Shown: positions 1 through 20,393 of the stretch, piece by piece | Numbering within the stretch: position 1 is the stretch's first letter | Layout: each line of letters opens with the position of its first letter | From: a virus | Lineage: Duplodnaviria; Heunggongvirae; Uroviricota; Caudoviricetes | Length of the DNA: 20,393 nucleotides | Virus record (IMG/VR): IMGVR_UViG_2609459790_000003 | Direction: 5' to 3' (one strand) | The notes under the pieces: generated by a model | Databases searched by the model: none | Seen by the model: the letters and a program-made list of their open reading frames with translations, nothing else | What the model was told of the DNA's origin: nothing | Program-made: the position numbers and the translations under genes

Positions 1-825
1 CTATTTCTTCTCTGTAATTTTTACACTGTTTTCCAACTGCTTGATGCTGACCTGCGGGGTCGGCAACTCCTCAGGCATGGTTCCGCCAAGTTCCTGAATG
101 GTTTGCATCACCTTGCTACCCACGTCAAAGTGTGTGGTATTAGCTTGCTGTTTTGAATTCACGCCATCCCGCTTGAGTTTTTCTTCTGTTTGGGTAGCTC
201 GAAAGAGATTAGCCGCCAGTTCTGTTGAACCCATATGATCCAGGATCTTCTGATTCTTTTTCAGCCCCTTCCGCTGATGAATAGCTTTCTGATCTAATCC
301 ACCATACAGCCCCTGGTAACCATGATTCTGAAATATGGCGAAATCAGTAGCTGTCGCTACCCCAGCTTGCTGTGCTGCCTCAACCAATTGTTTGTTATGT
401 TCTTTCAACTCATTTCTCAGAAACAGACGCTTTTCGTCTTCACGAAGTTGCTTAAATGCTTCATCGTCAGCAAGCTCCTGCCGTCGGGTCTGGATAGCAA
501 AATAAGTCTGCCCTGCCGCAATGACCGGTTTCGCAGGGTCGCCGTTTTGTACTACCAGGTAACAGGCATAGCGGGAGAGTACGATGTCTTTTAATGCTCT
601 TTTGGCATTTGAGCCAATTTTGACCATATCGAGGATCTCCTCGAAATGGTCATCAATTGTGTGACCACTGTTCTCACAGGCTTCTTTGGCGCGCGTTAAT
701 ACAGGTATAAAGTGACGATACTCTGAATAACCCAGTAGTTTCCCAAGTTGTCTTGCTGACCATTGTTCTGCTCCGTTTGCATTAATCAGTTTTATCTCTT
801 CAAAAGGTTGATGATGTTCGTTCAT
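1..825 (-). CDS. dinD: DNA damage-inducible protein D (DinD)
   Basis: Translation (MNEHHQPFEEIKLINANGAEQW...ENSVKITEKK) recognised as E. coli DinD. The track ORF runs to 837 (MEWAM...), but the ATG at 823-825 has a GGAG Shine-Dalgarno 6 nt upstream and gives the 274-aa form. Stop codon at 1-3. Confidence 0.9.
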   Translation of the reverse strand: MNEHHQPFEEIKLINANGAEQWSARQLGKLLGYSEYRHFIPVLTRAKEACENSGHTIDDHFEEILDMVKIGSNAKRALKDIVLSRYACYLVVQNGDPAKPVIAAGQTYFAIQTRRQELADDEAFKQLREDEKRLFLRNELKEHNKQLVEAAQQAGVATATDFAIFQNHGYQGLYGGLDQKAIHQRKGLKKNQKILDHMGSTELAANLFRATQTEEKLKRDGVNSKQQANTTHFDVGSKVMQTIQELGGTMPEELPTPQVSIKQLENSVKITEKK

Positions 826-868
826 TGCCCACTCCATGTGATATCAATTGCAAAGAAAGTAAATCTGT

Positions 869-888
869 AACTGTATTTATATACAGTT
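869..888 (-). promoter_or_regulatory. LexA (SOS) box of the dinD promoter
   Basis: aaCTGTatttatatACAGtt, a CTGT-N8-ACAG palindrome whose reverse complement is AACTGTATATAAATACAGTT, about 44 bp upstream of the dinD start. Confidence 0.85.
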
Positions 889-1625
889 GTGAGTATCTCA
901 CGTTCTCAGTGTGCTGGGCAAAAAAACATCGCAAAATCTGGAGCAGGCACGAAAAACAGAATTGAAAGTTGCGGGGAAGAAAAATGCCGCTCTGTTTGAG
1001 TGGGCGGCATTTGTGAAGGCTGAAAAGTAAGAATTGGCGTTACGAGTTATTCAATATTGAATCTGTTTGTAGAGTGTTGGCTTCAATGCCGCATTGTAGA
1101 TGGTTTCTTTCTAATGCGGTTTTTGATTATGTACACCCTTATGTACATAGTTTTTTCTGGTGCTATCCGCGCAATTGAAGGTGTGGGCATAATTTTGCCT
1201 CTATTGTGATAATCACAATTCTTCTTGTGTTGTGCTCATCATCCAGTTCATCGAGTTTCTACCAAGAGCGTTTTGCGCGCTGGCTGAAGCTATTTTGGTT
1301 GCTTTGGCCTGAAGCCATTATCTACATCCCTCATGATTGAGGTGTGTAATCATGTTCAGGCTTGTTGTCCTGTGCGCGCGTATTGCTCGTGAAATTGCTG
1401 TACACAATTAAGCTCTGCGATATTAGGTTTTATAAGGTTCTCGTATCCTTGTGAGGCGGCAGAATCAGTAAATACCTGATATTTCCGCCAACGAAAAATT
1501 GCGTTGGCTGGCAGAGTGCAAATTTGCACGATGACCTAACCAATTGATTCTTTTGGAAACCTCAATTTGAGGAAGCCGGATAACACCATTTTTATAGCTC
1601 CGATCCCTTCAAAGTGAGGGGTAAT

Positions 1626-1661
1626 TTGCCAAAACAGAGAGAGCATTACTGTCTCTGGCAA
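1626..1661 (-). terminator. weak candidate intrinsic terminator overlapping the stop of the 95-aa ORF
   Basis: On the minus strand CAGAGA / UCUCUG form a 6-bp stem with an 11-nt loop, followed by UUUU; the stem is short. Confidence 0.25.
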
Positions 1662-1933
1662 TCTTTATCGCGATAACGCCTGAAGTACCCTCTCGCTTCC
1701 TCATCCATACCAAGAGCCGAATGAGTTCGCTTAACTGCCTGTCTTAAATCTCCGAATCTGTCTGTAGTTGCTGGTGGGCGTGCCGCCCTACGGATACATT
1801 CAGAGTGTCTGTTTGCTGCATGTTCACGTTCTTTATTGCCATCTGCCAGCGTCATGACTTCTGCCCATCGTGTGGCAGCTCTCCGGCATAGCCTTTTTGA
1901 CTCCAGCTCTTCAGCTTTCCTGTCACTTATCAT
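1646..1933 (-). CDS. hypothetical basic 95-aa protein
   Basis: ATG start with GAGAGG about 7 nt upstream; Arg/Glu-rich helical composition; lies 36 bp from iteron array A. No recognisable domain. Confidence 0.45.
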   Translation of the reverse strand: MISDRKAEELESKRLCRRAATRWAEVMTLADGNKEREHAANRHSECIRRAARPPATTDRFGDLRQAVKRTHSALGMDEEARGYFRRYRDKDCQRQ

Positions 1934-1968
1934 TTCTGCCTCTCAGACTATATAGATAAGCAAAAAGG

Positions 1969-2090
1969 TGTTGGTTCAGTTGGTTCAGTTGGTTCAATTT
2001 GTAAAGAGTATTGTTTTTAAAAGGATTATTCGCAAAAAGTGAACCAACACACCCCATTTTTGAACCAACAAAAAGAGGCCGTGAACCAAC
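1969..2090. repeat. iteron array A: six copies of the 9-mer GTTGGTTCA / TGAACCAAC
   Basis: Three tandem GTTGGTTCA at 1970-1996, an AT-rich spacer, then three TGAACCAAC at 2040, 2061 and 2082 (21-bp phasing). Positions 1969-2017 are a perfect reverse complement of 10572-10620. Confidence 0.85.
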
Positions 2091-2164
2091 ACGCCGTTTA
2101 AAAACCGCTAATTATGAGGGACATCCACCAACACAGGGCTTGTCTAGTGCTAGTTAGGTGCTGC

Positions 2165-2383
2165 TCACCGCGCACGGAGCGGCGCTGGTTTGCTCCAGCG
2201 ATATGCGGGGCTGGTCATCATTTCGCGGTACCGCCTGGCTATTACAGGGCCCTCTGCCAGCTGGCGCCTTAATTCCCGCAGTTCTGCCGGGCTGAGCTGG
2301 TAGCCGTCATGCTCCAGCTTGGCAATGGTCAGCAGCTCGATTTCTCGTGGTGTCATGGATTCCCCTCTGATGGTGATCGGCAT
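2165..2383 (-). CDS. hypothetical small protein
   Basis: Track ORF of 72 aa; the internal ATG at 2354-2356 (MTPREIELL..., 63 aa) has a GAGGGG Shine-Dalgarno and is the more likely start. Divergent from the AlpA-like gene at 2609. Confidence 0.4.
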   Translation of the reverse strand: MPITIRGESMTPREIELLTIAKLEHDGYQLSPAELRELRRQLAEGPVIARRYREMMTSPAYRWSKPAPLRAR

Positions 2384-2524
2384 TATATTGCCAGCCAGGG
2401 TGATTCTTCACTGGCCGGAGCCGTTGTGCGTGAAGTCTATGCGTGAACTCCATATGCTATGTGTTAAGTTACAGCTCAAAATGTCCTGTTCCGGTGGTAA
2501 CTTTTTTGGTAAACAGCGTTTTGG

Positions 2525-2559
2525 TGGATACCAACATGGATACCTCGCTTTTGGATACC
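2525..2559 (+). promoter_or_regulatory. three direct repeats of TGGATACC upstream of the AlpA-like gene
   Basis: TGGATACC at 2525, 2537 and 2552, 50-85 bp upstream of the ATG at 2609; candidate regulator or recombinase binding sites in a divergent promoter region. Confidence 0.3.
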
Positions 2560-2608
2560 GCACAAAGCCAGATTGTCACTATGCTTAATCTAAAGCAGAG
2601 GAGCCTCT

Positions 2609-2794
2609 ATGCGCCTTATCAAATTAAGCGAAGTCATGCTCAGAACGGGCTTCAAGAAAACGGCAATCTACTCATGGGTTAAGACGGGCACGTTTCCACA
2701 GCCAGTTAAAATTGGTAGATCAGCTAGATGGTCGCTTGAGGAGGTTGAAGCTTGGATCCAGAACAAACTTGATTCGCGGGCTGGCAACCAATGA
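2609..2794 (+). CDS. AlpA-family (excisionase-like HTH) regulator
   Basis: MRLIKLSEVMLRTGFKKTAIYSWVKTGTFPQPVKIGRSARWSLEEVEAWIQ matches the AlpA/Vis HTH pattern; AGGAG Shine-Dalgarno 7 nt upstream. Confidence 0.8.
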   Translation: MRLIKLSEVMLRTGFKKTAIYSWVKTGTFPQPVKIGRSARWSLEEVEAWIQNKLDSRAGNQ

Positions 2795-3383
2795 TTAGCT
2801 TTAATATCGAGTGGTGGATAGTCCATGGACAAGCTGATGGGCGCACTCGACGAAAACGATGCGCCAGGCGGACTGTGTCGCTCATAAACCGGGAGTTGGC
2901 CAGAGGACTTAGTTGTCCTTTGCAATTCTGCAGGTTCGCACGTGAAAGTAGCCAAAACCCTGCGAACCTGAGTGCAAACCTGCAACTGCGAACCACTGAG
3001 GTGGCCTCTCATAGCTGGTGGTCATACTGGATATTAATCAGGCCTGCCACAGGCATAACAATCCATAACAGACGCATCGCACTAACAATTACTAATAGGT
3101 CCGCTCGCAACACTAATTTTGACTAAGCCTGAACGCAATGCTCAGAAAGAACGAAGAATGGAATGAATCGTACCAGCATGTTGCTCCATGATTTTTACGT
3201 TCAAGACAGTTGCTTAATCTCGCCTCGCAATTCAGCCCCCTTGCCGCGATCTTGCCGTTATCGAGAAGTCTTTCTCCTTTCGGTTAATGCTATCGGTCTT
3301 CATATTACCAGCAGCATACGCCATCCGATTATTTCGATGCTACGCGCGCGTACTTGTCGCAAAATACCAGGCAAAGGCCAGAT

Positions 3384-3698
3384 TCAGAACGTCGTGATAA
3401 CCACCAGCACAACATGAGAGGTCATGTAACGCGATTTATCACACCAGATACATGTATTGGTGTACCCGCATAAAACATCGTCATAGCGCGTCCTGTGCGC
3501 ATATACGCCGATAATCAACACATCACCACCACTCTGTCTCATGTAGAGAACAGTTTTATGGTATCCCCCCGCCATCGTGTGCATACTGGTCGGACGTAGT
3601 TGCAAAATTTTTTGCAACTGATACCCCTCGCGCGCGTACTGGTCACGAAATTGGTGTTTTGCTGTGGCAGTGATATCAGAAAAATCTTCCTGTTTCAC
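3384..3698 (-). CDS. possible RelE/ParE-fold toxin-like ORF, probably degenerate
   Basis: The core GYHKTVLYMRQSGGDVLIIGVYAHRTRY resembles the RelE/ParE C-terminal motif. The ORF starts with GTG, has no Shine-Dalgarno, has no partner antitoxin ORF, and carries a 27-aa C-terminal extension. Confidence 0.3.
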   Translation of the reverse strand: MKQEDFSDITATAKHQFRDQYAREGYQLQKILQLRPTSMHTMAGGYHKTVLYMRQSGGDVLIIGVYAHRTRYDDVLCGYTNTCIWCDKSRYMTSHVVLVVITTF

Positions 3699-3825
3699 AT
3701 AAAGCGGATATGCGCGTACTGTAACGGCCCCATCAACTGGGAGCGGATTTGAAATCCCGCCCCGAATGTGTAGGCAATGTCACTTAACGTTTGTCGCATA
3801 CCTTCCAGAAAAAGCGATTCATGAA

Positions 3826-3857
3826 TAATAGGGGCATGAATGCCCGGCGTACCGGGC
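3826..3857 (-). terminator. candidate terminator downstream of the lipoprotein gene
   Basis: Overlapping short GC hairpins GGGCA-TGAA-TGCCC and CCCGG-CGTA-CCGGG just 3' of the lipoprotein stop on the minus strand, followed by a U-rich tract. Confidence 0.3.
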
Positions 3858-3864
3858 TTATTAG

Positions 3865-4563
3865 TTAATTTGGTGCTTTAGGGTCAACATTAAAAGTTAT
3901 ATCACCTTCTGTATTTTTCCCGGCATAGCTAGCGGCTATTCTCGCCAACCCTTTGTAATCAGCAATTCCATCAGACTGTTGCGAGACGACTGAGCTACCA
4001 ACTTTCCATAACATATTAATCTGCCTATTATTGAGATAAGCCTTGGCATCAAACGACTGGAGTATCACCCCTGCGCCGTAGAACGTGTCCGTCACAGTTG
4101 TGTTATACGCGCCAGTAATTCCATAAGTAGGCGTATAAACTGTTGTTGCCGTTCCAGTGGTATTAGCTGTACCGTAGCCACCACCATAACTATTGAACGT
4201 GGTGTTCGAGTTTCCGTACGTTGTTGCTGAGCTCACACCAGTTTGCCCGTATATTGGGATGGTTACATTACGAGTATTTGAAATGGCCCCGCTTCTCAAA
4301 AAGTTCAAGAGAATTACCTGGTCAGCCAATTTTTCATCTTTAACTTGTATATATCCTTGGCTTGATAAACTGGCGGCTACTACCGTAGCTATTTGAGTGT
4401 ATTCAATCTGTTTGGTGTTCCAAAGTTCTTGGCTTGCGGGGATGATCAAGAACTTCTTACCGACAGATTGCCCGGAGGATAAAGCATTGACCGTTACTAA
4501 CGGTTTTTGTACGCATCCAGCCAATAATGACAGGGATAATATTAAAAGAAGATTTTTAATCAT
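3865..4563 (-). CDS. lipoprotein, Thr/Gly/Tyr-rich (232 aa)
   Basis: Signal peptide with lipobox LLAGC; AGGTGA Shine-Dalgarno 7 nt upstream of the ATG; low-complexity G/T/Y/N repeats; gene is about 42% GC, lower than its neighbours. Confidence 0.85.
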   Translation of the reverse strand: MIKNLLLILSLSLLAGCVQKPLVTVNALSSGQSVGKKFLIIPASQELWNTKQIEYTQIATVVAASLSSQGYIQVKDEKLADQVILLNFLRSGAISNTRNVTIPIYGQTGVSSATTYGNSNTTFNSYGGGYGTANTTGTATTVYTPTYGITGAYNTTVTDTFYGAGVILQSFDAKAYLNNRQINMLWKVGSSVVSQQSDGIADYKGLARIAASYAGKNTEGDITFNVDPKAPN

Positions 4564-4713
4564 GACAATCTCACCTAAGAATTGCGTGGTTATAAATTAT
4601 CATCACTGTAAGCGAATGTAAGCCACAGGCTCGTAATGTGATATGGAATTTTTATAGTTGGCTCAATATCAGTATGCCGTCCTTGGCTATTATGGTTTTG
4701 TTAGTTAGAGCGT

Positions 4714-7440
4714 CTATTCCCATTCGCTAACATCTTTCATGCCACTGAGGGTAGCTACAATCCCGGCCCTTGTCAGTTTCACGAATTCTTCAGCCCCAAC
4801 GGCATCACGAATTGCTTTCATGGCAATTTTATTGGCCGAAAATCGTTTCTCTGCTGCGGCGATCGCTGCTGGTGATGCCCCTGCGCGCACTGCTTTTGTA
4901 GCTTCCTGAACGGCTTTCTCTATCGCATATCGACCACTTCTTGTCGCCCCAATCTTAGCCACAGTATTTCTCAGTGCGCCACCAGCAACCAAACCACTAA
5001 TCGAACCAATTACACCACCGCCAAAGCCTCCAGCGATCGCACCTGACTGTTGAACTCCGTTCATAATCACACCGACGATCTTTGGAAGGCCTGAATCGAG
5101 CGTTTTGAGAGCCTCAGTTGTTCTTCCCGTGCGCTCTACGTATCGCTGCGGTCTGGTGCTGGCTTTAGCGAGTACACCGAACTCTTTCATCATTCTACCG
5201 AGATCTGGCGCATGACGACTGATGGCGTTTACATTCTGCTGGGTCATGAGCTTGGCAAAATACTGGATACCAGACTCTTCACCGATTCCTCCCTTCTCTC
5301 CCTGCGCCACAGCATGCTGAAGAATAGATGCTATTGCTGGTTGGCGTTCTGCTTCCGGCAGCGCGGAGATAAGGCGGTGAAAAGCTCCCGTTCCAGTATT
5401 TGCGGATGCCTTAAGCGTATCGGCACCTTTTCTTACCATAGCGTCTGATGCGAGATCTCGACCAAAAACAGATTCGGCATTTTGTTTGGCGATAATGTAA
5501 CTTTTAGAGAGATCGTTAGCTTTCTGCCATTCTGTGAGGAAGTTTCCTTTTTCAGCCATGATGCGCATGTCATCAGTGATAGCTCTGCGCATTTCTCCGG
5601 CAATCCGGGCGGCATTGGCCTTACCTGCCCGGGTGTTTGCTTGTTCAGCATCAGCAAACTTAGCACGCCATGCCTTCATCCCGTCGAAGGTTATGCCGCC
5701 ACCTTGGTTGTTGGCAGCCTGAAACTGTTTCATCTCCGGGCTGAGTGGAACATTGGCTGCTTTTTCTGCTTGGACGACAGCCATCCCATTACTCATTTTC
5801 ATCCTTTCGCGTGGCATCGTGCTTCGCAGTTCTGCCCATGCCATATTCTCTGCTGTTTTCATATCACTGAGGCTCGCGATGATGCGCTCTTTAATTGCTG
5901 CGCTTTTTTCTGATGCGCTTCCAGACTCAGCACCGAAATCAGACAACTGCTTATTCAACTTTGAGGATATTTCATTGAAGGCCGTAAGGTGAGCATCCTG
6001 AACATTCCCAGGAGTTGATGCCAGAACACCTTCTGCTTGGGCAATTCCACGACTACCTGAGCGCATTCCAGGCGTCAGGGTGTTGATATTAATACCAGTG
6101 ATTTTCGCCGCCTTAGCGACATCATCTCTGACGTTTGATGCCTGCGATGCGATATGCTCTCGGCCTACGGCAGAACGCGCTGCTTTCGATACATCATTGG
6201 CGGTTTCCAGAGTATTTGCTGCCCCTAACACATGGCCTGATTGATTTGTATTACTCCGCAATACATCTCGCATTACGTCACTGGCTGTCTGTCCGCTCTT
6301 TATTAAAGCGCGTGCTCCTAGCGATCCTGCTAGGCCAATACCTGTCTCTTTTGCTAGGTCTTCTGGGCTGATCTGCCCGTTCTTTTGGGCGTTCACCAAT
6401 GTACCTGGCAGGTTTTCTGCCAACATACTAGCCACCTTTGTGGCCGCACGTTCAGCACGTGGAGCGTTGGCAACTGAAGAAGCTGCGGTAGCTGCCTTTC
6501 CTGCACCTAATCCTGTAATAAGGTAAGGTGCTAGCTGCTCACCAGCCTGCGCGTATGGATCTGTAGGTTGGTCTACTGGGCGAAAGACAGGTGATATGGG
6601 CGTGTATGTGCCATCACCCACACCAAGCTTCTGAGCTGCCCATGCTCCGGCTGATTGCGCCGCATTGACTACCCCCACGCCTGCGTCCATTACATCAAAC
6701 GGTATATTAGCAATCCCTCTGGCCATCTGCTCTGGCGCAGCTTTCAGTCCTGGCGAAAGATATTCCATCTCAGGATTAAGGTTAGACTTGGCTACTTGCT
6801 GCTGCGGTTCCCCGGCATTTTCATCGGCGAGAAACTGAGCTCTTTTCTGCTCCCATGAACTGGCTGTTGGTAGTCCTGCTTCTATGTTCTTAAATTGCTG
6901 ACGTTTTGCTTCCCATGCAGAAATATCTCCCACCTGAGAGATTTCTTTATCAAGCTCTGAGTAGTCAGGCTGCTGAAGATTGCGATGTTGACTGGTTTGT
7001 GCAAACTGCAAGATTTCACTGTCATCAGGGATTATTCCGGCATCTGCAAATTTACTTACGTAATTAGCCGTTTCATCTGGCAGTGTAGATTTACCGTTTC
7101 TGACGGCATTAATACGAGCATAGCCAGAATTATACCCAGCCAATGCCATACCTATATCACCAAATCGCTTCATTCCTTTATTGAGATGGTTTGCTGCGAT
7201 ATCCATTTGCTTTTCAAATGGCAGTGAGCGCGGATCAGTTCCACGATAACCAGCATCACTCATTACTGAGGGCATCAGTTGAGCAAATCCTCTAGCTCCT
7301 TTCGGTGACTCGGCACTTCCGTTACCACTAGATTCATTGCCAACTAATGTTTCCATCGTCCCTGATGGGAAACCATATTTTTCATCGAGATGACGGGAAT
7401 AGGCTTTCTGTTTTTCTGTCAGTTGTGCCATCATTGCCAT
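4714..7440 (-). CDS. 908-aa protein with N-terminal lytic transglycosylase (SLT) domain and long Ala/Gly/Gln-rich body
   Basis: N-terminus carries SLT motifs (ESSGN catalytic Glu-Ser, GFAQLMP, AGYNSGYARI). The remainder is helical and low-complexity with a Gly/Ala-rich C-terminus. Its start is adjacent to the stop of the upstream gene. Confidence 0.9.
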   Translation of the reverse strand: MAMMAQLTEKQKAYSRHLDEKYGFPSGTMETLVGNESSGNGSAESPKGARGFAQLMPSVMSDAGYRGTDPRSLPFEKQMDIAANHLNKGMKRFGDIGMALAGYNSGYARINAVRNGKSTLPDETANYVSKFADAGIIPDDSEILQFAQTSQHRNLQQPDYSELDKEISQVGDISAWEAKRQQFKNIEAGLPTASSWEQKRAQFLADENAGEPQQQVAKSNLNPEMEYLSPGLKAAPEQMARGIANIPFDVMDAGVGVVNAAQSAGAWAAQKLGVGDGTYTPISPVFRPVDQPTDPYAQAGEQLAPYLITGLGAGKAATAASSVANAPRAERAATKVASMLAENLPGTLVNAQKNGQISPEDLAKETGIGLAGSLGARALIKSGQTASDVMRDVLRSNTNQSGHVLGAANTLETANDVSKAARSAVGREHIASQASNVRDDVAKAAKITGININTLTPGMRSGSRGIAQAEGVLASTPGNVQDAHLTAFNEISSKLNKQLSDFGAESGSASEKSAAIKERIIASLSDMKTAENMAWAELRSTMPRERMKMSNGMAVVQAEKAANVPLSPEMKQFQAANNQGGGITFDGMKAWRAKFADAEQANTRAGKANAARIAGEMRRAITDDMRIMAEKGNFLTEWQKANDLSKSYIIAKQNAESVFGRDLASDAMVRKGADTLKASANTGTGAFHRLISALPEAERQPAIASILQHAVAQGEKGGIGEESGIQYFAKLMTQQNVNAISRHAPDLGRMMKEFGVLAKASTRPQRYVERTGRTTEALKTLDSGLPKIVGVIMNGVQQSGAIAGGFGGGVIGSISGLVAGGALRNTVAKIGATRSGRYAIEKAVQEATKAVRAGASPAAIAAAEKRFSANKIAMKAIRDAVGAEEFVKLTRAGIVATLSGMKDVSEWE

Positions 7441-8750
7441 CCCTTAAGTTTTGCCTGATAGTAACTTTCCGGCAGATAGCCATGTGCGGTCACATAATCC
7501 TTAACCAGTGAAGGATCCTGCAACAGCATTTTGGTATCAGTTTCTTCGTCCTTTGATTTGGTTACAGGAATACCGAGCCCGGCAATCTGTCGTTTCTGCA
7601 TTCGAATAATTACGTCCTGCGCTTTATTCAACTCTCGCAAAAATGCCTCATTGCTGGTTGCTGACTTAATGCCATTTTGAGATTGCATAAGGGCAGCCCT
7701 TTCCCCTTCGGTTGGGTTAGAGCCAAAAGTCCCTTTGAGGCTAGGCAGAATAACCTTTAGGTTGTATTCATCAGCTTTGGCGCGTAGGCTTCGTGTGTCT
7801 TCTGCTACATCAGGAAGGAATCCAAACCCCAGCGTCAGGGGGTTATAGTTCTGCGAGCGGGTAACGGCCGAAGGATGTTTCCCTACAATTCCCGCCAGTT
7901 CATGACCCACTTCAAGCGCAGAGTTCAAGGAGTCGATGTTACCTGTAACAGTATTAATTTTATCGTTCATCTTCTCCACTTTCGCCTGCTGTACCTTGCT
8001 CAGTTCAGCATTGAGCTTGTCTCTCTCGATGTCATTTTGAGCACGTCCAAGTCGTGCTTTCAGAACCATTTCTCTCGTGCGTAGTTGGTTATCGGATAGG
8101 ACTTTGAACTGCTCCATATCGAGACGCCGATTACCCTGTTCCGCATTAACCTGAGCATTATATGCAGATGTATCTGCGTTCTGCTGTGCAATGCTCTGCC
8201 CTTGCTGCTTCTCTTGAACACTAAAGTAACTATTTGGATCAGCATGGAGGTGGATGAGGTCAGTGATTCTGTTGAATTCCTGTGGGTCATTCTGCCAAGA
8301 CTGATAAACCTCTTCAGCAGGAAGACCAAATCGCTGTAATACTGGATTTGCCTGCTGAATGGCCTTCTGCATGGTCAGTGGATCTCCAGTTTGTGACGCA
8401 AGACGCAGATTCATGGCAGCGTCAGCGGTCTGTCGATTTTGCTCAGCATCAATGAATCCCATCTGTTTTTGAGAATCAGCCATAAACTGGGGATACTGGG
8501 CCATTAACTTCTGCACGCCAACACGATCATTATTAGCTACCGCACTACCCAACCGTGCCTGATATTCTTTTAGCTGCTGGGAAATTTGCGCCTGCTGATT
8601 AATCTCAGCAACGCCTCTTAGCCCCTGTAGCGCCATTAAACCTACGTTTGGCTGCTGCTGATACTGCACAGGCTGAGGAACGGAAGAACGAGGAGCATTA
8701 TCATTTTGCGGTGCCATGCTAGGCAGCCCGCCAAGTTGCCATGTCGTCAT
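7431..8750 (-). CDS. 439-aa Gln-rich coiled-coil protein
   Basis: ATG at 8748-8750 overlaps the upstream stop (TAATG); Q-rich helical composition; no catalytic motif seen. Confidence 0.85.
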   Translation of the reverse strand: MTTWQLGGLPSMAPQNDNAPRSSVPQPVQYQQQPNVGLMALQGLRGVAEINQQAQISQQLKEYQARLGSAVANNDRVGVQKLMAQYPQFMADSQKQMGFIDAEQNRQTADAAMNLRLASQTGDPLTMQKAIQQANPVLQRFGLPAEEVYQSWQNDPQEFNRITDLIHLHADPNSYFSVQEKQQGQSIAQQNADTSAYNAQVNAEQGNRRLDMEQFKVLSDNQLRTREMVLKARLGRAQNDIERDKLNAELSKVQQAKVEKMNDKINTVTGNIDSLNSALEVGHELAGIVGKHPSAVTRSQNYNPLTLGFGFLPDVAEDTRSLRAKADEYNLKVILPSLKGTFGSNPTEGERAALMQSQNGIKSATSNEAFLRELNKAQDVIIRMQKRQIAGLGIPVTKSKDEETDTKMLLQDPSLVKDYVTAHGYLPESYYQAKLKGWQ

Positions 8751-9427
8751 TAGAATCCAAGCCCCCCAACAAGACCAATAAGCCCACCACCAATAGCCCC
8801 GGCGACATTACCTATACCCGGAACAACGGAACCAAGTTGCGCACCCGCTAAAGCGCCTGATGCCGCCCCACCAATACCACGCGCAAGACTGGATGGCTGC
8901 TGCGCCTGACCTGCACGAATAGCGCCAAGCCCCTGCAAGAGTTGTCCGGTATTATTGGCGTAGTTTTGCCCTGCTGTTGCCTGCCCTGATGCCGCATTCA
9001 TCCCGACATTTAGCAGGTTTCCATAATTTTGCATTTGCCCACTAAGCCAATTGTTATAAAGCATGGGCGCAATGGAAGATAACTGGTTACTGGTAGCTGT
9101 TGAGCCAAGCCCCCCGGTAGCTTCTGCTGAGACAAGGTTCTGATAACGGGCCTGATCTGCCTGTGTTTTATATAAACCAGAACCAAAGAAATCATTCGCG
9201 GCTTTATTCTGCCCTTCCAGAGTCATCAGTCCTTGCAGTTGTTGTAAAGCAGGCAATCCGACTTCTGCATACGGCTTGAGATTATTCATCACCGTATTCC
9301 ACTGCTCGCGCTGCAAATCAATTGCCTGCTGCTGGGCCTTCGCCTGGGCTTTAGAGGCACCACCATCACCGCCTTTTTCGTATACGGCACGATTGAGATG
9401 TTTATGAGCTATATGGGTAATTAACAT
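8750..9427 (-). CDS. 225-aa protein with C-terminal glycine-zipper hydrophobic segment
   Basis: C-terminus GIGGAASGALAGAQLGSVVPGIGNVAGAIGGGLIGLVGGLGF; ATG overlaps the stop of the 153-aa gene. Confidence 0.85.
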   Translation of the reverse strand: MLITHIAHKHLNRAVYEKGGDGGASKAQAKAQQQAIDLQREQWNTVMNNLKPYAEVGLPALQQLQGLMTLEGQNKAANDFFGSGLYKTQADQARYQNLVSAEATGGLGSTATSNQLSSIAPMLYNNWLSGQMQNYGNLLNVGMNAASGQATAGQNYANNTGQLLQGLGAIRAGQAQQPSSLARGIGGAASGALAGAQLGSVVPGIGNVAGAIGGGLIGLVGGLGF

Positions 9428-9882
9428 TCGCTGAGTTCCTTATATTGTTGCCGTGTTAACTGATAAAGCGTTACGCCGACGGGTTTACCACATCTGATAT
9501 ATGCATCGGCCAGGTGACCAACACGGGTAGCGCCAAGCAAACGGATAATTGCCCGTCCGTATTTCGTGGTGTCAGGAACCATGGTGATGCTGTTAAGGAA
9601 TGGTGAGTTTTCGAGAAGCCATTTGCAGAACAATCGATGCCCTTGCAGTGCATATTCACCACGGAATCCGGGGTCGTACACCGCATGGCATTCAACAATG
9701 CTATGCCAGAAGTTACGCACTTCATGAACGCCTGTCAGCACTAATCCTTCGTAGATGCCGAGATATACCGCATCAGGCTTGATGTAGTACGTGTGCCCCG
9801 GCTCAACAATATTTTCGGTATTGCCAGGCTCGTTAAGAAAGGCCTGTAATCGCACCGGGTTATCAATAAATTTTAGTTCCAT
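9421..9882 (-). CDS. 153-aa protein, first large gene of the module
   Basis: ATG at 9880-9882, 16 nt after the stop of the small upstream ORF; compact globular composition; no motif recognised. Confidence 0.8.
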   Translation of the reverse strand: MELKFIDNPVRLQAFLNEPGNTENIVEPGHTYYIKPDAVYLGIYEGLVLTGVHEVRNFWHSIVECHAVYDPGFRGEYALQGHRLFCKWLLENSPFLNSITMVPDTTKYGRAIIRLLGATRVGHLADAYIRCGKPVGVTLYQLTRQQYKELSEC

Positions 9883-9898
9883 GCGGTGCCATCCGTTT

Positions 9899-10060
9899 TC
9901 ACATACAGCCTGCCAGCGCCTTATCTATTAACCCTCGTGCAATTTCATGCAGAGTTGGCGCTACTCCAATTCCTGATTTTTTACGCTGCTCTTCCTGAAT
10001 TTTCTTTATCGCTTCCATTTGCTTCTCACTTATCAATACCGGCTTTACTGAAATAGCCAT
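9899..10060 (-). CDS. 53-aa putative ribbon-helix-helix DNA-binding protein
   Basis: Below the ORF-track length cutoff. ATG at 10058-10060 with AAGGGGG 5 nt upstream; MAISVKPVLISEKQMEAIKKIQEEQRKKSGIGVAPTLHEIARGLIDKALAGCM has a strand, helix, G-x-T, helix layout. Confidence 0.45.
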   Translation of the reverse strand: MAISVKPVLISEKQMEAIKKIQEEQRKKSGIGVAPTLHEIARGLIDKALAGCM

Positions 10061-10075
10061 AACGCCCCCTTAGAA

Positions 10076-10099
10076 CTGTATAAAACAACAGTTATTATA
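10076..10099 (-). promoter_or_regulatory. candidate promoter (-10 TATAAT) with overlapping LexA-like box
   Basis: Minus-strand TATAAT at 10094-10099; immediately downstream lies aaCTGTataaaacaACAGtt (10074-10093), CTGT-N8-ACAG, closely resembling the dinD box. No good -35 hexamer. Confidence 0.4.
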
Positions 10100-10154
10100 G
10101 TTTCGCAAATCGCAATATTCATCATCGTAATTGCAAAATATGAAACAAATAGCA

Positions 10155-10188
10155 CAAAAAAATGCCACCGCTCAGTAGCTGGTGGCAT
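10155..10188 (-). terminator. rho-independent terminator closing the primase operon
   Basis: On the minus strand AUGCCACC / GGUGGCAU form an 8-bp stem with an 11-nt loop, followed by UUUUUUU. Confidence 0.5.
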
Positions 10189-10381
10189 CGTTCTGTGTGT
10201 CAGGTTTTGACAGGTTTTTTATGGACTCTAAAAACTATATTTATGGTGTCGCATTACTCTTCACGGCAGGCGCTTTTCAGTTCTGCCCTTGCTTCTGGCT
10301 CCATTGGTAATTTGATTCGCGATCAGCTATGCGGATGGTTTGCTGAACAGGCATAACAACTTCTCAGGGGCTGTTTTCTGA

Positions 10382-10458
10382 ACTACGAAAATTTCGTAGT
10401 GCTCACTTTCAAAAACGTCACGCCCTTGTACACAGGATTTTACGAAAGTCTCGTAAAA
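10382..10458. promoter_or_regulatory. two palindromes sharing a TACGAAA half-site
   Basis: ACTACGAAAATTTCGTAGT (10382-10400) and TTTTACGAAAGTCTCGTAAAA (10438-10458), between the terminator and iteron array B. Confidence 0.3.
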
Positions 10459-10508
10459 CACTCTCTGATGCCAGCCAGGTGTTGTGCGCATCAATTCAGT
10501 CACATTGT

Positions 10509-10620
10509 GTTGGTTCAAAATACCGTGTTGTTGGTTCAGTGTTGGTTCAATAAAAAGAATAAAATCATTATAAAACAATACTCTTTACAAATTGAACCAA
10601 CTGAACCAACTGAACCAACA
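10509..10620. repeat. iteron array B: six copies of GTTGGTTCA / TGAACCAAC
   Basis: GTTGGTTCA at 10509, 10530 and 10541, then three tandem TGAACCAAC at 10593-10619. Inverted copy of array A; lies 25 bp beyond the primase stop codon. Confidence 0.85.
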
Positions 10621-10644
10621 CCTTTTCTACGCACATGAAGAAGC

Positions 10645-13404
10645 TCATTCTTCAGATGAGTTATAATCTCCTGGCTGGTAATTGAGTACATAAACGTTTA
10701 TTTGTCGTCCCTGAATACGTGGTGATTTTCTTTGGTATCCACGACCGCTGTTTGGTGGGGTTAGCATCCCGGCTTTTTTCAACACTTCAGCAAACTGTTT
10801 TGCGTTGAAACCACATGCGATCTCCTTTTCAAATGTGGCCGGGAATGTGTAGAAAATCATTGGGCTTTCGTCATGTTCTCCACGCTGACGGTATCCGGCT
10901 AAATCTTTGATGGGCAAATCTGCCGGGCTGTATGGAAATGGTGCAAAACGGCTAAGCCCATAGGCATTAAGAAATGCCTCCGTTTGTTCAATAATCTGCT
11001 GATGTTCTTTGTTACCTGTGCCGAACTCGCGCAACCATGCGTTATAGCTGTGCTGTATCGCATCACGGCATGTCTGAGCATCCCAGCCTGTTACAACCTC
11101 GCCTAACAGCAATGCGGCCTCCAGAATGGCAAATCGCGCGGCTACACGGTGAACCTGCTCACCATAATCGGATGGGATCAGACTTCTCCATCTGCTTTCG
11201 CAGTCACGAACAGTTTTAATTGCCTGTTGCTGGTGGTCTGCCAGCCATTTAATCCACTCACGCCCGGCTGCGCCGTGGTGATGCTGGTAAGCGTCTTTCA
11301 GTGCGTCTGCGTGCTGTTTTCCGTTCTGGTAATCGTGAAAGCGTACTGCTTTACTCAACGGAATATTCAGCAGTCGCACCAGTTGCCCGGCTTTGGTTTT
11401 TCGCCCGGAAGTAGCGATAAATGTTTCTAAATCCATTTCTCCGGTGCTGATTGCCACTGTACGCCAGCGTTTTAGATCCCGGTTTCCACCATCTTTAGCG
11501 CCTTGCAGTTTCCCTACACCGTTAAATAACGCATAGGCAGACTGTGAAACGCTGACAGGATCTGCGCCCTGACCAACTTCATCAAGCGGCATTAGTCCGT
11601 CATTGTGGGCGGCAGCTTCATTTGCCAGCCCCAGCGCGGTTCCGTACCACGTCAGCCGCAGTAAATCAGGGTTGCCGTATAAGCTGCTCGCCACGTTTGC
11701 CGTGGTGGTCTTACCTGCGCTCGACTGCTCATAGAAATGAATGCCGAACCCGTCAGCGCCCACCAGCCCAATCAATGGCGCTGCCAGTGCTGCGCCGATC
11801 CCGGTCATCATTGAATAGTTACCAAAGGCCAGACGCGCCACGCTATCACGCCAGCTTTTCGCGCTCCCTGAGATAGTATATCCGGCTGCGGCTGAGCTTC
11901 TCCCGCTGAACAGCACAGGATTTTCAGGTGTTCCGATGATTTCCCCATCAGGCATGATGTACGCTCCGCATTGCCAGCCAGTGGCATGAGCAACACGCCA
12001 CAATTCACGAGAGCCACTGCGTTGTAGCCAGTCTGCCAGTATTGCTCTGAGGCTGCTTTTGGTCGTGACATTTACCCCACCAGCTTTAAGTGTGCGCCAT
12101 CCTTCACGTTCACCAATATCAGCCAGTGGAATGGCAGCGGTTGTCGGCGTTTCAGAACCAAACGACAGCCAGCGAAGAATGAGATACTGGTCTTTATCGT
12201 CTCTGCCAGTACCGATAACGCTTAACGGAGAACATAACCAGCTTTCGTTATTGATGATTTCTCCACTCTGGCTGTCAGCTCTCGGAGATACCCAATAAAT
12301 ACCATCCTCGCGGCTTTCTATTCTTGGTTTCAGTGGGTCGGTATCCATAACCTTAAAATCGCTTCCTTCAATGGTCTGTGGCTCCTGTTTCACGCCATTA
12401 CCCTGTGGTTGGTACATTGATTTATTGAACGCTTCTGTAGCGCATTTAATGCCGTGTTTTTGGTGGTAATCATTCCAGTCGGCTTTGTGATCTGTCGGGG
12501 GTAATGCCACCCATCCAGAAACAGATAAAGCTGCTTTTTCTGCTGCTATTCTCCCCGTGTTTTGTCTTCCTTCGCTGTGGTCGTTATCCGCAGCAATGAT
12601 GATTTGTGCTGAAGGAAATTTATCCCGCAGTACCTGGGCGACATATAACAGGTTCCCGGCATCAATCGCCGCCACTGTCAGCGCCTCTGGACGAATTAAA
12701 TGGGCAGATAATGCCGTTGCCAGCCCTTCTGCGATTAAGATGCTCTGTGTTGTTTCTGGTGCGTTTATGGCGTGATATGCCCCTCGCTTTGCTGAACCTG
12801 TCAGGAGTCTTTTTTCACCATGTGAGGTAATAGTCTGTGCTGCTGTTACTGCGCCGGATTTATCCACCAGCGCCAGCAACAGAGATCCATCGGGCAACAC
12901 GGGGAATGTAAAATCACCTACCCCTTTCGCAACCAGATAATCAGATTTGCCGTTTACAGCCTTTCTGCGCATGTCATCAAACTGACGGGAAAACGTATCC
13001 CGTCTTTGTTGTTCGTCCTTCTCTGCCCTTTTCAGGCGCTCCTGTTCGCGTCGCTGGCGCTCGGTTTCCAGTTGTTCCCGTTTCTGGCTGGTGGCTTCTG
13101 GTGTTTCCGTTGTCCGGTAATCAATACCCAGAACATCAGCGGCAAGAAGCGCCGCCTCTGTTGTGTCGCAGTTATTTACGCGTTTAATTAAATCCAGCCC
13201 ATCACCAGCGCCGCACTGATTACAGATGAAGCTACCGCGCCCGTTGTCATCGAACCGGAATCGATCTTTACCCCCACATGCAGGGCAGGGAGCATGACGG
13301 CGTGGAGAGTCAGGGACATTTATGTTCAGGCAGCCCAGCACATGAGGCCAGTTGTTTTCAGACGCACTGATAACCTGACGGATAAGATCAATGTTTCGCA
13401 TCAC
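10645..13404 (-). CDS. bifunctional DNA primase / SF3-type helicase (P4 alpha-like)
   Basis: N-terminal zinc ribbon CPACGGKDRF...CNQCG, central primase region, C-terminal P-loop (SSAGKTT). The track start at 13404 is GTG; the ATG is the next codon (13399-13401). Confidence 0.9.
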   Translation of the reverse strand: MMRNIDLIRQVISASENNWPHVLGCLNINVPDSPRRHAPCPACGGKDRFRFDDNGRGSFICNQCGAGDGLDLIKRVNNCDTTEAALLAADVLGIDYRTTETPEATSQKREQLETERQRREQERLKRAEKDEQQRRDTFSRQFDDMRRKAVNGKSDYLVAKGVGDFTFPVLPDGSLLLALVDKSGAVTAAQTITSHGEKRLLTGSAKRGAYHAINAPETTQSILIAEGLATALSAHLIRPEALTVAAIDAGNLLYVAQVLRDKFPSAQIIIAADNDHSEGRQNTGRIAAEKAALSVSGWVALPPTDHKADWNDYHQKHGIKCATEAFNKSMYQPQGNGVKQEPQTIEGSDFKVMDTDPLKPRIESREDGIYWVSPRADSQSGEIINNESWLCSPLSVIGTGRDDKDQYLILRWLSFGSETPTTAAIPLADIGEREGWRTLKAGGVNVTTKSSLRAILADWLQRSGSRELWRVAHATGWQCGAYIMPDGEIIGTPENPVLFSGRSSAAAGYTISGSAKSWRDSVARLAFGNYSMMTGIGAALAAPLIGLVGADGFGIHFYEQSSAGKTTTANVASSLYGNPDLLRLTWYGTALGLANEAAAHNDGLMPLDEVGQGADPVSVSQSAYALFNGVGKLQGAKDGGNRDLKRWRTVAISTGEMDLETFIATSGRKTKAGQLVRLLNIPLSKAVRFHDYQNGKQHADALKDAYQHHHGAAGREWIKWLADHQQQAIKTVRDCESRWRSLIPSDYGEQVHRVAARFAILEAALLLGEVVTGWDAQTCRDAIQHSYNAWLREFGTGNKEHQQIIEQTEAFLNAYGLSRFAPFPYSPADLPIKDLAGYRQRGEHDESPMIFYTFPATFEKEIACGFNAKQFAEVLKKAGMLTPPNSGRGYQRKSPRIQGRQINVYVLNYQPGDYNSSEE

Positions 13405-13759
13405 CGTACCCCACGTGGTCTATAGCGTTTGCGATATGGCTAACCAGCATCTGCCACTTGGTTATTCCGTAATCAGTCAGCATGCCATCATTGTTTAGCC
13501 ACATATCAAATTCAGCGGTTGTCGCAAGTTTCCACTTATCGCCGTGGACAGTCCTCATTGCTGGGTACATGAATGCGCAAATCAGATCACAAACATCTGA
13601 CGGCTTCAGAGATGTAGTAATGGTGCGTCCCTCTGGCGTCTGAATTGCCATTTTCTCTTCACCAGTAGAATGAAGGTTATGAATCCACACAGCACCAGCA
13701 ATCTTTGCCACCTGCTCTCCGATTGCGGAGCTAAGTGCCATTTCTGCATTTTCACGCAT
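13388..13759 (-). CDS. hypothetical protein (123 aa)
   Basis: GGAGG Shine-Dalgarno 6 nt upstream of the ATG; stop overlaps the primase start; ATG overlaps the upstream stop. Confidence 0.7.
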   Translation of the reverse strand: MRENAEMALSSAIGEQVAKIAGAVWIHNLHSTGEEKMAIQTPEGRTITTSLKPSDVCDLICAFMYPAMRTVHGDKWKLATTAEFDMWLNNDGMLTDYGITKWQMLVSHIANAIDHVGYGDAKH

Positions 13760-14093
13760 GAGAACCTCCCGCTACAGTTGCGCCCATGTCATTAACCATG
13801 CTTTGCCATATCTCACGCCCGACGTCAGTCAATCCGTCCTTAGTGACGCAACGATCAAGAAGCTCGATCCCCACGGTTTCCCACTGCGGGTAGAACACTT
13901 TCATGGCTGCCAGTGTGTAGCTATCGATCAGGCTGCGAACGCCTTTTACTCCATTGACGATTTCCACACGGACGGCCTCGCCGTCCGCATCAACCATGAA
14001 ATAGTCCCCGCCGCTGGTGGAGGTAATGTGGTTATACAGTGCCGACGCATACTTATTTGCCAGCGCATTCAGTCGGAAATTTTTAGTAATCAT
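13752..14093 (-). CDS. hypothetical protein (113 aa)
   Basis: GAGGA Shine-Dalgarno 7 nt upstream of the ATG at 14091-14093; follows the 200-aa gene after a 10-nt gap. Confidence 0.7.
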   Translation of the reverse strand: MITKNFRLNALANKYASALYNHITSTSGGDYFMVDADGEAVRVEIVNGVKGVRSLIDSYTLAAMKVFYPQWETVGIELLDRCVTKDGLTDVGREIWQSMVNDMGATVAGGSHA

Positions 14094-14103
14094 GGTTCCA
14101 TCC

Positions 14104-14706
14104 TCAGTGCGTCACTGGTTCCGCTGGCATGCCGTTTTCATTCAGTTCAGCTATAAAGCTGTTGTGAAGTTCAGCAAGCGTTTCACGACCAAATGGAGTC
14201 AGTGCTCCTTGTTCCACATCCATCATGGCTCTGTAGAAAATGATGGCGCGTTCTGTGCCAGACTCGATGCCAAAACGTTCTATCATCGCGCCCTCAATGT
14301 TGTTTGCCATAGCGAGGCGCTCTGCTACTGGATACAGCGGCATGGCGACGATGCCGTTGGAATAAACAGCCACTTCGGAAGGATTGCCAGTATCATCAAT
14401 GATGCTGACAGTGCCGTTTTCCTCTCTCATTTCCAGCATGAATACTGTTGCGATCAGCCATCTCCACATAATGACGTTATGCTGTGATGTGTAATCGAAA
14501 TATCCCTGGTTGCCGCCATCGGCTATAGCGAGATGTATTGACATACCTTCATCTGGTTTATCGTCATAATCCCCGGCATCCAGACGATTTACGGCATCAA
14601 TATATGAGACGGCCTCAACGCGTTCTGTCATGCCATCGTTGCTGCGGTACATGATGTTTACGCCGTCAGGCGTTGCTTCTGCATGGAAAGTTAAGAAATT
14701 ATTCAT
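14104..14706 (-). CDS. hypothetical protein (200 aa)
   Basis: Track ORF extends to 14811; the ATG at 14704-14706 (MNNFLTF...) overlaps the upstream TAA in an ATGAATAA junction and is the more likely start. Confidence 0.7.
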   Translation of the reverse strand: MNNFLTFHAEATPDGVNIMYRSNDGMTERVEAVSYIDAVNRLDAGDYDDKPDEGMSIHLAIADGGNQGYFDYTSQHNVIMWRWLIATVFMLEMREENGTVSIIDDTGNPSEVAVYSNGIVAMPLYPVAERLAMANNIEGAMIERFGIESGTERAIIFYRAMMDVEQGALTPFGRETLAELHNSFIAELNENGMPAEPVTH

Positions 14707-14920
14707 GTTTCGCCTCGCCTGAATGATTCTGTAACTCATATTTGCCCAACAATTCGTCCGCTTCCTGAATAGCTTCTGGTACGCCATTGAGCAGTGACAT
14801 AACCGCGCCAATCATTAATTTGTCTCTGTTGCTGGGGCTGGCCCCTTCAAGCCAGAACCCTAAAACAGTCTGAACCTGTTCGATGCGACATTGCGCTTCA
14901 ATGAGCTGGATGTTGGTCAT
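14699..14920 (-). CDS. hypothetical small protein (73 aa)
   Basis: ATG overlaps the upstream stop (ATGA); acidic helical composition. Confidence 0.65.
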   Translation of the reverse strand: MTNIQLIEAQCRIEQVQTVLGFWLEGASPSNRDKLMIGAVMSLLNGVPEAIQEADELLGKYELQNHSGEAKHE

Positions 14921-15180
14921 TTCGCACTCTCCGCATCGATTAAACTGATATCTATCAGAGAGGTAACTTTTTGTAGCCAGCTAGTGATTACTGTCGCCTG
15001 TTCCCCTCCCACCGATGGAAGAATCTCATTCATCACATGAACCAGACCTGTGCGCGCTCTGGTAAGCCGTTCAGTCGTGCGATCTGCAAGAGTGAATGTG
15101 TCTGGATATGGCTCTTCACGCCCCAGCAATGATTCAATTTCCAGCTCACACGGATGACGATAAATTAAGTTGATATTCAT
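14917..15180 (-). CDS. hypothetical small protein (87 aa)
   Basis: ATGA start/stop overlap with the upstream gene. Confidence 0.65.
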   Translation of the reverse strand: MNINLIYRHPCELEIESLLGREEPYPDTFTLADRTTERLTRARTGLVHVMNEILPSVGGEQATVITSWLQKVTSLIDISLIDAESAK

Positions 15181-15371
15181 TTTTCACCCCCAAGAATTAC
15201 CAGCTCGGCACGGGCATCGTTAACCAAAGATGAGCACGCTTTAATCGCATCCACGACATCAGCAGCGTCCATTTCTTCAGCCGAAAGACTGACAGCAACC
15301 AGGACAGCCGCTGCTTGCTCGATTAATTGAAGTGCGGACGTAAGTCGAGGGGCATTAATTGAGTTATTCAT
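15177..15371 (-). CDS. hypothetical small protein (64 aa)
   Basis: Track ORF starts at 15428; the ATG at 15369-15371 ([10 protein letters not shown]...) overlaps the upstream TAA in an ATGAATAA junction. Confidence 0.6.
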   Translation of the reverse strand: MNNSINAPRLTSALQLIEQAAAVLVAVSLSAEEMDAADVVDAIKACSSLVNDARAELVILGGEK

Positions 15372-15582
15372 TGGTTGCCCCCGTTTTTCCTGGCATTTCG
15401 CCACCTTCCAGCAGGAAATGAACGTCACGAACGGCGAGATCCAATATCGCGAGTAACGCCTTCAGTTTTTCGTCTCGTGAGGGAGAGTTGCTCACCAGAA
15501 TGTCATTAATCACTTCTGTCAGTGTGATGATCTGGCTTGTACGTTCGAGGGGATCCATATGCACATCGTAGGTTTTAATCAT
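15364..15582 (-). CDS. hypothetical small protein (72 aa), alternative reading of the 3' end of the long ORF
   Basis: ATG at 15580-15582 with GGAGG 7 nt upstream, overlapping the TAA of the alternate-frame 64-aa ORF (ATGATTAA). It is in frame with the 355-codon ORF, so it may instead be that ORF's C-terminus. Confidence 0.45.
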   Translation of the reverse strand: MIKTYDVHMDPLERTSQIITLTEVINDILVSNSPSRDEKLKALLAILDLAVRDVHFLLEGGEMPGKTGATNE

Positions 15583-16431
15583 GTGCCACCTCCATGCGGA
15601 TACGACCAGCAAAAAAGCAGACGTGATCGCGCACCAGAGAACGGCGAGCATCGCGTTCAGACTCGGCAGCAATATGATGAATTTTGGCGGTAATTGTCGG
15701 GCAATCGCGGCGAACTGCGGCGATAATCCAGATAAATTGCGGTTTTTGGGTAGGGGTAGTAGCCAGCATGTGGCAGCCTCCTTGTACTGGGAATTCTTCC
15801 CACCACCGGAGCTGCGAAACTCGCTGGTGGTGGACTGAACAGAGTTCGCAGTACCGGCGTACAAGGAAACCGGCCAGCCTTTCGGCTGCCCTGTCCAGCC
15901 CACCATAATTTTGCAAGCGACGCGGATTATAACCACATCACTGAAAAAAGTGTGAGTCTGGCTAACGGCACAAAAAAAGACGCTCGGCGCGTCATGTGTC
16001 GCCTCGTACATTTCCGGGCTGCGAAACCCGGCACCCGTTTTATGAGGTGCCTTATAACCATAAACCGTGTTGCCGCATAACGACAAGCTCTTTTTTATGG
16101 ACTCCGAAAACTCACTATTGGAAGCACCAGATGCACAATACATCGCGCTCATTTCGTTAACGTCGCGCGTGTGGACGAAGGTTTTTGTGGAGCCACTACG
16201 CGAGCAGAGAAAGCCATCTACGACCAGAAATTCTCTGGCGCAGCCGCTGACCCTCTCAACGCTAACACCATCGACCGTAATTTCTGACATAGTTAAGGCA
16301 TCCGCTCCTACCACCAGCAAATGATAAACTTTGCTTGCATCTGCTGTATTAATGCCTGATTTTGCTGTCATATTGCTGGATTTTGGCGACATACCAGTCA
16401 GTGAAAATATCTTCTTCTGGGCGGTTAGCAT
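15364..16431 (-). CDS. hypothetical protein; 355-codon open frame, true 3' end uncertain
   Basis: ATG at 16429-16431 with GGAGG 7 nt upstream. Both other minus-strand frames are closed by stops between 16431 and about 15940, so this frame is coding there. It stays open to 15364, but beyond about 15770 the composition suggests nested small genes or a frameshift. Confidence 0.35.
15575..15769 (-). CDS. hypothetical small protein (64 aa) in alternate frame
   Basis: ATG at 15767-15769 with AAGGAGG 7 nt upstream; protein-like composition ([22 protein letters not shown]...), whereas the long ORF's frame over the same bases is L/S/P/W-rich. Confidence 0.4.
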   Translation of the reverse strand: MLATTPTQKPQFIWIIAAVRRDCPTITAKIHHIAAESERDARRSLVRDHVCFFAGRIRMEVAHD

Positions 16432-16607
16432 TTGTTAACCTCCGCGAACTCCTTCGTGAAACGTGCCAGCGGTTGTACGCATGGCGATTGATACCCGTCG
16501 CGATAAAACGTCACTCGGTTGTGAGACACGCTTTCGACAGTAACGAGTGCTCCGTGGGCATCTTTGTAGCGTTTTTGAGGTTGTGGTGTTCCTGTCGGCT
16601 TAAACAT
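16425..16607 (-). CDS. small conserved prophage-type protein (60 aa)
   Basis: Track ORF starts at 16694; the ATG at 16605-16607 (MFKPTGTPQPQKRYKD...) has GGAGG 6 nt upstream and overlaps the antirepressor stop (ATGTTTAA). Family assignment uncertain. Confidence 0.55.
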   Translation of the reverse strand: MFKPTGTPQPQKRYKDAHGALVTVESVSHNRVTFYRDGYQSPCVQPLARFTKEFAEVNKC

Positions 16608-17433
16608 GGACCGCCTCCAGACGCTTAGCGAGCCAGCGTTGCGACAGGCGGGTGAGTTCTCCTTTGCGCTGCTCATATTCCATGCCCATATCAATTAACG
16701 TGATATTGGTGCTTTCGAGATATGAGAGGTGCTCAAGCTGTTCTGCGTTCATATGGTCGCGAGGTTCGCCAGAATAGCCATTTATCCGCGCCCACTGCTT
16801 AGCAGTTAGCCCACCAAGAACGATACGAGAAATCATATTGCTCTCGTTTGTGTAGTGGTGTTGCTGCGTCGTTTTCCCCTGCTCGGCACGGGCCATATTC
16901 AGCGCATCGCACATTGGCTTAAAGTTGTTTGCGGCACTGATACGGGCTTTTAGCTGGCGACGATAGCGGGCGGCGATTTCAGGCACGCTACGCTGTAATT
17001 CTTCCTCGCACTGGATGAAATAACGACGGATAGCGCGACCCTGATCATTGCGTTCGATCATTGCCAGTTCTTTCGCCATTCCGACACTTAACAGATAGTC
17101 TTTGCCGGGTCTGCCAGACGGCTTAATCTTGCTGTAAGCCGCGCCATTCGGGCTTTTCCCCAAATTTGGGGAAATTGTTTTATGGACTGAGTAATCGTGC
17201 CCAATGGTGAAGTCATATTCAGAGATGCGATCAGTGATCCATGTAGAGAAGTCTTTTCCCACGCCCAACGCTTTGTGTAACGCTTTTGCGCTAACAATAT
17301 TGGTTTCACGCCCACCGATGTGACCAGGAATAACCGGGACAATTGCGGCAAATTCATTACCGTTAATGGTGCCCAGAGAGGCGTTCAGATGAGGGGCGGC
17401 CTCAGAAATTAATCTGCTTTTTTCGATGTTCAT
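16600..17433 (-). CDS. AntA/AntB-type antirepressor family protein
   Basis: N-terminus AAIVPVIPGHIGGRETNIVSAKALHKALGVGKDFSTWITDRISEYDFTIGHDY matches the AntA-domain pattern; GGAG Shine-Dalgarno 8 nt upstream of the ATG. Confidence 0.8.
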   Translation of the reverse strand: MNIEKSRLISEAAPHLNASLGTINGNEFAAIVPVIPGHIGGRETNIVSAKALHKALGVGKDFSTWITDRISEYDFTIGHDYSVHKTISPNLGKSPNGAAYSKIKPSGRPGKDYLLSVGMAKELAMIERNDQGRAIRRYFIQCEEELQRSVPEIAARYRRQLKARISAANNFKPMCDALNMARAEQGKTTQQHHYTNESNMISRIVLGGLTAKQWARINGYSGEPRDHMNAEQLEHLSYLESTNITLIDMGMEYEQRKGELTRLSQRWLAKRLEAVHV

Positions 17434-17445
17434 TTTCAGTCTCCG

Positions 17446-17877
17446 TTAGGCGGCGTTAAACGCGTCCGGGTAGAGTTTCAGAATGTCGGCAATTTCCTGC
17501 TGAGAAAGTCCGTTGTGATCATTTATGTTCGCAAGATGGTTAATATGAGTGATCACTTTCAGAACATCACCGCGGCAGGAGAAACGGTAGCGAAGGTGTG
17601 TTCCGATACCATCAGGATTCTTTTCGTCGATACGCTCCAGAGTGATTCCAAGCTGGCGTTCTAACTCTGTTGCATAGTTACGACCAGAAGACAGACGGCA
17701 GTAGCGAAGAATGTCATTTTCTGTCCATCCCTCTATACCAGTACGCAGCATATAGACTCTGGCACGATGCTTTTTCGGTGTGCGCTTTGGTGCTTGAAGG
17801 GATTTTGTAAGGGGCGTAACATCAGATACGCGAATATCTGAATTAGCCGCCTGTAATGGGCGGTTTTTCTTTTCCAT
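17446..17877 (-). CDS. hypothetical protein with basic N-terminus (143 aa)
   Basis: ATG overlaps the AlpA-like stop (ATGA); no domain recognised. Confidence 0.75.
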   Translation of the reverse strand: MEKKNRPLQAANSDIRVSDVTPLTKSLQAPKRTPKKHRARVYMLRTGIEGWTENDILRYCRLSSGRNYATELERQLGITLERIDEKNPDGIGTHLRYRFSCRGDVLKVITHINHLANINDHNGLSQQEIADILKLYPDAFNAA

Positions 17878-18080
17878 CAGGCTACCTTCCCGCGGCGTTC
17901 TGCCAGCCAGTTGTGAATCTCAACCGCATCAAACGCAGTTATTTTTTCTCCCAACTTTACCGGACGTGGTAGTGAACCGTTTCTTACTTTACGGTCGATA
18001 GTGGATACACTAACGCCCAGCAATTCAGCCAGGCGAAAGCGTCTGATATAGCCTTTTGTAGGAATCGTGTCGGTGTTCAT
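17877..18080 (-). CDS. AlpA/excisionase-like HTH regulator
   Basis: RLAELLGVSVSTIDRKVRNGSLPRPVKLGEK...EIHNWL matches the HTH pattern of AlpA/Xis-type proteins; first gene of the leftward operon, adjacent to the integrase region. Confidence 0.8.
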   Translation of the reverse strand: MNTDTIPTKGYIRRFRLAELLGVSVSTIDRKVRNGSLPRPVKLGEKITAFDAVEIHNWLAERRGKVA

Positions 18081-18192
18081 GCTTCCCGTAACCTCTTAGC
18101 GATAGTTGTTGCTTCGTTACGGGTATTTAATGGTGTGCATGCTCAAAAGTGAATTACAGTAAATTTTATTGTCACGATACTAAATTTTATTA
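18081..18192 (-). promoter_or_regulatory. putative promoter/operator and 5' leader of the AlpA-led operon
   Basis: 8-bp inverted repeat CCCGTAAC / GTTACGGG (18085-18123) enclosing the AAGAGG ribosome-binding site, plus two direct TAAATTTTATT repeats (18159-18169 and 18181-18191). Promoter hexamers not resolved. Confidence 0.3.
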
Positions 18193-19038
18193 TCATGATT
18201 TCTTCTTTCCTGCCGTGGTACGTTTTTCCGGCAATCTGTCCATGTCAGATATGATCTTCTTTAAATAATCTGTAGATGGTTCATCATAATCGCCACCCAC
18301 ATGTGGCCAGTGGTCTATCGTAGCGTTTGCCCACGCTTCGTTGGTTTCTTTCCCGTTTTTCCCTTTGCACTCTTCAGGATAGTGCCGTTTCACATAAATC
18401 AACGCCATAATGCTATTCTCACGGTTCAGGCTATGTCGTGCTCTATTTCCATGCTCTATGTTTTTAAATTCCTTTTCATAAAGATCGTGTGAACCCAAAT
18501 GGAGTATGCTGGGTATTGGCTGATTTTTATCCATGCTTTCAGCTATATATTCAACCCACGGTCTTGATATATACAAATCTTCCACAGACGATACGGTGGT
18601 ATCATGTTCGCGATAATCGTAGAAAAAGTAACGTCCTGATGTGATATCTAGTTCTTTTTTTATATATGCTGGTGAGAATATGAGTGGAATGTCAGGGGCT
18701 CTCTTAACCCCTGCAAGGGAAGCAATGAAATCACTAGGAACGTGCCATAACCCACTTGCTAAGCACTTCATACCATCGAAAACACCTTCATTTAGATATC
18801 TTTCGGTATCTTCTCTAGTAGAAATAATAGAACCAAATAATAAGTTTTCTATGTCTTTGCTGCCGTGGTCTGGTGGCAAGTTTCTCGCTTGATAGAGTAC
18901 GCCTTCATACTGGTGAATTATTGTGCTCAAAAATATAGAGCCTGATACTCCCATAAGTAGAAGATCATCGACTTCTATTTCTAATAAATTTGCTGCTCTA
19001 TTAAGTCGGAAAAAGAGATTTGGTGGTAGTTTTTTCAT
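18193..19038 (-). CDS. AT-rich orphan cargo protein (281 aa), function unknown
   Basis: Long clean ORF, about 40% GC against GC-richer flanks, no recognisable domain; sits between the integrase and AlpA-like genes. Confidence 0.85.
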   Translation of the reverse strand: MKKLPPNLFFRLNRAANLLEIEVDDLLLMGVSGSIFLSTIIHQYEGVLYQARNLPPDHGSKDIENLLFGSIISTREDTERYLNEGVFDGMKCLASGLWHVPSDFIASLAGVKRAPDIPLIFSPAYIKKELDITSGRYFFYDYREHDTTVSSVEDLYISRPWVEYIAESMDKNQPIPSILHLGSHDLYEKEFKNIEHGNRARHSLNRENSIMALIYVKRHYPEECKGKNGKETNEAWANATIDHWPHVGGDYDEPSTDYLKKIISDMDRLPEKRTTAGKKKS

Positions 19039-19133
19039 TGCGTCACCTTTTACGCTGCGCCTTATTTTGTGATTGAGCCAGGCGGTAAGGCTTCCCGCTT
19101 TTCGCCCCGTCGAGCTAGGCTCAATCTATTCAG

Positions 19134-20393
19134 TTAGTTCGCCCTTCTGAGAGGCGTTACGTTGTAGTCTTTTCCGCTTTCCAGCGCCACCAGCAGATCA
19201 GCCCACTGTGCCAGTGCTGCTTTACGCTCATCAAAATACTGATGGCGGTTATAAATCCCCTCTACGCCCTTAATGCGATGATTGAGGCATCGTTCCGCCA
19301 CAACAGGATCAACACCCAACGCTGCTAAATGAGTCCGTGCGGTGCGTCGGAAATCGTGAATCGTGAAATTAGGCACATCCGGCATTTCGGCGCGAACCTT
19401 AGCCAGTGCTACGGGTAAAGTGCTTTCCTGAATATGTGGGATCATTCTGTTTTGCATCTTCCTGGCCGGAAGCACCCATGCGCTATTACATGAAAAGGTG
19501 TGTAGCTCTCTCAACCATTCAACGGCTGGGGAAGGTAGAGGTATATCAATAGGGTCTCCGTTTTTGCTGCGTTCTTCCGGCAAATGCCATACCGCACCAT
19601 CTAAATCAAACTCTTCCCATCGTGCGGCACATAACTCCATCTTACGAACGCATAGTGCCAGCAATAGCTTAAATGTCAGTTCGTTCTGGCGGCTGAATCC
19701 TTTTGCGGTGCGCATAGCCTCGAATAGCCTGATAAGCTCATCGCGAGTTAGCCAACGGTCGCGGGAAACCTCTTTACCACCAGCATCAGATATTTCAAAC
19801 GCTGAACAAGGGTTTATCTCCAGAGCGTGGCGTTTTATCCCATAGTCAAAGATACGGCGTGTCCAGCGTAATACATCTGTTGCTATCGTTGGTGCTCCTC
19901 GGTCAACGATACCTTTCAACATGTCGTCAATGTGGCGTGGCTTAACGTCCTCTACCTTCATATACCCAATGCAGGGGTTAATATCCTTATCAATTCTCCG
20001 GCGAAGGATATCGGGATGTTTCCATCTCGGAAGTATCTGGCGCTCGAAGTATTCGGCGGCCAGATCTGAAACGCGTATGGCGTTTTTCTCAGCCTCCATT
20101 TTTGCCAGTGCTTCTGCTTTTCGTTCCTGTTTCTCTGCTGCTACATCATAGCCAAGGGCAACTCTGGCTGACAGCTCTTTTGCTGTTTCTCTGGCTTTTG
20201 ATAGTGACAGTTCGGAGTAAGAGCCGATAACCATAGCCCGCTGTTTTCCTGCGAGCTTATATCGGAATCGCCAGAACGGGACTGTGTAGTTTTTGGGGTA
20301 GCAAATATAAAGGCCGTTGCCGTCTGCCTTGCCATCAAATCTGTCTCCCGCCTTTATCCATGCGCGGATCTGCATATCTGTGAGTTTTGGCAT
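19134..20393 (-). CDS. P4-type tyrosine integrase
   Basis: N-terminal arm-binding pattern (MPKLTDMQIRAW...GLYICYP...WRFRYKLAGKQR), C-terminal catalytic residues (HDFRRTARTHL, HxxR, GIYNRHQY). The ATG is the last three bases of the window, so the upstream att region is not visible. Confidence 0.93.
   Translation of the reverse strand: MPKLTDMQIRAWIKAGDRFDGKADGNGLYICYPKNYTVPFWRFRYKLAGKQRAMVIGSYSELSLSKARETAKELSARVALGYDVAAEKQERKAEALAKMEAEKNAIRVSDLAAEYFERQILPRWKHPDILRRRIDKDINPCIGYMKVEDVKPRHIDDMLKGIVDRGAPTIATDVLRWTRRIFDYGIKRHALEINPCSAFEISDAGGKEVSRDRWLTRDELIRLFEAMRTAKGFSRQNELTFKLLLALCVRKMELCAARWEEFDLDGAVWHLPEERSKNGDPIDIPLPSPAVEWLRELHTFSCNSAWVLPARKMQNRMIPHIQESTLPVALAKVRAEMPDVPNFTIHDFRRTARTHLAALGVDPVVAERCLNHRIKGVEGIYNRHQYFDERKAALAQWADLLVALESGKDYNVTPLRRAN

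Follow-up and report, generated by a model that had tools for sequence, protein, structure and literature searches.

The backbone of Gram-negative PICIs consists of int, alpA, pri, an origin after pri, variable captured late genes, and PerC (PMC6092414; PMC10111431). Their origins are made up of two iteron sets that flank an AT-rich region 3' of pri-rep, and autonomous replication from pri/rep together with ori has been shown for EcCICFT073 only (PMC6092414). In SaPIs, the C-terminal domain of Rep binds iterons located just 3' of rep, which are split by a central AT-rich region and run in opposite directions on its two sides (PMC9371898). PICI origins have so far been described as a single iteron/AT-rich unit by the initiator gene, and no report of a second, split or bipartite origin unit in PICIs was found in the searchable literature.

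Two further types of replicon are informative for the comparison. In the GenBank annotation of P4, crr (4291-4590) lies directly 3' of alpha, and ori (9086-9809), which has the same type-1 repeats, is 4.7 kb away. The alpha protein reportedly binds the type-1 repeats in both ori and crr, and crr is said to be required in cis. The iterons of plasmids are direct repeats of 17-22 bp, which are bound by winged-helix Rep monomers, and the host DnaA and DnaB are needed as well. These iterons serve initiation and handcuffing, and a second separate cluster can act as copy control or as an alternative origin. In R6K, the alpha, beta, and gamma origins share one iteron set.

Here, we analyzed a stretch of 20,393 nt (the window) in which two arrays, A and B, each carry six copies of the 9-mer GTTGGTTCA. 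Based on the comparison with related loci, we consider it about 72% probable that the window, a Gram-negative PICI-type satellite island, has an iteron origin of two units, with array A as the distal one. The new elements would be a conserved two-unit origin, with halves that are either adjacent or separated by captured phage genes, at distances of up to 9 kb, and a sharply localized candidate specificity determinant in the initiator (QRKSPRI versus QGRV-RE). A literature search for the 9-mer itself returned nothing relevant.

The window was 99.7% identical to the island between dinD and yicC of E. coli strain 214-4. All genes lie on the minus strand, in the order int, alpA, ash, primase-helicase, array B, P22-type ejection genes, array A, and perC. 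The integrase gene int is annotated at 19134-20393 (-), and Rfam placed an int-alpA RNA between int and the next ORF (19059-19125, -). Downstream of alpA follow antA, ash (with the C4 and isrK RNAs within its region), and several small ORFs, and then the primase-helicase. The segment between the arrays (2165-10060, -) contains, in order, a small ORF, DUF2824, homologues of P22 gp7, gp20, and the SLT-domain gp16, and hypothetical genes, with further small ORFs, and perC (1646-1933, -) directly follows the origin region. A 12-nt direct repeat, which was found at ~1116 and again just past int, represents a candidate att site, and its positions set the size of the element at ~19.3 kb. As in the published Gram-negative PICIs, int, alpA, and pri share one direction, the origin follows pri, the size is within 10-20 kb, and the virion/lysis gene set is incomplete. 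Judged by this gene order and content, the window is a Gram-negative PICI-type satellite island of ~19 kb from E. coli.

The match to the published PICI backbone also identified the cargo as a captured DNA-ejection module. A defence system was considered as the cargo and rejected, the content being a P22-type DNA-ejection module by domain annotation. The ejection set occupies 4714-9882 (-) and includes DUF2824, gp7, gp20, and a gp16-like SLT-domain protein of 908 aa, and three related E. coli islands (L003, L004, and L083) have another pair of genes, 'DNA transfer protein / injection protein', in this slot. The difference suggests that islands exchange their sets of ejection proteins in order to match, or to substitute for, those of a P22-like helper, and the P22-type genes themselves hint at a P22-like helper phage. 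In the region of the ash-family gene, the C4 antisense RNA and isrK were located by Rfam at 15823-15910 and 15973-16050 (-). Together with the int-alpA RNA, they point to an RNA immunity module of the P4/P1 type in the island. No Rfam family overlapped array A or B. In addition, two 19-nt direct repeats, TAAATTTTATTGTCACGAT and TAAATTTTATTATCATGAT, lie 21 nt apart at 18160-18199, ~80-120 nt upstream of alpA, and are a candidate operator for the AlpA promoter.

The presumed initiator is a primase-helicase of 919 aa (10645-13404, -), which is composed of a P4-alpha-type Zn-ribbon, a TOPRIM domain, a DUF927 helicase (Pfam E 5e-47), and a C-terminal domain. In BLASTP, P4 alpha aligned with residues 8-362 only (355 aa, 33% identity, E 2e-41), and no significant alignment of P4 alpha to the helicase or C-terminal parts was obtained. 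The helicase part instead matched the sequences of 8TCH (SaPI Rep, 'pathogenicity island protein', E 1e-11) and the SCCmec Cch 5DGK, which are its only solved relatives. By these matches the protein belongs with the Rep-type self-loading (MCM-like) helicases, with the activity as a prediction. For the last 140 residues, AlphaFold gave a model of modest quality (pLDDT 66, pTM 0.54), in which the elements follow the order beta-alpha-alpha-hairpin. A Foldseek search of the PDB with this model (pLDDT 66) gave no match at E <= 0.001; the best relevant weak matches were the TcpK wHTH 5VFX (prob 0.9, TM 0.49) and also 5DGK. With a model of this quality and no significant fold match, the winged-helix fold of the C-terminal domain is not established. 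A classification of the element as a P4 was rejected, in view of its PICI-type backbone and of an alpha homology that is limited to the N-terminal primase part. The P4 hallmark genes sid, psu, delta, and epsilon are absent from the annotation of the window.

Array A (1963-2096) begins with a tandem triplet of GTTGGTTCA at 1970, 1979, and 1988 (1970-1996, +), which is spaced at 9 nt and faces away from the cargo. It is followed by an AT-rich spacer of 43 nt (1997-2039, 77% AT), a candidate melting region in which the conserved block ATTTGTAAAGAG adjoins the tandem triplet, and by a spaced triplet at 2040, 2061, and 2082 (2040-2090, -), whose 21/21-nt spacing corresponds to two helical turns. 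The six exact copies within 1970-2090 agree in number and position with those listed in the first-pass annotation, which had described the array as helically phased replication iterons around an AT-rich spacer. The phasing applies to the spaced triplet (21 nt) but not to the tandem triplet (9 nt). The two triplets around the spacer were recognized correctly, but it was overlooked that one of them, with three of the six copies, is in the opposite orientation. The distance of 8.5 kb to the primase gene (2090 to 10645) was also correct.

Array B (10505-10626), the primase-proximal unit, starts 26 nt past the stop codon of the primase-helicase, directly 3' of the gene. Its six exact copies (10509-10619) are arranged as three copies at 10509, 10530, and 10541 (+, spaced at 21/11 nt), a spacer of 43 nt (10550-10592), and a tandem triplet at 10593, 10602, and 10611 (-). 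Both of the iteron loci named in the first-pass annotation were thus present, but their relation had been missed. Arrays A and B, ~8.4-8.5 kb apart, are inverted copies of each other. Self-comparison of the window revealed a perfect inverted repeat of 55 nt with its left arm at 1963-2017 in array A and its right arm at 10572-10626 in array B, which spans the tandem triplet, 7 outer bases, and 21 spacer bases; outside this repeat the arrays are ~74% alike.

The 9-mer was then counted in the whole window. All 12 exact copies fell into the two clusters of ~120 nt, and none was found in the remaining 20.1 kb. With up to one mismatch there were 17 matches against 4.6 expected, a number reached by 0 of 100 shuffles. 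In 147 kb of other E. coli DNA one exact copy was present compared with 1.1 expected, and this background rate indicates that GTTGGTTCA is not a common word. The enrichment at the two loci, which the first-pass annotation had anticipated, was confirmed by these counts.

Each unit has the sequence-level features of a SaPI/PICI origin, a type represented by SaPIbov1, SaPI1, SaPI5, and EcCICFT073. As in those elements, three plus three iterons on opposite strands surround an AT-rich spacer, in both arrays, and the origin is placed right at the 3' side of the initiator gene, which holds for array B, with array A 8.5 kb off. The iteron is likewise matched to the C-terminal part of the initiator, here by the covariation of residues 892-897 described below, and the helicase part is related by sequence to that of SaPI Rep (8TCH), the initiator being of the self-loading helicase type. 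The locus differs in having two units, the second up to kilobases away, instead of one, in iterons of 9 bp instead of the 5-6 bp of SaPIs, and in an initiator whose N-terminus is a P4-alpha-type Zn-ribbon/TOPRIM primase. EcCICFT073 shares the island backbone int-alpA-pri-ori-perC-late genes and has an origin of 230 nt with outer tandem copies in inverted orientation, but its primase is unrelated in sequence and its iteron is unrelated as well. Homology to the EcCICFT073 replicon was therefore rejected, with the design of the origin alone being shared, and the support that this element lends is by analogy of design.

To the comparison of relatives, 77 loci that encode primase-helicase relatives contributed, with one genome per species. 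In essentially all of 60 related loci, judged where the primase C-terminus was reached, the iteron cluster began 27-60 nt after the primase stop codon. The iteron motif varied by lineage, and at least seven classes were distinguished: GTTGGTTCA in most loci, GTTGTCTCA in five, GTCGGTTCA in five, ACGGGTTAY in three, and, in further relatives, GTGGGTTAT, AGGTCGGGT, and GGGATAAGT. When the proteins of loci with other motifs were compared with the window protein, the identity ratio was lowest in the last 40 residues (0.65, versus 0.85-1.0 elsewhere). The patch that covaries with the iteron comprises residues 892-897 (RKSPRI, codons at 10714-10731, -), which the modest-quality model (pLDDT 66) places in the beta-hairpin after two helices. 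The sequence GRGYQRKSPRI was present in 35 of 35 proteins of the GTTGGTTCA class, except for V at 897 in one of them (L022). The proteins of the GTTGTCTCA class are ~80% identical overall and carry GRGYQGRV-RE in 5 of 5; over the 919 columns, their fixed class-specific differences were confined to residue 840 and residues 892-897. In one further locus (L024), the iteron GTCGGTTCA is one base off GTTGGTTCA and the patch reads QRKTPRI, that is, S894T.

In the protein alignment, residues 892-897 thus predict the motif class of the iteron. The motif was independent of the alleles of integrase and AlpA: int was ~89% identical across loci of four motif classes, and only 28% identical among E. coli loci that share the motif. 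This covariation argues strongly, if indirectly, for a reading of the 9-mer by the C-terminal segment of the primase-helicase, and the six 9-mers of array A most likely serve as sites to which the primase-helicase of the island binds. The constant position of the cluster after the primase stop codon and the covariation of the motif with the C-terminal patch strongly support the first-pass annotation in its proposal that the 9-mers are replication iterons, arranged in two separated blocks and read by the primase-helicase. As far as sequence comparison can tell, that reading was essentially right, and the array is the initiator-binding iteron cluster of a satellite replicon.

The arrangement of the two units was surveyed in the 60 loci with a detector that allowed one mismatch; clustering of exact matches had undercounted the distal units, and that of L015 was missed. 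In 28 of the 60 loci, belonging to every motif class, the two units are adjacent within one origin of ~260-310 nt with the pattern +++-----+---. This composite origin lies between the primase gene and perC (for example in L006, L007, L010, and L026) and is composed of a tandem triplet, an AT-rich spacer, three inverted copies at 11/21 nt, ~40 nt with CCTGGCTGGCA, two or three more copies that are also spaced, another spacer, and finally a tandem triplet that is oppositely oriented. It corresponds to unit B of the window followed directly by unit A. In 15 loci, including the window, the units are 0.3-9 kb apart with unchanged polarity. One unit was in view in the other 17, five of which had short flanks and 12 had flanks of 10 kb; in at least one of these loci (L034), the partner probably lies just past the 10-kb flank. 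The 12 relatives with 10-kb flanks and a single unit indicate that the distal unit may be dispensable.

In all split loci, the proximal unit had the 11/21 spacing and the distal unit the 21/21 spacing, which was kept across genera, and the tandem triplets pointed outward. The exact inverted match between the units was 18-46 nt long in relatives, compared with 55 nt in the window. The tandem 9-mer was also present on more than 120 IMG/VR contigs, and on contigs with two tandem blocks the order was always + then -, at a distance of ~230-275 nt or several kb. The tandem triplets are accordingly the outer elements (>>> ... <<<) in composite loci, split loci, and IMG/VR contigs. The adjacent two-unit layout in every motif class indicates that both units switched specificity together, and this joint change argues that the distal unit is kept by selection and read by the same protein, and is not a decaying duplicate. 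With the same two units adjacent or split in relatives and their motifs switching jointly, array A would be the distal half of a bipartite origin. The adjacency in most relatives also implies that, on present comparisons, the separation of the units is a derived or variable state.

Several variations of the layout were noted. The element CCTGGCTGGCA occurs in the window as an exact direct repeat at 2389-2399 and 10469-10479 (both -), one copy on the cargo side of array B at a distance of ~30 nt and the other just upstream of orf72, ~300 nt from array A on its cargo side. Composite origins of other genera carry this element in the stretch that separates their two units. It may mark the cargo slot as a junction or a landmark for recombination. 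The number of tandem iterons is variable as well: array B of strain 214-4 (L001, 16583-16600) has two instead of three, and an Erwinia MAG (L064) has seven at 32-178 nt after the primase stop codon, which is consistent with slippage in the 9-nt tandem. A decayed island in E. coli O111:H- 11128 (L002, 16100-16240) retains only array A and perC, by IS elements and without the primase, so perC and the distal unit can persist as a remnant. In Yersinia pekkanenii (L036), three composite arrays are located at -4531, +51, and +1232 from the primase stop codon. The primase match of this locus is unusually long (3.9 kb), and the related protein P0068 of the contig is annotated as HNH endonuclease domain-containing; the layout may be due to an insertion into the primase gene or to islands that are arranged in tandem.

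The AT content of the spacers was 86% in array B and 77% in array A, against 52% for the window. In the nearest-neighbour calculation over stretches of 41 nt, the B spacer was the least stable of the window, and the A spacer ranked ninth (99.3rd percentile). This ranking fits array B as the main melting site, with array A serving either as an auxiliary site or as another origin. The second (distal) spacer of some composite origins is GC-rich, a composition that is easier to reconcile with an accessory binding cluster than with a further site of melting. A terminator scan around both arrays found two terminator-like sites only, both far from the arrays. As a single strand, array A folds into a long imperfect hairpin (z -4.1); this is a trivial consequence of the inverted iterons, and no evidential weight was given to it.

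From the observed anatomy, conservation, motif-protein covariation, and low duplex stability, we infer the binding, the melting, the looping, and any need for array A in replication. Upon induction of the island, the primase-helicase would be made, and a short C-terminal segment (around residues 887-900) would read the 9-bp iteron. Each unit would then present three abutting sites and three sites on the same helix face, in opposite orientation, on the two sides of a 43-bp meltable spacer. Initiator assemblies on both sides could open the spacer, after which the DUF927 helicase would load itself and the TOPRIM domain would prime synthesis. Unit B, with the weakest duplex of the window, is likely to be the main melting site. 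Unit A, which has the same tandem triplet and an identical 21-nt AT block, may provide another site for loading or serve as a partner in cis that is joined to B across a loop of 8.5 kb, and such looping could occur through initiator-initiator contacts, as for P4 crr with P4 ori. In the lineage of the window, the captured late-gene module would have come to be bracketed by the two units, which are adjacent in most relatives.

The parallel with P4 that was drawn in the first-pass annotation holds for the logic of crr and ori and fails for the element, which is of the PICI type and has homology to alpha in the N-terminal primase only. In both systems, two clusters of one short repeat, in both orientations, are separated by kilobases, the primase-helicase gene has one of the clusters directly at its 3' side, namely crr in P4 and array B here, and the N-terminal primase regions are homologous. 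The helicase and DNA-binding parts, in contrast, have no detectable relation to those of P4 alpha, the repeat is TGTTCACC in P4 and GTTGGTTCA here, crr consists of two 120-bp direct repeats whereas the two units here are inverted copies, and in most relatives of the window island the two units are adjacent. With iteron plasmids such as R6K, P1, pPS10, and RK2, the island shares clustered repeats that are read by the replicon's own initiator; it differs by 9-bp sites in inverted sets and by an initiator that is itself a helicase-primase. A more far-reaching reading, which we put forward tentatively and hold to be doubtful, is that the origin of this family is inherently bipartite, with halves that pair over long range through the initiator, a cargo slot between them, and the halves as anchors for cassette swapping. 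In that case, a mode like that of P4 ori/crr would have arisen in a SaPI-Rep-type replicon of Enterobacterales satellites with swapped late-gene cassettes.

As a different explanation, array A could be bound by the initiator and serve regulation or copy control, either as an operator of perC or as a handcuffing partner of B that limits initiation. The start codon of perC is only 37 nt from the tandem triplet of array A, a conserved block, TTTTTGCTTATaTATAg, is located between them in many genera, and perC always directly follows an origin unit. A regulatory role would also agree with the GC-rich distal spacer of several composite origins and with an A spacer that is less unstable than the B spacer. 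However, a simple scan for sigma-70-like promoters found none around array A or B, and in five relatives (L015, L023, L025, L028, and L030) perC follows the proximal unit, which indicates that perC is not tied to the distal unit. Moreover, array A has lost nothing of its origin-like anatomy and retains the identical 21-nt AT block by the triplet, which speaks against a role in regulation only. We consider this explanation unlikely; a perC operator as an added role of array A is possible.

It is far less probable that array A is a functionless relic, that is, a copy of the origin duplicated in the recombination that brought in the cargo. The two arrays are indeed inverted duplicates with a perfect match of 55 nt, but the likeness of only ~74% outside this match indicates that the duplication is not recent. 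The gene order around the distal unit varies in relatives, with array A, orf72, and perC permuted, which points to frequent rearrangement, and some relatives have one unit only. Against this, an alignment of 14 distal units from split loci of at least six genera revealed near-invariant iterons, inter-iteron spacers that are fixed at 12 nt but free in sequence, and conservation of the block by the triplet, so the units were kept while the intervening sequence drifted. The two-unit layout was moreover retained in every specificity class, the distal copies being re-matched to the new initiator each time.

We judged it highly improbable that the arrays delimit a mobile or invertible cassette as its inverted ends, in the form of transposon-like repeats or of a switch that flips the 8.5-kb segment, although a perfect 55-nt inverted repeat does bracket a discrete gene module whose content varies between islands. 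When 5,426 complete E. coli genomes were searched, the inversion junction was present in 0 of the 556 that carry the sequences, and the sole partial match, in strain SFE8, had the normal arrangement. The cargo genes are co-oriented with the primase in every locus, and neither a recombinase nor a transposase is encoded in or beside the segment. In addition, the units lie side by side without cargo between them in the 28 composite relatives, and the repeat motif follows the C-terminus of the primase-helicase. On the counts of 0/556 junctions and no recombinase, an inversion switch and a transposon with terminal inverted repeats were both rejected.

The least credible explanation, that the 9-mers are sites for integrase (as arm sites), AlpA, Ash, PerC, or packaging, can draw on the position of array A ~0.85 kb from the candidate attR core and next to perC, but the motif class varies independently of the alleles of integrase and AlpA, the candidate att region has a distinct repeat of its own (ATGTACA), and the cluster keeps its position relative to the primase stop codon and not to att; integrase and AlpA sites were excluded for lack of covariation with the motif.

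If array A is the distal unit of a two-unit origin, a simple rule would allow annotators to locate the origins in hundreds of islands of E. coli and other Enterobacterales, and the same rule would predict their replicon compatibility groups. If the distal unit is only a redundant copy of the origin, the finding reduces to an ordinary PICI origin.

Two minor features of the window were also recorded. Positions 1-1065, in the dinD region, are 98.9% identical to the GenBank records MG065686 and MG065691, which are labelled 'Campylobacter phage'; E. coli DNA in these assemblies most likely explains the match. The Chi sequence GCTGGTGG occurs at 15 sites in the 20.4 kb (8 on + and 7 on -, for example at 1770, 3014, 10178, 11229, and 13087), compared with 0.64 in shuffles, and at the average frequency of E. 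coli about 4-5 would be expected in this length. The excess of Chi may protect linear intermediates of replication or packaging from RecBCD.

Follow-up and report, generated by a model that had tools for sequence, protein, structure and literature searches.

A conserved operon of P22-type ejection proteins in an EcCIMP1-like PICI of Escherichia coli

The DNA analysed here (20,393 nucleotides, referred to at its full length as the window; IMG/VR record IMGVR_UViG_2609459790_000003) is almost certainly a PICI of the EcCIMP1 family, a satellite of P22-like (Lederbergvirus) podoviruses, placed between yicC and dinD via a swapped integrase module. This E. coli chromosomal island is a close variant of the already published EcCIMP1, and the island itself is not new. 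New is the finding that its cassette of five genes forms an operon with its own conserved promoter and a strong predicted LexA box. Purifying selection was strong on all five genes (dN/dS 0.03-0.08). At an identity of at least 49%, each examined context of the gp20 lineage was an island, and gp20 plus gp16 formed the invariant core of the cassette. In related islands this slot was found to be filled by tape-measure, baseplate-hub or SLT internal-virion proteins, a pattern suggesting that these satellites bring their own DNA-delivery parts. No report of a PICI lineage carrying DNA-injection parts was found in the searchable literature. As the most likely reading, we infer with about even odds (probability roughly 0.5) that the satellite supplies helper particles with DNA-injection proteins of its own and that the cassette is a helper-exploitation operon.

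The island and its relation to EcCIMP1

The island has a size of 19.3 kb, is located between dinD and yicC and carries an integrase, AlpA, C4/isrK immunity RNAs, a primase and an iteron origin. Its ends are marked by a 22-nt direct repeat (att), the copies of which lie 19.3 kb apart in strain 214-4. The distal copy ATTATGTACACCCTTATGTACA (1126-1147, unstranded) marks the dinD-side end and is the one exact match in the window (expected 0), while the partner copy was placed beside int, 58-79 nt past the window end, by mapping this end onto strain 214-4. A related motif, TGTACACAAGGGTGTAC, delimits islands in other genera.

Using Pfam and PHROG annotation, no capsid, portal, terminase or lysis genes were found in the island. 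The preliminary description had noted P4-type replication and integration genes without genes for head assembly, and this was borne out by the integrase, two AlpA proteins, AntA, Ash, C4/isrK, the Toprim plus DUF927 primase and the iteron origin. The P4-type tyrosine integrase (19134-20393, minus strand; Pfam Arm-DNA-bind_3, Phage_int_M, Phage_integrase) directs integration between yicC and dinD, and an int-alpA RNA motif lies next to it (19059-19125, minus strand; Rfam RF02996, 60.6 bits versus a gathering score of 35.8). AlpA (17877-18080, minus strand; Pfam Phage_AlpA 2.2e-8) corresponds to the master regulator of the EcCIMP1 cycle, where alpA is needed for excision and transfer (PMC11773190). 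It is followed by an AntA-family antirepressor (16600-17433, minus strand; Pfam AntA 3.6e-21; phrog_5817) and by P4/P1-type immunity RNAs (15823-16050, minus strand), namely a C4 antisense RNA (15823-15910, 81.1 bits) and isrK (15973-16050, 69 bits), both exceeding their Rfam gathering scores. These RNAs are located within the annotated "Ash" ORF (15364-16431), the Pfam Phage_ASH match of which (aa 124-232) covers the same DNA.

The primase-helicase (10645-13404, minus strand; Zn ribbon, Toprim and DUF927 by Pfam; phrog_1139 1.5e-178) served as marker gene of the island lineage; its relatives occur in roughly 70 species of Enterobacterales and on 205 contigs of IMG/VR. Directly after its stop codon a putative replication origin (10507-10621, unstranded; repeat families D1/D2 and I3-I15) was observed, with GTTGGTTCA iterons, 3 direct and 3 inverted, around an AT-rich spacer; the iteron copy number is 3 here versus 2 in strain 214-4. 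A terminator composed of a stem-loop and a T-run (10153-10197, minus strand; scan match 10179-10164, inverted repeat I1) closes this upstream transcription unit just before the cassette promoter.

On the other side of the cassette, directly downstream of gp16, a 232-aa predicted lipoprotein is encoded (3865-4563, minus strand; signal peptide ...LSLLAG/C), with a terminator-like hairpin at 3832-3845. No match to this protein was obtained in Pfam, PHROGs, PADLOC or by phage tblastn, and its gene is kept beside the same cassette type in the MP1 and Salmonella islands. Further accessory genes are alpA_1, a second AlpA-family gene on the opposite (plus) strand (2609-2794; Pfam Phage_AlpA 1.9e-13) with a protein accession identical to the MP1 copy, and a PerC-family regulator (1646-1933, minus strand; Pfam PerC 2.3e-27), the EcCIMP1 homologue of which represses LEE (PMC11773190).

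Comparing the window with EcCIMP1, the PICI of E. coli MP1 (Pick, Stadel & Raivio, ISME J 2025; GenBank OR778291), 98.9% DNA identity was found over window positions 1853-17887 (16,057 bp). The shared block has an identical gene order and comprises PerC, alpA_1, the lipoprotein, the whole cassette, the origin, the primase, the immunity RNAs, AntA and most of alpA; neither island has capsid or lysis genes. The differences lie outside this block, in the integrase module and a neighbouring gene, and in the att site, which is ATTATGTACACC..TATGTACA (yicC/dinD) here and TCCTATTATC at tRNA-Thr in EcCIMP1. EcCIMP1 excises only in the presence of the P22-like phage Kapi1, which transduces it, and the dependence of excision and transfer on alpA/int was shown experimentally (PMC11773190). 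The earlier reading as a satellite instead of a prophage remnant is thus sustained by a near-identical, mobile island. The EcCIMP1 paper treats the cassette (EcCIMP1_017-019) only as possible packaging genes, and the words "ejection" and "injection" are absent from its text (PMC11773190). It describes neither the SOS-box promoter nor the lineage-wide cargo pattern, both of which are reported here.

The ejection-protein operon and its conservation

The cassette consists of five tightly packed minus-strand genes (window 4714-10060), and all five co-directional ORFs proposed in the preliminary description were recovered. Profile searches assigned the four large proteins strongly to the families of P22 gp14-7-20-16, as had been suspected from gene order, and not to unrelated ones. 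The operon begins with a conserved gene for a 53-aa protein (9899-10060), which belongs to the island backbone and stands outside the P22 module. It is followed by the genes for a 153-aa homologue of P22 gp14, a non-virion head-morphogenesis factor (9421-9882; DUF2824, PF11039 1.7e-60; phrog_651 2.2e-65), a 225-aa gp7-type ejection protein (8750-9427; PF25688, P22_gp7, 1.9e-72) and a 439-aa gp20-type ejection protein of the island-borne lineage (7431-8750; Inj_translocase, PF16928 3.7e-22; phrog_917 9e-44). The last gene (4714-7440, alternative start 7434) encodes a 908-aa fusion of a lytic transglycosylase and a P22 gp16-type ejection protein. The expected SLT domain was confirmed at its N-terminus (aa 17-119, Pfam 1.1e-12) with the motifs E36-S37, GFAQLM and AGYNSG all intact; the gp16 "DNA transfer protein" part covers aa 189-864 (phrog_770, 1.8e-120), and close relatives carry PF26808 (Phage_P22_gp16). 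At three junctions the stop codon of one gene overlaps the start codon of the next (ATGTTAA, TAATG and ATGGCAATGA), and the gap between the 53-aa gene and gp14 is 16 nt, so that the translational coupling assumed earlier is plausible.

The 53-aa protein had been called RHH-like. Its model (coil 1-11, helix 12-29, helix 37-52) has a topology compatible with beta-alpha-alpha, yet hhalign, PDB and Foldseek searches gave no sequence or fold match to RHH proteins and the label is unproven; the protein is possibly a small DNA-binding regulator. In 93 loci a homologue (42-100% identity) is the first gene of the cargo operon. In about 80 of the 91 loci from other genomes the gene is followed by TMP, TMP-SLT, hub, SLT internal-virion or E-protein genes, located inside att-delimited islands adjoining chromosomal tRNA genes. 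One sister sub-lineage carries a small terminase (phrog_1482) in this operon. Capsid, portal and tailspike genes were never among the recurrent cargo across the lineage; only injection parts recur.

The operon promoter (10074-10100, minus strand) combines a -10 element TATAAT (10095-10100) with a predicted LexA/SOS box, AACTGTTGTTTTATACAGTT (10074-10093). An alignment of 19 islands showed that the adjoining upstream stretch (10101-10150, minus strand) has a weak -35 and conserved promoter/operator elements of the form TTTCAT..TTGCAAT..TGA(T/A)(C/T)ATTGCG. The pattern CTGT-N8-ACAG occurs twice in the window versus 0.29 times expected, the other site being the dinD SOS box. In a PWM scan the predicted box scored 18.9 bits; the held-out dinD box reached 25.9 and the next site 9.9, and the 95th percentile of shuffled sequences lay at 14.6. 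Islands of different genera and with different cargo types share the conserved promoter, and it is not present upstream of gp14 in true prophages. In about 40% of related islands the box is one nucleotide shorter and scores poorly (6-8 bits). Judged from these motifs, the cassette is apparently under a DNA-damage switch.

Comparing E. coli with a Leclercia island, dN/dS values of 0.031 (53-aa gene), 0.073 (gp14), 0.074 (gp7), 0.067 (gp20) and 0.084 (SLT-gp16) were obtained, with dS saturated at 1 or more. No disrupted cassette ORF was seen in 72 complete E. coli genomes. The low dN/dS and the intact reading frames indicate functional proteins. In related genomes from at least eight genera the cassette was found again, at several att sites and each time following this primase and the 53-aa gene; given also the purifying selection, it is not a simple deletion remnant of a prophage. 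Among 50,697 phage records the closest relative of gp20 is 28% identical, and full-length gp20 in 5426 E. coli genomes was restricted to islands of variant A. All examined relatives with 49-84% identity (Salmonella, Pectobacterium, metagenomes) stand behind the same primase and 53-aa gene. More distant ones from Serratia (46%) and Providencia (38%) are located in complete P22-like prophages, and one other relative at 38% is island-borne, in the common E. coli variant D. Cassette-bearing islands were found lacking gp14 (L168) or both gp14 and gp7 (ECONIH5, L087/L090, L172), and none of those examined lacked gp20 or gp16. The low identities of gp20 to phage proteins and of gp20 and gp16 to those of Kapi1, with the contexts of the gp20 relatives, indicate an island-specific lineage and not a recent capture. 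The gp14-gp7 segment shares 81% DNA identity with Kapi1 and up to 97% with prophage gp14 genes, which shows exchange with phages.

Possible role in DNA delivery and rival explanations

If the satellite loads its own injection proteins, the following course may be proposed. The predicted LexA box would cover the transcription start of the sigma-70-type promoter, so that helper-inducing DNA damage would also derepress the 53-aa gene, gp14, gp7, gp20 and SLT-gp16. The proteins would be made during helper procapsid assembly and taken up like P22 E-proteins, with gp14 acting as non-virion assembly factor, and island concatemers would be packaged by headful; the island (19.3-20 kb) is about half the size of the Kapi1 genome (39.4 kb). 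In the next cell the particle would eject island gp7, gp20 and gp16 to form a trans-envelope DNA conduit, the SLT domain would cut peptidoglycan, and the matched gp20/gp16 pair would set the sensitivity to SieA-type exclusion and the dependence on host inner-membrane factors. Sister islands would use this promoter and 53-aa gene to express equivalent injection parts of other phage types (tape-measure, baseplate-hub and SLT internal-virion proteins). A private gp20/gp16 pair could permit entry into cells blocking the injection proteins of the helper, among them lysogens of possible helper phages, and delivery would not depend on the particular P22-like helper that supplied the capsid. The ability of foreign E-protein sets to work in P22 capsids (PMC10461980) speaks for this proposal.

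We are aware of several observations which speak against this proposal. Kapi1 transduces EcCIMP1 with very low efficiency (about 5e3 per ml), its titre is the same after deletion of the island, and a Kapi1-like prophage occurs in only 2 of 21 EcCIMP1 strains (PMC11773190). If cassette proteins are incorporated, they bring no measurable cost or benefit for this helper. Neither a pac site nor a small terminase was detected in the island to account for the packaging of its DNA. Satellite and helper E-proteins would mix in one procapsid pool, and mismatched gp16 or gp20 assemble into P22 hybrids but leave the particles non-infectious (PMC10461980); helper genomes, too, would profit from any gain. 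The LexA box has been predicted from sequence, with the short version in part of the related islands. Finally, the region next to pri is a known accessory and immune hotspot of PICIs, with Tai systems (PMC11364771). The latter and the poisoning effect of mismatched gp16/gp20 would also suit island E-proteins, and TMP or hub proteins in sister islands, acting as dominant-negative spoilers of helper or competitor injection or adding to superinfection immunity. EcCIMP1 indeed raises the immunity of Kapi1 lysogens against Kapi1 (PMC11773190), for which no known defence system accounts (PADLOC negative). We nevertheless regard such a role as unlikely. Kapi1 titres from induced lysogens are not altered by EcCIMP1 (PMC11773190). 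A promoter predicted to be LexA-repressed argues against expression in uninduced lysogens, when exclusion is needed, and the E-proteins have no export signals. A poison would need neither gp14 nor a full, co-adapted, strongly conserved four-gene set, and the downstream lipoprotein is a simpler candidate for the immunity phenotype.

The cassette might instead provide spare helper genes, allowing mobilisation by defective or incompatible P22-like prophages without working injection genes. The authors of EcCIMP1 proposed the same logic for alpA_1, which can replace the Kapi1 excisionase (PMC11773190); foreign E-protein sets do work in P22 capsids (PMC10461980), most EcCIMP1 strains lack a Kapi1-like prophage, and many partial P22-like prophage matches exist in E. 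coli genomes. This explanation is rather improbable, as it accounts neither for the recurrence of injection parts without capsid, portal or tailspike genes nor for a gp20 clade that was island-borne in all contexts examined at 49% identity or more and does not resemble resident prophages. The published suggestion that EcCIMP1_017-019 steer island DNA into helper capsids or make its packaging there possible draws on their position downstream of pri, where other PICIs keep packaging genes (PMC11773190), and could also cite the small terminase in the one sister sub-lineage. It is very improbable, since every protein was assigned specifically and strongly to ejection-protein families and none resembles a terminase, Rpp, Ppi or a capsid-size factor. 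P22 E-proteins are moreover dispensable for DNA packaging. Phage exchange in gp14-gp7 would fit a functionless P22-like prophage remnant, joined to a P4-like island by recombination and since then maintained through hitch-hiking, but this reading is effectively refuted already by the selection and conservation data, that is by the low dN/dS at saturated dS, the intact ORFs, the same architecture across att sites and genera, and the dedicated conserved promoter. A repurposed envelope-penetrating apparatus, also considered in the preliminary description, found no support.

Comparison with known systems

The closest counterparts of the cassette are P22 genes 14-7-20-16 and their equivalents in Sf6, HK620, CUS-3, Kapi1 and Dewey, with homologous proteins, the same order and overlapping junctions. 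Identities between the island and phage sets were 24-83% for gp14, about 55% for gp7 (55-57% for P22, Kapi1 and Dewey), 26-28% for gp20 and 24-52% for gp16; for Kapi1, gp14 is 83%, gp20 26% and gp16 24% identical. In P22-type phages the E-genes lie in the late operon between the needle gene and sieA/tailspike, whereas the island has its own promoter with the LexA box, the extra 53-aa first gene and no other virion gene. The SLT-gp16 fusion is present in phages Dewey and Huey as well (46% identity to Dewey gp16 over 97% of the length). The cassette, formerly seen as out of its normal context, is so with respect to the missing head genes, but less than had been assumed, as genuine P22-like phages such as Dewey have the same SLT-gp16 architecture. 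The gp20/gp16 pair must be co-adapted and is also the SieA target.

The likeness to T7 gp13-16 holds as a functional analogy. T7 gp14, gp15 and gp16 form the outer-membrane pore, the periplasmic tunnel and the inner-membrane part (PMC8954989), i.e., they do the same job; their sizes rise likewise, and the largest of them has an N-terminal lytic transglycosylase. Detectable homology is limited to the SLT domain, the only shared sequence (phrog_342 match, aa 9-217).

With the satellite phage P4 and P4-like elements the island shares the integrase with Arm-binding domain, AlpA, the C4/CI-type antisense immunity RNA, the Zn-ribbon/Toprim primase followed by an iteron origin and the "Ash" region. 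It differs in lacking sid, psu and delta and in the helicase part, which is DUF927. The helper of P4 is a P2-like cos myovirus, whereas the proven helper type here is a P22-like headful-packaging podovirus.

Classical Gram-negative PICIs (EcCICFT073, EcCIEDL933) and capsid-forming PICIs resemble this island in the int-alpA-pri-ori backbone, in accessory genes of the PerC-like type and in having, downstream of pri, a module for helper exploitation. They hold packaging-redirection (Rpp/TerS) or capsid/connector genes in this module, whereas the present lineage holds E-proteins, tape measure, hub or SLT internal proteins. Tai (tail assembly inhibition) genes occupy the same pri-adjacent slot in related Pectobacterium-type PICIs and act on helper tail/virion assembly (PMC11364771). 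Tai is a defence protein, and homology to a virion component is not described for it there, whereas the island genes encode full-length homologues of ejected virion proteins.

The five cassette genes and the island around them

Five open reading frames, all on the minus strand, were found where the preliminary description had placed them, and its observation of an ejection-protein cassette was confirmed by profiles. In order of transcription, a 53-aa gene matching no family (9899-10060) is followed by a gp14 homologue of 153 aa (9421-9882; PF11039 DUF2824/P22 gp14, 1.7e-60), a gp7 homologue of 225 aa (8750-9427; PF25688 P22_gp7, 1.9e-72, over the curated cut-off; phrog_598, 1.2e-69), a gp20 homologue of 439 aa (7431-8750; PF16928 Inj_translocase, 3.7e-22, 79.5 bits versus a cut-off of 29.7; also phrog_917 at 9e-44 and phrog_2534, about 1e-43) and an SLT-gp16 fusion of 908 aa (4714-7440; SLT at aa 17-119; phrog_770 'DNA transfer protein', 1.8e-120, aa 189-864). 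The SLT catalytic motifs E36-S37, GFAQLM and AGYNSG are all intact in the 908-aa sequence, and PF26808 Phage_P22_gp16 was found on 82%-identical relatives. Start and stop codons overlap at three of the junctions (ATGTTAA, TAATG and ATGGCAATGA), the remaining one being a 16-nt gap. With gp14 (DUF2824) upstream, the 14-7-20-16 order and the overlaps are identical to those of P22, of the P22-like helper phage Kapi1 and of phage Dewey. The late-operon context is absent from the 19.3-kb island, with no portal, coat or gp4/10/26 upstream and no tailspike downstream; the neighbours are the primase and the 53-aa gene on the upstream side and a lipoprotein gene on the downstream side. The cassette is a homologous P22-type ejection-protein (E-protein) module and not a phage late operon. 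A PDB sequence search gave no match for gp14, gp7, gp20 or gp16. Sequence homology to T7 gp14/15/16 was not found; the sole match was that of the SLT domain to phrog_342 'internal virion protein with endolysin domain' (aa 9-217). For the 53-aa protein, hhalign against Arc/Mnt (RHH) yielded a probability of 1.7%, and neither a PDB profile search nor Foldseek returned a match; the AF2 model (pLDDT 77.6) predicts an extended N-terminus and two helices, which would be compatible with an RHH fold.

In the closest genome, that of strain 214-4 (99.9% identity), the element is a 19.3-kb insertion which separates the host genes dinD and yicC, and the 'Bro-N' ORF at 1-837 is host dinD. The island ends are a 22-nt direct repeat, one copy at 1126-1147 and the other 58-79 nt past the window end, 19.3 kb apart. 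Along the minus strand, a P4-type integrase (19134-20393) stands at one end of the att-flanked island, next to an int-alpA RNA motif (Rfam) and AlpA (17877-18080; Pfam Phage_AlpA). They are followed by an AntA antirepressor with DUF4222, an 'Ash' region with C4 and isrK RNA genes, several small ORFs, a primase with Zn-ribbon, Toprim and DUF927 domains (Pfam) and iterons GTTGGTTCA, three direct and three inverted (10507-10621), as the likely origin. After a terminator come the cassette and the lipoprotein gene, then a second AlpA gene on the plus strand and, last, a PerC-family gene. The Rfam scores of C4 (81.1 bits versus a gathering score of 45) and isrK (69 versus 50) identify a CI/C4-type antisense RNA immunity. 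PICI features are present: terminal integrase and att, AlpA, primase and origin, and a size of 19.3 kb in a class of about 10-20 kb. Beyond the four cassette genes, Pfam and PHROG searches of the ORFs found no capsid, portal, terminase, tail or lysis gene in the island and no match to sid, psu or delta in any island ORF. A small terminase was likewise not found in this island, though one sister sub-lineage carries one.

Some details of the layout were recorded separately. The 355-aa 'Ash family' ORF (15364-16431, minus strand) contains C4 (15823-15910) and isrK (15973-16050) on its own strand; because its Pfam Phage_ASH match (aa 124-232) covers exactly the C4/isrK DNA, the 'Ash protein' may in part be translated conserved RNA genes. 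The same ORF is an annotated pseudogene in E. coli MP1. The inverted 9-nt iterons TGAACCAAC (10587-10621) are present three times in the window versus twice in strain 214-4, and this 9-nt difference in iteron number within the putative origin accounts for one of the four gaps in a 19.6-kb alignment with 99.8% identity elsewhere. An uncharacterised minus-strand unit (10164-10460), with a strong terminator at its end (10164-10179), separates the origin from the cassette promoter. Its 22-nt stretch TTTTTTATGGACTCTAAAAACT (10215-10236) is repeated beside isrK (16082-16103) and begins, on the plus strand, a 29-codon hydrophobic ORF (MDSKNYIYGVALLFTAGAFQFCPCFWLHW). Possible identities are another small RNA, a target of C4 or a toxin-like small peptide.

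Kinship with EcCIMP1, selection and origin of the cassette

Positions 1853-17887 align with EcCIMP1, a PICI of E. coli MP1 reported by Pick, Stadel & Raivio, ISME J 2025 (PMC11773190), as one 16,057-bp block of 98.9% identity, and the integrase module and the far end alone differ. E. coli MP1 is among the genomes matching the cassette at 99.4%. EcCIMP1 resides at tRNA-Thr, while the present island is located at yicC/dinD. Circularisation of EcCIMP1 was seen only in the presence of Kapi1 and required the int and alpA of the island; transduction by Kapi1 is specific but of low frequency, and EcCIMP1 adds superinfection immunity to Kapi1 lysogens and does not lower Kapi1 titres (PMC11773190). The words ejection, injection and transglycosylase are absent from that paper (PMC11773190). 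Within the EcCIMP1 family the element is a new member, distinguished by a new integration module and a new site. Given 98.9% identity across the block for regulation and replication, we infer that helper-dependent induction, excision and transfer extend to this island, although its integrase module differs. The suggestion of a podovirus satellite in the preliminary description was correct, and had already been demonstrated experimentally for EcCIMP1 with Kapi1 (PMC11773190).

Mimicry of a helper late promoter or pac site was rejected. The 584-nt region upstream of the cassette is without meaningful phage similarity. The window and Kapi1 share only the gp14-gp7 segment and one 60-nt stretch and nothing in the terminase region, in a comparison which short pac sites would escape. 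The 60-nt stretch (1535-1594) closely follows the PerC gene and falls outside the EcCIMP1-aligned block; it is 93% identical to part of the Kapi1 antirepressor gene Kapi1_032 (Kapi1 13227-13286, opposite orientation).

All five cassette genes were shown to be under purifying selection. Compared with the Leclercia adecarboxylata island L036, dN/dS values were 0.031, 0.073, 0.074, 0.067 and 0.084 in gene order at a dS of at least 1, and amino acid identity was higher for the cassette (81-88%) than for the primase (69%). Among 5426 complete E. coli genomes, 72 had the full cassette in intact form. Besides this type (variant A), 185 more E. coli genomes carried variant B, which is 98-99% identical across the 53-aa gene, gp14, gp7 and only the first ~160 nt of gp20 and then switches to an unrelated gp20/gp16 pair, placing a recombination junction inside the gp20 5' end (8590-8750). 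By BLASTP, the gp16 proteins of variants A and B did not match each other. Other variants were without gp14, or without both gp14 and gp7; among those seen, none was without gp20 or gp16. Variant D (L173, at the yicC/dinD site of E. coli) is very common, 231 blocks of the assembly collection listing its gp20. Promoter, predicted LexA box, 53-aa gene, gp14 and gp7 are as in the window, but its gp20 has 432 aa, a 705-aa protein without Pfam match occupies the gp16 position, and the C-terminal domain of its primase is DUF5906 in place of DUF927.

Identity to the proven helper Kapi1 falls along the cassette from 83% for gp14 and 57% for gp7 to 26% for gp20 and 24% for gp16. The best gp20 match among 50,697 phage records was 28%; the best phage gp16 matches (46-52%) were those of Dewey, Huey, CUS-3 and epsilon34, of which Dewey and Huey have the SLT-gp16 fusion as in the island. 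Relatives of gp20 in a large protein collection, examined for their context, came from islands in metagenomes (84% and 49%), Salmonella (82%), Pectobacterium (72%) and E. coli variant D (38%), and from complete P22-like prophages of Serratia (46%) and Providencia (38%). Primase and 53-aa gene stood upstream in every one of the island contexts. The cassette is functional and for the most part confined to islands.

The promoter and the slot behind the primase

About 85 nt upstream of the 53-aa gene are conserved across genera and cargo types and end in an invariant TATAAT. One nucleotide after it, and overlapping the promoter, a predicted LexA box AACTGTTGTTTTATACAGTT was located (10074-10093). 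The pattern CTGT-N8-ACAG occurs twice in the window versus 0.29 times expected. The other occurrence is the dinD SOS box AACTGTATTTATATACAGTT (869-888), about 240 nt from the island att site, which served as positive control of the LexA scan. A weight matrix was built from 17 E. coli LexA boxes known from the literature, with dinD held out. It gave dinD 25.9 bits and the cassette site 18.9, a value inside the training range of 13.4-27.0; the next-best site of the window reached 9.9, and in shuffled sequence the maximum score had a 95th percentile of 14.6 bits. A canonical box was present in almost all E-protein islands examined, including E. coli variants A-D and those of Leclercia (14.2 bits), Salmonella (15.9), L116 (17.3) and L172 (21.3), the last an island with gp20 and gp16 only. 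Exceptions were L114 and L168 with a shorter version and Pectobacterium L167 with a borderline score of 12.7. In the true prophages no box was found upstream of gp14. The cassette operon is, by this prediction, probably SOS-controlled. SOS control is not lineage-wide, since in ~40% of the related islands the box is one nucleotide shorter and scores poorly.

The primase has relatives in about 70 Enterobacterales species and in 205 IMG/VR contigs, and among the loci retrieved from other genomes 91 have the 53-aa gene. The gene or genes following it encode full-length tape-measure proteins, often with a conserved 108-aa ORF ahead, TMP-SLT fusions, some accompanied by a baseplate hub (phrog_196) and in one module also by a small terminase (phrog_1482), 'lytic tail' or internal-virion proteins with an SLT domain (phrog_2013, 1044, 992, 3003, 684), or P22 E-protein sets; only about ten loci were without any such gene. 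What this cargo has in common is that the proteins either exit the virion together with the DNA or make up the channel at the tail tip. The cargo lies within the att repeats in L017 and L024 and ahead of the distal att in L008 and L010. A helper-embedded PICI, in which the cargo would be an interrupted prophage (PMC10111431), was rejected, as the islands abut chromosomal tRNA-Thr or tRNA-Arg genes or the yicC site and the cargo is inside att wherever att copies are visible. The cargo genes are island genes and not flanking prophage genes.

Individual loci illustrate the range. In L124 (11938-16905) the 53-aa gene is followed by a TMP/SLT protein (566 aa), a baseplate hub, a 221-aa protein, the small terminase (phrog_1482) and a 267-aa protein, in L126 (10191-15439) by a TMP-SLT fusion (666 aa), a phrog_817 'tail fiber' and a hub, and in L102 (8591-13488) by an SLT internal 'head protein' (phrog_992, 837 aa) and phrog_1145 (632 aa). 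A primase sub-lineage without the 53-aa gene (L051, L054, L058, L068) has three plus-strand ORFs downstream of the primase (about 390-500, 404-438 and 553-573 aa), which could be capsid or packaging genes. IMG/VR lists about 200 such islands as viral contigs (L084-L163), many of 17-23 kb and mostly cut from isolate genomes; they are satellites and not phages, and the viral call may be triggered by the tape-measure or ejection genes.

Possible function of the cassette and known satellites

We favour, with a probability of about 0.5, that the cassette supplies injection proteins to helper particles. DNA damage would relieve LexA repression of the operon as the helper is induced, the island E-proteins, with gp14, would go into helper procapsids, island concatemers would be packaged by headful, and the particle would cross the envelope of the next cell with gp7, gp20 and SLT-gp16 of the island type. 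P22 capsids function with whole foreign E-protein sets, gp16 and gp20 must match as a pair, and SieA exclusion acts on these two (PMC10461980). This P22 SieA study lends plausibility to the envelope-crossing step and points to an advantage: with a private gp20/gp16 pair, the satellite could gain entry to cells which exclude the helper's own particles. The interpretation in the preliminary description is partly supported, its satellite part being right and the supply of ejection proteins plausible.

Several points speak against such a delivery. Transfer by Kapi1 is very inefficient and its titre is unaffected by the island, island and helper proteins would unavoidably mix in the same particles, no pac site or terminase is recognisable, and the slot next to pri is a known defence hotspot. 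An interference or defence module is unlikely in our view. A PADLOC search of the island found no known defence system. That the E-proteins complement the helper is improbable. A packaging module, as which the literature now putatively describes the EcCIMP1 cassette, we regard as very improbable, although the small terminase of the sister module suggests a packaging route for some of these islands. A prophage deletion remnant, with which the preliminary description had contrasted its proposal, was rejected on the selection, on recurrence at several att sites and in several genera and on the dedicated promoter, and an inert remnant is hardly conceivable.

Directly after gp16, roughly at the position of sieA in P22, lies a gene for a 232-aa predicted lipoprotein (MIKNLLLILSLSLLAGC...; 3865-4563, minus strand), without a homologue in the libraries or phage records searched. 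Both E. coli MP1 and Salmonella islands (L165, 14190-14888) keep it alongside a cassette of this type. A SieA homologue was rejected, as the protein shows no similarity to P22 SieA, and by BLASTP the genes downstream of gp16 in variants B and C are not SieA-like either. The still unexplained superinfection immunity which Kapi1 lysogens gain from EcCIMP1 has a candidate source in this lipoprotein.

Extending delivery by the cassette to the whole lineage, we tentatively propose that a widespread group of Enterobacterales satellites with Toprim/DUF927 primases keeps a dedicated, partly SOS-controlled operon with a conserved first gene (about 53 aa) and promoter, the cargo of which is swapped by helper morphotype and supplies the satellite's own DNA-injection conduit. 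P22 E-proteins would belong to podovirus helpers, a tape measure with its 108-aa partner ORF and/or a baseplate hub to long-tailed helpers, and SLT-bearing internal proteins to other helpers. Capsid and tail would come from the helper, while the own conduit would set which cells can be entered and bypass exclusion that blocks injection.

The island itself is already known; new are the re-reading of its cassette and the lineage pattern. In the searchable open-access literature, the EcCIMP1 paper was the sole find for satellites with ejection or tape-measure genes. Neither the cassette as a complete, selected E-protein set, nor the SOS-box promoter, nor the swap of E-protein, tape-measure and hub cargo across the lineage was found in the searchable literature. 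The lineage-wide proposal would, if true, provide a natural set of interchangeable injection modules. If these islands supply the injection proteins, host range and resistance to injection-step superinfection exclusion would become a property of the satellite and not of the helper. This would also bear on how virulence regulators, PerC among them, spread in E. coli, Salmonella and relatives, and on why phage lysogens stay open to satellites. Practical consequences are modest but real, as pipelines of the IMG/VR type call these islands viral contigs. With EcCIMP1 and Kapi1 a laboratory system exists in which the idea is directly testable.

Compared with known systems, the island is like P4 in its integration and immunity RNA and in part of its primase, but is without sid, psu and delta; the primase has the Zn ribbon and Toprim_3 in common with the P4 alpha-type primase-helicase, while its C-terminal part is DUF927. 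T7 gp14-16 are alike by analogy only, whereas the P22 E-protein module is homologous, the island copy standing outside a phage late operon. Phage satellites remodel or steal helper capsids (P4, SaPIs, PLEs) or redirect packaging (Rpp, TerS), and cf-PICIs build their own capsids and steal tails. To our knowledge, no satellite supplies the proteins which carry DNA across the recipient envelope; if the lineage-wide proposal is true, the relationship between satellite and helper would be of a new kind, in which parts are donated as well as stolen.

Follow-up and report, generated by a model that had tools for sequence, protein, structure and literature searches.

Does the SOS response of the host decide when a mobile genetic element makes virion proteins of phage origin? 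The question is raised by a LexA-type box at the head of a set of DNA-ejection genes in a stretch of viral DNA of 20,393 nucleotides (the window, by which we mean the whole stretch that was analysed). According to the original prediction, this box makes the ejection genes an independent SOS-repressed unit. The window corresponds to an integrative P4/PICI-like island located between yicC and dinD of Escherichia coli. Its genes include those for a tyrosine integrase, an AlpA-type regulator, AntA, Ash and a TOPRIM-DUF927 primase, and it also carries an int-alpA RNA, a C4 RNA, an isrK RNA and GTTGGTTCA iterons after the primase stop codon. No capsid, terminase or lysis gene was found in the island, which, judged by its gene content, appears to be satellite-like.

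A LexA-type box in front of P22-type ejection genes

The features of the ejection operon and of the region that precedes it are as follows, in window coordinates:

4714-7440, minus strand: fusion of 908 residues joining an N-terminal SLT (lytic transglycosylase) domain to a gp16-type DNA transfer protein (PF01464; phrog_770, E = 1.8e-120)
7431-8750, minus strand: P22 gp20-like ejection protein (PF16928, E = 3.7e-22)
8750-9427, minus strand: P22 gp7-like ejection protein (PF25688, E = 1.9e-72)
9421-9882, minus strand: P22 gp14-like protein (DUF2824; PF11039, E = 1.7e-60; phrog_651)
9899-10060, minus strand: first gene of the operon, 53 amino acids, predicted ribbon-helix-helix (RHH) fold
10065-10071, minus strand: ribosome-binding site AAGGGGG of the first gene
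10074-10093, no strand: LexA (SOS) box AACTGTATAAAACAACAGTT, with the core CTGT-N8-ACAG at 10076-10091; heterology index (HI) 8.19; position conserved in relatives
10094-10099, minus strand: -10 hexamer TATAAT, directly abutting the box and kept in most relatives
10100-10146, no strand: 47-bp inverted repeat TTTC-N7-GCAAT ... ATTGC-N7-GAAA, which may serve a second regulator, perhaps the RHH protein, as operator
10117-10122, minus strand: weak putative -35 element (ATGAAT, spacer of 17 nt), which did not reach the cut-off of the promoter scan
10156-10188, minus strand: intrinsic terminator (GC-rich hairpin and U7) closing the upstream primase/ori unit

The box, written above as it reads on the plus strand, has the palindromic core and the exact spacing of the gammaproteobacterial (E. 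coli-type) LexA/SOS box. The original prediction had recognized this core, which is indeed present at 10076-10091, but the interval that it gave for the site, 10076-10099, takes in the 16-nt core and the -10 hexamer and fails to cover the full 20-mer (10074-10093). Just two matches to CTGT-N8-ACAG occur in the window, for an expected count of 0.29, and two or more matches were obtained in 2 of 100 shuffled sequences. The second match, at 871-886, is the box of dinD, which lies just upstream of the dinD start and reads AACTGTATATAAATACAGTT on the gene strand. The close resemblance claimed between the two boxes amounts to identity at 17 of 20 positions. The idea that the island box is a copy of the neighbouring dinD box, or functionally linked to it, was nevertheless rejected, because the same island with its box is found at another chromosomal site in strain 214-4 and also in other genera. 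None of the papers in the literature that was searched prints the sequence of the box.

The strength of the site was estimated on the published HI scale. The matrix was recovered by regression on 140 sequence/HI pairs from PSOSP Table S1 (PMC12527982); the additive weights of the positions obtained in this way reproduce the published values exactly (rmse 1e-5). On this scale, the HI is 8.19 for the box at 10074-10093 and 3.34 for that of dinD, and the window's next CTG-N10-CAG site has a value of 16.86. The same table gives 7.04 for the box of yebG (whose sequence, TACTGTATAAAATCACAGTT, closely resembles that of the island box), 8.32 for the second lexA box, 8.61 for ftsK, 8.80 for uvrD and 12.09 for polB; the Mean-Shift binding class for E. 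coli K-12 ends at HI 13.60, the class boundary lying between 13.60 and 13.95 (PMC12527982). The island box is thus near the second lexA box, ftsK and uvrD, well under the K-12 boundary of about 13.6-13.9 and inside the functional E. coli range. A second matrix, derived from a set of 29 E. coli boxes, assigned HI values of 6.1 to the box, 2.0 to dinD and 14.6 to the next-best 20-mer of the window; the value of 6.1 is superseded by that of 8.19 on the published scale. In a first-order Markov simulation, about 0.01 sites with HI <= 8.2 are expected per 20.4-kb window and about 7e-5 per 140 nt at this intergenic composition. The box is therefore real, far beyond what chance would produce.

The operon behind the box is tightly packed, its genes overlapping or lying 16 nt apart. 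All four families of the P22-type ejection module (4/4) are represented, in the P22 order and with intact frames, together with an extra SLT domain. The likeness to the late operon of P22, in which the genes run 14-7-20-16, thus extends to both the gene order and the protein families. However, in P22-like phages the ejection genes follow the tail-needle gene within the late operon and lack a promoter of their own, whereas in the island they are detached, headed by the RHH gene and provided with their own terminator, predicted promoter and LexA box. At the nucleotide level, the ejection genes are 66-85% identical in parts to those of P22-like podoviruses, and the phages that match them include Louie, Kapi1, CUS-3, epsilon34, HK620 and phiSG1. 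Along the cargo, the similarity to phages ends exactly at the gp14 start, and the promoter and the 53-aa gene had no match in 50,697 phage records. Therefore, the regulatory head belongs to the island and not to a phage late operon. The view that the locus is the degraded remnant of a P22 prophage was rejected: none of the phage records contains the head, and the architecture recurs with other cargo. In enterotoxigenic E. coli (ETEC) H10407, the ejection gene behind the same boxed promoter is a pseudogene with an internal stop codon.

The predicted promoter and its second inverted repeat

Read on the minus strand, the regulatory region consists of a hairpin (GCCACC...GGTGGC) followed by U7, an interval of 56 nt that contains the long inverted repeat, the hexamer TATAAT (10099-10094) and, without any gap, the 20-mer box; then come TTCTAAGGGGGCGTT and the ATG at 10060, 13 nt from the box. 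Relative to the predicted transcription start, near 10087 on the minus strand, the box would thus extend from about -6 to +14. The original description of the site, with a minus-strand TATAAT directly before it, a strong terminator 60 bp upstream and a gene start just downstream, proved accurate: the hexamer is perfect, the start codon is where it was placed and the terminator, with a hairpin folding energy of -26.2 kcal/mol (z = -6.9), ends 56 nt upstream of the -10. This terminator is structurally conserved and separates the ejection unit from the primase/ori region.

The promoter itself is predicted. Its -35 element, ATGAAT, matches the consensus at 3 of 6 positions, and it is because of this weakness that a strict scan for consensus sigma-70 promoters reported none at the box. 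We retained the promoter as a prediction on account of the perfect and conserved TATAAT. A promoter on the plus strand (TTAGAA-17-TATTAT), which would have the box in its spacer, was rejected because TTAGAA is not retained in the Leclercia-type relatives.

Given a good LexA box placed directly on a promoter, the ejection genes are probably induced by DNA damage. The explanation that we consider the best, and in which we have fairly good confidence, is that the box is a functional operator, presumably bound by the host LexA, on the promoter of an island operon with the composition RHH-gp14-gp7-gp20-SLT-gp16. The early region of the island (AlpA, AntA, Ash and C4 RNA) holds no LexA-type site, the best other site scoring HI 16.9, and therefore the SOS signal would enter the island only at this promoter.

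A second element may well contribute to the control of the operon. The arms of the 47-bp inverted repeat are separated by 13 nt; the repeat stops 0-1 nt short of TATAAT and spans the weak -35. Most relatives retain it, even those that lack a LexA box, and it occurs in more lineages than the box does. This wider conservation means that LexA is probably not the sole control, and the presence of a second operator-like inverted repeat over the weak -35 suggests additional regulation. In three loci (L009, L010 and L013), the left arm of the repeat appears direct rather than inverted.

A candidate for the factor that would bind there is the product of the first gene. The beta-alpha-alpha fold predicted for this 53-aa protein is that of the RHH superfamily, and the known proteins named with the predicted fold are the RHH domain of PutA, HP0222, ParD, NikR, Omega, CopG proteins and Arc. 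By sequence, the protein could be assigned to no curated RHH family: it has no match to Pfam (E <= 10), PHROG or PDB profiles, and hhalign comparisons with CopG and Arc were not significant. The RHH label of the original prediction thus is supported by the predicted fold and not by sequence homology; no sequence method assigns the protein to a family. The family is small, with 60 clusters among 1.84 billion representatives. It is also conserved in lineages where the LexA-like palindrome is missing, which makes the 47-bp repeat the better candidate for the RHH operator; we regard the repeat as likelier to fill this function than the palindrome of the LexA box. The RHH protein, if it folds as modelled, probably feeds back on the repeat.

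Since the -35 is weak and a larger conserved repeat overlaps it, release of LexA alone may not suffice to fire the promoter. Pushed further, this leads to a model in which LexA binds but a second factor at the 47-bp repeat, either the RHH repressor or an activator encoded by the island or the helper, mainly governs the promoter. SOS induction would then be necessary and insufficient, as in an AND gate, and the module would be no simple independent SOS unit. The distribution of the repeat (10100-10146) in more lineages than the box, the poor -35 with no consensus promoter in the scan and the fold of the first gene product, typical of autoregulators, are all in line with such a model. On the other hand, a perfect TATAAT with AT-rich upstream DNA can work unaided, the binder of the 47-bp repeat is a candidate only, and plain feedback repression that merely tempers SOS induction would fit the data too. 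We therefore hold the second-factor model to be possible, and well behind direct control by LexA in probability.

The box in relatives and the exchange of cargo

When the RHH protein was used as query, some 70 loci were retrieved from metagenomes, genomes and contigs of viruses, together with a few distant members. Boxes of the canonical form sit at the same place, directly after TATAAT, in Escherichia, Leclercia and Pantoea genomes and in unassigned viral or metagenome contigs, with HI values of 7.4-12.4:

E. coli type: AACTGTTGTTTTATACAGTT or GACTG..., HI 8.19 / 9.53
Leclercia adecarboxylata and unassigned viral/metagenome contigs: xxCTGTATCGTTATACAGTG, HI 9.96-12.36
L019: TACTGTATAAAATAACAGGA, HI 7.37
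Pantoea (L007): AGCTGTATAAATAAACAGGG, HI 8.21

All canonical boxes have the same CTGT and ACAG but differ in their flanks and spacers, four spacer types being found (CTGTTGTTTTATACAG, CTGTATCGTTATACAG, CTGTATAAAATAACAG and CTGTATAAATAAACAG). This pattern is as would be expected of a LexA operator. In 34 E. coli-type loci, a set picked by the presence of the box, none of the 16 core positions varies, compared with 31 of 132 aligned positions overall; yet no E. coli-type promoter without a box was found. The succession of terminator (hairpin and T-run), -10 and box also recurs in relatives whose sequences differ.

The site is thus conserved at orthologous promoters, and it is lost or altered in other lineages. 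A Leclercia sp. has a degenerate site (TTGT...AGAG), L073 has ATGT-N8-ACAG at the box position, and Pectobacterium, L058, L059 and L075 have no site at that position. In a Klebsiella-like group and in the L023-L025 group, the palindrome is one base short (CTGTATAAATAT-CAG or CTG-ATAAATATACAG). It follows from these altered or absent boxes that LexA control is specific to certain lineages and not universal to the cassette.

Could the box be a mere likeness of a LexA site, a relic or a product of chance in intergenic DNA rich in A and T, with no regulatory effect? The motif CTGT-N8-ACAG can arise in AT-rich spacers, and some lineages have lost the box while retaining the operon. Against this stand the very low number of such sites expected by simulation, both per window and per 140 nt, the location of the box exactly on the predicted promoter, its retention with different spacers in at least three genera and the invariance of its core amid variable flanks in the 34 E. 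coli-type loci. We consider a chance or relic origin to be highly improbable.

A different reading of the palindrome is that it serves as the operator of an island protein, for instance the RHH protein, and has only a likeness to a LexA site, with no role for LexA. A TGTAT-rich, partly palindromic sequence does persist in relatives in which the LexA core or its spacing is broken, and the form CTG-N9-CAG is identical among loci with different upstream DNA. However, the box matches LexA-specific positions beyond the core (the consensus ATACAGT half-site, the flanking A/T and the exact N8), its HI equals that of proven sites, CTGT and ACAG are held at the exact spacing in four spacer variants, and lineages devoid of such a palindrome still conserve the RHH family. 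Taken together, these points render an island-protein operator unlikely at this position, and a functional LexA site remains the reading that we prefer for the E. coli-type box.

The shortened palindrome deserves mention by itself. CTG-N9-CAG is located about 10-30 nt upstream of the RHH start in L061, L014, L020, L067 and L023-L025, and its sequence is the same across these loci, the upstream DNA of which differs. Its conservation hints at a reader of this DNA other than LexA.

The original claim of an independent SOS-repressed unit finds support in silico in the recurring arrangement of terminator, -10 and box, in an HI within the functional range, in the tight packing of the genes and in the lack of any other LexA-type site. 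It should nonetheless be qualified, as far as the sequences tell, by the second and more conserved control element and by the several lineages that do without a canonical box.

What lies behind the conserved head is not constant. P22-type ejection cargo is itself variable, the gp20/gp16 alleles of islands that are otherwise near-identical being only 48% identical. In seven such loci (L003, L026, L028-L031 and L033), the islands are near-identical elsewhere and their gp20 is only 48% identical to window positions 7431-8750, an instance of mosaic exchange. Among the loci L005, L006, L007, L012, L019, L020, L022, L054, L059, L061, L067 and L072-L075, the cargo behind the promoter and the RHH gene is swapped: it comprises P22 ejection proteins, internal virion proteins of the T7 type, tape-measure proteins accompanied by small chaperone-like genes, or a baseplate hub, and one group has a HEAGH-motif protein instead. 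Except for the HEAGH-motif protein, these cargo types are proteins that deliver DNA into the cell. The canonical box is present in all loci with P22-type cargo and in none of the six with T7-type cargo, and loci with tape-measure cargo are mixed. This distribution agrees with the hypothesis that SOS gating is retained where a temperate phage inducible by SOS is the presumed helper; it is no more than a hypothesis because the independent lineages are few.

A broader proposal, which we put forward tentatively, is that the box belongs to a "cargo head" conserved among P4/PICI-like islands of Enterobacterales and made up of the terminator, the 47-bp inverted repeat, TATAAT, the LexA box and the RHH gene. 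Behind it would stand interchangeable delivery sets, each specific to a helper type. The islands would in this way supply their own delivery proteins to helpers, with SOS timing where the helper is SOS-inducible, for the purpose of spreading or of sabotaging the helper. No description of such a strategy, in which a satellite supplies delivery proteins, was found in the literature searched, nor, in a search that was not exhaustive, any description of the box, the promoter or the cargo cassette.

LexA-controlled counterparts and the island context

Direct control by LexA, the reading that we favour, can be put in the form of a scheme; what it says of binding by LexA, of the point where transcription begins, of induction by SOS, of the function of the RHH protein and of the use of the products in helper virions is inferred from the sequence. 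In the undamaged cell, a LexA dimer would occupy the region from about -6 to +14, just past TATAAT, and block RNA polymerase. Upon DNA damage, activated RecA would promote self-cleavage of LexA and the promoter would open. The ejection set would then be made from the integrated island, at the time when SOS-inducible P22-like prophages, the presumed helpers, assemble their particles. The RHH protein, which is encoded first, would probably feed back at the 47-bp repeat over the weak -35.

The switch is ordinary in kind and unusual in its place. The chromosomal SOS boxes of E. coli (dinD, yebG, polB, uvrD and the second lexA box) show the same 20-nt palindrome of the TACTG(TA)5CAGTA type with exact spacing, HI values in the functional range and a placement over -10/+1, as does the island box on its predicted promoter. 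Unlike them, the latter came with a horizontally acquired island, which about 9% of the complete E. coli genomes carry, and lies outside the core SOS regulon; it would regulate phage-derived virion genes and not repair functions. LexA also controls switches of mobile elements, such as the antirepressor (tum) of coliphage 186, the antirepressor of N15 and the rstA promoter of CTXphi. The antirepressor genes of the Gifsy prophages form another LexA-controlled switch (PMC3121763). What the island shares with these systems is a mobile element with a single host LexA box on one key promoter and, by implication, the direct sensing of damage. The prophage boxes, however, control the induction of the element, that is, the choice between lysogeny and lysis, whereas the island box sits at structural cargo.

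The nearest precedent is operon I of the staphylococcal pathogenicity islands (SaPIs), in which a satellite has its packaging and morphogenesis genes regulated by LexA (Ubeda et al. 2007, as cited in PMC3152322). As far as that secondary account describes it, operon I places genes that interact with helper virions under the host LexA and is expressed when SOS induces the helper prophages, in which it resembles the arrangement proposed here. The two differ in phylum and in LexA motif, and the E. coli island is a putative satellite. Operon I encodes terS and proteins that remodel capsid size, while the island operon encodes DNA-ejection proteins. The genes of the latter are homologues of P22 gp14, gp7, gp20 and gp16, and show no homology to those of operon I (terS, cpmA/B, ptiA and others). 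SaPI operon I is an analogue and not a homologue.

If the box is functional, the E. coli LexA regulon gains one more member from the accessory genome, and this would be the first indication of a satellite-like island of Gram-negative bacteria coupling virion-related cargo directly to SOS. The surrounding cassette is the more interesting lead than the box itself: it is an undescribed arrangement by which islands carry ejection, internal-virion or tape-measure proteins, which decide the entry of packaged DNA into a new cell. Should the cargo be built into helper particles, host range could change, as could escape from superinfection exclusion or interference with the helper.

Several other features of the island and of its distribution were recorded. 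Rfam matches above the gathering score correspond to a C4 antisense RNA (15823-15910, minus strand), an isrK RNA (15973-16050, minus strand) and an int-alpA RNA (19059-19125, minus strand), and point to an RNA immunity module of the P1/P4 type beside the ash and antA genes. Two clusters of GTTGGTTCA iterons, inverted relative to each other, at 10507-10550 and 10587-10621, just past the primase stop, form a probable replication origin. Nearby, the palindrome TACGAAAnTnTCGTA is present in two copies (10384-10398 and 10441-10455), and the interval from the origin to the terminator holds a small hydrophobic frame, MDSKNYIYGVALLFTAGAFQFCPCFWLHW (10222-10311, plus strand), for which no ribosome-binding site is obvious.

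A 316-bp segment containing the 53-aa gene and the promoter is present in 499 of 5,426 complete E. coli genomes (~9%), including those of 83972 and ETEC H10407. Strain CV839-06 is a carrier too, and K-12 lacks the island. E. coli 214-4 (L001) harbours a second copy of the island near paoD, in which the gp16-like gene and antA are split by IS66 elements. The replicase of the H10407 island (L071) is a DUF5906 protein and not of the TOPRIM-DUF927 type. Finally, a regulator of the PerC family is encoded near the cassette, at 1646-1933 (minus strand) in the window, 1359-1640 in L071, 1441-1707 in L072 and 2077-2352 in L075; its position relative to the cargo varies, the gene being found to one side or the other in these distant relatives and the window.

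Follow-up and report, generated by a model that had tools for sequence, protein, structure and literature searches.

Inverted iteron modules on either side of the cargo genes probably form a two-module replication origin in an EcCIMP1-like phage-inducible chromosomal island

[quoted passage not shown] Both arrays are probably origin modules, at which the island's own initiator would bind and replication would fire. Array B, next to the primase-helicase gene, is likely to be the initiator-proximal module, and array A the conserved second module, of the EcCIMP1-family PICI origin. This two-module reading draws on covariation of iteron and initiator, conservation of the second module, the precedent of P4, and a 12-kb episome that lost most of its cargo and kept both modules.

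The window, the whole stretch of DNA analysed (20,393 nucleotides, IMG/VR record IMGVR_UViG_2609459790_000003), was placed by whole-window searches as an E. coli chromosomal island between the host genes dinD (1–837) and yicC. A 12-bp flanking direct repeat, a candidate att, delimits an element of ~19.3 kb. The repeated word, ATTATGTACACC, is the longest common to two 0.2–0.8 kb junction regions of locus L001, with ~0.01 expected by chance. Read in the sense of the primase, the element encodes an integrase, an alpA-type HTH protein, an AntA/B antirepressor, DUF4222, "ash" and small ORFs, followed by the primase-helicase, array B, the cargo, array A and perC. Features outside the arrays are:

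1116 to 1127, plus strand: candidate att core ATTATGTACACC; a second copy lies ~39 bp past the right end of the window
1646 to 1933, minus strand: perC-family regulator gene, immediately outside array A
2091 to 10508, minus strand: cargo segment, between array A and array B
10645 to 13404, minus strand: primase-helicase initiator, 919 aa, with zinc ribbon, TOPRIM, DUF927 and C-terminal domain (Pfam)

The order int-alpA-antirepressor-ash-TOPRIM-DUF927 primase-perC is that of EcCIMP1, a PICI of strain MP1 for which Pick, Stadel and Raivio (2025, PMC11773190) demonstrated excision, induction and transduction by the P22-like phage Kapi1. The published description of EcCIMP1 makes no mention of an origin or iterons (PMC11773190). 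Many EcCIMP1 protein accessions are identical to those of close copies of the window. Judged by this matching gene content and these common accessions, the window element is an EcCIMP1-like PICI. In EcCIMP1, too, the two arrays are present, 8.5 kb apart on either side of the same ejection-gene cargo, and together they contain 12 exact iterons. It is located at tRNA-Thr, whereas the window copy lies between dinD and yicC and has a different integrase. Sequences of this origin were found in 570 of 5,426 complete E. coli genomes (~10%).

The arrays are built from the 9-mer GTTGGTTCA, and all 12 exact copies in the window fall within them. With one mismatch allowed, 17 matches were found against 4.6 expected, a number reached in 0 of 100 shuffles. 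The components are:

1963 to 2017: left arm of the inverted repeat, perfect over 55 nt
1970 to 1996, plus strand: array A tandem block, three iterons (1970, 1979, 1988) with a 9-bp period
1997 to 2039: array A spacer, 43 bp, 77% AT, with the same conserved box as array B
2040 to 2090, minus strand: array A spaced block, iterons at 2040, 2061 and 2082 (21 + 21 bp)
10509 to 10549, plus strand: array B spaced block, iterons at 10509, 10530 and 10541, opposite to the tandem block
10550 to 10592: array B spacer, 43 bp, 86% AT
10572 to 10626: right arm of the inverted repeat, perfect over 55 nt
10593 to 10619, minus strand: array B tandem block, three head-to-tail GTTGGTTCA iterons (10593, 10602, 10611) with a 9-bp period

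Each array thus has 3 + 3 iterons in opposite orientations around a 43-bp AT-rich spacer, the layout of PICI and SaPI origins. The whole window is 52% AT, against 77% (A) and 86% (B) in the spacers. A conserved box, ATTTGTAAAGAGTATTGTTTT, adjoins the tandem block in the array B spacer, which is the presumed DNA-unwinding element. Iterons of the array B spaced block start 21 and 11 bp apart, about two helical turns and one. The array B tandem block is the first element past the primase stop codon; 25 bp separate that codon from the nearest 9-mer, and 18 bp separate it from the end of the repeat arm. Array A is not immediately 3′ of the initiator gene in the window; its tandem block lies 37–63 bp upstream of the perC start codon.

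The initial annotation had reported a 49-bp reverse complement (10572–10620 and 1969–2017), a mirror-image arrangement of the flanking 9-mers and an array B abutting the primase gene. The 49-bp match was confirmed and lies inside a longer perfect inverted repeat of 55 nt (1963–2017 and 10572–10626, 100% complementary, 8554 nt between the arms). Iteron positions and strands in A and B bear out the mirror image, and the distances from the primase stop codon the adjacency. The perfect 55-nt identity is specific to the window copy; in EcCIMP1 the arms measure 65 nt and match at 92%. Other E. coli copies have 2–4 tandem iterons, with different numbers in A and B. Such polymorphism was also seen in L001, L003, L063 and others, with 7 tandem iterons in L063, an Erwinia MAG. 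Counts change independently in A and B, which is consistent with replication slippage.

A linker motif lies past module B:

10471 to 10478, minus strand: CTGGCTGG linker motif

A search of the 400 bp past the primase stop located it in 29 of 75 loci, against 31 of 352 control windows, and its positions in relatives cluster at +150 to +195 from that stop. Two palindromes, 10383–10400 and 10440–10458, share ACGAAA / TTTCGT half-sites and are operator-like. They sit in the 450-bp gap from array B to the cargo operon and, among relatives, occur only in E. coli-type elements (L004). Weak tests for a consensus sigma-70 promoter in or beside the arrays, and for a terminator in the gap from the primase gene to array B, were both negative, and a reading of the arrays as promoters or terminators was dropped. 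A reading as RNA genes was likewise rejected; Rfam had no match in either array region and three matches elsewhere. No tRNA was detected in the window.

The gene beside array B had been called a primase. The name is correct but incomplete, the protein being a primase fused to a self-loading helicase/initiator. Over its N-terminal 360 aa the protein shares 33% identity with P4 alpha (E 2e-41; aligned residues 8–362), and its helicase and C-terminal regions gave no sequence alignment with P4 alpha. A phmmer search of the C-terminal domain against PDB sequences returned no meaningful match. An AlphaFold model of the C-terminal 279 aa was obtained at moderate confidence (pLDDT 75, 28-sequence alignment). 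Foldseek aligned it over 230 columns with SaPIbov1 Rep 8TCH (E 1.3e-5, prob 1.00); the SCCmec Cch helicase 5DGK was a further match (prob 1.00). The last ~110 residues gave weaker matches to a DNA-binding relaxosome accessory protein bound to oriT. The kinship of the initiator with Rep proteins is thus one of predicted fold.

One short segment of the C-terminal domain varies with iteron type across 31 homologues from the loci:

10702 to 10746, minus strand: candidate iteron-reading segment, residues 887–901 (GRGYQRKSPRIQGRQ)

All GTTGGTTCA elements have GRGYQRKS-PR-IxGRQ at residues 887–901. Elements with TGTTGTCTC have GRGYQGRV--R-EDGRQ, yet their neighbouring 40-aa blocks are 97–100% identical to the window protein. 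The ACGGGTTA, GTCGGTTCA, GGTCGGTTT and AGGTCGGGT elements each have their own variant of the motif. Of the computational evidence for the arrays as binding sites of the initiator, which would contact them through the iterons, this covariation is the strongest.

Relatives were scanned with one genome per species, giving 77 loci with primase homologues across Enterobacterales, of which 58 were scorable; the genomes are phylogenetically related, and locus counts do not represent independent events. Modules were called with one mismatch allowed and at least 4 matches required. Nearly all 58 relatives have module 1, with the layout of array B, just past the primase stop, at +26 to +60 bp. A second module is adjacent to the first in 28 of the 58, where the whole origin occupies ~250–300 bp, and about 260 bp in many relatives. 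In a further 13 a gap of 169 bp to 8.9 kb separates the two modules; the corresponding distance in the window is ~8.4–8.5 kb. The split distances are:

L050, 0.17 kb; L043, 0.4 kb; L063, 1.0 kb; L062, 2.1 kb; L036, 4.6 kb
L014, 5.8 kb; L039, 6.1 kb; L061, 6.7 kb; L021, 7.1 kb
L064, 7.7 kb; L056, 8.3 kb; L022, 8.7 kb; L027, 8.9 kb

No second module was seen in the remaining 17 loci (6 truncated contigs and 11 with the full 10 kb downstream), so the second module may be dispensable or further away. One iteron sequence serves both modules for every specificity, over at least 7 specificities and several genera. Spacing is mostly 11+21 in the proximal module and 21+21 in the distal one. A rule that array B is always 11+21 failed on EcCIMP1, whose array B is 21+21. 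The spacing difference between A and B suggests that the arrays are old paralogues and that neither is a recent duplicate.

Adjacent forms differ in their second module. In Rahnella L037 it is a true mirrored second AT-rich unit, with an ATTTGTAAAG...TTGTTTT box as in the window. In L005 and L009 the second module combines additional spaced iterons with a GC-rich linker and a closing inverted tandem block. Since the second spacer is GC-rich in this commonest adjacent form, the second module may bind the initiator without a second unwinding. A gene beginning MSKSLSVTFRVPAEL, ribbon-helix-helix-like, lies directly beside the distal module and is divergent in several split loci; no homologue was noticed at the corresponding position in the window. 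Its positions from the primase stop are:

L061, +6299 to 6760; L027, +8510 to 8953; L021, +6692 to 7267; L062, +1586 to 2020: MSKSLSVTFRVPAEL gene

A search of phage genomes for this origin gave one weak match (72%, Klebsiella phage), which suggests that the origin was not copied from a sequenced helper phage.

Array A could instead be a control site, for perC regulation or for copy control by handcuffing or titration, with array B as the only origin. The nearness of its tandem block to the perC start codon agrees with such a role, as does the position of perC directly past the second module in adjacent forms such as L005, where that module lacks an AT-rich spacer; iteron plasmids also have handcuffing and titration clusters. 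The place of perC is variable, however: pri-B-A-perC-cargo in L005, pri-B-perC-cargo-A in L014, L022 and L027, and pri-B-cargo-A-perC in the window. Three of these loci thus have perC past module B and not A, and many loci have no perC near either module; this variation argues against a perC-tied role of the second module. The missing sigma-70 consensus in and beside the arrays also counts against a control site, and array A of the window has the complete origin layout, including the 77% AT spacer and the conserved box. A role of array A in control alone is unlikely.

A functionless relic is a further alternative, in which array A would have been left by duplication or recombination when the ejection cassette was captured from a helper phage. 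The identical arms are as a recent duplication would give, and the cargo resembles P22-like phages at 84–89% DNA identity. A recent event cannot explain a second module in many genera with at least 7 iteron specificities, and the 21+21 spacing of A against the mostly 11+21 spacing of B is that of old paralogues. All six iterons of array A are, moreover, exact in the window, in EcCIMP1 and in the cargo-deleted 12-kb episome. A relic is accordingly considered very improbable.

The initial annotation had also raised the possibility that the arrays are ends of an invertible or mobilisable segment, recombining through the 55-nt arms or by a site-specific recombinase. The arms are perfect and long enough for RecA-dependent exchange, and the DNA between them is variable among relatives. 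An inversion junction was built by fusing the perC side of A to the interior side of B and searched in 5,426 complete genomes. It gave 0 full-length matches among the 570 E. coli carrier genomes, while the native junction was intact in 49 genomes and the perC-A junction was conserved in most of the 552 genomes with it. Neither RefSeq annotation nor Pfam revealed a recombinase, invertase or transposase in or beside the segment; the only recombinase, the element's integrase, is 8.5 kb away. The module types keep one order throughout the split relatives, and in every scorable split locus the distal module is inverted with its tandem block outermost. Modules abut without cargo in 28 relatives, and the iterons covary with a replication initiator and with no recombinase. 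Given the lack of inversion isomers, the lack of a recombinase and the adjacent forms, inversion or cassette mobility was rejected as the function, and this explanation is extremely improbable. A 2-micron-style double-rolling-circle amplification was also disfavoured, as it would leave both isomers among integrated copies.

One part of the segment idea survives: what lies between the modules is variable cargo, wholly different between relatives. Of the 5,426 complete E. coli genomes, ~550–570 preserve the primase-B and A-perC junctions, and divergence begins just inside array A. Cargo is unrelated among split loci, consisting of P22-type ejection proteins in E. coli and, elsewhere, of tape-measure-like proteins with SSB and of baseplate-like, toxin-like and defence-like genes. 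The cargo of the window includes hypothetical genes and the following:

2609 to 2794, plus strand: second alpA-like HTH gene
4714 to 9882, minus strand: full P22-type DNA-ejection set, from 9882 a gp14-like DUF2824 gene, gp7, gp20 and a gp16-like gene
9899 to 10060: small ORF

The gp16-like protein has 908 aa and an SLT lytic transglycosylase domain. Parts of the ejection genes are 84–89% identical in DNA to the P22-like phages Kapi1, Louie and 720R6, which suggests that they were acquired by recombination. Cargo genes of EcCIMP1 have been described as hypothetical or DNA-transfer genes, possibly related to packaging (PMC11773190). It is unusual for a satellite to bring its own ejection proteins.

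Several further observations concern packaging and immunity. A stretch of ~107 nt in the "ash" ORF (15364–16431) is 85–92% identical to an internal stretch of the small-terminase gene, which is gene 3 / terS of P22 and of many P22-like phages and the region of the pac site:

16177 to 16283, plus strand: terS-like fragment

This fragment could be a pac-site mimic that explains specific packaging by a P22-like helper; a P22 pac 22-mer had no match to it at up to 3 mismatches. Three Rfam matches were found:

15823 to 15910, minus strand: C4 antisense RNA (P1 c4 / P4 CI family), 81 bits, inside the "ash" ORF
15973 to 16050, minus strand: isrK, 69 bits, inside the same ORF, annotated as a 355-aa "ash family protein"
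19059 to 19125, minus strand: int-alpA RNA, 60.6 bits, between the integrase gene and the next ORF

The corresponding region of strain MP1 is annotated as an Icd-like protein and a partial ash gene. Because of this differing annotation and the RNAs inside it, the "ash" ORF may be over-called. Immunity of the element is probably RNA-based, as in P1 and P4.

Two circular records bear on replication. NZ_CP148430.1 (L084; pZ1323CEC0013_1-4) is a 12,152-bp circular E. coli record of an EcCIMP1-like element in which an ejection gene is truncated. It has lost the bulk of its cargo and retains both modules, 1.8 kb apart and with all 12 iterons exact. CP031370.2 (L085) is a 19,229-bp circular Klebsiella record with an adjacent 12-iteron origin. 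Both entries were deposited as plasmids, small, circular and non-mobilizable. They may represent satellites that were excised and then persist or are amplified as episomes, and are consistent with autonomous circular replication, though short of proof of it. In NZ_CP025840.1 (strain 214-4), the genome closest to the window, origin sequence also occurs at a second chromosomal site, making 4 places in all (~678 kb and ~1.81 Mb). One cell can therefore hold more than one element of the same iteron specificity, which raises questions of incompatibility or cross-activation.

In the mechanism proposed for the two-module origin, helper-induced activation of alpA and excision would precede the action of the initiator. 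The C-terminal domain of the primase-helicase would then bind the iterons of both modules, and the protein would melt the AT-rich spacer or spacers, load itself as hexamers and prime synthesis. The compound origin would consist of an outer tandem block, an unwinding element, inner spaced iterons and a closing inverted second tandem block. In the E. coli lineage an accessory or cargo operon lies between the halves, which would place the modules 8.5 kb apart on a 19.3-kb circle. The outward-facing tandem blocks would probably be joined by initiator-initiator contacts, with an interior of 40 bp or 9 kb looped out. Within the two-module reading, such cooperative looping and a use of the modules as independent helicase-loading sites are about equally likely. 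That the second module is conserved agrees with a need for both modules in cis, though it is no proof of one.

A more speculative proposal, offered tentatively, is that the modules are obligate long-range partners and that looping out the interior creates a protected cargo slot, which doubles as a frame for cassette exchange. Because the halves are inverted, recombination between them could not delete the cargo; because they are conserved between satellites, they could serve as portable homology flanks for swapping cargo operons. If so, ejection, tape-measure/baseplate or defence operons would be swapped to match helper phages.

The element, the PICI origin type and the bipartite precedent of P4 are already known. 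The origin of the EcCIMP1 family, a compound inverted origin enclosing an accessory operon, and the specificity segment of the initiator appear to be undescribed. The analysis locates a probable origin and names a likely iteron-reading segment for EcCIMP1-type satellites, and links PICI origins to the classical, little-understood ori/crr arrangement of P4. Natural variants with modules adjacent, 0.2 kb apart or 1–9 kb apart are available for studying distance and cooperation, and a minimal replicon is defined for satellite-based delivery vectors. For annotation, paired repeat blocks of this kind should not be read as transposon or invertron ends.

Among known origins, that of a PICI has been tested functionally in EcCICFT073 (Fillol-Salom et al. 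2018, PMC6092414). SaPI origins have 6–12 iterons immediately downstream of rep, with at least two on each side of a central AT-rich region and in opposite directions (Qiao et al. 2022, PMC9371898). The iterons are read by a winged-helix domain within the C-terminal part of SaPI Rep, and two hexamers are thought to self-load, one per side (PMC9371898). Like the PICI/SaPI origins (Ubeda et al.; PMC6092414; PMC9371898), array B lies immediately 3′ of the pri-rep gene and has opposed iterons flanking an AT-rich centre. The initiator is likewise a self-loading helicase, here fused to a primase as in SaPI5 PriRep, and its C-terminal predicted fold matches SaPIbov1 Rep. Array B shows every structural point of a SaPI origin and array A all except position, and in sequence layout each array is a complete PICI-type origin unit. 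In contrast to the single unit of PICI/SaPI origins, the EcCIMP1 family has two inverted units, up to ~9 kb apart with cargo between them, and each unit has a tight tandem block of 9-bp period on one side.

The initial annotation had suggested a bipartite origin and a comparison with P4. A bipartite origin is supported by the likeness to P4, by the two-module layout across genera and by the covariation of iteron and C-terminal motif. In the GenBank annotation of P4, crr (4291–4590) lies 46 bp past the stop codon of alpha (4636–6969), and the ori cluster (9310–9413) is 4.7 kb from crr. In each 120-bp crr unit, a pair of tandem type-1 iterons spaced by 9 bp is followed by a ~35-bp gap and inverted spaced iterons. 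P4 and the window thus both have an iteron cluster directly past the primase-helicase stop (46 bp in P4, 18–25 bp in the window), a tandem pair or trio of iterons at 9-bp spacing, a ~35–43 bp gap, inverted spaced iterons and a second cluster of the same iteron kilobases away. Their zinc-ribbon/TOPRIM primase domains are homologous (33% identity), and both are satellites with int, alpA/vis genes and a C4/CI-type RNA. They differ in the iteron, GTTGGTTCA in the window and TGTTCACC in P4. The two crr units are in direct repeat, with the partner ori upstream of the alpha operon, whereas the window arrays are inverted. The DUF927/Rep-like helicase and DNA-binding parts of the window protein have no detectable sequence similarity to alpha, and the presumed helper is P22-like here, that of P4 being P2-like.

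In P4, replication depends on the presence of ori and crr together in cis, and alpha joins the two sites in a loop. In the plasmids R6K, P1 and F, distant extra iteron clusters contact the firing origin by initiator-mediated looping or pairing, and iteron plasmids use extra clusters for handcuffing and titration. The initiators of R6K, P1 and F are of the Rep_3 type and recruit host DnaB, whereas the initiator of the window element is itself helicase and primase.

Follow-up and report, generated by a model that had tools for sequence, protein, structure and literature searches.

A P4 eta-like long reading frame overlying C4 and isrK RNA genes in a probable satellite-prophage immunity module of E. 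coli

Results

Genes, RNAs and signals at the locus

The window (the whole stretch of DNA that was analysed, 20,393 nucleotides of the Caudoviricetes record IMGVR_UViG_2609459790_000003) carries on its minus strand a 355-codon frame that runs from 16431 to 15364 without a stop, as an earlier note on this DNA had read it. Over the first ~160 codons no other ORF of at least 50 aa lies on the minus strand, in agreement with that note and with the ORF list. The features found within and around this frame, which we call ORF355, are as follows.

16425-16431, minus strand: start/stop overlap ATGCTAA shared with the DUF4222 gene upstream, behind a GGAGGT Shine-Dalgarno (SD) sequence; translational coupling
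15364-16431, minus strand: ORF355, eta-like (RefSeq 'ash family protein'), overlying the promoter candidate, isrK, C4, the icd leader, icd (+1) and orf72 (in frame)
16063-16431, minus strand: variable N-terminal part of ORF355, 123 codons, with homologues in E. coli and Salmonella only
16057-16086, minus strand: candidate internal promoter (equivalent of P4 PLE and Gifsy-1 PisrK), read by eye
15973-16050, minus strand: isrK / P4 seqA-like leader RNA (Rfam RF01394, 69 bits against a gathering threshold of 50)
16019-16025, minus strand: C4 target a1, in the loop of isrK hairpin 2
16002-16009, minus strand: C4 target b1, within isrK
15979-15993 (stem) and 15972-15978 (T7 run), minus strand: isrK intrinsic terminator, from a terminator scan
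15922-15936, minus strand: small conserved hairpin GTGG-TTATAAT-CCGC between isrK and C4, with stem changes that are compensatory among loci (by eye)
15823-15910, minus strand: C4 antisense RNA / P4 CI RNA gene (Rfam RF01695, 81.1 bits against a gathering threshold of 45, full length 1-87)
15859-15867, 15845-15851 and 15825-15827, minus strand: b' loop, a' strand and 3' CCA tail of C4
15812-15818, minus strand: target a2, TTCGCAG, complementary to C4 a' (covariation)
15800-15807, minus strand: GGTGGTGG, forming an alternative helix with the C4 3' arm and tail (15826-15833) whose loop holds a2 (covariation)
15777-15787, minus strand: target b2, GTACAAGGA (15779-15787), overlapping the icd SD GGAGG (15777-15781) (covariation with b')
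15575-15769, minus strand: Icd-like / P4 Kil-like gene, 64 aa, +1 out of frame in the long ORF (NCBIfam NF033153)
15364-15582, minus strand: orf72, 72 aa, in frame with the long ORF and forming its C-terminus; its start overlaps the icd stop
15364-15371, minus strand: overlap ATGAATAA of the long-ORF stop with the start of the next 64-aa gene (15177-15371), from sequence and annotation

The strong internal starts and embedded genes that the earlier note had suspected are both present. The ATG at 15769 follows AAGGAGG and opens a 64-codon frame that ends at the TAA at 15575-15577; its product is a predicted member of the host cell division inhibitor family (71.7 bits to NF033153 against a cut-off of 25), with 43% identity to P4 Kil and 140 homologues, mostly of 63-65 aa. 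The ATG at 15582 follows GGAGGTG, overlaps the icd stop as ATGATTAA and opens orf72, which is 39-50% identical at the amino-acid level to its counterparts in four relatives (L015, L016, L022 and L030), has a dN/dS of 0.06 against locus L003, and in L036-L038 is annotated in its own right as a gene of 72 aa. Stop-start overlaps of similar form do recur in this operon, at 15582, 16425-16431 and 15364-15371. Searches of Pfam, NCBIfam and PHROGs gave no match for the N-terminal 123 aa, orf72 or the next 64-aa ORF. RefSeq annotates this ORF as 'ash family protein' (WP_032191285.1) in an E. coli locus of 99.8% identity.

Two RNA genes lie beneath the long frame

The inverted repeats had been taken for one ~120-nt nested structure acting in cis; they belong instead to a discrete and known antisense RNA gene, C4/CI. 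Its fold comprises 27 pairs, in which a long closing stem surrounds two hairpins, and 97-99% of cells are paired across the covariation set of 22 distinct homologous loci. Changes on both sides occur at 10 of the 17 pairs of the closing stem, at all five pairs of hairpin 1 and at one of the five of hairpin 2. The closing stem is followed by a CCA, the 166-nt stretch folds at z = -6.0 relative to shuffles, and in the minimum-energy fold C4 closes on itself with its loops free.

Rfam matches to both C4 and isrK reach the gathering threshold in the window, in P4 (where they fall at cI and seqA) and in 26 of the 32 species-level relatives; for L028, isrK matches only below that threshold. A permissive Rfam search found neither RNA in six Icd-like loci (L024-L027, L032 and L034). 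Where C4 is present, a long ORF crosses the promoter/seqA/cI/seqC region without exception (28/28 loci).

The candidate promoter upstream of isrK consists of a -35 hexamer, TTGTCG (16081-16086), an 18-nt spacer and a -10 hexamer, TATGGT (16057-16062), with a predicted start near 16050. It agrees with consensus at 8 of 12 positions, which is under the promoter-scan threshold, and the scan hence left it uncalled. Across 28 loci the hexamers TTGCC and TAnnnT are conserved and the spacer between them varies; at the -35 position the window has TTGTCG and close relatives have TTGCCG. A second promoter considered at TATAAT (15926-15931), upstream of C4, was rejected, the hexamer being the unconserved loop of a covarying hairpin.

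The a2 and b2 targets covary with C4

All three inverted repeats described in the earlier note are present and perfect: 15779-15787/15859-15867 (I7, 9 nt), 15800-15807/15826-15833 (I9, 8 nt) and GGCAGCC/GGCTGCC at 15772-15778/15884-15890 (I14, 7 nt). When the proposed covariation was examined across the 22 loci, two of the three pairings held and one did not. CCTTGTAC/GTACAAGG is predicted to be the C4 b' loop paired with the icd ribosome-binding site: 7 of 9 pairs are changed on both sides, 92% are paired, and b2 and the C4 loop are predicted to form an 11-bp duplex of -14.9 kcal/mol. The earlier proposal that RNA pairing covers the 15769 ribosome-binding site is thereby supported, with C4 b' and b2 as the partners. 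The CCACCACC/GGTGGTGG helix likewise covaries (8 pairs, 100% paired, 4 changed on both sides), as does a'/a2, with 6 of 7 pairs changed on both sides and 97% of cells paired. GGCAGCC/GGCTGCC, on the other hand, is paired in 64% of cells and shows zero compensatory change, GGCTGCC being near-invariant while the hairpin-1 arm varies, and this repeat is probably best treated as coincidental.

Predicted pairings of a1 and b1 to C4 are supported by the sequences and by the comparison of own with cross duplex energies. For isrK and the icd leader alike, the targets of a locus pair with its own C4 ~10 kcal/mol better than do those of other loci, and the own target is best or tied best for C4 in 18 of the 22 loci. 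A leader-only cis hairpin between the a2 flank and the SD (-25.6 kcal/mol) was also considered and is not general, because it relies on the variable a2 sequence.

Maintenance of an open, in-phase long frame

Homologous loci share a long open frame that varies in length and N-terminus, in which the RNA genes always lie in phase and nested small genes are present; in each of the 34 loci compared, such a frame passes through C4. They thus show neither a single conserved 355-aa protein without covariation, given that length and N-terminus vary and two repeats covary, nor clean separate genes divided by an in-frame stop that is mutated here. The distance from isrK to C4 takes seven values (98, 101, 110, 125, 128, 140 and 185), every one of which is 2 mod 3. 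The start/stop overlap between the long ORF and its upstream gene is found in 26 of 28 loci. Among 34 loci compared, icd is in frame with the long ORF in 24 and +1 out of frame in 10, the window included; the +1 frame over icd is stop-free in 10/10 loci that use it and contains at least one stop in 20/24 loci that do not (hypergeometric p ~8e-6, by hand arithmetic from locus counts and without phylogenetic correction). Synonymous-codon resampling gives a joint probability of 1.4e-5. With spacings that keep phase, coupling at its start and openness across icd, the long frame is not accidental, and it looks translated.

Across the RNA region, variability at the three codon positions shows no third-position excess (isrK 0.15/0.14/0.15; spacer 0.30/0.39/0.26; C4 0.26/0.21/0.25), so that openness, and not protein sequence, seems to be selected. 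Selection maintains both the openness and the phase of the long frame; the amino-acid sequence over the RNA region is without coding-type constraint. Compared with L003, the N-terminal 123 codons carry 36 differences at a dN/dS of ~0.56, and the RNA part carries zero.

A run of seven T residues lies in frame at the isrK terminator. Of 130 complete E. coli genomes of the same immunity type, 121 carry the T7 version at ≥99% identity and none carries T6; metagenome matches have T7 in 4/4. A T6 run that breaks the long ORF occurs in three Logan (short-read) assemblies, so openness is not absolute. Programmed frameshifting or phase variation at this run was rejected, T6 occurring in no complete E. 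coli genome of the same immunity type. A close relative (H5) annotated with an ash pseudogene and an Icd-like gene was considered as a case of a broken ORF; its ORF is intact (13 substitutions, 0 nonsense), and the difference is therefore one of annotation only.

Comparison with P4, P1/P7 and Gifsy-1

The 355-codon frame is the E. coli satellite-prophage counterpart of the phage P4 eta gene. The immunity region of P4 comprises PLE, seqA, cI (the CI RNA), seqC and the nested kil and eta genes (Forti et al. 1999, summarised in PMC10111431). Window and P4 have the same order of parts: a coupled upstream gene, a long ORF, an internal promoter (a candidate one in the window), isrK/seqA with its terminator, C4/CI, a second target on the ribosome-binding site of a ~65-aa gene, toxic in P4 and putatively so in the window, and then replication genes. 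The distance from C4 to the ATG is 141 nt in the window and 142 in P4, and Phage_ASH falls on the same segment of eta as of ORF355. P4 eta is a 214-codon ORF that ends with Kil, which is homologous to the Icd-like protein of the window. The geometry differs, however: P4 kil is the in-frame C-terminus of eta, whereas in the window icd is +1 and the long ORF runs on into the 72-aa gene. The N-terminal extension, 123 codons in the window as against ~25-40 in P4, is unrelated.

In P1 and P7 the same C4 fold with a' and b' is found (Rfam RF01695 and RF03163), and an Icd-family gene lies directly downstream of the targets; a1/b1 are upstream and a2/b2 downstream, with b2 on the icd ribosome-binding site, as in the window. 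The P1/P7 immI operon, attributed to Citron and Schuster 1990, reportedly consists of the c4 antisense RNA, icd and ant1/ant2. P1 icd is coupled to the antirepressor gene ant, whereas the window has an AntA/B-like gene upstream and a primase operon downstream.

The isrK-orf45-anrP region of Salmonella Gifsy-1 (PMC4825925) has an isrK with its own promoter and leaky intrinsic terminator, a stable processed RNA downstream (STnc1160) and alternative pairings that govern a downstream ribosome-binding site, features that are likewise predicted for the window. It differs in that short IsrK is a trans activator of orf45-anrP translation, and in that neither an Icd gene nor a long overlying ORF is described. 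Two studies treat isrK as the equivalent of seqA and C4 as that of CI, and report a functional isrK promoter and a terminator leaky enough to permit read-through (PMC3632133; PMC4825925). C4/CI is described as a processed RNA that acts in trans (PMC10111431, PMC3632133, PMC4825925).

Discussion

A probable immunity module with the logic of P4

In our view this locus quite probably serves a P4-like satellite prophage as its immunity (lysogeny-control) module, with the construction of the PLE-seqA-cI-seqC-kil/eta region of P4. The P4 precedent already explains the layout of RNA genes and nested genes under a long ORF, and the finding, though real, is largely ordinary; for P4 eta, kil, CI and seqA, the literature gives the same logic as that proposed here (PMC10111431), in which RNA-mediated termination is overridden by translation of transcripts from an upstream promoter. 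In what follows, how promoters are used, how the RNA is processed, whether Rho is required and whether ribosomes translate the long ORF are inferred from homology with P4, P1 and Gifsy-1. In the quiescent state, a weak constitutive promoter within the ORF (~16057-16086) would produce an untranslated transcript from near 16050, most copies of which would stop at the isrK terminator. C4 would mature from read-through RNA, with RNase P forming its 5' end and trimming setting its 3' end at the CCA. C4 would then bind a1/b1 and a2/b2, icd translation would be blocked, and the naked RNA would be terminated (by Rho in P4), keeping downstream genes including primase (10645-13404) off.

When the upstream operon promoter, on the alpA side, is active, ribosomes would enter the long ORF through coupling from the DUF4222 gene, cross isrK, C4 and its targets, then icd in the +1 frame, to reach 15364, and pass to the next gene. 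Their passage would melt the terminator and target structures and deny Rho a loading site, so that the transcript from the upstream promoter would be insensitive to immunity. On this view ORF355 would matter mainly as a ribosome track. Selection for openness without protein-type constraint indirectly supports a role for long-ORF translation in suppressing immunity-specific termination. Since icd is out of frame with the long ORF, unlike in P4, the P4 model is here carried over to a different geometry. At the 10 of 34 loci where a 1-nt difference before the icd start places the long ORF in the +1 frame, the window included, selection may keep that frame stop-free over the 64 icd codons and fuse it to the next gene, with the long ORF as a pure ribosome track and not a protein, a reading to which we give slightly less than an even chance. 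If it is right, the same 192 nt are read in two frames depending on the promoter of the transcript, and the locus offers a clear natural example in which translatability is selected and the product is not, in an out-of-frame variant of the P4 eta/kil nesting of which we found no description.

Alternative explanations

ORF355 might instead encode a true regulator, a transcription factor of the 'Ash' or Bro-network kind that is selected for its amino-acid sequence, with the RNA genes merely overlapping it. The Pfam Phage_ASH match (PF10554, 99.8 bits against a gathering threshold of 26, aa 124-232), PHROG matches to 'transcriptional repressor/regulator' families, the listing of Phage_ASH among Bro-network domains (PMC10111431), the maintenance of the frame and an N-terminal dN/dS of 0.56, which is below 1, all fit such a protein. 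However, the Pfam and PHROG matches are confined to the isrK/C4/leader stretch (aa 106-233; P4 eta aa 37-161), which has strong RNA covariation and lacks a third-position excess, and the 'repressor' label goes back to an obsolete protein reading of P4 cI. Moreover, N-termini are unrelated between loci, and the C-terminal half depends on the frame class, being the Icd sequence in class I and an alternate-frame read plus orf72 in class II. We regard a regulatory protein as quite unlikely. That the long ORF is never translated, and is open by chance in conserved G+C-rich RNA sequence with the RNAs and small ORFs as the real genes, appears very improbable. The high conservation of the RNA segments without a coding signature, the occasional PGAP annotation of small genes in place of the long ORF and the T6 variants with a broken ORF would agree with it, but phase is preserved at seven independent spacer lengths, every locus that uses the +1 frame over icd has it open as against 4 of 24 that do not, and both the codon resampling and the start/stop coupling speak for translation. 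In addition, the fast-evolving N-terminal 123 codons are still open after 36 substitutions, and T7 is essentially fixed in complete genomes.

A remaining reading, which we judge unlikely, holds that the repeats form a single large cis mRNA structure hiding the 15769 ribosome-binding site, or that a programmed frameshift joins the frames. C4 and its target share a read-through transcript, and cis b'-b2 pairing is therefore physically possible; a cis conformer with isrK silences the downstream ORF in Gifsy-1, and the alternative helix 15826-15833/15800-15807 covaries. Against a cis structure stand the self-closed minimum-energy fold of C4, its documented trans action as a processed RNA and the failure of the outermost pair, GGCAGCC/GGCTGCC, to covary. 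The T7 and T6 runs within the ORF might suggest a frameshift, but the run is fixed at T7 in complete genomes; the frameshift entertained in the earlier note is not needed, since the 355-codon frame is continuous.

Annotation and immunity specificity

Returning to the reading as a P4-type module kept open for ribosomes, the 'ash family protein' name, Phage_ASH and several PHROG 'transcriptional repressor' families would track two RNA genes and not a protein domain: the PF10554 'domain' coincides with the isrK-C4-leader DNA, whose conservation is of the RNA type and not of the protein type. The features to annotate at such loci are the RNAs, the Icd-like gene and the 72-aa gene; at present, PGAP annotation of identical architectures is inconsistent. 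With this locus the P4-type RNA immunity systems gain a further E. coli island, which does not overturn current understanding of them. The comparative data lend independent sequence-level support to the view that the overlying ORF is retained so that ribosomes can pass. In the window, the P4 genes sid, psu and delta are missing and P22-like ejection genes are present instead. The a/b specificity sequences of the window differ from those of P4, which implies a different immunity type. The comparative data also point to many immunity specificities exchanged as a cassette; in L036, all three site sets are exchanged together between near-identical flanks.

The 355-codon frame overlies two RNA genes and two small genes

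The minus-strand frame that opens at ATG 16431 runs stop-free for 355 codons to the TAA at 15364, as the earlier note had proposed, and over its first ~160 codons it is the sole minus-strand ORF of at least 50 aa. Both internal starts that had been singled out are present as well: ATG 15769 lies downstream of AAGGAGG, its 64-codon frame closing at 15575, and ATG 15582 lies downstream of GGAGGTG and overlaps the stop of the 15769 frame as ATGATTAA. Comparable overlaps mark both ends of the long frame (ATGCTAA at 16425-16431 and ATGAATAA at 15364-15371). The original observation is real and was correctly spotted. Within this frame, hereafter ORF355, two Rfam families were matched at the gathering threshold:

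15973-16050, minus strand: isrK (RF01394, 69 bits)
15823-15910, minus strand: C4 antisense RNA (RF01695, 81 bits)

The single Pfam match of ORF355, Phage_ASH (aa 124-232), corresponds exactly to isrK, C4 and the leader of icd, the gene starting at ATG 15769. The icd product falls among the Icd-like proteins (NCBIfam NF033153, 71.7 bits) and has 140 homologues across Enterobacterales, mostly of 63-65 aa. The 72-aa gene from ATG 15582, orf72, is conserved in four further species (39-50% aa identity) and shows a dN/dS of 0.06 against the closest relative; other assemblies carry it as an independent gene call.

The matches of Phage_ASH, and those of PHROGs 6928, 995 and 3960 (labelled "transcriptional repressor/regulator"), are restricted to translated isrK-C4-leader DNA, at 15736-16062 (minus strand) in the window and 8330-8704 (minus strand) in P4, and the conservation of this DNA is of RNA type rather than protein type. 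The interval between isrK and C4 also holds a small hairpin, GTGG-TTATAAT-CCGC (15922-15936, minus strand), whose stem apparently covaries from locus to locus, together with another T6 run (15944-15949, minus strand); neither is part of the Rfam models.

Comparison with P4

P4 (NC_001609) carries the same two Rfam families at its cI RNA gene (8420-8507) and seqA region (8615-8692), both covered by a 214-codon ORF (8168-8812). The C-terminus of this ORF is a 65-aa sequence (MATTLTPSHPEF...) homologous to the Icd-like protein of the window; in P4 the 65-aa sequence is Kil and the ORF is eta. Phage_ASH matches aa 37-161 of the P4 ORF, which are likewise seqA-cI-seqC DNA. The P4 record still retains an obsolete CDS, "cI gene product (AA 1-137)".

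P4 seqA and CI RNA are structural homologues of isrK and C4 (PMC3632133; PMC4825925), and the CI RNA is encoded inside eta (PMC10111431, citing Forti et al. 1999). A constitutive promoter within eta yields a transcript that is terminated quickly and from which CI is processed, and Kil is a truncated form of Eta (PMC10111431); termination is prevented when Eta is translated from the upstream late promoter (PMC10111431, citing Forti et al. 1999). The window module belongs to the P4-type (C4/CI) RNA immunity systems. Its RNAs, Icd-like gene and "ash" ORF are already present in public databases, and the locus is largely explained by existing knowledge. The only defining P4 feature that it lacks is the in-frame nesting of kil within eta: in the window icd sits inside the long ORF in a different frame, and the long ORF runs on into orf72. 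We regard this out-of-frame nesting, of which we found no description, as a modest variant.

Covariation supports antisense pairing and two of the three inverted repeats

We compared 32 loci from different species, retrieved through the Icd-like protein, together with P4. C4 was found in 26 of the 32, each of which also has an isrK match (in L028 under the gathering score). In the other six (L024-L027, L032 and L034, from Rosenbergiella, Tatumella, Erwinia and one MAG; positions ~1400-2700), neither C4 nor isrK was detected even at permissive thresholds, and the Icd-like sequence forms the C-terminus of an open frame of 290-430 codons.

Pairing was evaluated on 22 distinct C4-to-ATG sequences, and the helices of C4 show covariation in this set. 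Between the b' loop of C4 and its target b2, over the icd Shine-Dalgarno sequence, there are 9 pairs, with double changes in 7, and the a' strand forms 7 pairs with a2, with double changes in 6. The a' and b' elements have further matches in a1, which sits in the hairpin 2 loop of isrK, and in b1. Pairing with a locus's own targets is ~10 kcal/mol better than with those of other loci, and the loci display a dozen or more specificities. In L036 (~2880-3160, aligned to ~15780-16030 of the window), a1/b1, C4 a'/b' and a2/b2 have been swapped jointly for another specificity, between an N-terminal segment and an icd nearly identical to those of the window.

The three inverted repeats lie exactly where the earlier note had placed them (I7, I9 and I14), and the 166-nt stretch folds far more stably than its shuffles (z = -6.0). 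Covariation was found for two repeats and left GGCAGCC/GGCTGCC unsupported. The b'/b2 antisense pairing corresponds to the repeat CCTTGTAC/GTACAAGG. The repeat CCACCACC/GGTGGTGG forms a helix of its own (15800-15807 with 15826-15833, minus strand), which is fully conserved and covaries; in it the 3' arm of C4, with the CCA tail, pairs with a downstream segment and a2 is held in a 22-nt loop. Where the C4 3' arm changes, the downstream partner of this alternative helix shows a Watson-Crick change, and the C4 5' arm merely wobbles.

Evidence that the open frame is under selection

A long stop-free frame passes through C4 in all 34 loci. Seven distances between isrK and C4 occur (98, 101, 110, 125, 128, 140 and 185 nt), each 2 mod 3. 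In 24 loci, including P4, the long frame coincides with that of icd and terminates at the same stop; in the remaining 10, including the window, it is +1 to icd because the C4-to-ATG distance is 1 nt shorter or otherwise shifted. The +1 frame over icd is stop-free in 10/10 loci of this second class and contains at least one stop in 20/24 of the first (hypergeometric p ~8e-6, by hand arithmetic from the counts and uncorrected for phylogeny). Under synonymous-codon resampling, the per-locus probability of an open +1 frame was 0.03-0.67, with a product of 1.4e-5. In 26/28 loci there is an overlap between the start of the long ORF and the stop of a preceding ORF of ≥45 codons.

In the isrK terminator, a T7 run (15972-15978, minus strand) sets the frame; among 130 complete E. 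coli genomes of this immunity type, 121 carry it at ≥99% identity and none has a T6 version. T6 is confined to three short-read assemblies (L036-L038), where it breaks the long ORF into products of 155 or 167 aa and could reflect real variation, decay or assembly error.

Protein-type constraint is not evident. Variability is flat across codon positions in isrK (0.15/0.14/0.15), the spacer (0.30/0.39/0.26) and C4 (0.26/0.21/0.25). The N-terminal 123 codons (16063-16431, minus strand) occur in E. coli and Salmonella only, other loci having unrelated sequence; they have a dN/dS of 0.56 (36 differences) against a relative with an identical RNA segment, and no other part of the locus differs as much from its closest relative (85-89% nt identity, with flanks at ~99-100%). 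Together, the conserved phase, the two frame classes, the coupling to the upstream ORF, the T7 run and the lack of protein-type constraint indicate that the long frame is selected. On these five lines of sequence evidence the frame appears to be translated, while its product does not look like the object of selection.

Proposed mechanism

Homology with P4, P1 and Gifsy-1, from which we infer the regulatory steps, suggests how the anatomy, pairings and maintained frame observed here may work together. The hexamers of a candidate internal promoter (TTGTCG-18-TATGGT, 16057-16086) recur in the other loci, and the promoter scan did not call this candidate. This weak promoter would produce an untranslated RNA from ~16050, most transcripts would end at the isrK terminator, and C4 would be processed out of read-through RNA. 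Pairing of C4 with a1/b1 and a2/b2 would then block icd translation and cause premature termination, keeping the primase operon silent. Transcripts from the upstream operon promoter would instead be translated continuously, gene to gene, through ORF355, which would remove the terminator and target structures and leave Rho no loading site.

Genomic setting and annotation

E. coli chromosomes match the region at 99.8% identity, and ~480 complete genomes contain most of it. The integrated element adjoins yicC and encodes, in order, an integrase, an alpA-type regulator, an AntA/B-like protein, DUF4222, the 355-codon ORF (annotated "ash family protein"), several small ORFs, a TOPRIM/DUF927 primase and P22-like ejection genes. 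PGAP annotates one homologous locus (L001, 9270-10337) as a single 355-aa "ash family protein" and another (L002, 3690-4126; 98.8% identity) as a partial "ash" pseudogene plus a "host cell division inhibitor Icd-like protein", with orf72 unannotated. Despite the pseudogene annotation, the long ORF of L002 is intact and its architecture is that of L001.

An int-alpA RNA (Rfam RF02996, 60.6 bits) lies at 19059-19125 (minus strand), between the integrase and the next island gene. Downstream of the primase, 7431-9882 (minus strand) holds genes for P22-like head-morphogenesis (DUF2824) and DNA-ejection proteins; after them comes a gene that the near-identical RefSeq locus labels a lytic transglycosylase. 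This stretch is a "late zone" like that of PICI-type satellites (PMC10111431), unlike the sid/psu/delta genes of P4.

What the first reader, a model, noticed from the sequence alone, without database searches (positions are those of the whole stretch)
18193..19038. AT-rich orphan gene between integrase and AlpA-like regulator
A single 281-aa gene with GC content well below its flanks and no recognisable domain occupies the integrase-proximal slot, where P4-like and other integrative elements commonly carry variable anti-phage or fitness cargo. It is a candidate single-gene defence or abortive-infection factor.
Basis: inference. Interest (0 to 1): 0.55.

Follow-up and report, generated by a model that had tools for sequence, protein, structure and literature searches.

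The report
Swappable integrase-adjacent gene of a phage satellite
The AT-rich "orphan" is a real gene from a widespread, unnamed family that sits between the integrase and AlpA genes of phage satellites and is swapped like a cassette, so it is more likely part of the satellite's induction and excision switch than a stand-alone anti-phage defence gene.

Summary
There is a 281-aa ORF at 18193..19038 (-), 39.7% GC against about 49-50% in the flanks. It lies between a tyrosine integrase and an AlpA gene and matches nothing in Pfam, PHROGs, NCBIfam or PADLOC.

The island is an EcCIMP1-type PICI. At this E. coli site at least five alleles alternate between 98-99% identical int and alpA genes. Three are very divergent members of this family. 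The cassette includes about 70 bp carrying paired 19-nt repeats upstream of alpA.

Most likely (0.42) it is a DNA-binding specificity or regulatory part of the AlpA switch. A defence role is neither supported nor excluded (0.2). No mechanism was tested.

The parts
18193..19038 (-). Gene X: 281-aa integrase-adjacent protein, the finding itself
   Evidence: ORF. RefSeq CDS WP_021538547.1. Family of 172 clusters. AlphaFold model with mean pLDDT 85.
18889..19038 (-). N-terminal winged-helix module, residues 1-50 (strand, two helices, beta-hairpin). This is the most widely shared part of the family; in relatives its signature is LPxLEYCxLxRAAxLLxCExxDLxHW.
18469..18888 (-). Middle beta-rich domain, residues 51-190. 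It is the fast-evolving part and keeps only GLW(H) and DLYISRxW.
   Evidence: Alignments A1 and A2. 13 of 14 non-synonymous differences between the window and L007 fall in residues 42-190.
18196..18468 (-). C-terminal helical, basic domain, residues 191-281, pI 9.05. Motif HGNxxRHxxNRE...ALIY...YPEEC; R206 and E207 are nearly invariant.
   Evidence: No Pfam relative even at E<=5. No PDB or BFVD fold match.
18160..18199 (-). Two 19-nt direct repeats, 21 bp apart (ATCATGATAATAAAATTTA and ATCGTGACAATAAAATTTA). They overlap the stop codon of X and are a candidate protein-binding site that is inherited with X.
   Evidence: 17 of 19 positions match, and 0 of 200 shuffles reach this. Both copies are conserved across the A1 subfamily, although copy 1 is coding in the 312-aa homologues and non-coding here.
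18125..18153 (-). Putative alpA promoter, TTCACT-N17-TTAAAT. It was read by eye and lies inside the allele-specific part of the cassette.
   Evidence: Both hexamer positions are conserved in the A1 subfamily alignment while the spacer varies. The consensus scan did not call it, so this is inference.
18124..19033 (-). The exchanged cassette: X plus about 70 bp downstream
   Evidence: Homology to the L002, L003 and L006 islands stops at 19034 (19146 for L003) and resumes at 18123 or 18121. The window and L007 are 95-100% identical over about 18000-19050 but 65-85% outside it.
19059..19125 (-). int-alpA RNA motif (Rfam RF02996), in the 95-bp spacer between int and X
   Evidence: 60.6 bits against a gathering score of 35.8. 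It was found in all six scanned loci that have a spacer of about 95 nt or more, and in none of those scanned where X abuts or overlaps int. The outer stem covaries between alleles.
18085..18123 (-). Conserved hairpin or inverted repeat CCCGTAAC-N22-GTTACGGG around the alpA ribosome-binding site
   Evidence: The RNA folds at -13.6 kcal/mol, z -3.09. L005 carries a compensatory change (AGTAAC / GTTACT).
19134..20393 (-). Tyrosine integrase, first gene of the integration module
   Evidence: Adjacent to yicC in strain 214-4.
17877..18080 (-). alpA, AlpA-family regulator/excisionase, last gene of the integration module
   Evidence: AlpA is the master activator in EcCIMP1 and EcCICFT073 (PMC11773190, PMC6092414).

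Best explanation
X is a real, expressed-looking gene. It belongs to a widespread family that no database names. The family sits between int and alpA in the integration module of AlpA-type Gram-negative phage satellites, the position called iolg/icg in PICMI satellites.

Shown here:
- The N-terminal domain is a MerR/Xis/AlpA-type winged helix.
- The middle domain evolves fast and the C-terminal domain is conserved.
- The gene is position-locked next to int and alpA. In some homologues it overlaps the end of int by 4 nt.
- It is exchanged as a cassette together with about 70 bp that carries two 19-nt repeats 21 bp apart.

Inferred:
- A weak promoter for alpA lies in those 70 bp, just downstream of the repeats.
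- X is made together with Int.
- It binds through its winged helix to the paired repeats just upstream of the alpA promoter.
- Through its variable middle domain it couples alpA expression, and so excision, to an allele-specific cue, most plausibly a helper-phage protein.
- The alleles would then set the induction or immunity specificity of the satellite. This resembles the immunity cassettes of lambdoid phages, or the Stl alleles of SaPIs.

Whether X acts as an activator or a repressor is not determined. The PICMI115 deletion phenotype points to a positive role.
For: Family and fold:
- 9 close and 172 distant clusters.

Position lock:
- int->X->alpA on one strand in Leclercia, Enterobacter, a distant VapE-type island, a Klebsiella plasmid, Aeromonas, Zobellella, Salinivibrio, Enterovibrio, Grimontia and Enterobacterales fis-site islands.
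- 31 of 50 int->alpA pairs carry the N-terminal module.
- The 38%-identical homologue P0006 overlaps int by 4 nt.

Cassette behaviour:
- Different alleles sit between 98-99% identical int and alpA genes.
- The same allele (97.9% nt identity) sits between int genes that are 81% identical (dS 1.75 for int against 0.023 for X).
- Replacements concentrate in the middle domain (13 non-synonymous, 2 synonymous).

Cis elements:
- The paired repeats are conserved at DNA level across 37-56% identical homologues whether they are coding or not.
- The best repeat pair is spaced 19-21 bp in 14 of 31 X-alpA spacers, and the repeat sequence differs between alleles.
- The L002 and L003 islands have alpA genes about 98% identical to the window's but lack these repeats. 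So the repeats travel with X, not with alpA.

Literature:
- The PICMI115 iolg deletion abolishes excision, packaging and transduction, and int and iolg are constitutive while alpA is phage-induced (PMC10803314).
- Gram-negative PICIs have no known master repressor, and the route by which the helper induces alpA is unknown (PMC6092414).
Against: - No binding, expression or genetic test was possible. DNA binding to the repeats is inference.
- EcCIMP1 shares 98.9% identity with this island over 16 kb, yet it has a different int-alpA module with no X. It is still induced, excised and transduced (PMC11773190). X is therefore not required by this backbone in general.
- The L002 and L003 alleles have a terminator-like hairpin instead of paired repeats.
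- Sequence homology to the PICMI115 iolg protein was not tested, and that deletion was complemented only with int and iolg together.
- The island also carries a P4-like C4/isrK RNA immunity system, which could cover repression without X.
- The middle-domain dN/dS of about 1.7 rests on 15 changes and is not significant.
Confidence: 0.42

Rival explanations
1. X is a single-gene anti-phage defence or abortive-infection factor carried as variable cargo in an integrase-proximal hotspot. The variable middle domain would sense a phage component, and the conserved C-terminal domain would be an unrecognised effector.
For: - The slot is polymorphic between conserved flanks, and all alleles are AT-rich.
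- The cassette moves between backbones, and replacements cluster in one domain.
- EcCIMP1 lacks X and is still a working satellite, so X is dispensable for that backbone.
- EcCIMP1-type islands give an unexplained superinfection immunity (PMC11773190).
Against: - No PADLOC hit for X, for the nine other slot proteins tested, or for 61 family members, apart from scattered single hits.
- No recognisable effector domain and no membrane segment (best 19-residue Kyte-Doolittle mean 1.63).
- Every homologue examined is locked between int and alpA. None was found in phage records, and the only full-length plasmid hit examined lies next to alpA beside a broken integrase. Portable defence genes normally also turn up in other contexts.
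- Several homologues are translationally coupled to int.
- The cassette carries conserved paired repeats next to the alpA promoter.
- Reported PICI defence loci lie between att and int, next to pri, or at the 3' end.
- The EcCIMP1 immunity cannot be due to X, because EcCIMP1 has no X.
Confidence: 0.2
2. X is a structural cofactor of site-specific recombination. As proposed for the PICMI iolg protein, it would form the excisive complex together with Int and AlpA, and would have no sensing or transcriptional role.
For: - Deletion of iolg in PICMI115 abolishes excision, and the authors propose an excision complex of Int, the iolg protein and AlpA (PMC10803314).
- The N-terminal fold is that of Xis/AlpA excisionases.
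- There is 4-nt overlap or a gap of only 3-10 nt with int in many homologues.
- X belongs to the int-alpA module, which is swapped as a whole relative to EcCIMP1.
Against: - A cofactor that contacts Int and att DNA should co-evolve with them. Instead, very different X alleles sit with 98-99% identical int genes, and the same allele sits with an int only 81% identical.
- The only conserved X-linked repeats lie next to alpA, on the far side of X and the whole int gene from the yicC-side end of the island where an att site would be expected.
- EcCIMP1, and a few int-alpA pairs with nothing between them, excise or exist without such a gene.
Confidence: 0.15
3. X is a decaying or selfish passenger ORF with no present function.
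For: dN/dS is 0.93 between the window and L007 alleles. A truncated 186-aa form exists in Shigella (P0004).
Against: - The ORF is intact in 37 complete E. coli genomes.
- Full-length homologues at 37-56% identity occur across genera with 45 invariant columns.
- There are nearly invariant residues across 61 distant members.
- The structure is predicted with confidence.
- The position is conserved across three bacterial families.
Confidence: 0.04

Closest known systems
iolg / icg (integrase-overlapping or integrase-contiguous gene) of PICMI satellites in Vibrionaceae (Barcia-Cruz et al. 2024, PMC10803314)
   Same: - A single gene of unknown function between int and alpA on the same strand.
- It is present in most elements but falls into many unrelated or very divergent families (13 in PICMIs).
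- Close homologues of X overlap int by 4 nt exactly as iolg does (L143, L094-096, L108, L126, L140).
- Relatives carrying the N-terminal module occur in Vibrionaceae right after int (L018-L021).
   Different: - The window copy is separated from int by 95 bp holding the int-alpA RNA motif.
- The element is an about 19-kb EcCIMP1-type PICI at yicC with a TOPRIM/DUF927 primase. It is not a roughly 6-kb fis-site PICMI with a DUF3987 primase.
- Sequence homology to the PICMI115 iolg protein could not be tested, because no sequence is in the paper's supplements.
- The requirement for excision is known only for PICMI115.
AlpA / Xis / MerR-type winged-helix DNA-binding proteins (Pfam PF05930, PF12728; PDB 8c3t, 4j2n, 5gpe)
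   Different: - No Pfam model reaches threshold in any of 61 members; the single best hit is HTH_17 at E 0.005.
- X is four times longer than AlpA or Xis.
- It lacks the MerR dimerisation helix and effector-domain architecture.
- The other 230 residues have no structural match in the PDB or BFVD.
Stl/Rpr master repressors of SaPIs and Gram-positive PICIs
   Same: - Encoded next to int.
- An N-terminal DNA-binding domain joined to a highly divergent body.
- Different alleles in otherwise similar islands.
- A plausible role as the island's receiver for a helper-phage protein.
   Different: - Stl is transcribed divergently from the genes it represses, whereas X is co-directional with int and alpA.
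- The helix-turn-helix type differs.
- No sequence or fold similarity was found.
- The only genetic datum for the positional class, PICMI115, indicates a positive role, not a repressive one.
Immunity cassettes of lambdoid phages (repressor plus operators exchanged between conserved flanks)
   Same: A regulator-like gene and its adjacent non-coding repeats are inherited as one block. They are swapped between nearly identical flanks and moved between diverged backbones.
   Different: No homology. Binding of X to the repeats is unproven, and two alleles (L002, L003) lack such repeats.
Variable defence hotspots of P4-like satellites and PICIs (Rousset 2022; Fillol-Salom 2022; Tai system, PMC11364771)
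   Same: A variable, AT-rich single-gene slot flanked by conserved satellite core genes.
   Different: - The described hotspots are elsewhere: psu-int/cos in P4, and att-int, next to pri, or the 3' end in PICIs.
- Their cargo is heterogeneous and also found outside satellites.
- Here most occupants belong to one or two position-locked families (the X family and DUF6387), and none matches a defence model.

Membership tests
iolg/icg positional class (PICMI, PMC10803314) | Gene lies between int and alpA on the same strand | tested here: met
   int 19134..20393, X 18193..19038 and alpA 17877..18080 are all on the minus strand.
iolg/icg positional class (PICMI, PMC10803314) | Start overlaps int by 1, 4 or 13 nt (iolg) or is contiguous with int (icg) | tested here: not met
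   The window copy starts 95 nt after the int stop, with the int-alpA RNA motif in between. Homologues do meet the feature: P0006 in L143 overlaps by 4 nt, L008-L011 have gaps of 4-10 nt, and there are nine further 4-nt overlaps among carriers of the N-terminal module.
iolg/icg positional class (PICMI, PMC10803314) | Host element is a PICMI (fis site, DUF3987/DUF5906 primase, Vibrionaceae, about six genes) | tested here: not met
   The island is about 19 kb, lies between dinD and yicC, and has a TOPRIM/DUF927 primase in E. coli.
iolg/icg positional class (PICMI, PMC10803314) | Sequence homology to one of the 13 iolg/icg families | not tested
iolg/icg positional class (PICMI, PMC10803314) | Required for helper-induced excision | not testable with these tools
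   Needs a deletion and complementation experiment.
MerR/Xis/AlpA winged-helix superfamily | Strand, two helices and a beta-hairpin, superposable on solved members | tested here: met
MerR/Xis/AlpA winged-helix superfamily | Pfam HTH_17, Phage_AlpA or MerR model above the gathering score | tested here: not met
   No hit for X. One of 61 family members hits HTH_17, at E 0.005.
Known or candidate anti-phage defence system | Match to a PADLOC model | tested here: not met
   No hit for X. There were no consistent hits among the nine other slot proteins tested or the 61 family members.
Known or candidate anti-phage defence system | Occupies a variable slot between conserved genes of a mobile element | tested here: met
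   Five alleles occur in 37, 76, 41, 21 and 111 of 5426 E. coli genomes, between conserved int and alpA genes.
Known or candidate anti-phage defence system | Protects against phage when expressed | not testable with these tools
   Needs a phage challenge.
   No such genes appear in the RefSeq annotation of the identical island. The island is 98.9% identical over 16 kb to the PICI EcCIMP1. It does share P4-like C4/isrK RNAs and an Ash-family ORF.
EcCIMP1-type PICI (the host element) | Backbone genes: PerC, ejection-protein cluster, DUF927 primase, Ash/C4, AntA | tested here: met
   Window 1853-17887 aligns with MP1 at 98.9% identity over 16057 bp, and several proteins have identical accessions. 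The int-X-alpA module differs: int is 29% identical, alpA 36%, and X is absent.
SaPI Stl-like master repressor | Divergent transcription from the operon it controls, and repression relieved by a helper-phage protein | tested here: not met
   X is co-directional with alpA. Relief by a phage protein cannot be tested here.

The most novel reading that the evidence does not exclude
X-family proteins are the missing helper-phage receivers of Gram-negative AlpA-type satellites. Each would be an allele-specific, winged-helix DNA-binding switch, made with the integrase and sitting on paired sites at the alpA promoter. Binding of a particular helper-phage protein to its fast-evolving middle domain would flip the switch. 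Cassette exchange of X would then re-target a satellite to new helpers. This would be the functional counterpart of SaPI Stl, built from an unrelated fold.
Probability: 0.2. Interest if true: 0.8.

Novelty: new member of a known kind. Interest (0 to 1): 0.5.

Why it matters
Two questions about Gram-negative phage satellites are open in the literature. How does the helper phage switch on alpA (PMC6092414, PMC10803314)? What does the gene between int and alpA do, given that its loss abolished excision in PICMI115?

This analysis links an E. coli PICI gene to that positional class. It gives the gene a domain model: a Xis/MerR-like winged helix, a fast-evolving domain and a conserved basic domain. 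It shows the gene behaves as an exchangeable cassette with its own promoter-proximal repeats. It also provides a natural allelic series in E. coli (37, 76, 41, 21 and 111 genomes) and a natural X-less sister element, EcCIMP1, that already has a working helper-phage system. Together these make the question directly testable.

If X turns out to be a defence gene instead, it would be a new single-gene system specific to satellites.

Tried and rejected
- Domain libraries: Pfam, PHROGs, NCBIfam and PADLOC on X gave nothing. Pfam on all 61 family members and on isolated C-terminal domains at E<=5 also gave nothing.
- Solved structures: PDB by sequence profile gave only a chance hit at E 0.049. Foldseek against the PDB and BFVD had nothing at E<=0.001. 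afdb50 was unavailable.
- The first AlphaFold run, with 9 sequences, was poor (pLDDT 62) and was replaced by the 61-sequence run.
- K-12 CP4-57 yfjH, which also lies between intA and alpA, is unrelated and on the opposite strand.
- L004 and L005 alleles: hhalign found no significant homology to the family.
- I thought all slot alleles might share a common C-terminal helix-loop-helix. hhalign gave probabilities below 10%, so I dropped the idea.
- The PADLOC PDC-S31 hit of the L002 allele (E 0.002) was not reproduced by any of 61 members, so I treat it as chance.
- Searches that returned little: the search for homologous proteins with alignments A2 and A5, and the search for related loci with A2, A3 and A1.
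- I could not obtain the PICMI115 iolg sequence. The fis-site scan of IMG/VR returned only loci with enterobacterial-type Fis.
- The Cell 2022 PICI immunity paper is not held.
- The sigma-70 consensus scan found no minus-strand promoter between X and alpA. The promoter I propose was read by eye from conservation.

Full report
1. Observation

The ORF 18193..19038 (-) starts with ATG and encodes 281 aa. Its GC is 0.397. Sliding windows over it read 0.38-0.42, against 0.49-0.51 over the integrase and 0.47-0.52 downstream. The upstream gene, 19134..20393 (-), has Arm-DNA-bind_3, Phage_int_M and Phage_integrase domains. The downstream gene, 17877..18080 (-), is Phage_AlpA. X matches nothing in Pfam, PHROGs, NCBIfam or PADLOC. 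The description is therefore correct.

2. Where the window comes from

The window is 100% identical to E. coli 214-4. There it is an island of about 19 kb between dinD and yicC. Window 1853-17887 is 98.9% identical over 16057 bp to EcCIMP1 of E. coli MP1.

EcCIMP1 is a PICI that has been characterised experimentally. It is mobilised by the P22-like phage Kapi1, and AlpA is its master activator (PMC11773190). The shared backbone comprises PerC, a P22-like ejection-protein cluster, a TOPRIM/DUF927 primase, the Ash region, DUF4222, AntA and a 143-aa protein.

Only the integration module differs. The integrases are 29% identical and the AlpA proteins 36%. EcCIMP1 has a 427-bp spacer with no X-like gene. 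X therefore belongs to the int-alpA module, and this backbone can work as a satellite with a module that lacks X.

3. X is not an orphan

The close search found 9 clusters at 37-99% identity in Escherichia/Shigella, Leclercia and Enterobacter, with 45 invariant columns. A profile search of 1.84 billion representatives found 172 clusters at E<=1e-3 and 52 at E<=1e-10. Almost all are 260-380 aa, and many match in two stretches, one N-terminal and one C-terminal.

With 61 sequences AlphaFold gave mean pLDDT 85. The model has three parts:
- Residues 9-51: a strand, two helices and a beta-hairpin.
- Residues about 52-190: a beta-rich middle.
- Residues 197-266: a helical C-terminal domain.

The family signature is LPxLEYCxLxRAAxLLxCExxDLxHW at the N-terminus and PHxxAERHAxNRExxLxAAIY...P(D/E)EC at the C-terminus. 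The window subfamily has a degenerate version of the first. The C-terminal domain is basic (pI 9.05), and the protein has no membrane-like segment.

4. The family is locked to one position

Every homologue whose neighbourhood I could read lies int->X->alpA on one strand:
- Leclercia (L008), Enterobacter at the same yicC site (L009-L011), and a distant member in a VapE-primase island (L012).
- A Klebsiella plasmid, next to a frameshifted integrase (L014).
- Aeromonadaceae, Aeromonas, Zobellella, Salinivibrio, Enterovibrio, Grimontia and a Vibrionaceae MAG (L015-L021).
- Three further close homologues (L142-L144).

I also scanned IMG/VR for the fis 3'-end repeat, which brought in Enterobacterales fis-site islands. 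In the pooled survey of 50 int->alpA pairs (not de-replicated):
- 31 carry the N-terminal module in the slot.
- Most of the rest carry DUF6387 or a 216-aa family.
- Two have nothing there.

Many of these slot genes overlap int by 4 nt, including the full-length 38% homologue P0006.

This is the gene class that Barcia-Cruz et al. named iolg/icg in PICMI satellites. They found 13 families, all of unknown function. In PICMI115 the iolg deletion abolishes excision, packaging and transduction. There int and iolg are constitutive and alpA is phage-induced (PMC10803314). I could not obtain the PICMI115 protein sequence, so homology to it is untested.

The N-terminal module is combined with at least two C-terminal types that are not detectably homologous.

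5. The slot is swapped

At the E. coli yicC site, int and alpA are 98-99% identical across the L002, L003 and L006 islands (about 91-98% for L004 and L005), yet the gene between them differs.

| Allele | Complete genomes (of 5426) | Relation to the X family |
|---|---|---|
| Window type | 37 | the family itself |
| L002 type | 76 | member, hhalign probability 100 at 17% identity |
| L003 type | 41 | member, N- and C-terminal HMMs positive, C-terminus 78% identical to L002 |
| L004 type | 21 | no detectable relation |
| L005 type | 111 | no detectable relation; overlaps int by 4 nt |

Homology to the L002 island stops at the X start codon (19034) and resumes 43 bp upstream of the alpA ATG (18123). 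The unit exchanged is therefore X plus about 70 bp.

The converse also occurs. Between the window and strain QDFD216 (L007), X is 97.9% identical (dS 0.023). In the same pair int is 81% identical (dS 1.75) and alpA 90% (dS 0.41). The identity profile shows a block of 95-100% over about 18000-19050 inside flanks of 65-85%. Of 14 non-synonymous differences, 13 lie in residues 42-190, against 2 synonymous ones. That is suggestive of diversifying selection but is not significant.

6. Non-coding elements inherited with X

Two 19-nt direct repeats, 21 bp apart, start at the last codons of X (18160-18199). They match at 17 of 19 positions, and 0 of 200 shuffles reach that. Both copies are conserved in all seven members of the close subfamily, whose proteins are only 37-56% identical. 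In the 312-aa homologues the first copy encodes the C-terminal DTK(N/K), while in the window it is the stop codon and untranslated DNA. The constraint is therefore on the DNA.

Just downstream, TTCACT-N17-TT(A/T)AAT keeps its position while the spacer varies. I read this as the alpA promoter, by eye. The consensus scan did not call it.

Islands with the L002 and L003 alleles have alpA genes about 98% identical to the window's, but they lack the repeats and carry terminator-like hairpins instead. The repeats therefore go with X, not with AlpA.

Across 31 X-alpA spacers, the best repeat pair is spaced 19-21 bp in 14. About 3 would be expected if spacings of 12-40 were equally likely. The pairs beat shuffles in the window, L017, L021, L130, L005 and L012, and the repeat sequences differ between alleles.

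7. Interpretation

The data favour a DNA-binding component of the satellite's integration and regulation module, with an allele-specific, fast-evolving surface. X appears to come as a unit with the DNA next to the alpA promoter. This is the logic of an immunity or specificity cassette.

My best reading (0.42) is as follows. X is co-expressed with Int and occupies the paired sites. It couples alpA expression, and hence excision, to an allele-specific cue, probably a helper-phage protein. The PICMI115 phenotype suggests the role is positive. The steps from 'binds the repeats' onward are inference.

Four things weigh against this reading:
- EcCIMP1 lacks X and still works.
- The L002 and L003 alleles lack the repeats.
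- The island already has a P4-like C4/isrK RNA immunity element.
- The PICMI deletion was complemented only with int and iolg together.

8. Rivals

Defence cargo (0.2) fits the polymorphism, the AT-richness and the mobility of the cassette. It does not fit several other findings. No slot allele or family member matches a defence model. There is no effector-like domain. The position lock is strict, and some homologues are translationally coupled to int. X also cannot explain the superinfection immunity of EcCIMP1, because EcCIMP1 lacks it.

A pure excision cofactor (0.15) fits the Xis-like fold and the PICMI genetics. It does not fit free reassortment of X against int, and the X-linked repeats lie next to alpA, on the far side of int from the island end.

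A functionless ORF (0.04) is contradicted by conservation across three bacterial families.

9. Verdict

The gene is a new, better-described member of the recently recognised but unexplained class of integrase-adjacent satellite genes. It is not a demonstrated defence system. Interest is moderate (0.5). It offers a tractable route to the open question of how helper phages induce Gram-negative satellites.

Noticed in passing
window 19059-19125 (-): This is the Rfam int-alpA RNA motif (RF02996, 60.6 bits). It lies between int and X, not directly before alpA. It was found in all six scanned loci with a spacer of about 95 nt or more (the window, L002, L004, L007, L142 and Aeromonadaceae L015). It was not found in the scanned loci where X abuts or overlaps int. 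The outer stem covaries (GATTGAGCC/GGCTCAATC against GACCGGAAC/GTTCCGGTC in L004). It may be a leader or insulator for the X-family gene.
   Followed up: partly
window 15823-15910 (-) and 15973-16050 (-): A C4 antisense RNA (81 bits) and an isrK RNA (69 bits) lie inside the 355-aa ORF 15364..16431 that RefSeq calls an 'ash family protein'. The island therefore carries a P4/P1-like RNA immunity element, and the long ORF call there may be partly spurious. The same pair occurs in EcCIMP1, L008, L009, L143 and L144.
   Followed up: partly
window 18085-18123 (-): A conserved inverted repeat, CCCGTAAC-N22-GTTACGGG, brackets the alpA Shine-Dalgarno sequence. As RNA it folds at -13.6 kcal/mol (z -3.09). 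L005 has a compensatory change (AGTAAC/GTTACT) and L009 a G-U pair. It could be a translational control hairpin or a palindromic operator shared by all alleles.
   Followed up: partly
window 1853-17887 against L145 (E. coli MP1, EcCIMP1): The backbone is 98.9% identical to EcCIMP1 over 16 kb. The int-alpA module, however, is replaced wholesale: int is 29% identical, alpA 36%, and the integration site is yicC/dinD instead of tRNA-Thr near proA. This is a clean example of integration-module swapping between satellites.
   Followed up: yes
window 4714-9882 (-): The satellite carries a lytic-transglycosylase protein (908 aa), a P22-type 'phage DNA ejection protein' (439 aa), a 225-aa protein and a DUF2824 protein. 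This is an ejection-protein cluster like that of its P22-like helper. In EcCIMP1 these genes were noted as candidates for packaging or morphogenesis.
   Followed up: no
L061, L068, L107, L111, L131 (IMG/VR fis-site islands), int-alpA slot: A second, unrelated family fills the same slot, usually overlapping int by 1 or 4 nt: Pfam DUF6387 (E 1e-28 to 1e-30). DUF6387 therefore appears to be another family of integrase-overlapping genes.
   Followed up: partly
window 1-837 (-): The chromosomal dinD gene (NCBIfam equivalog, E 5e-146) scores very strongly against the PADLOC candidate-defence model PDC-S13 (E 4.5e-120) and against part of a Type I specificity-subunit model.
   Followed up: no
L002 against L003, slot genes and the DNA downstream of them: The L002 and L003 alleles share a 78%-identical C-terminal 74 residues and a similar downstream region with a terminator-like hairpin. 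Their N-terminal and middle parts are unrelated in sequence. This implies recombination within the gene, shuffling domains.
   Followed up: no
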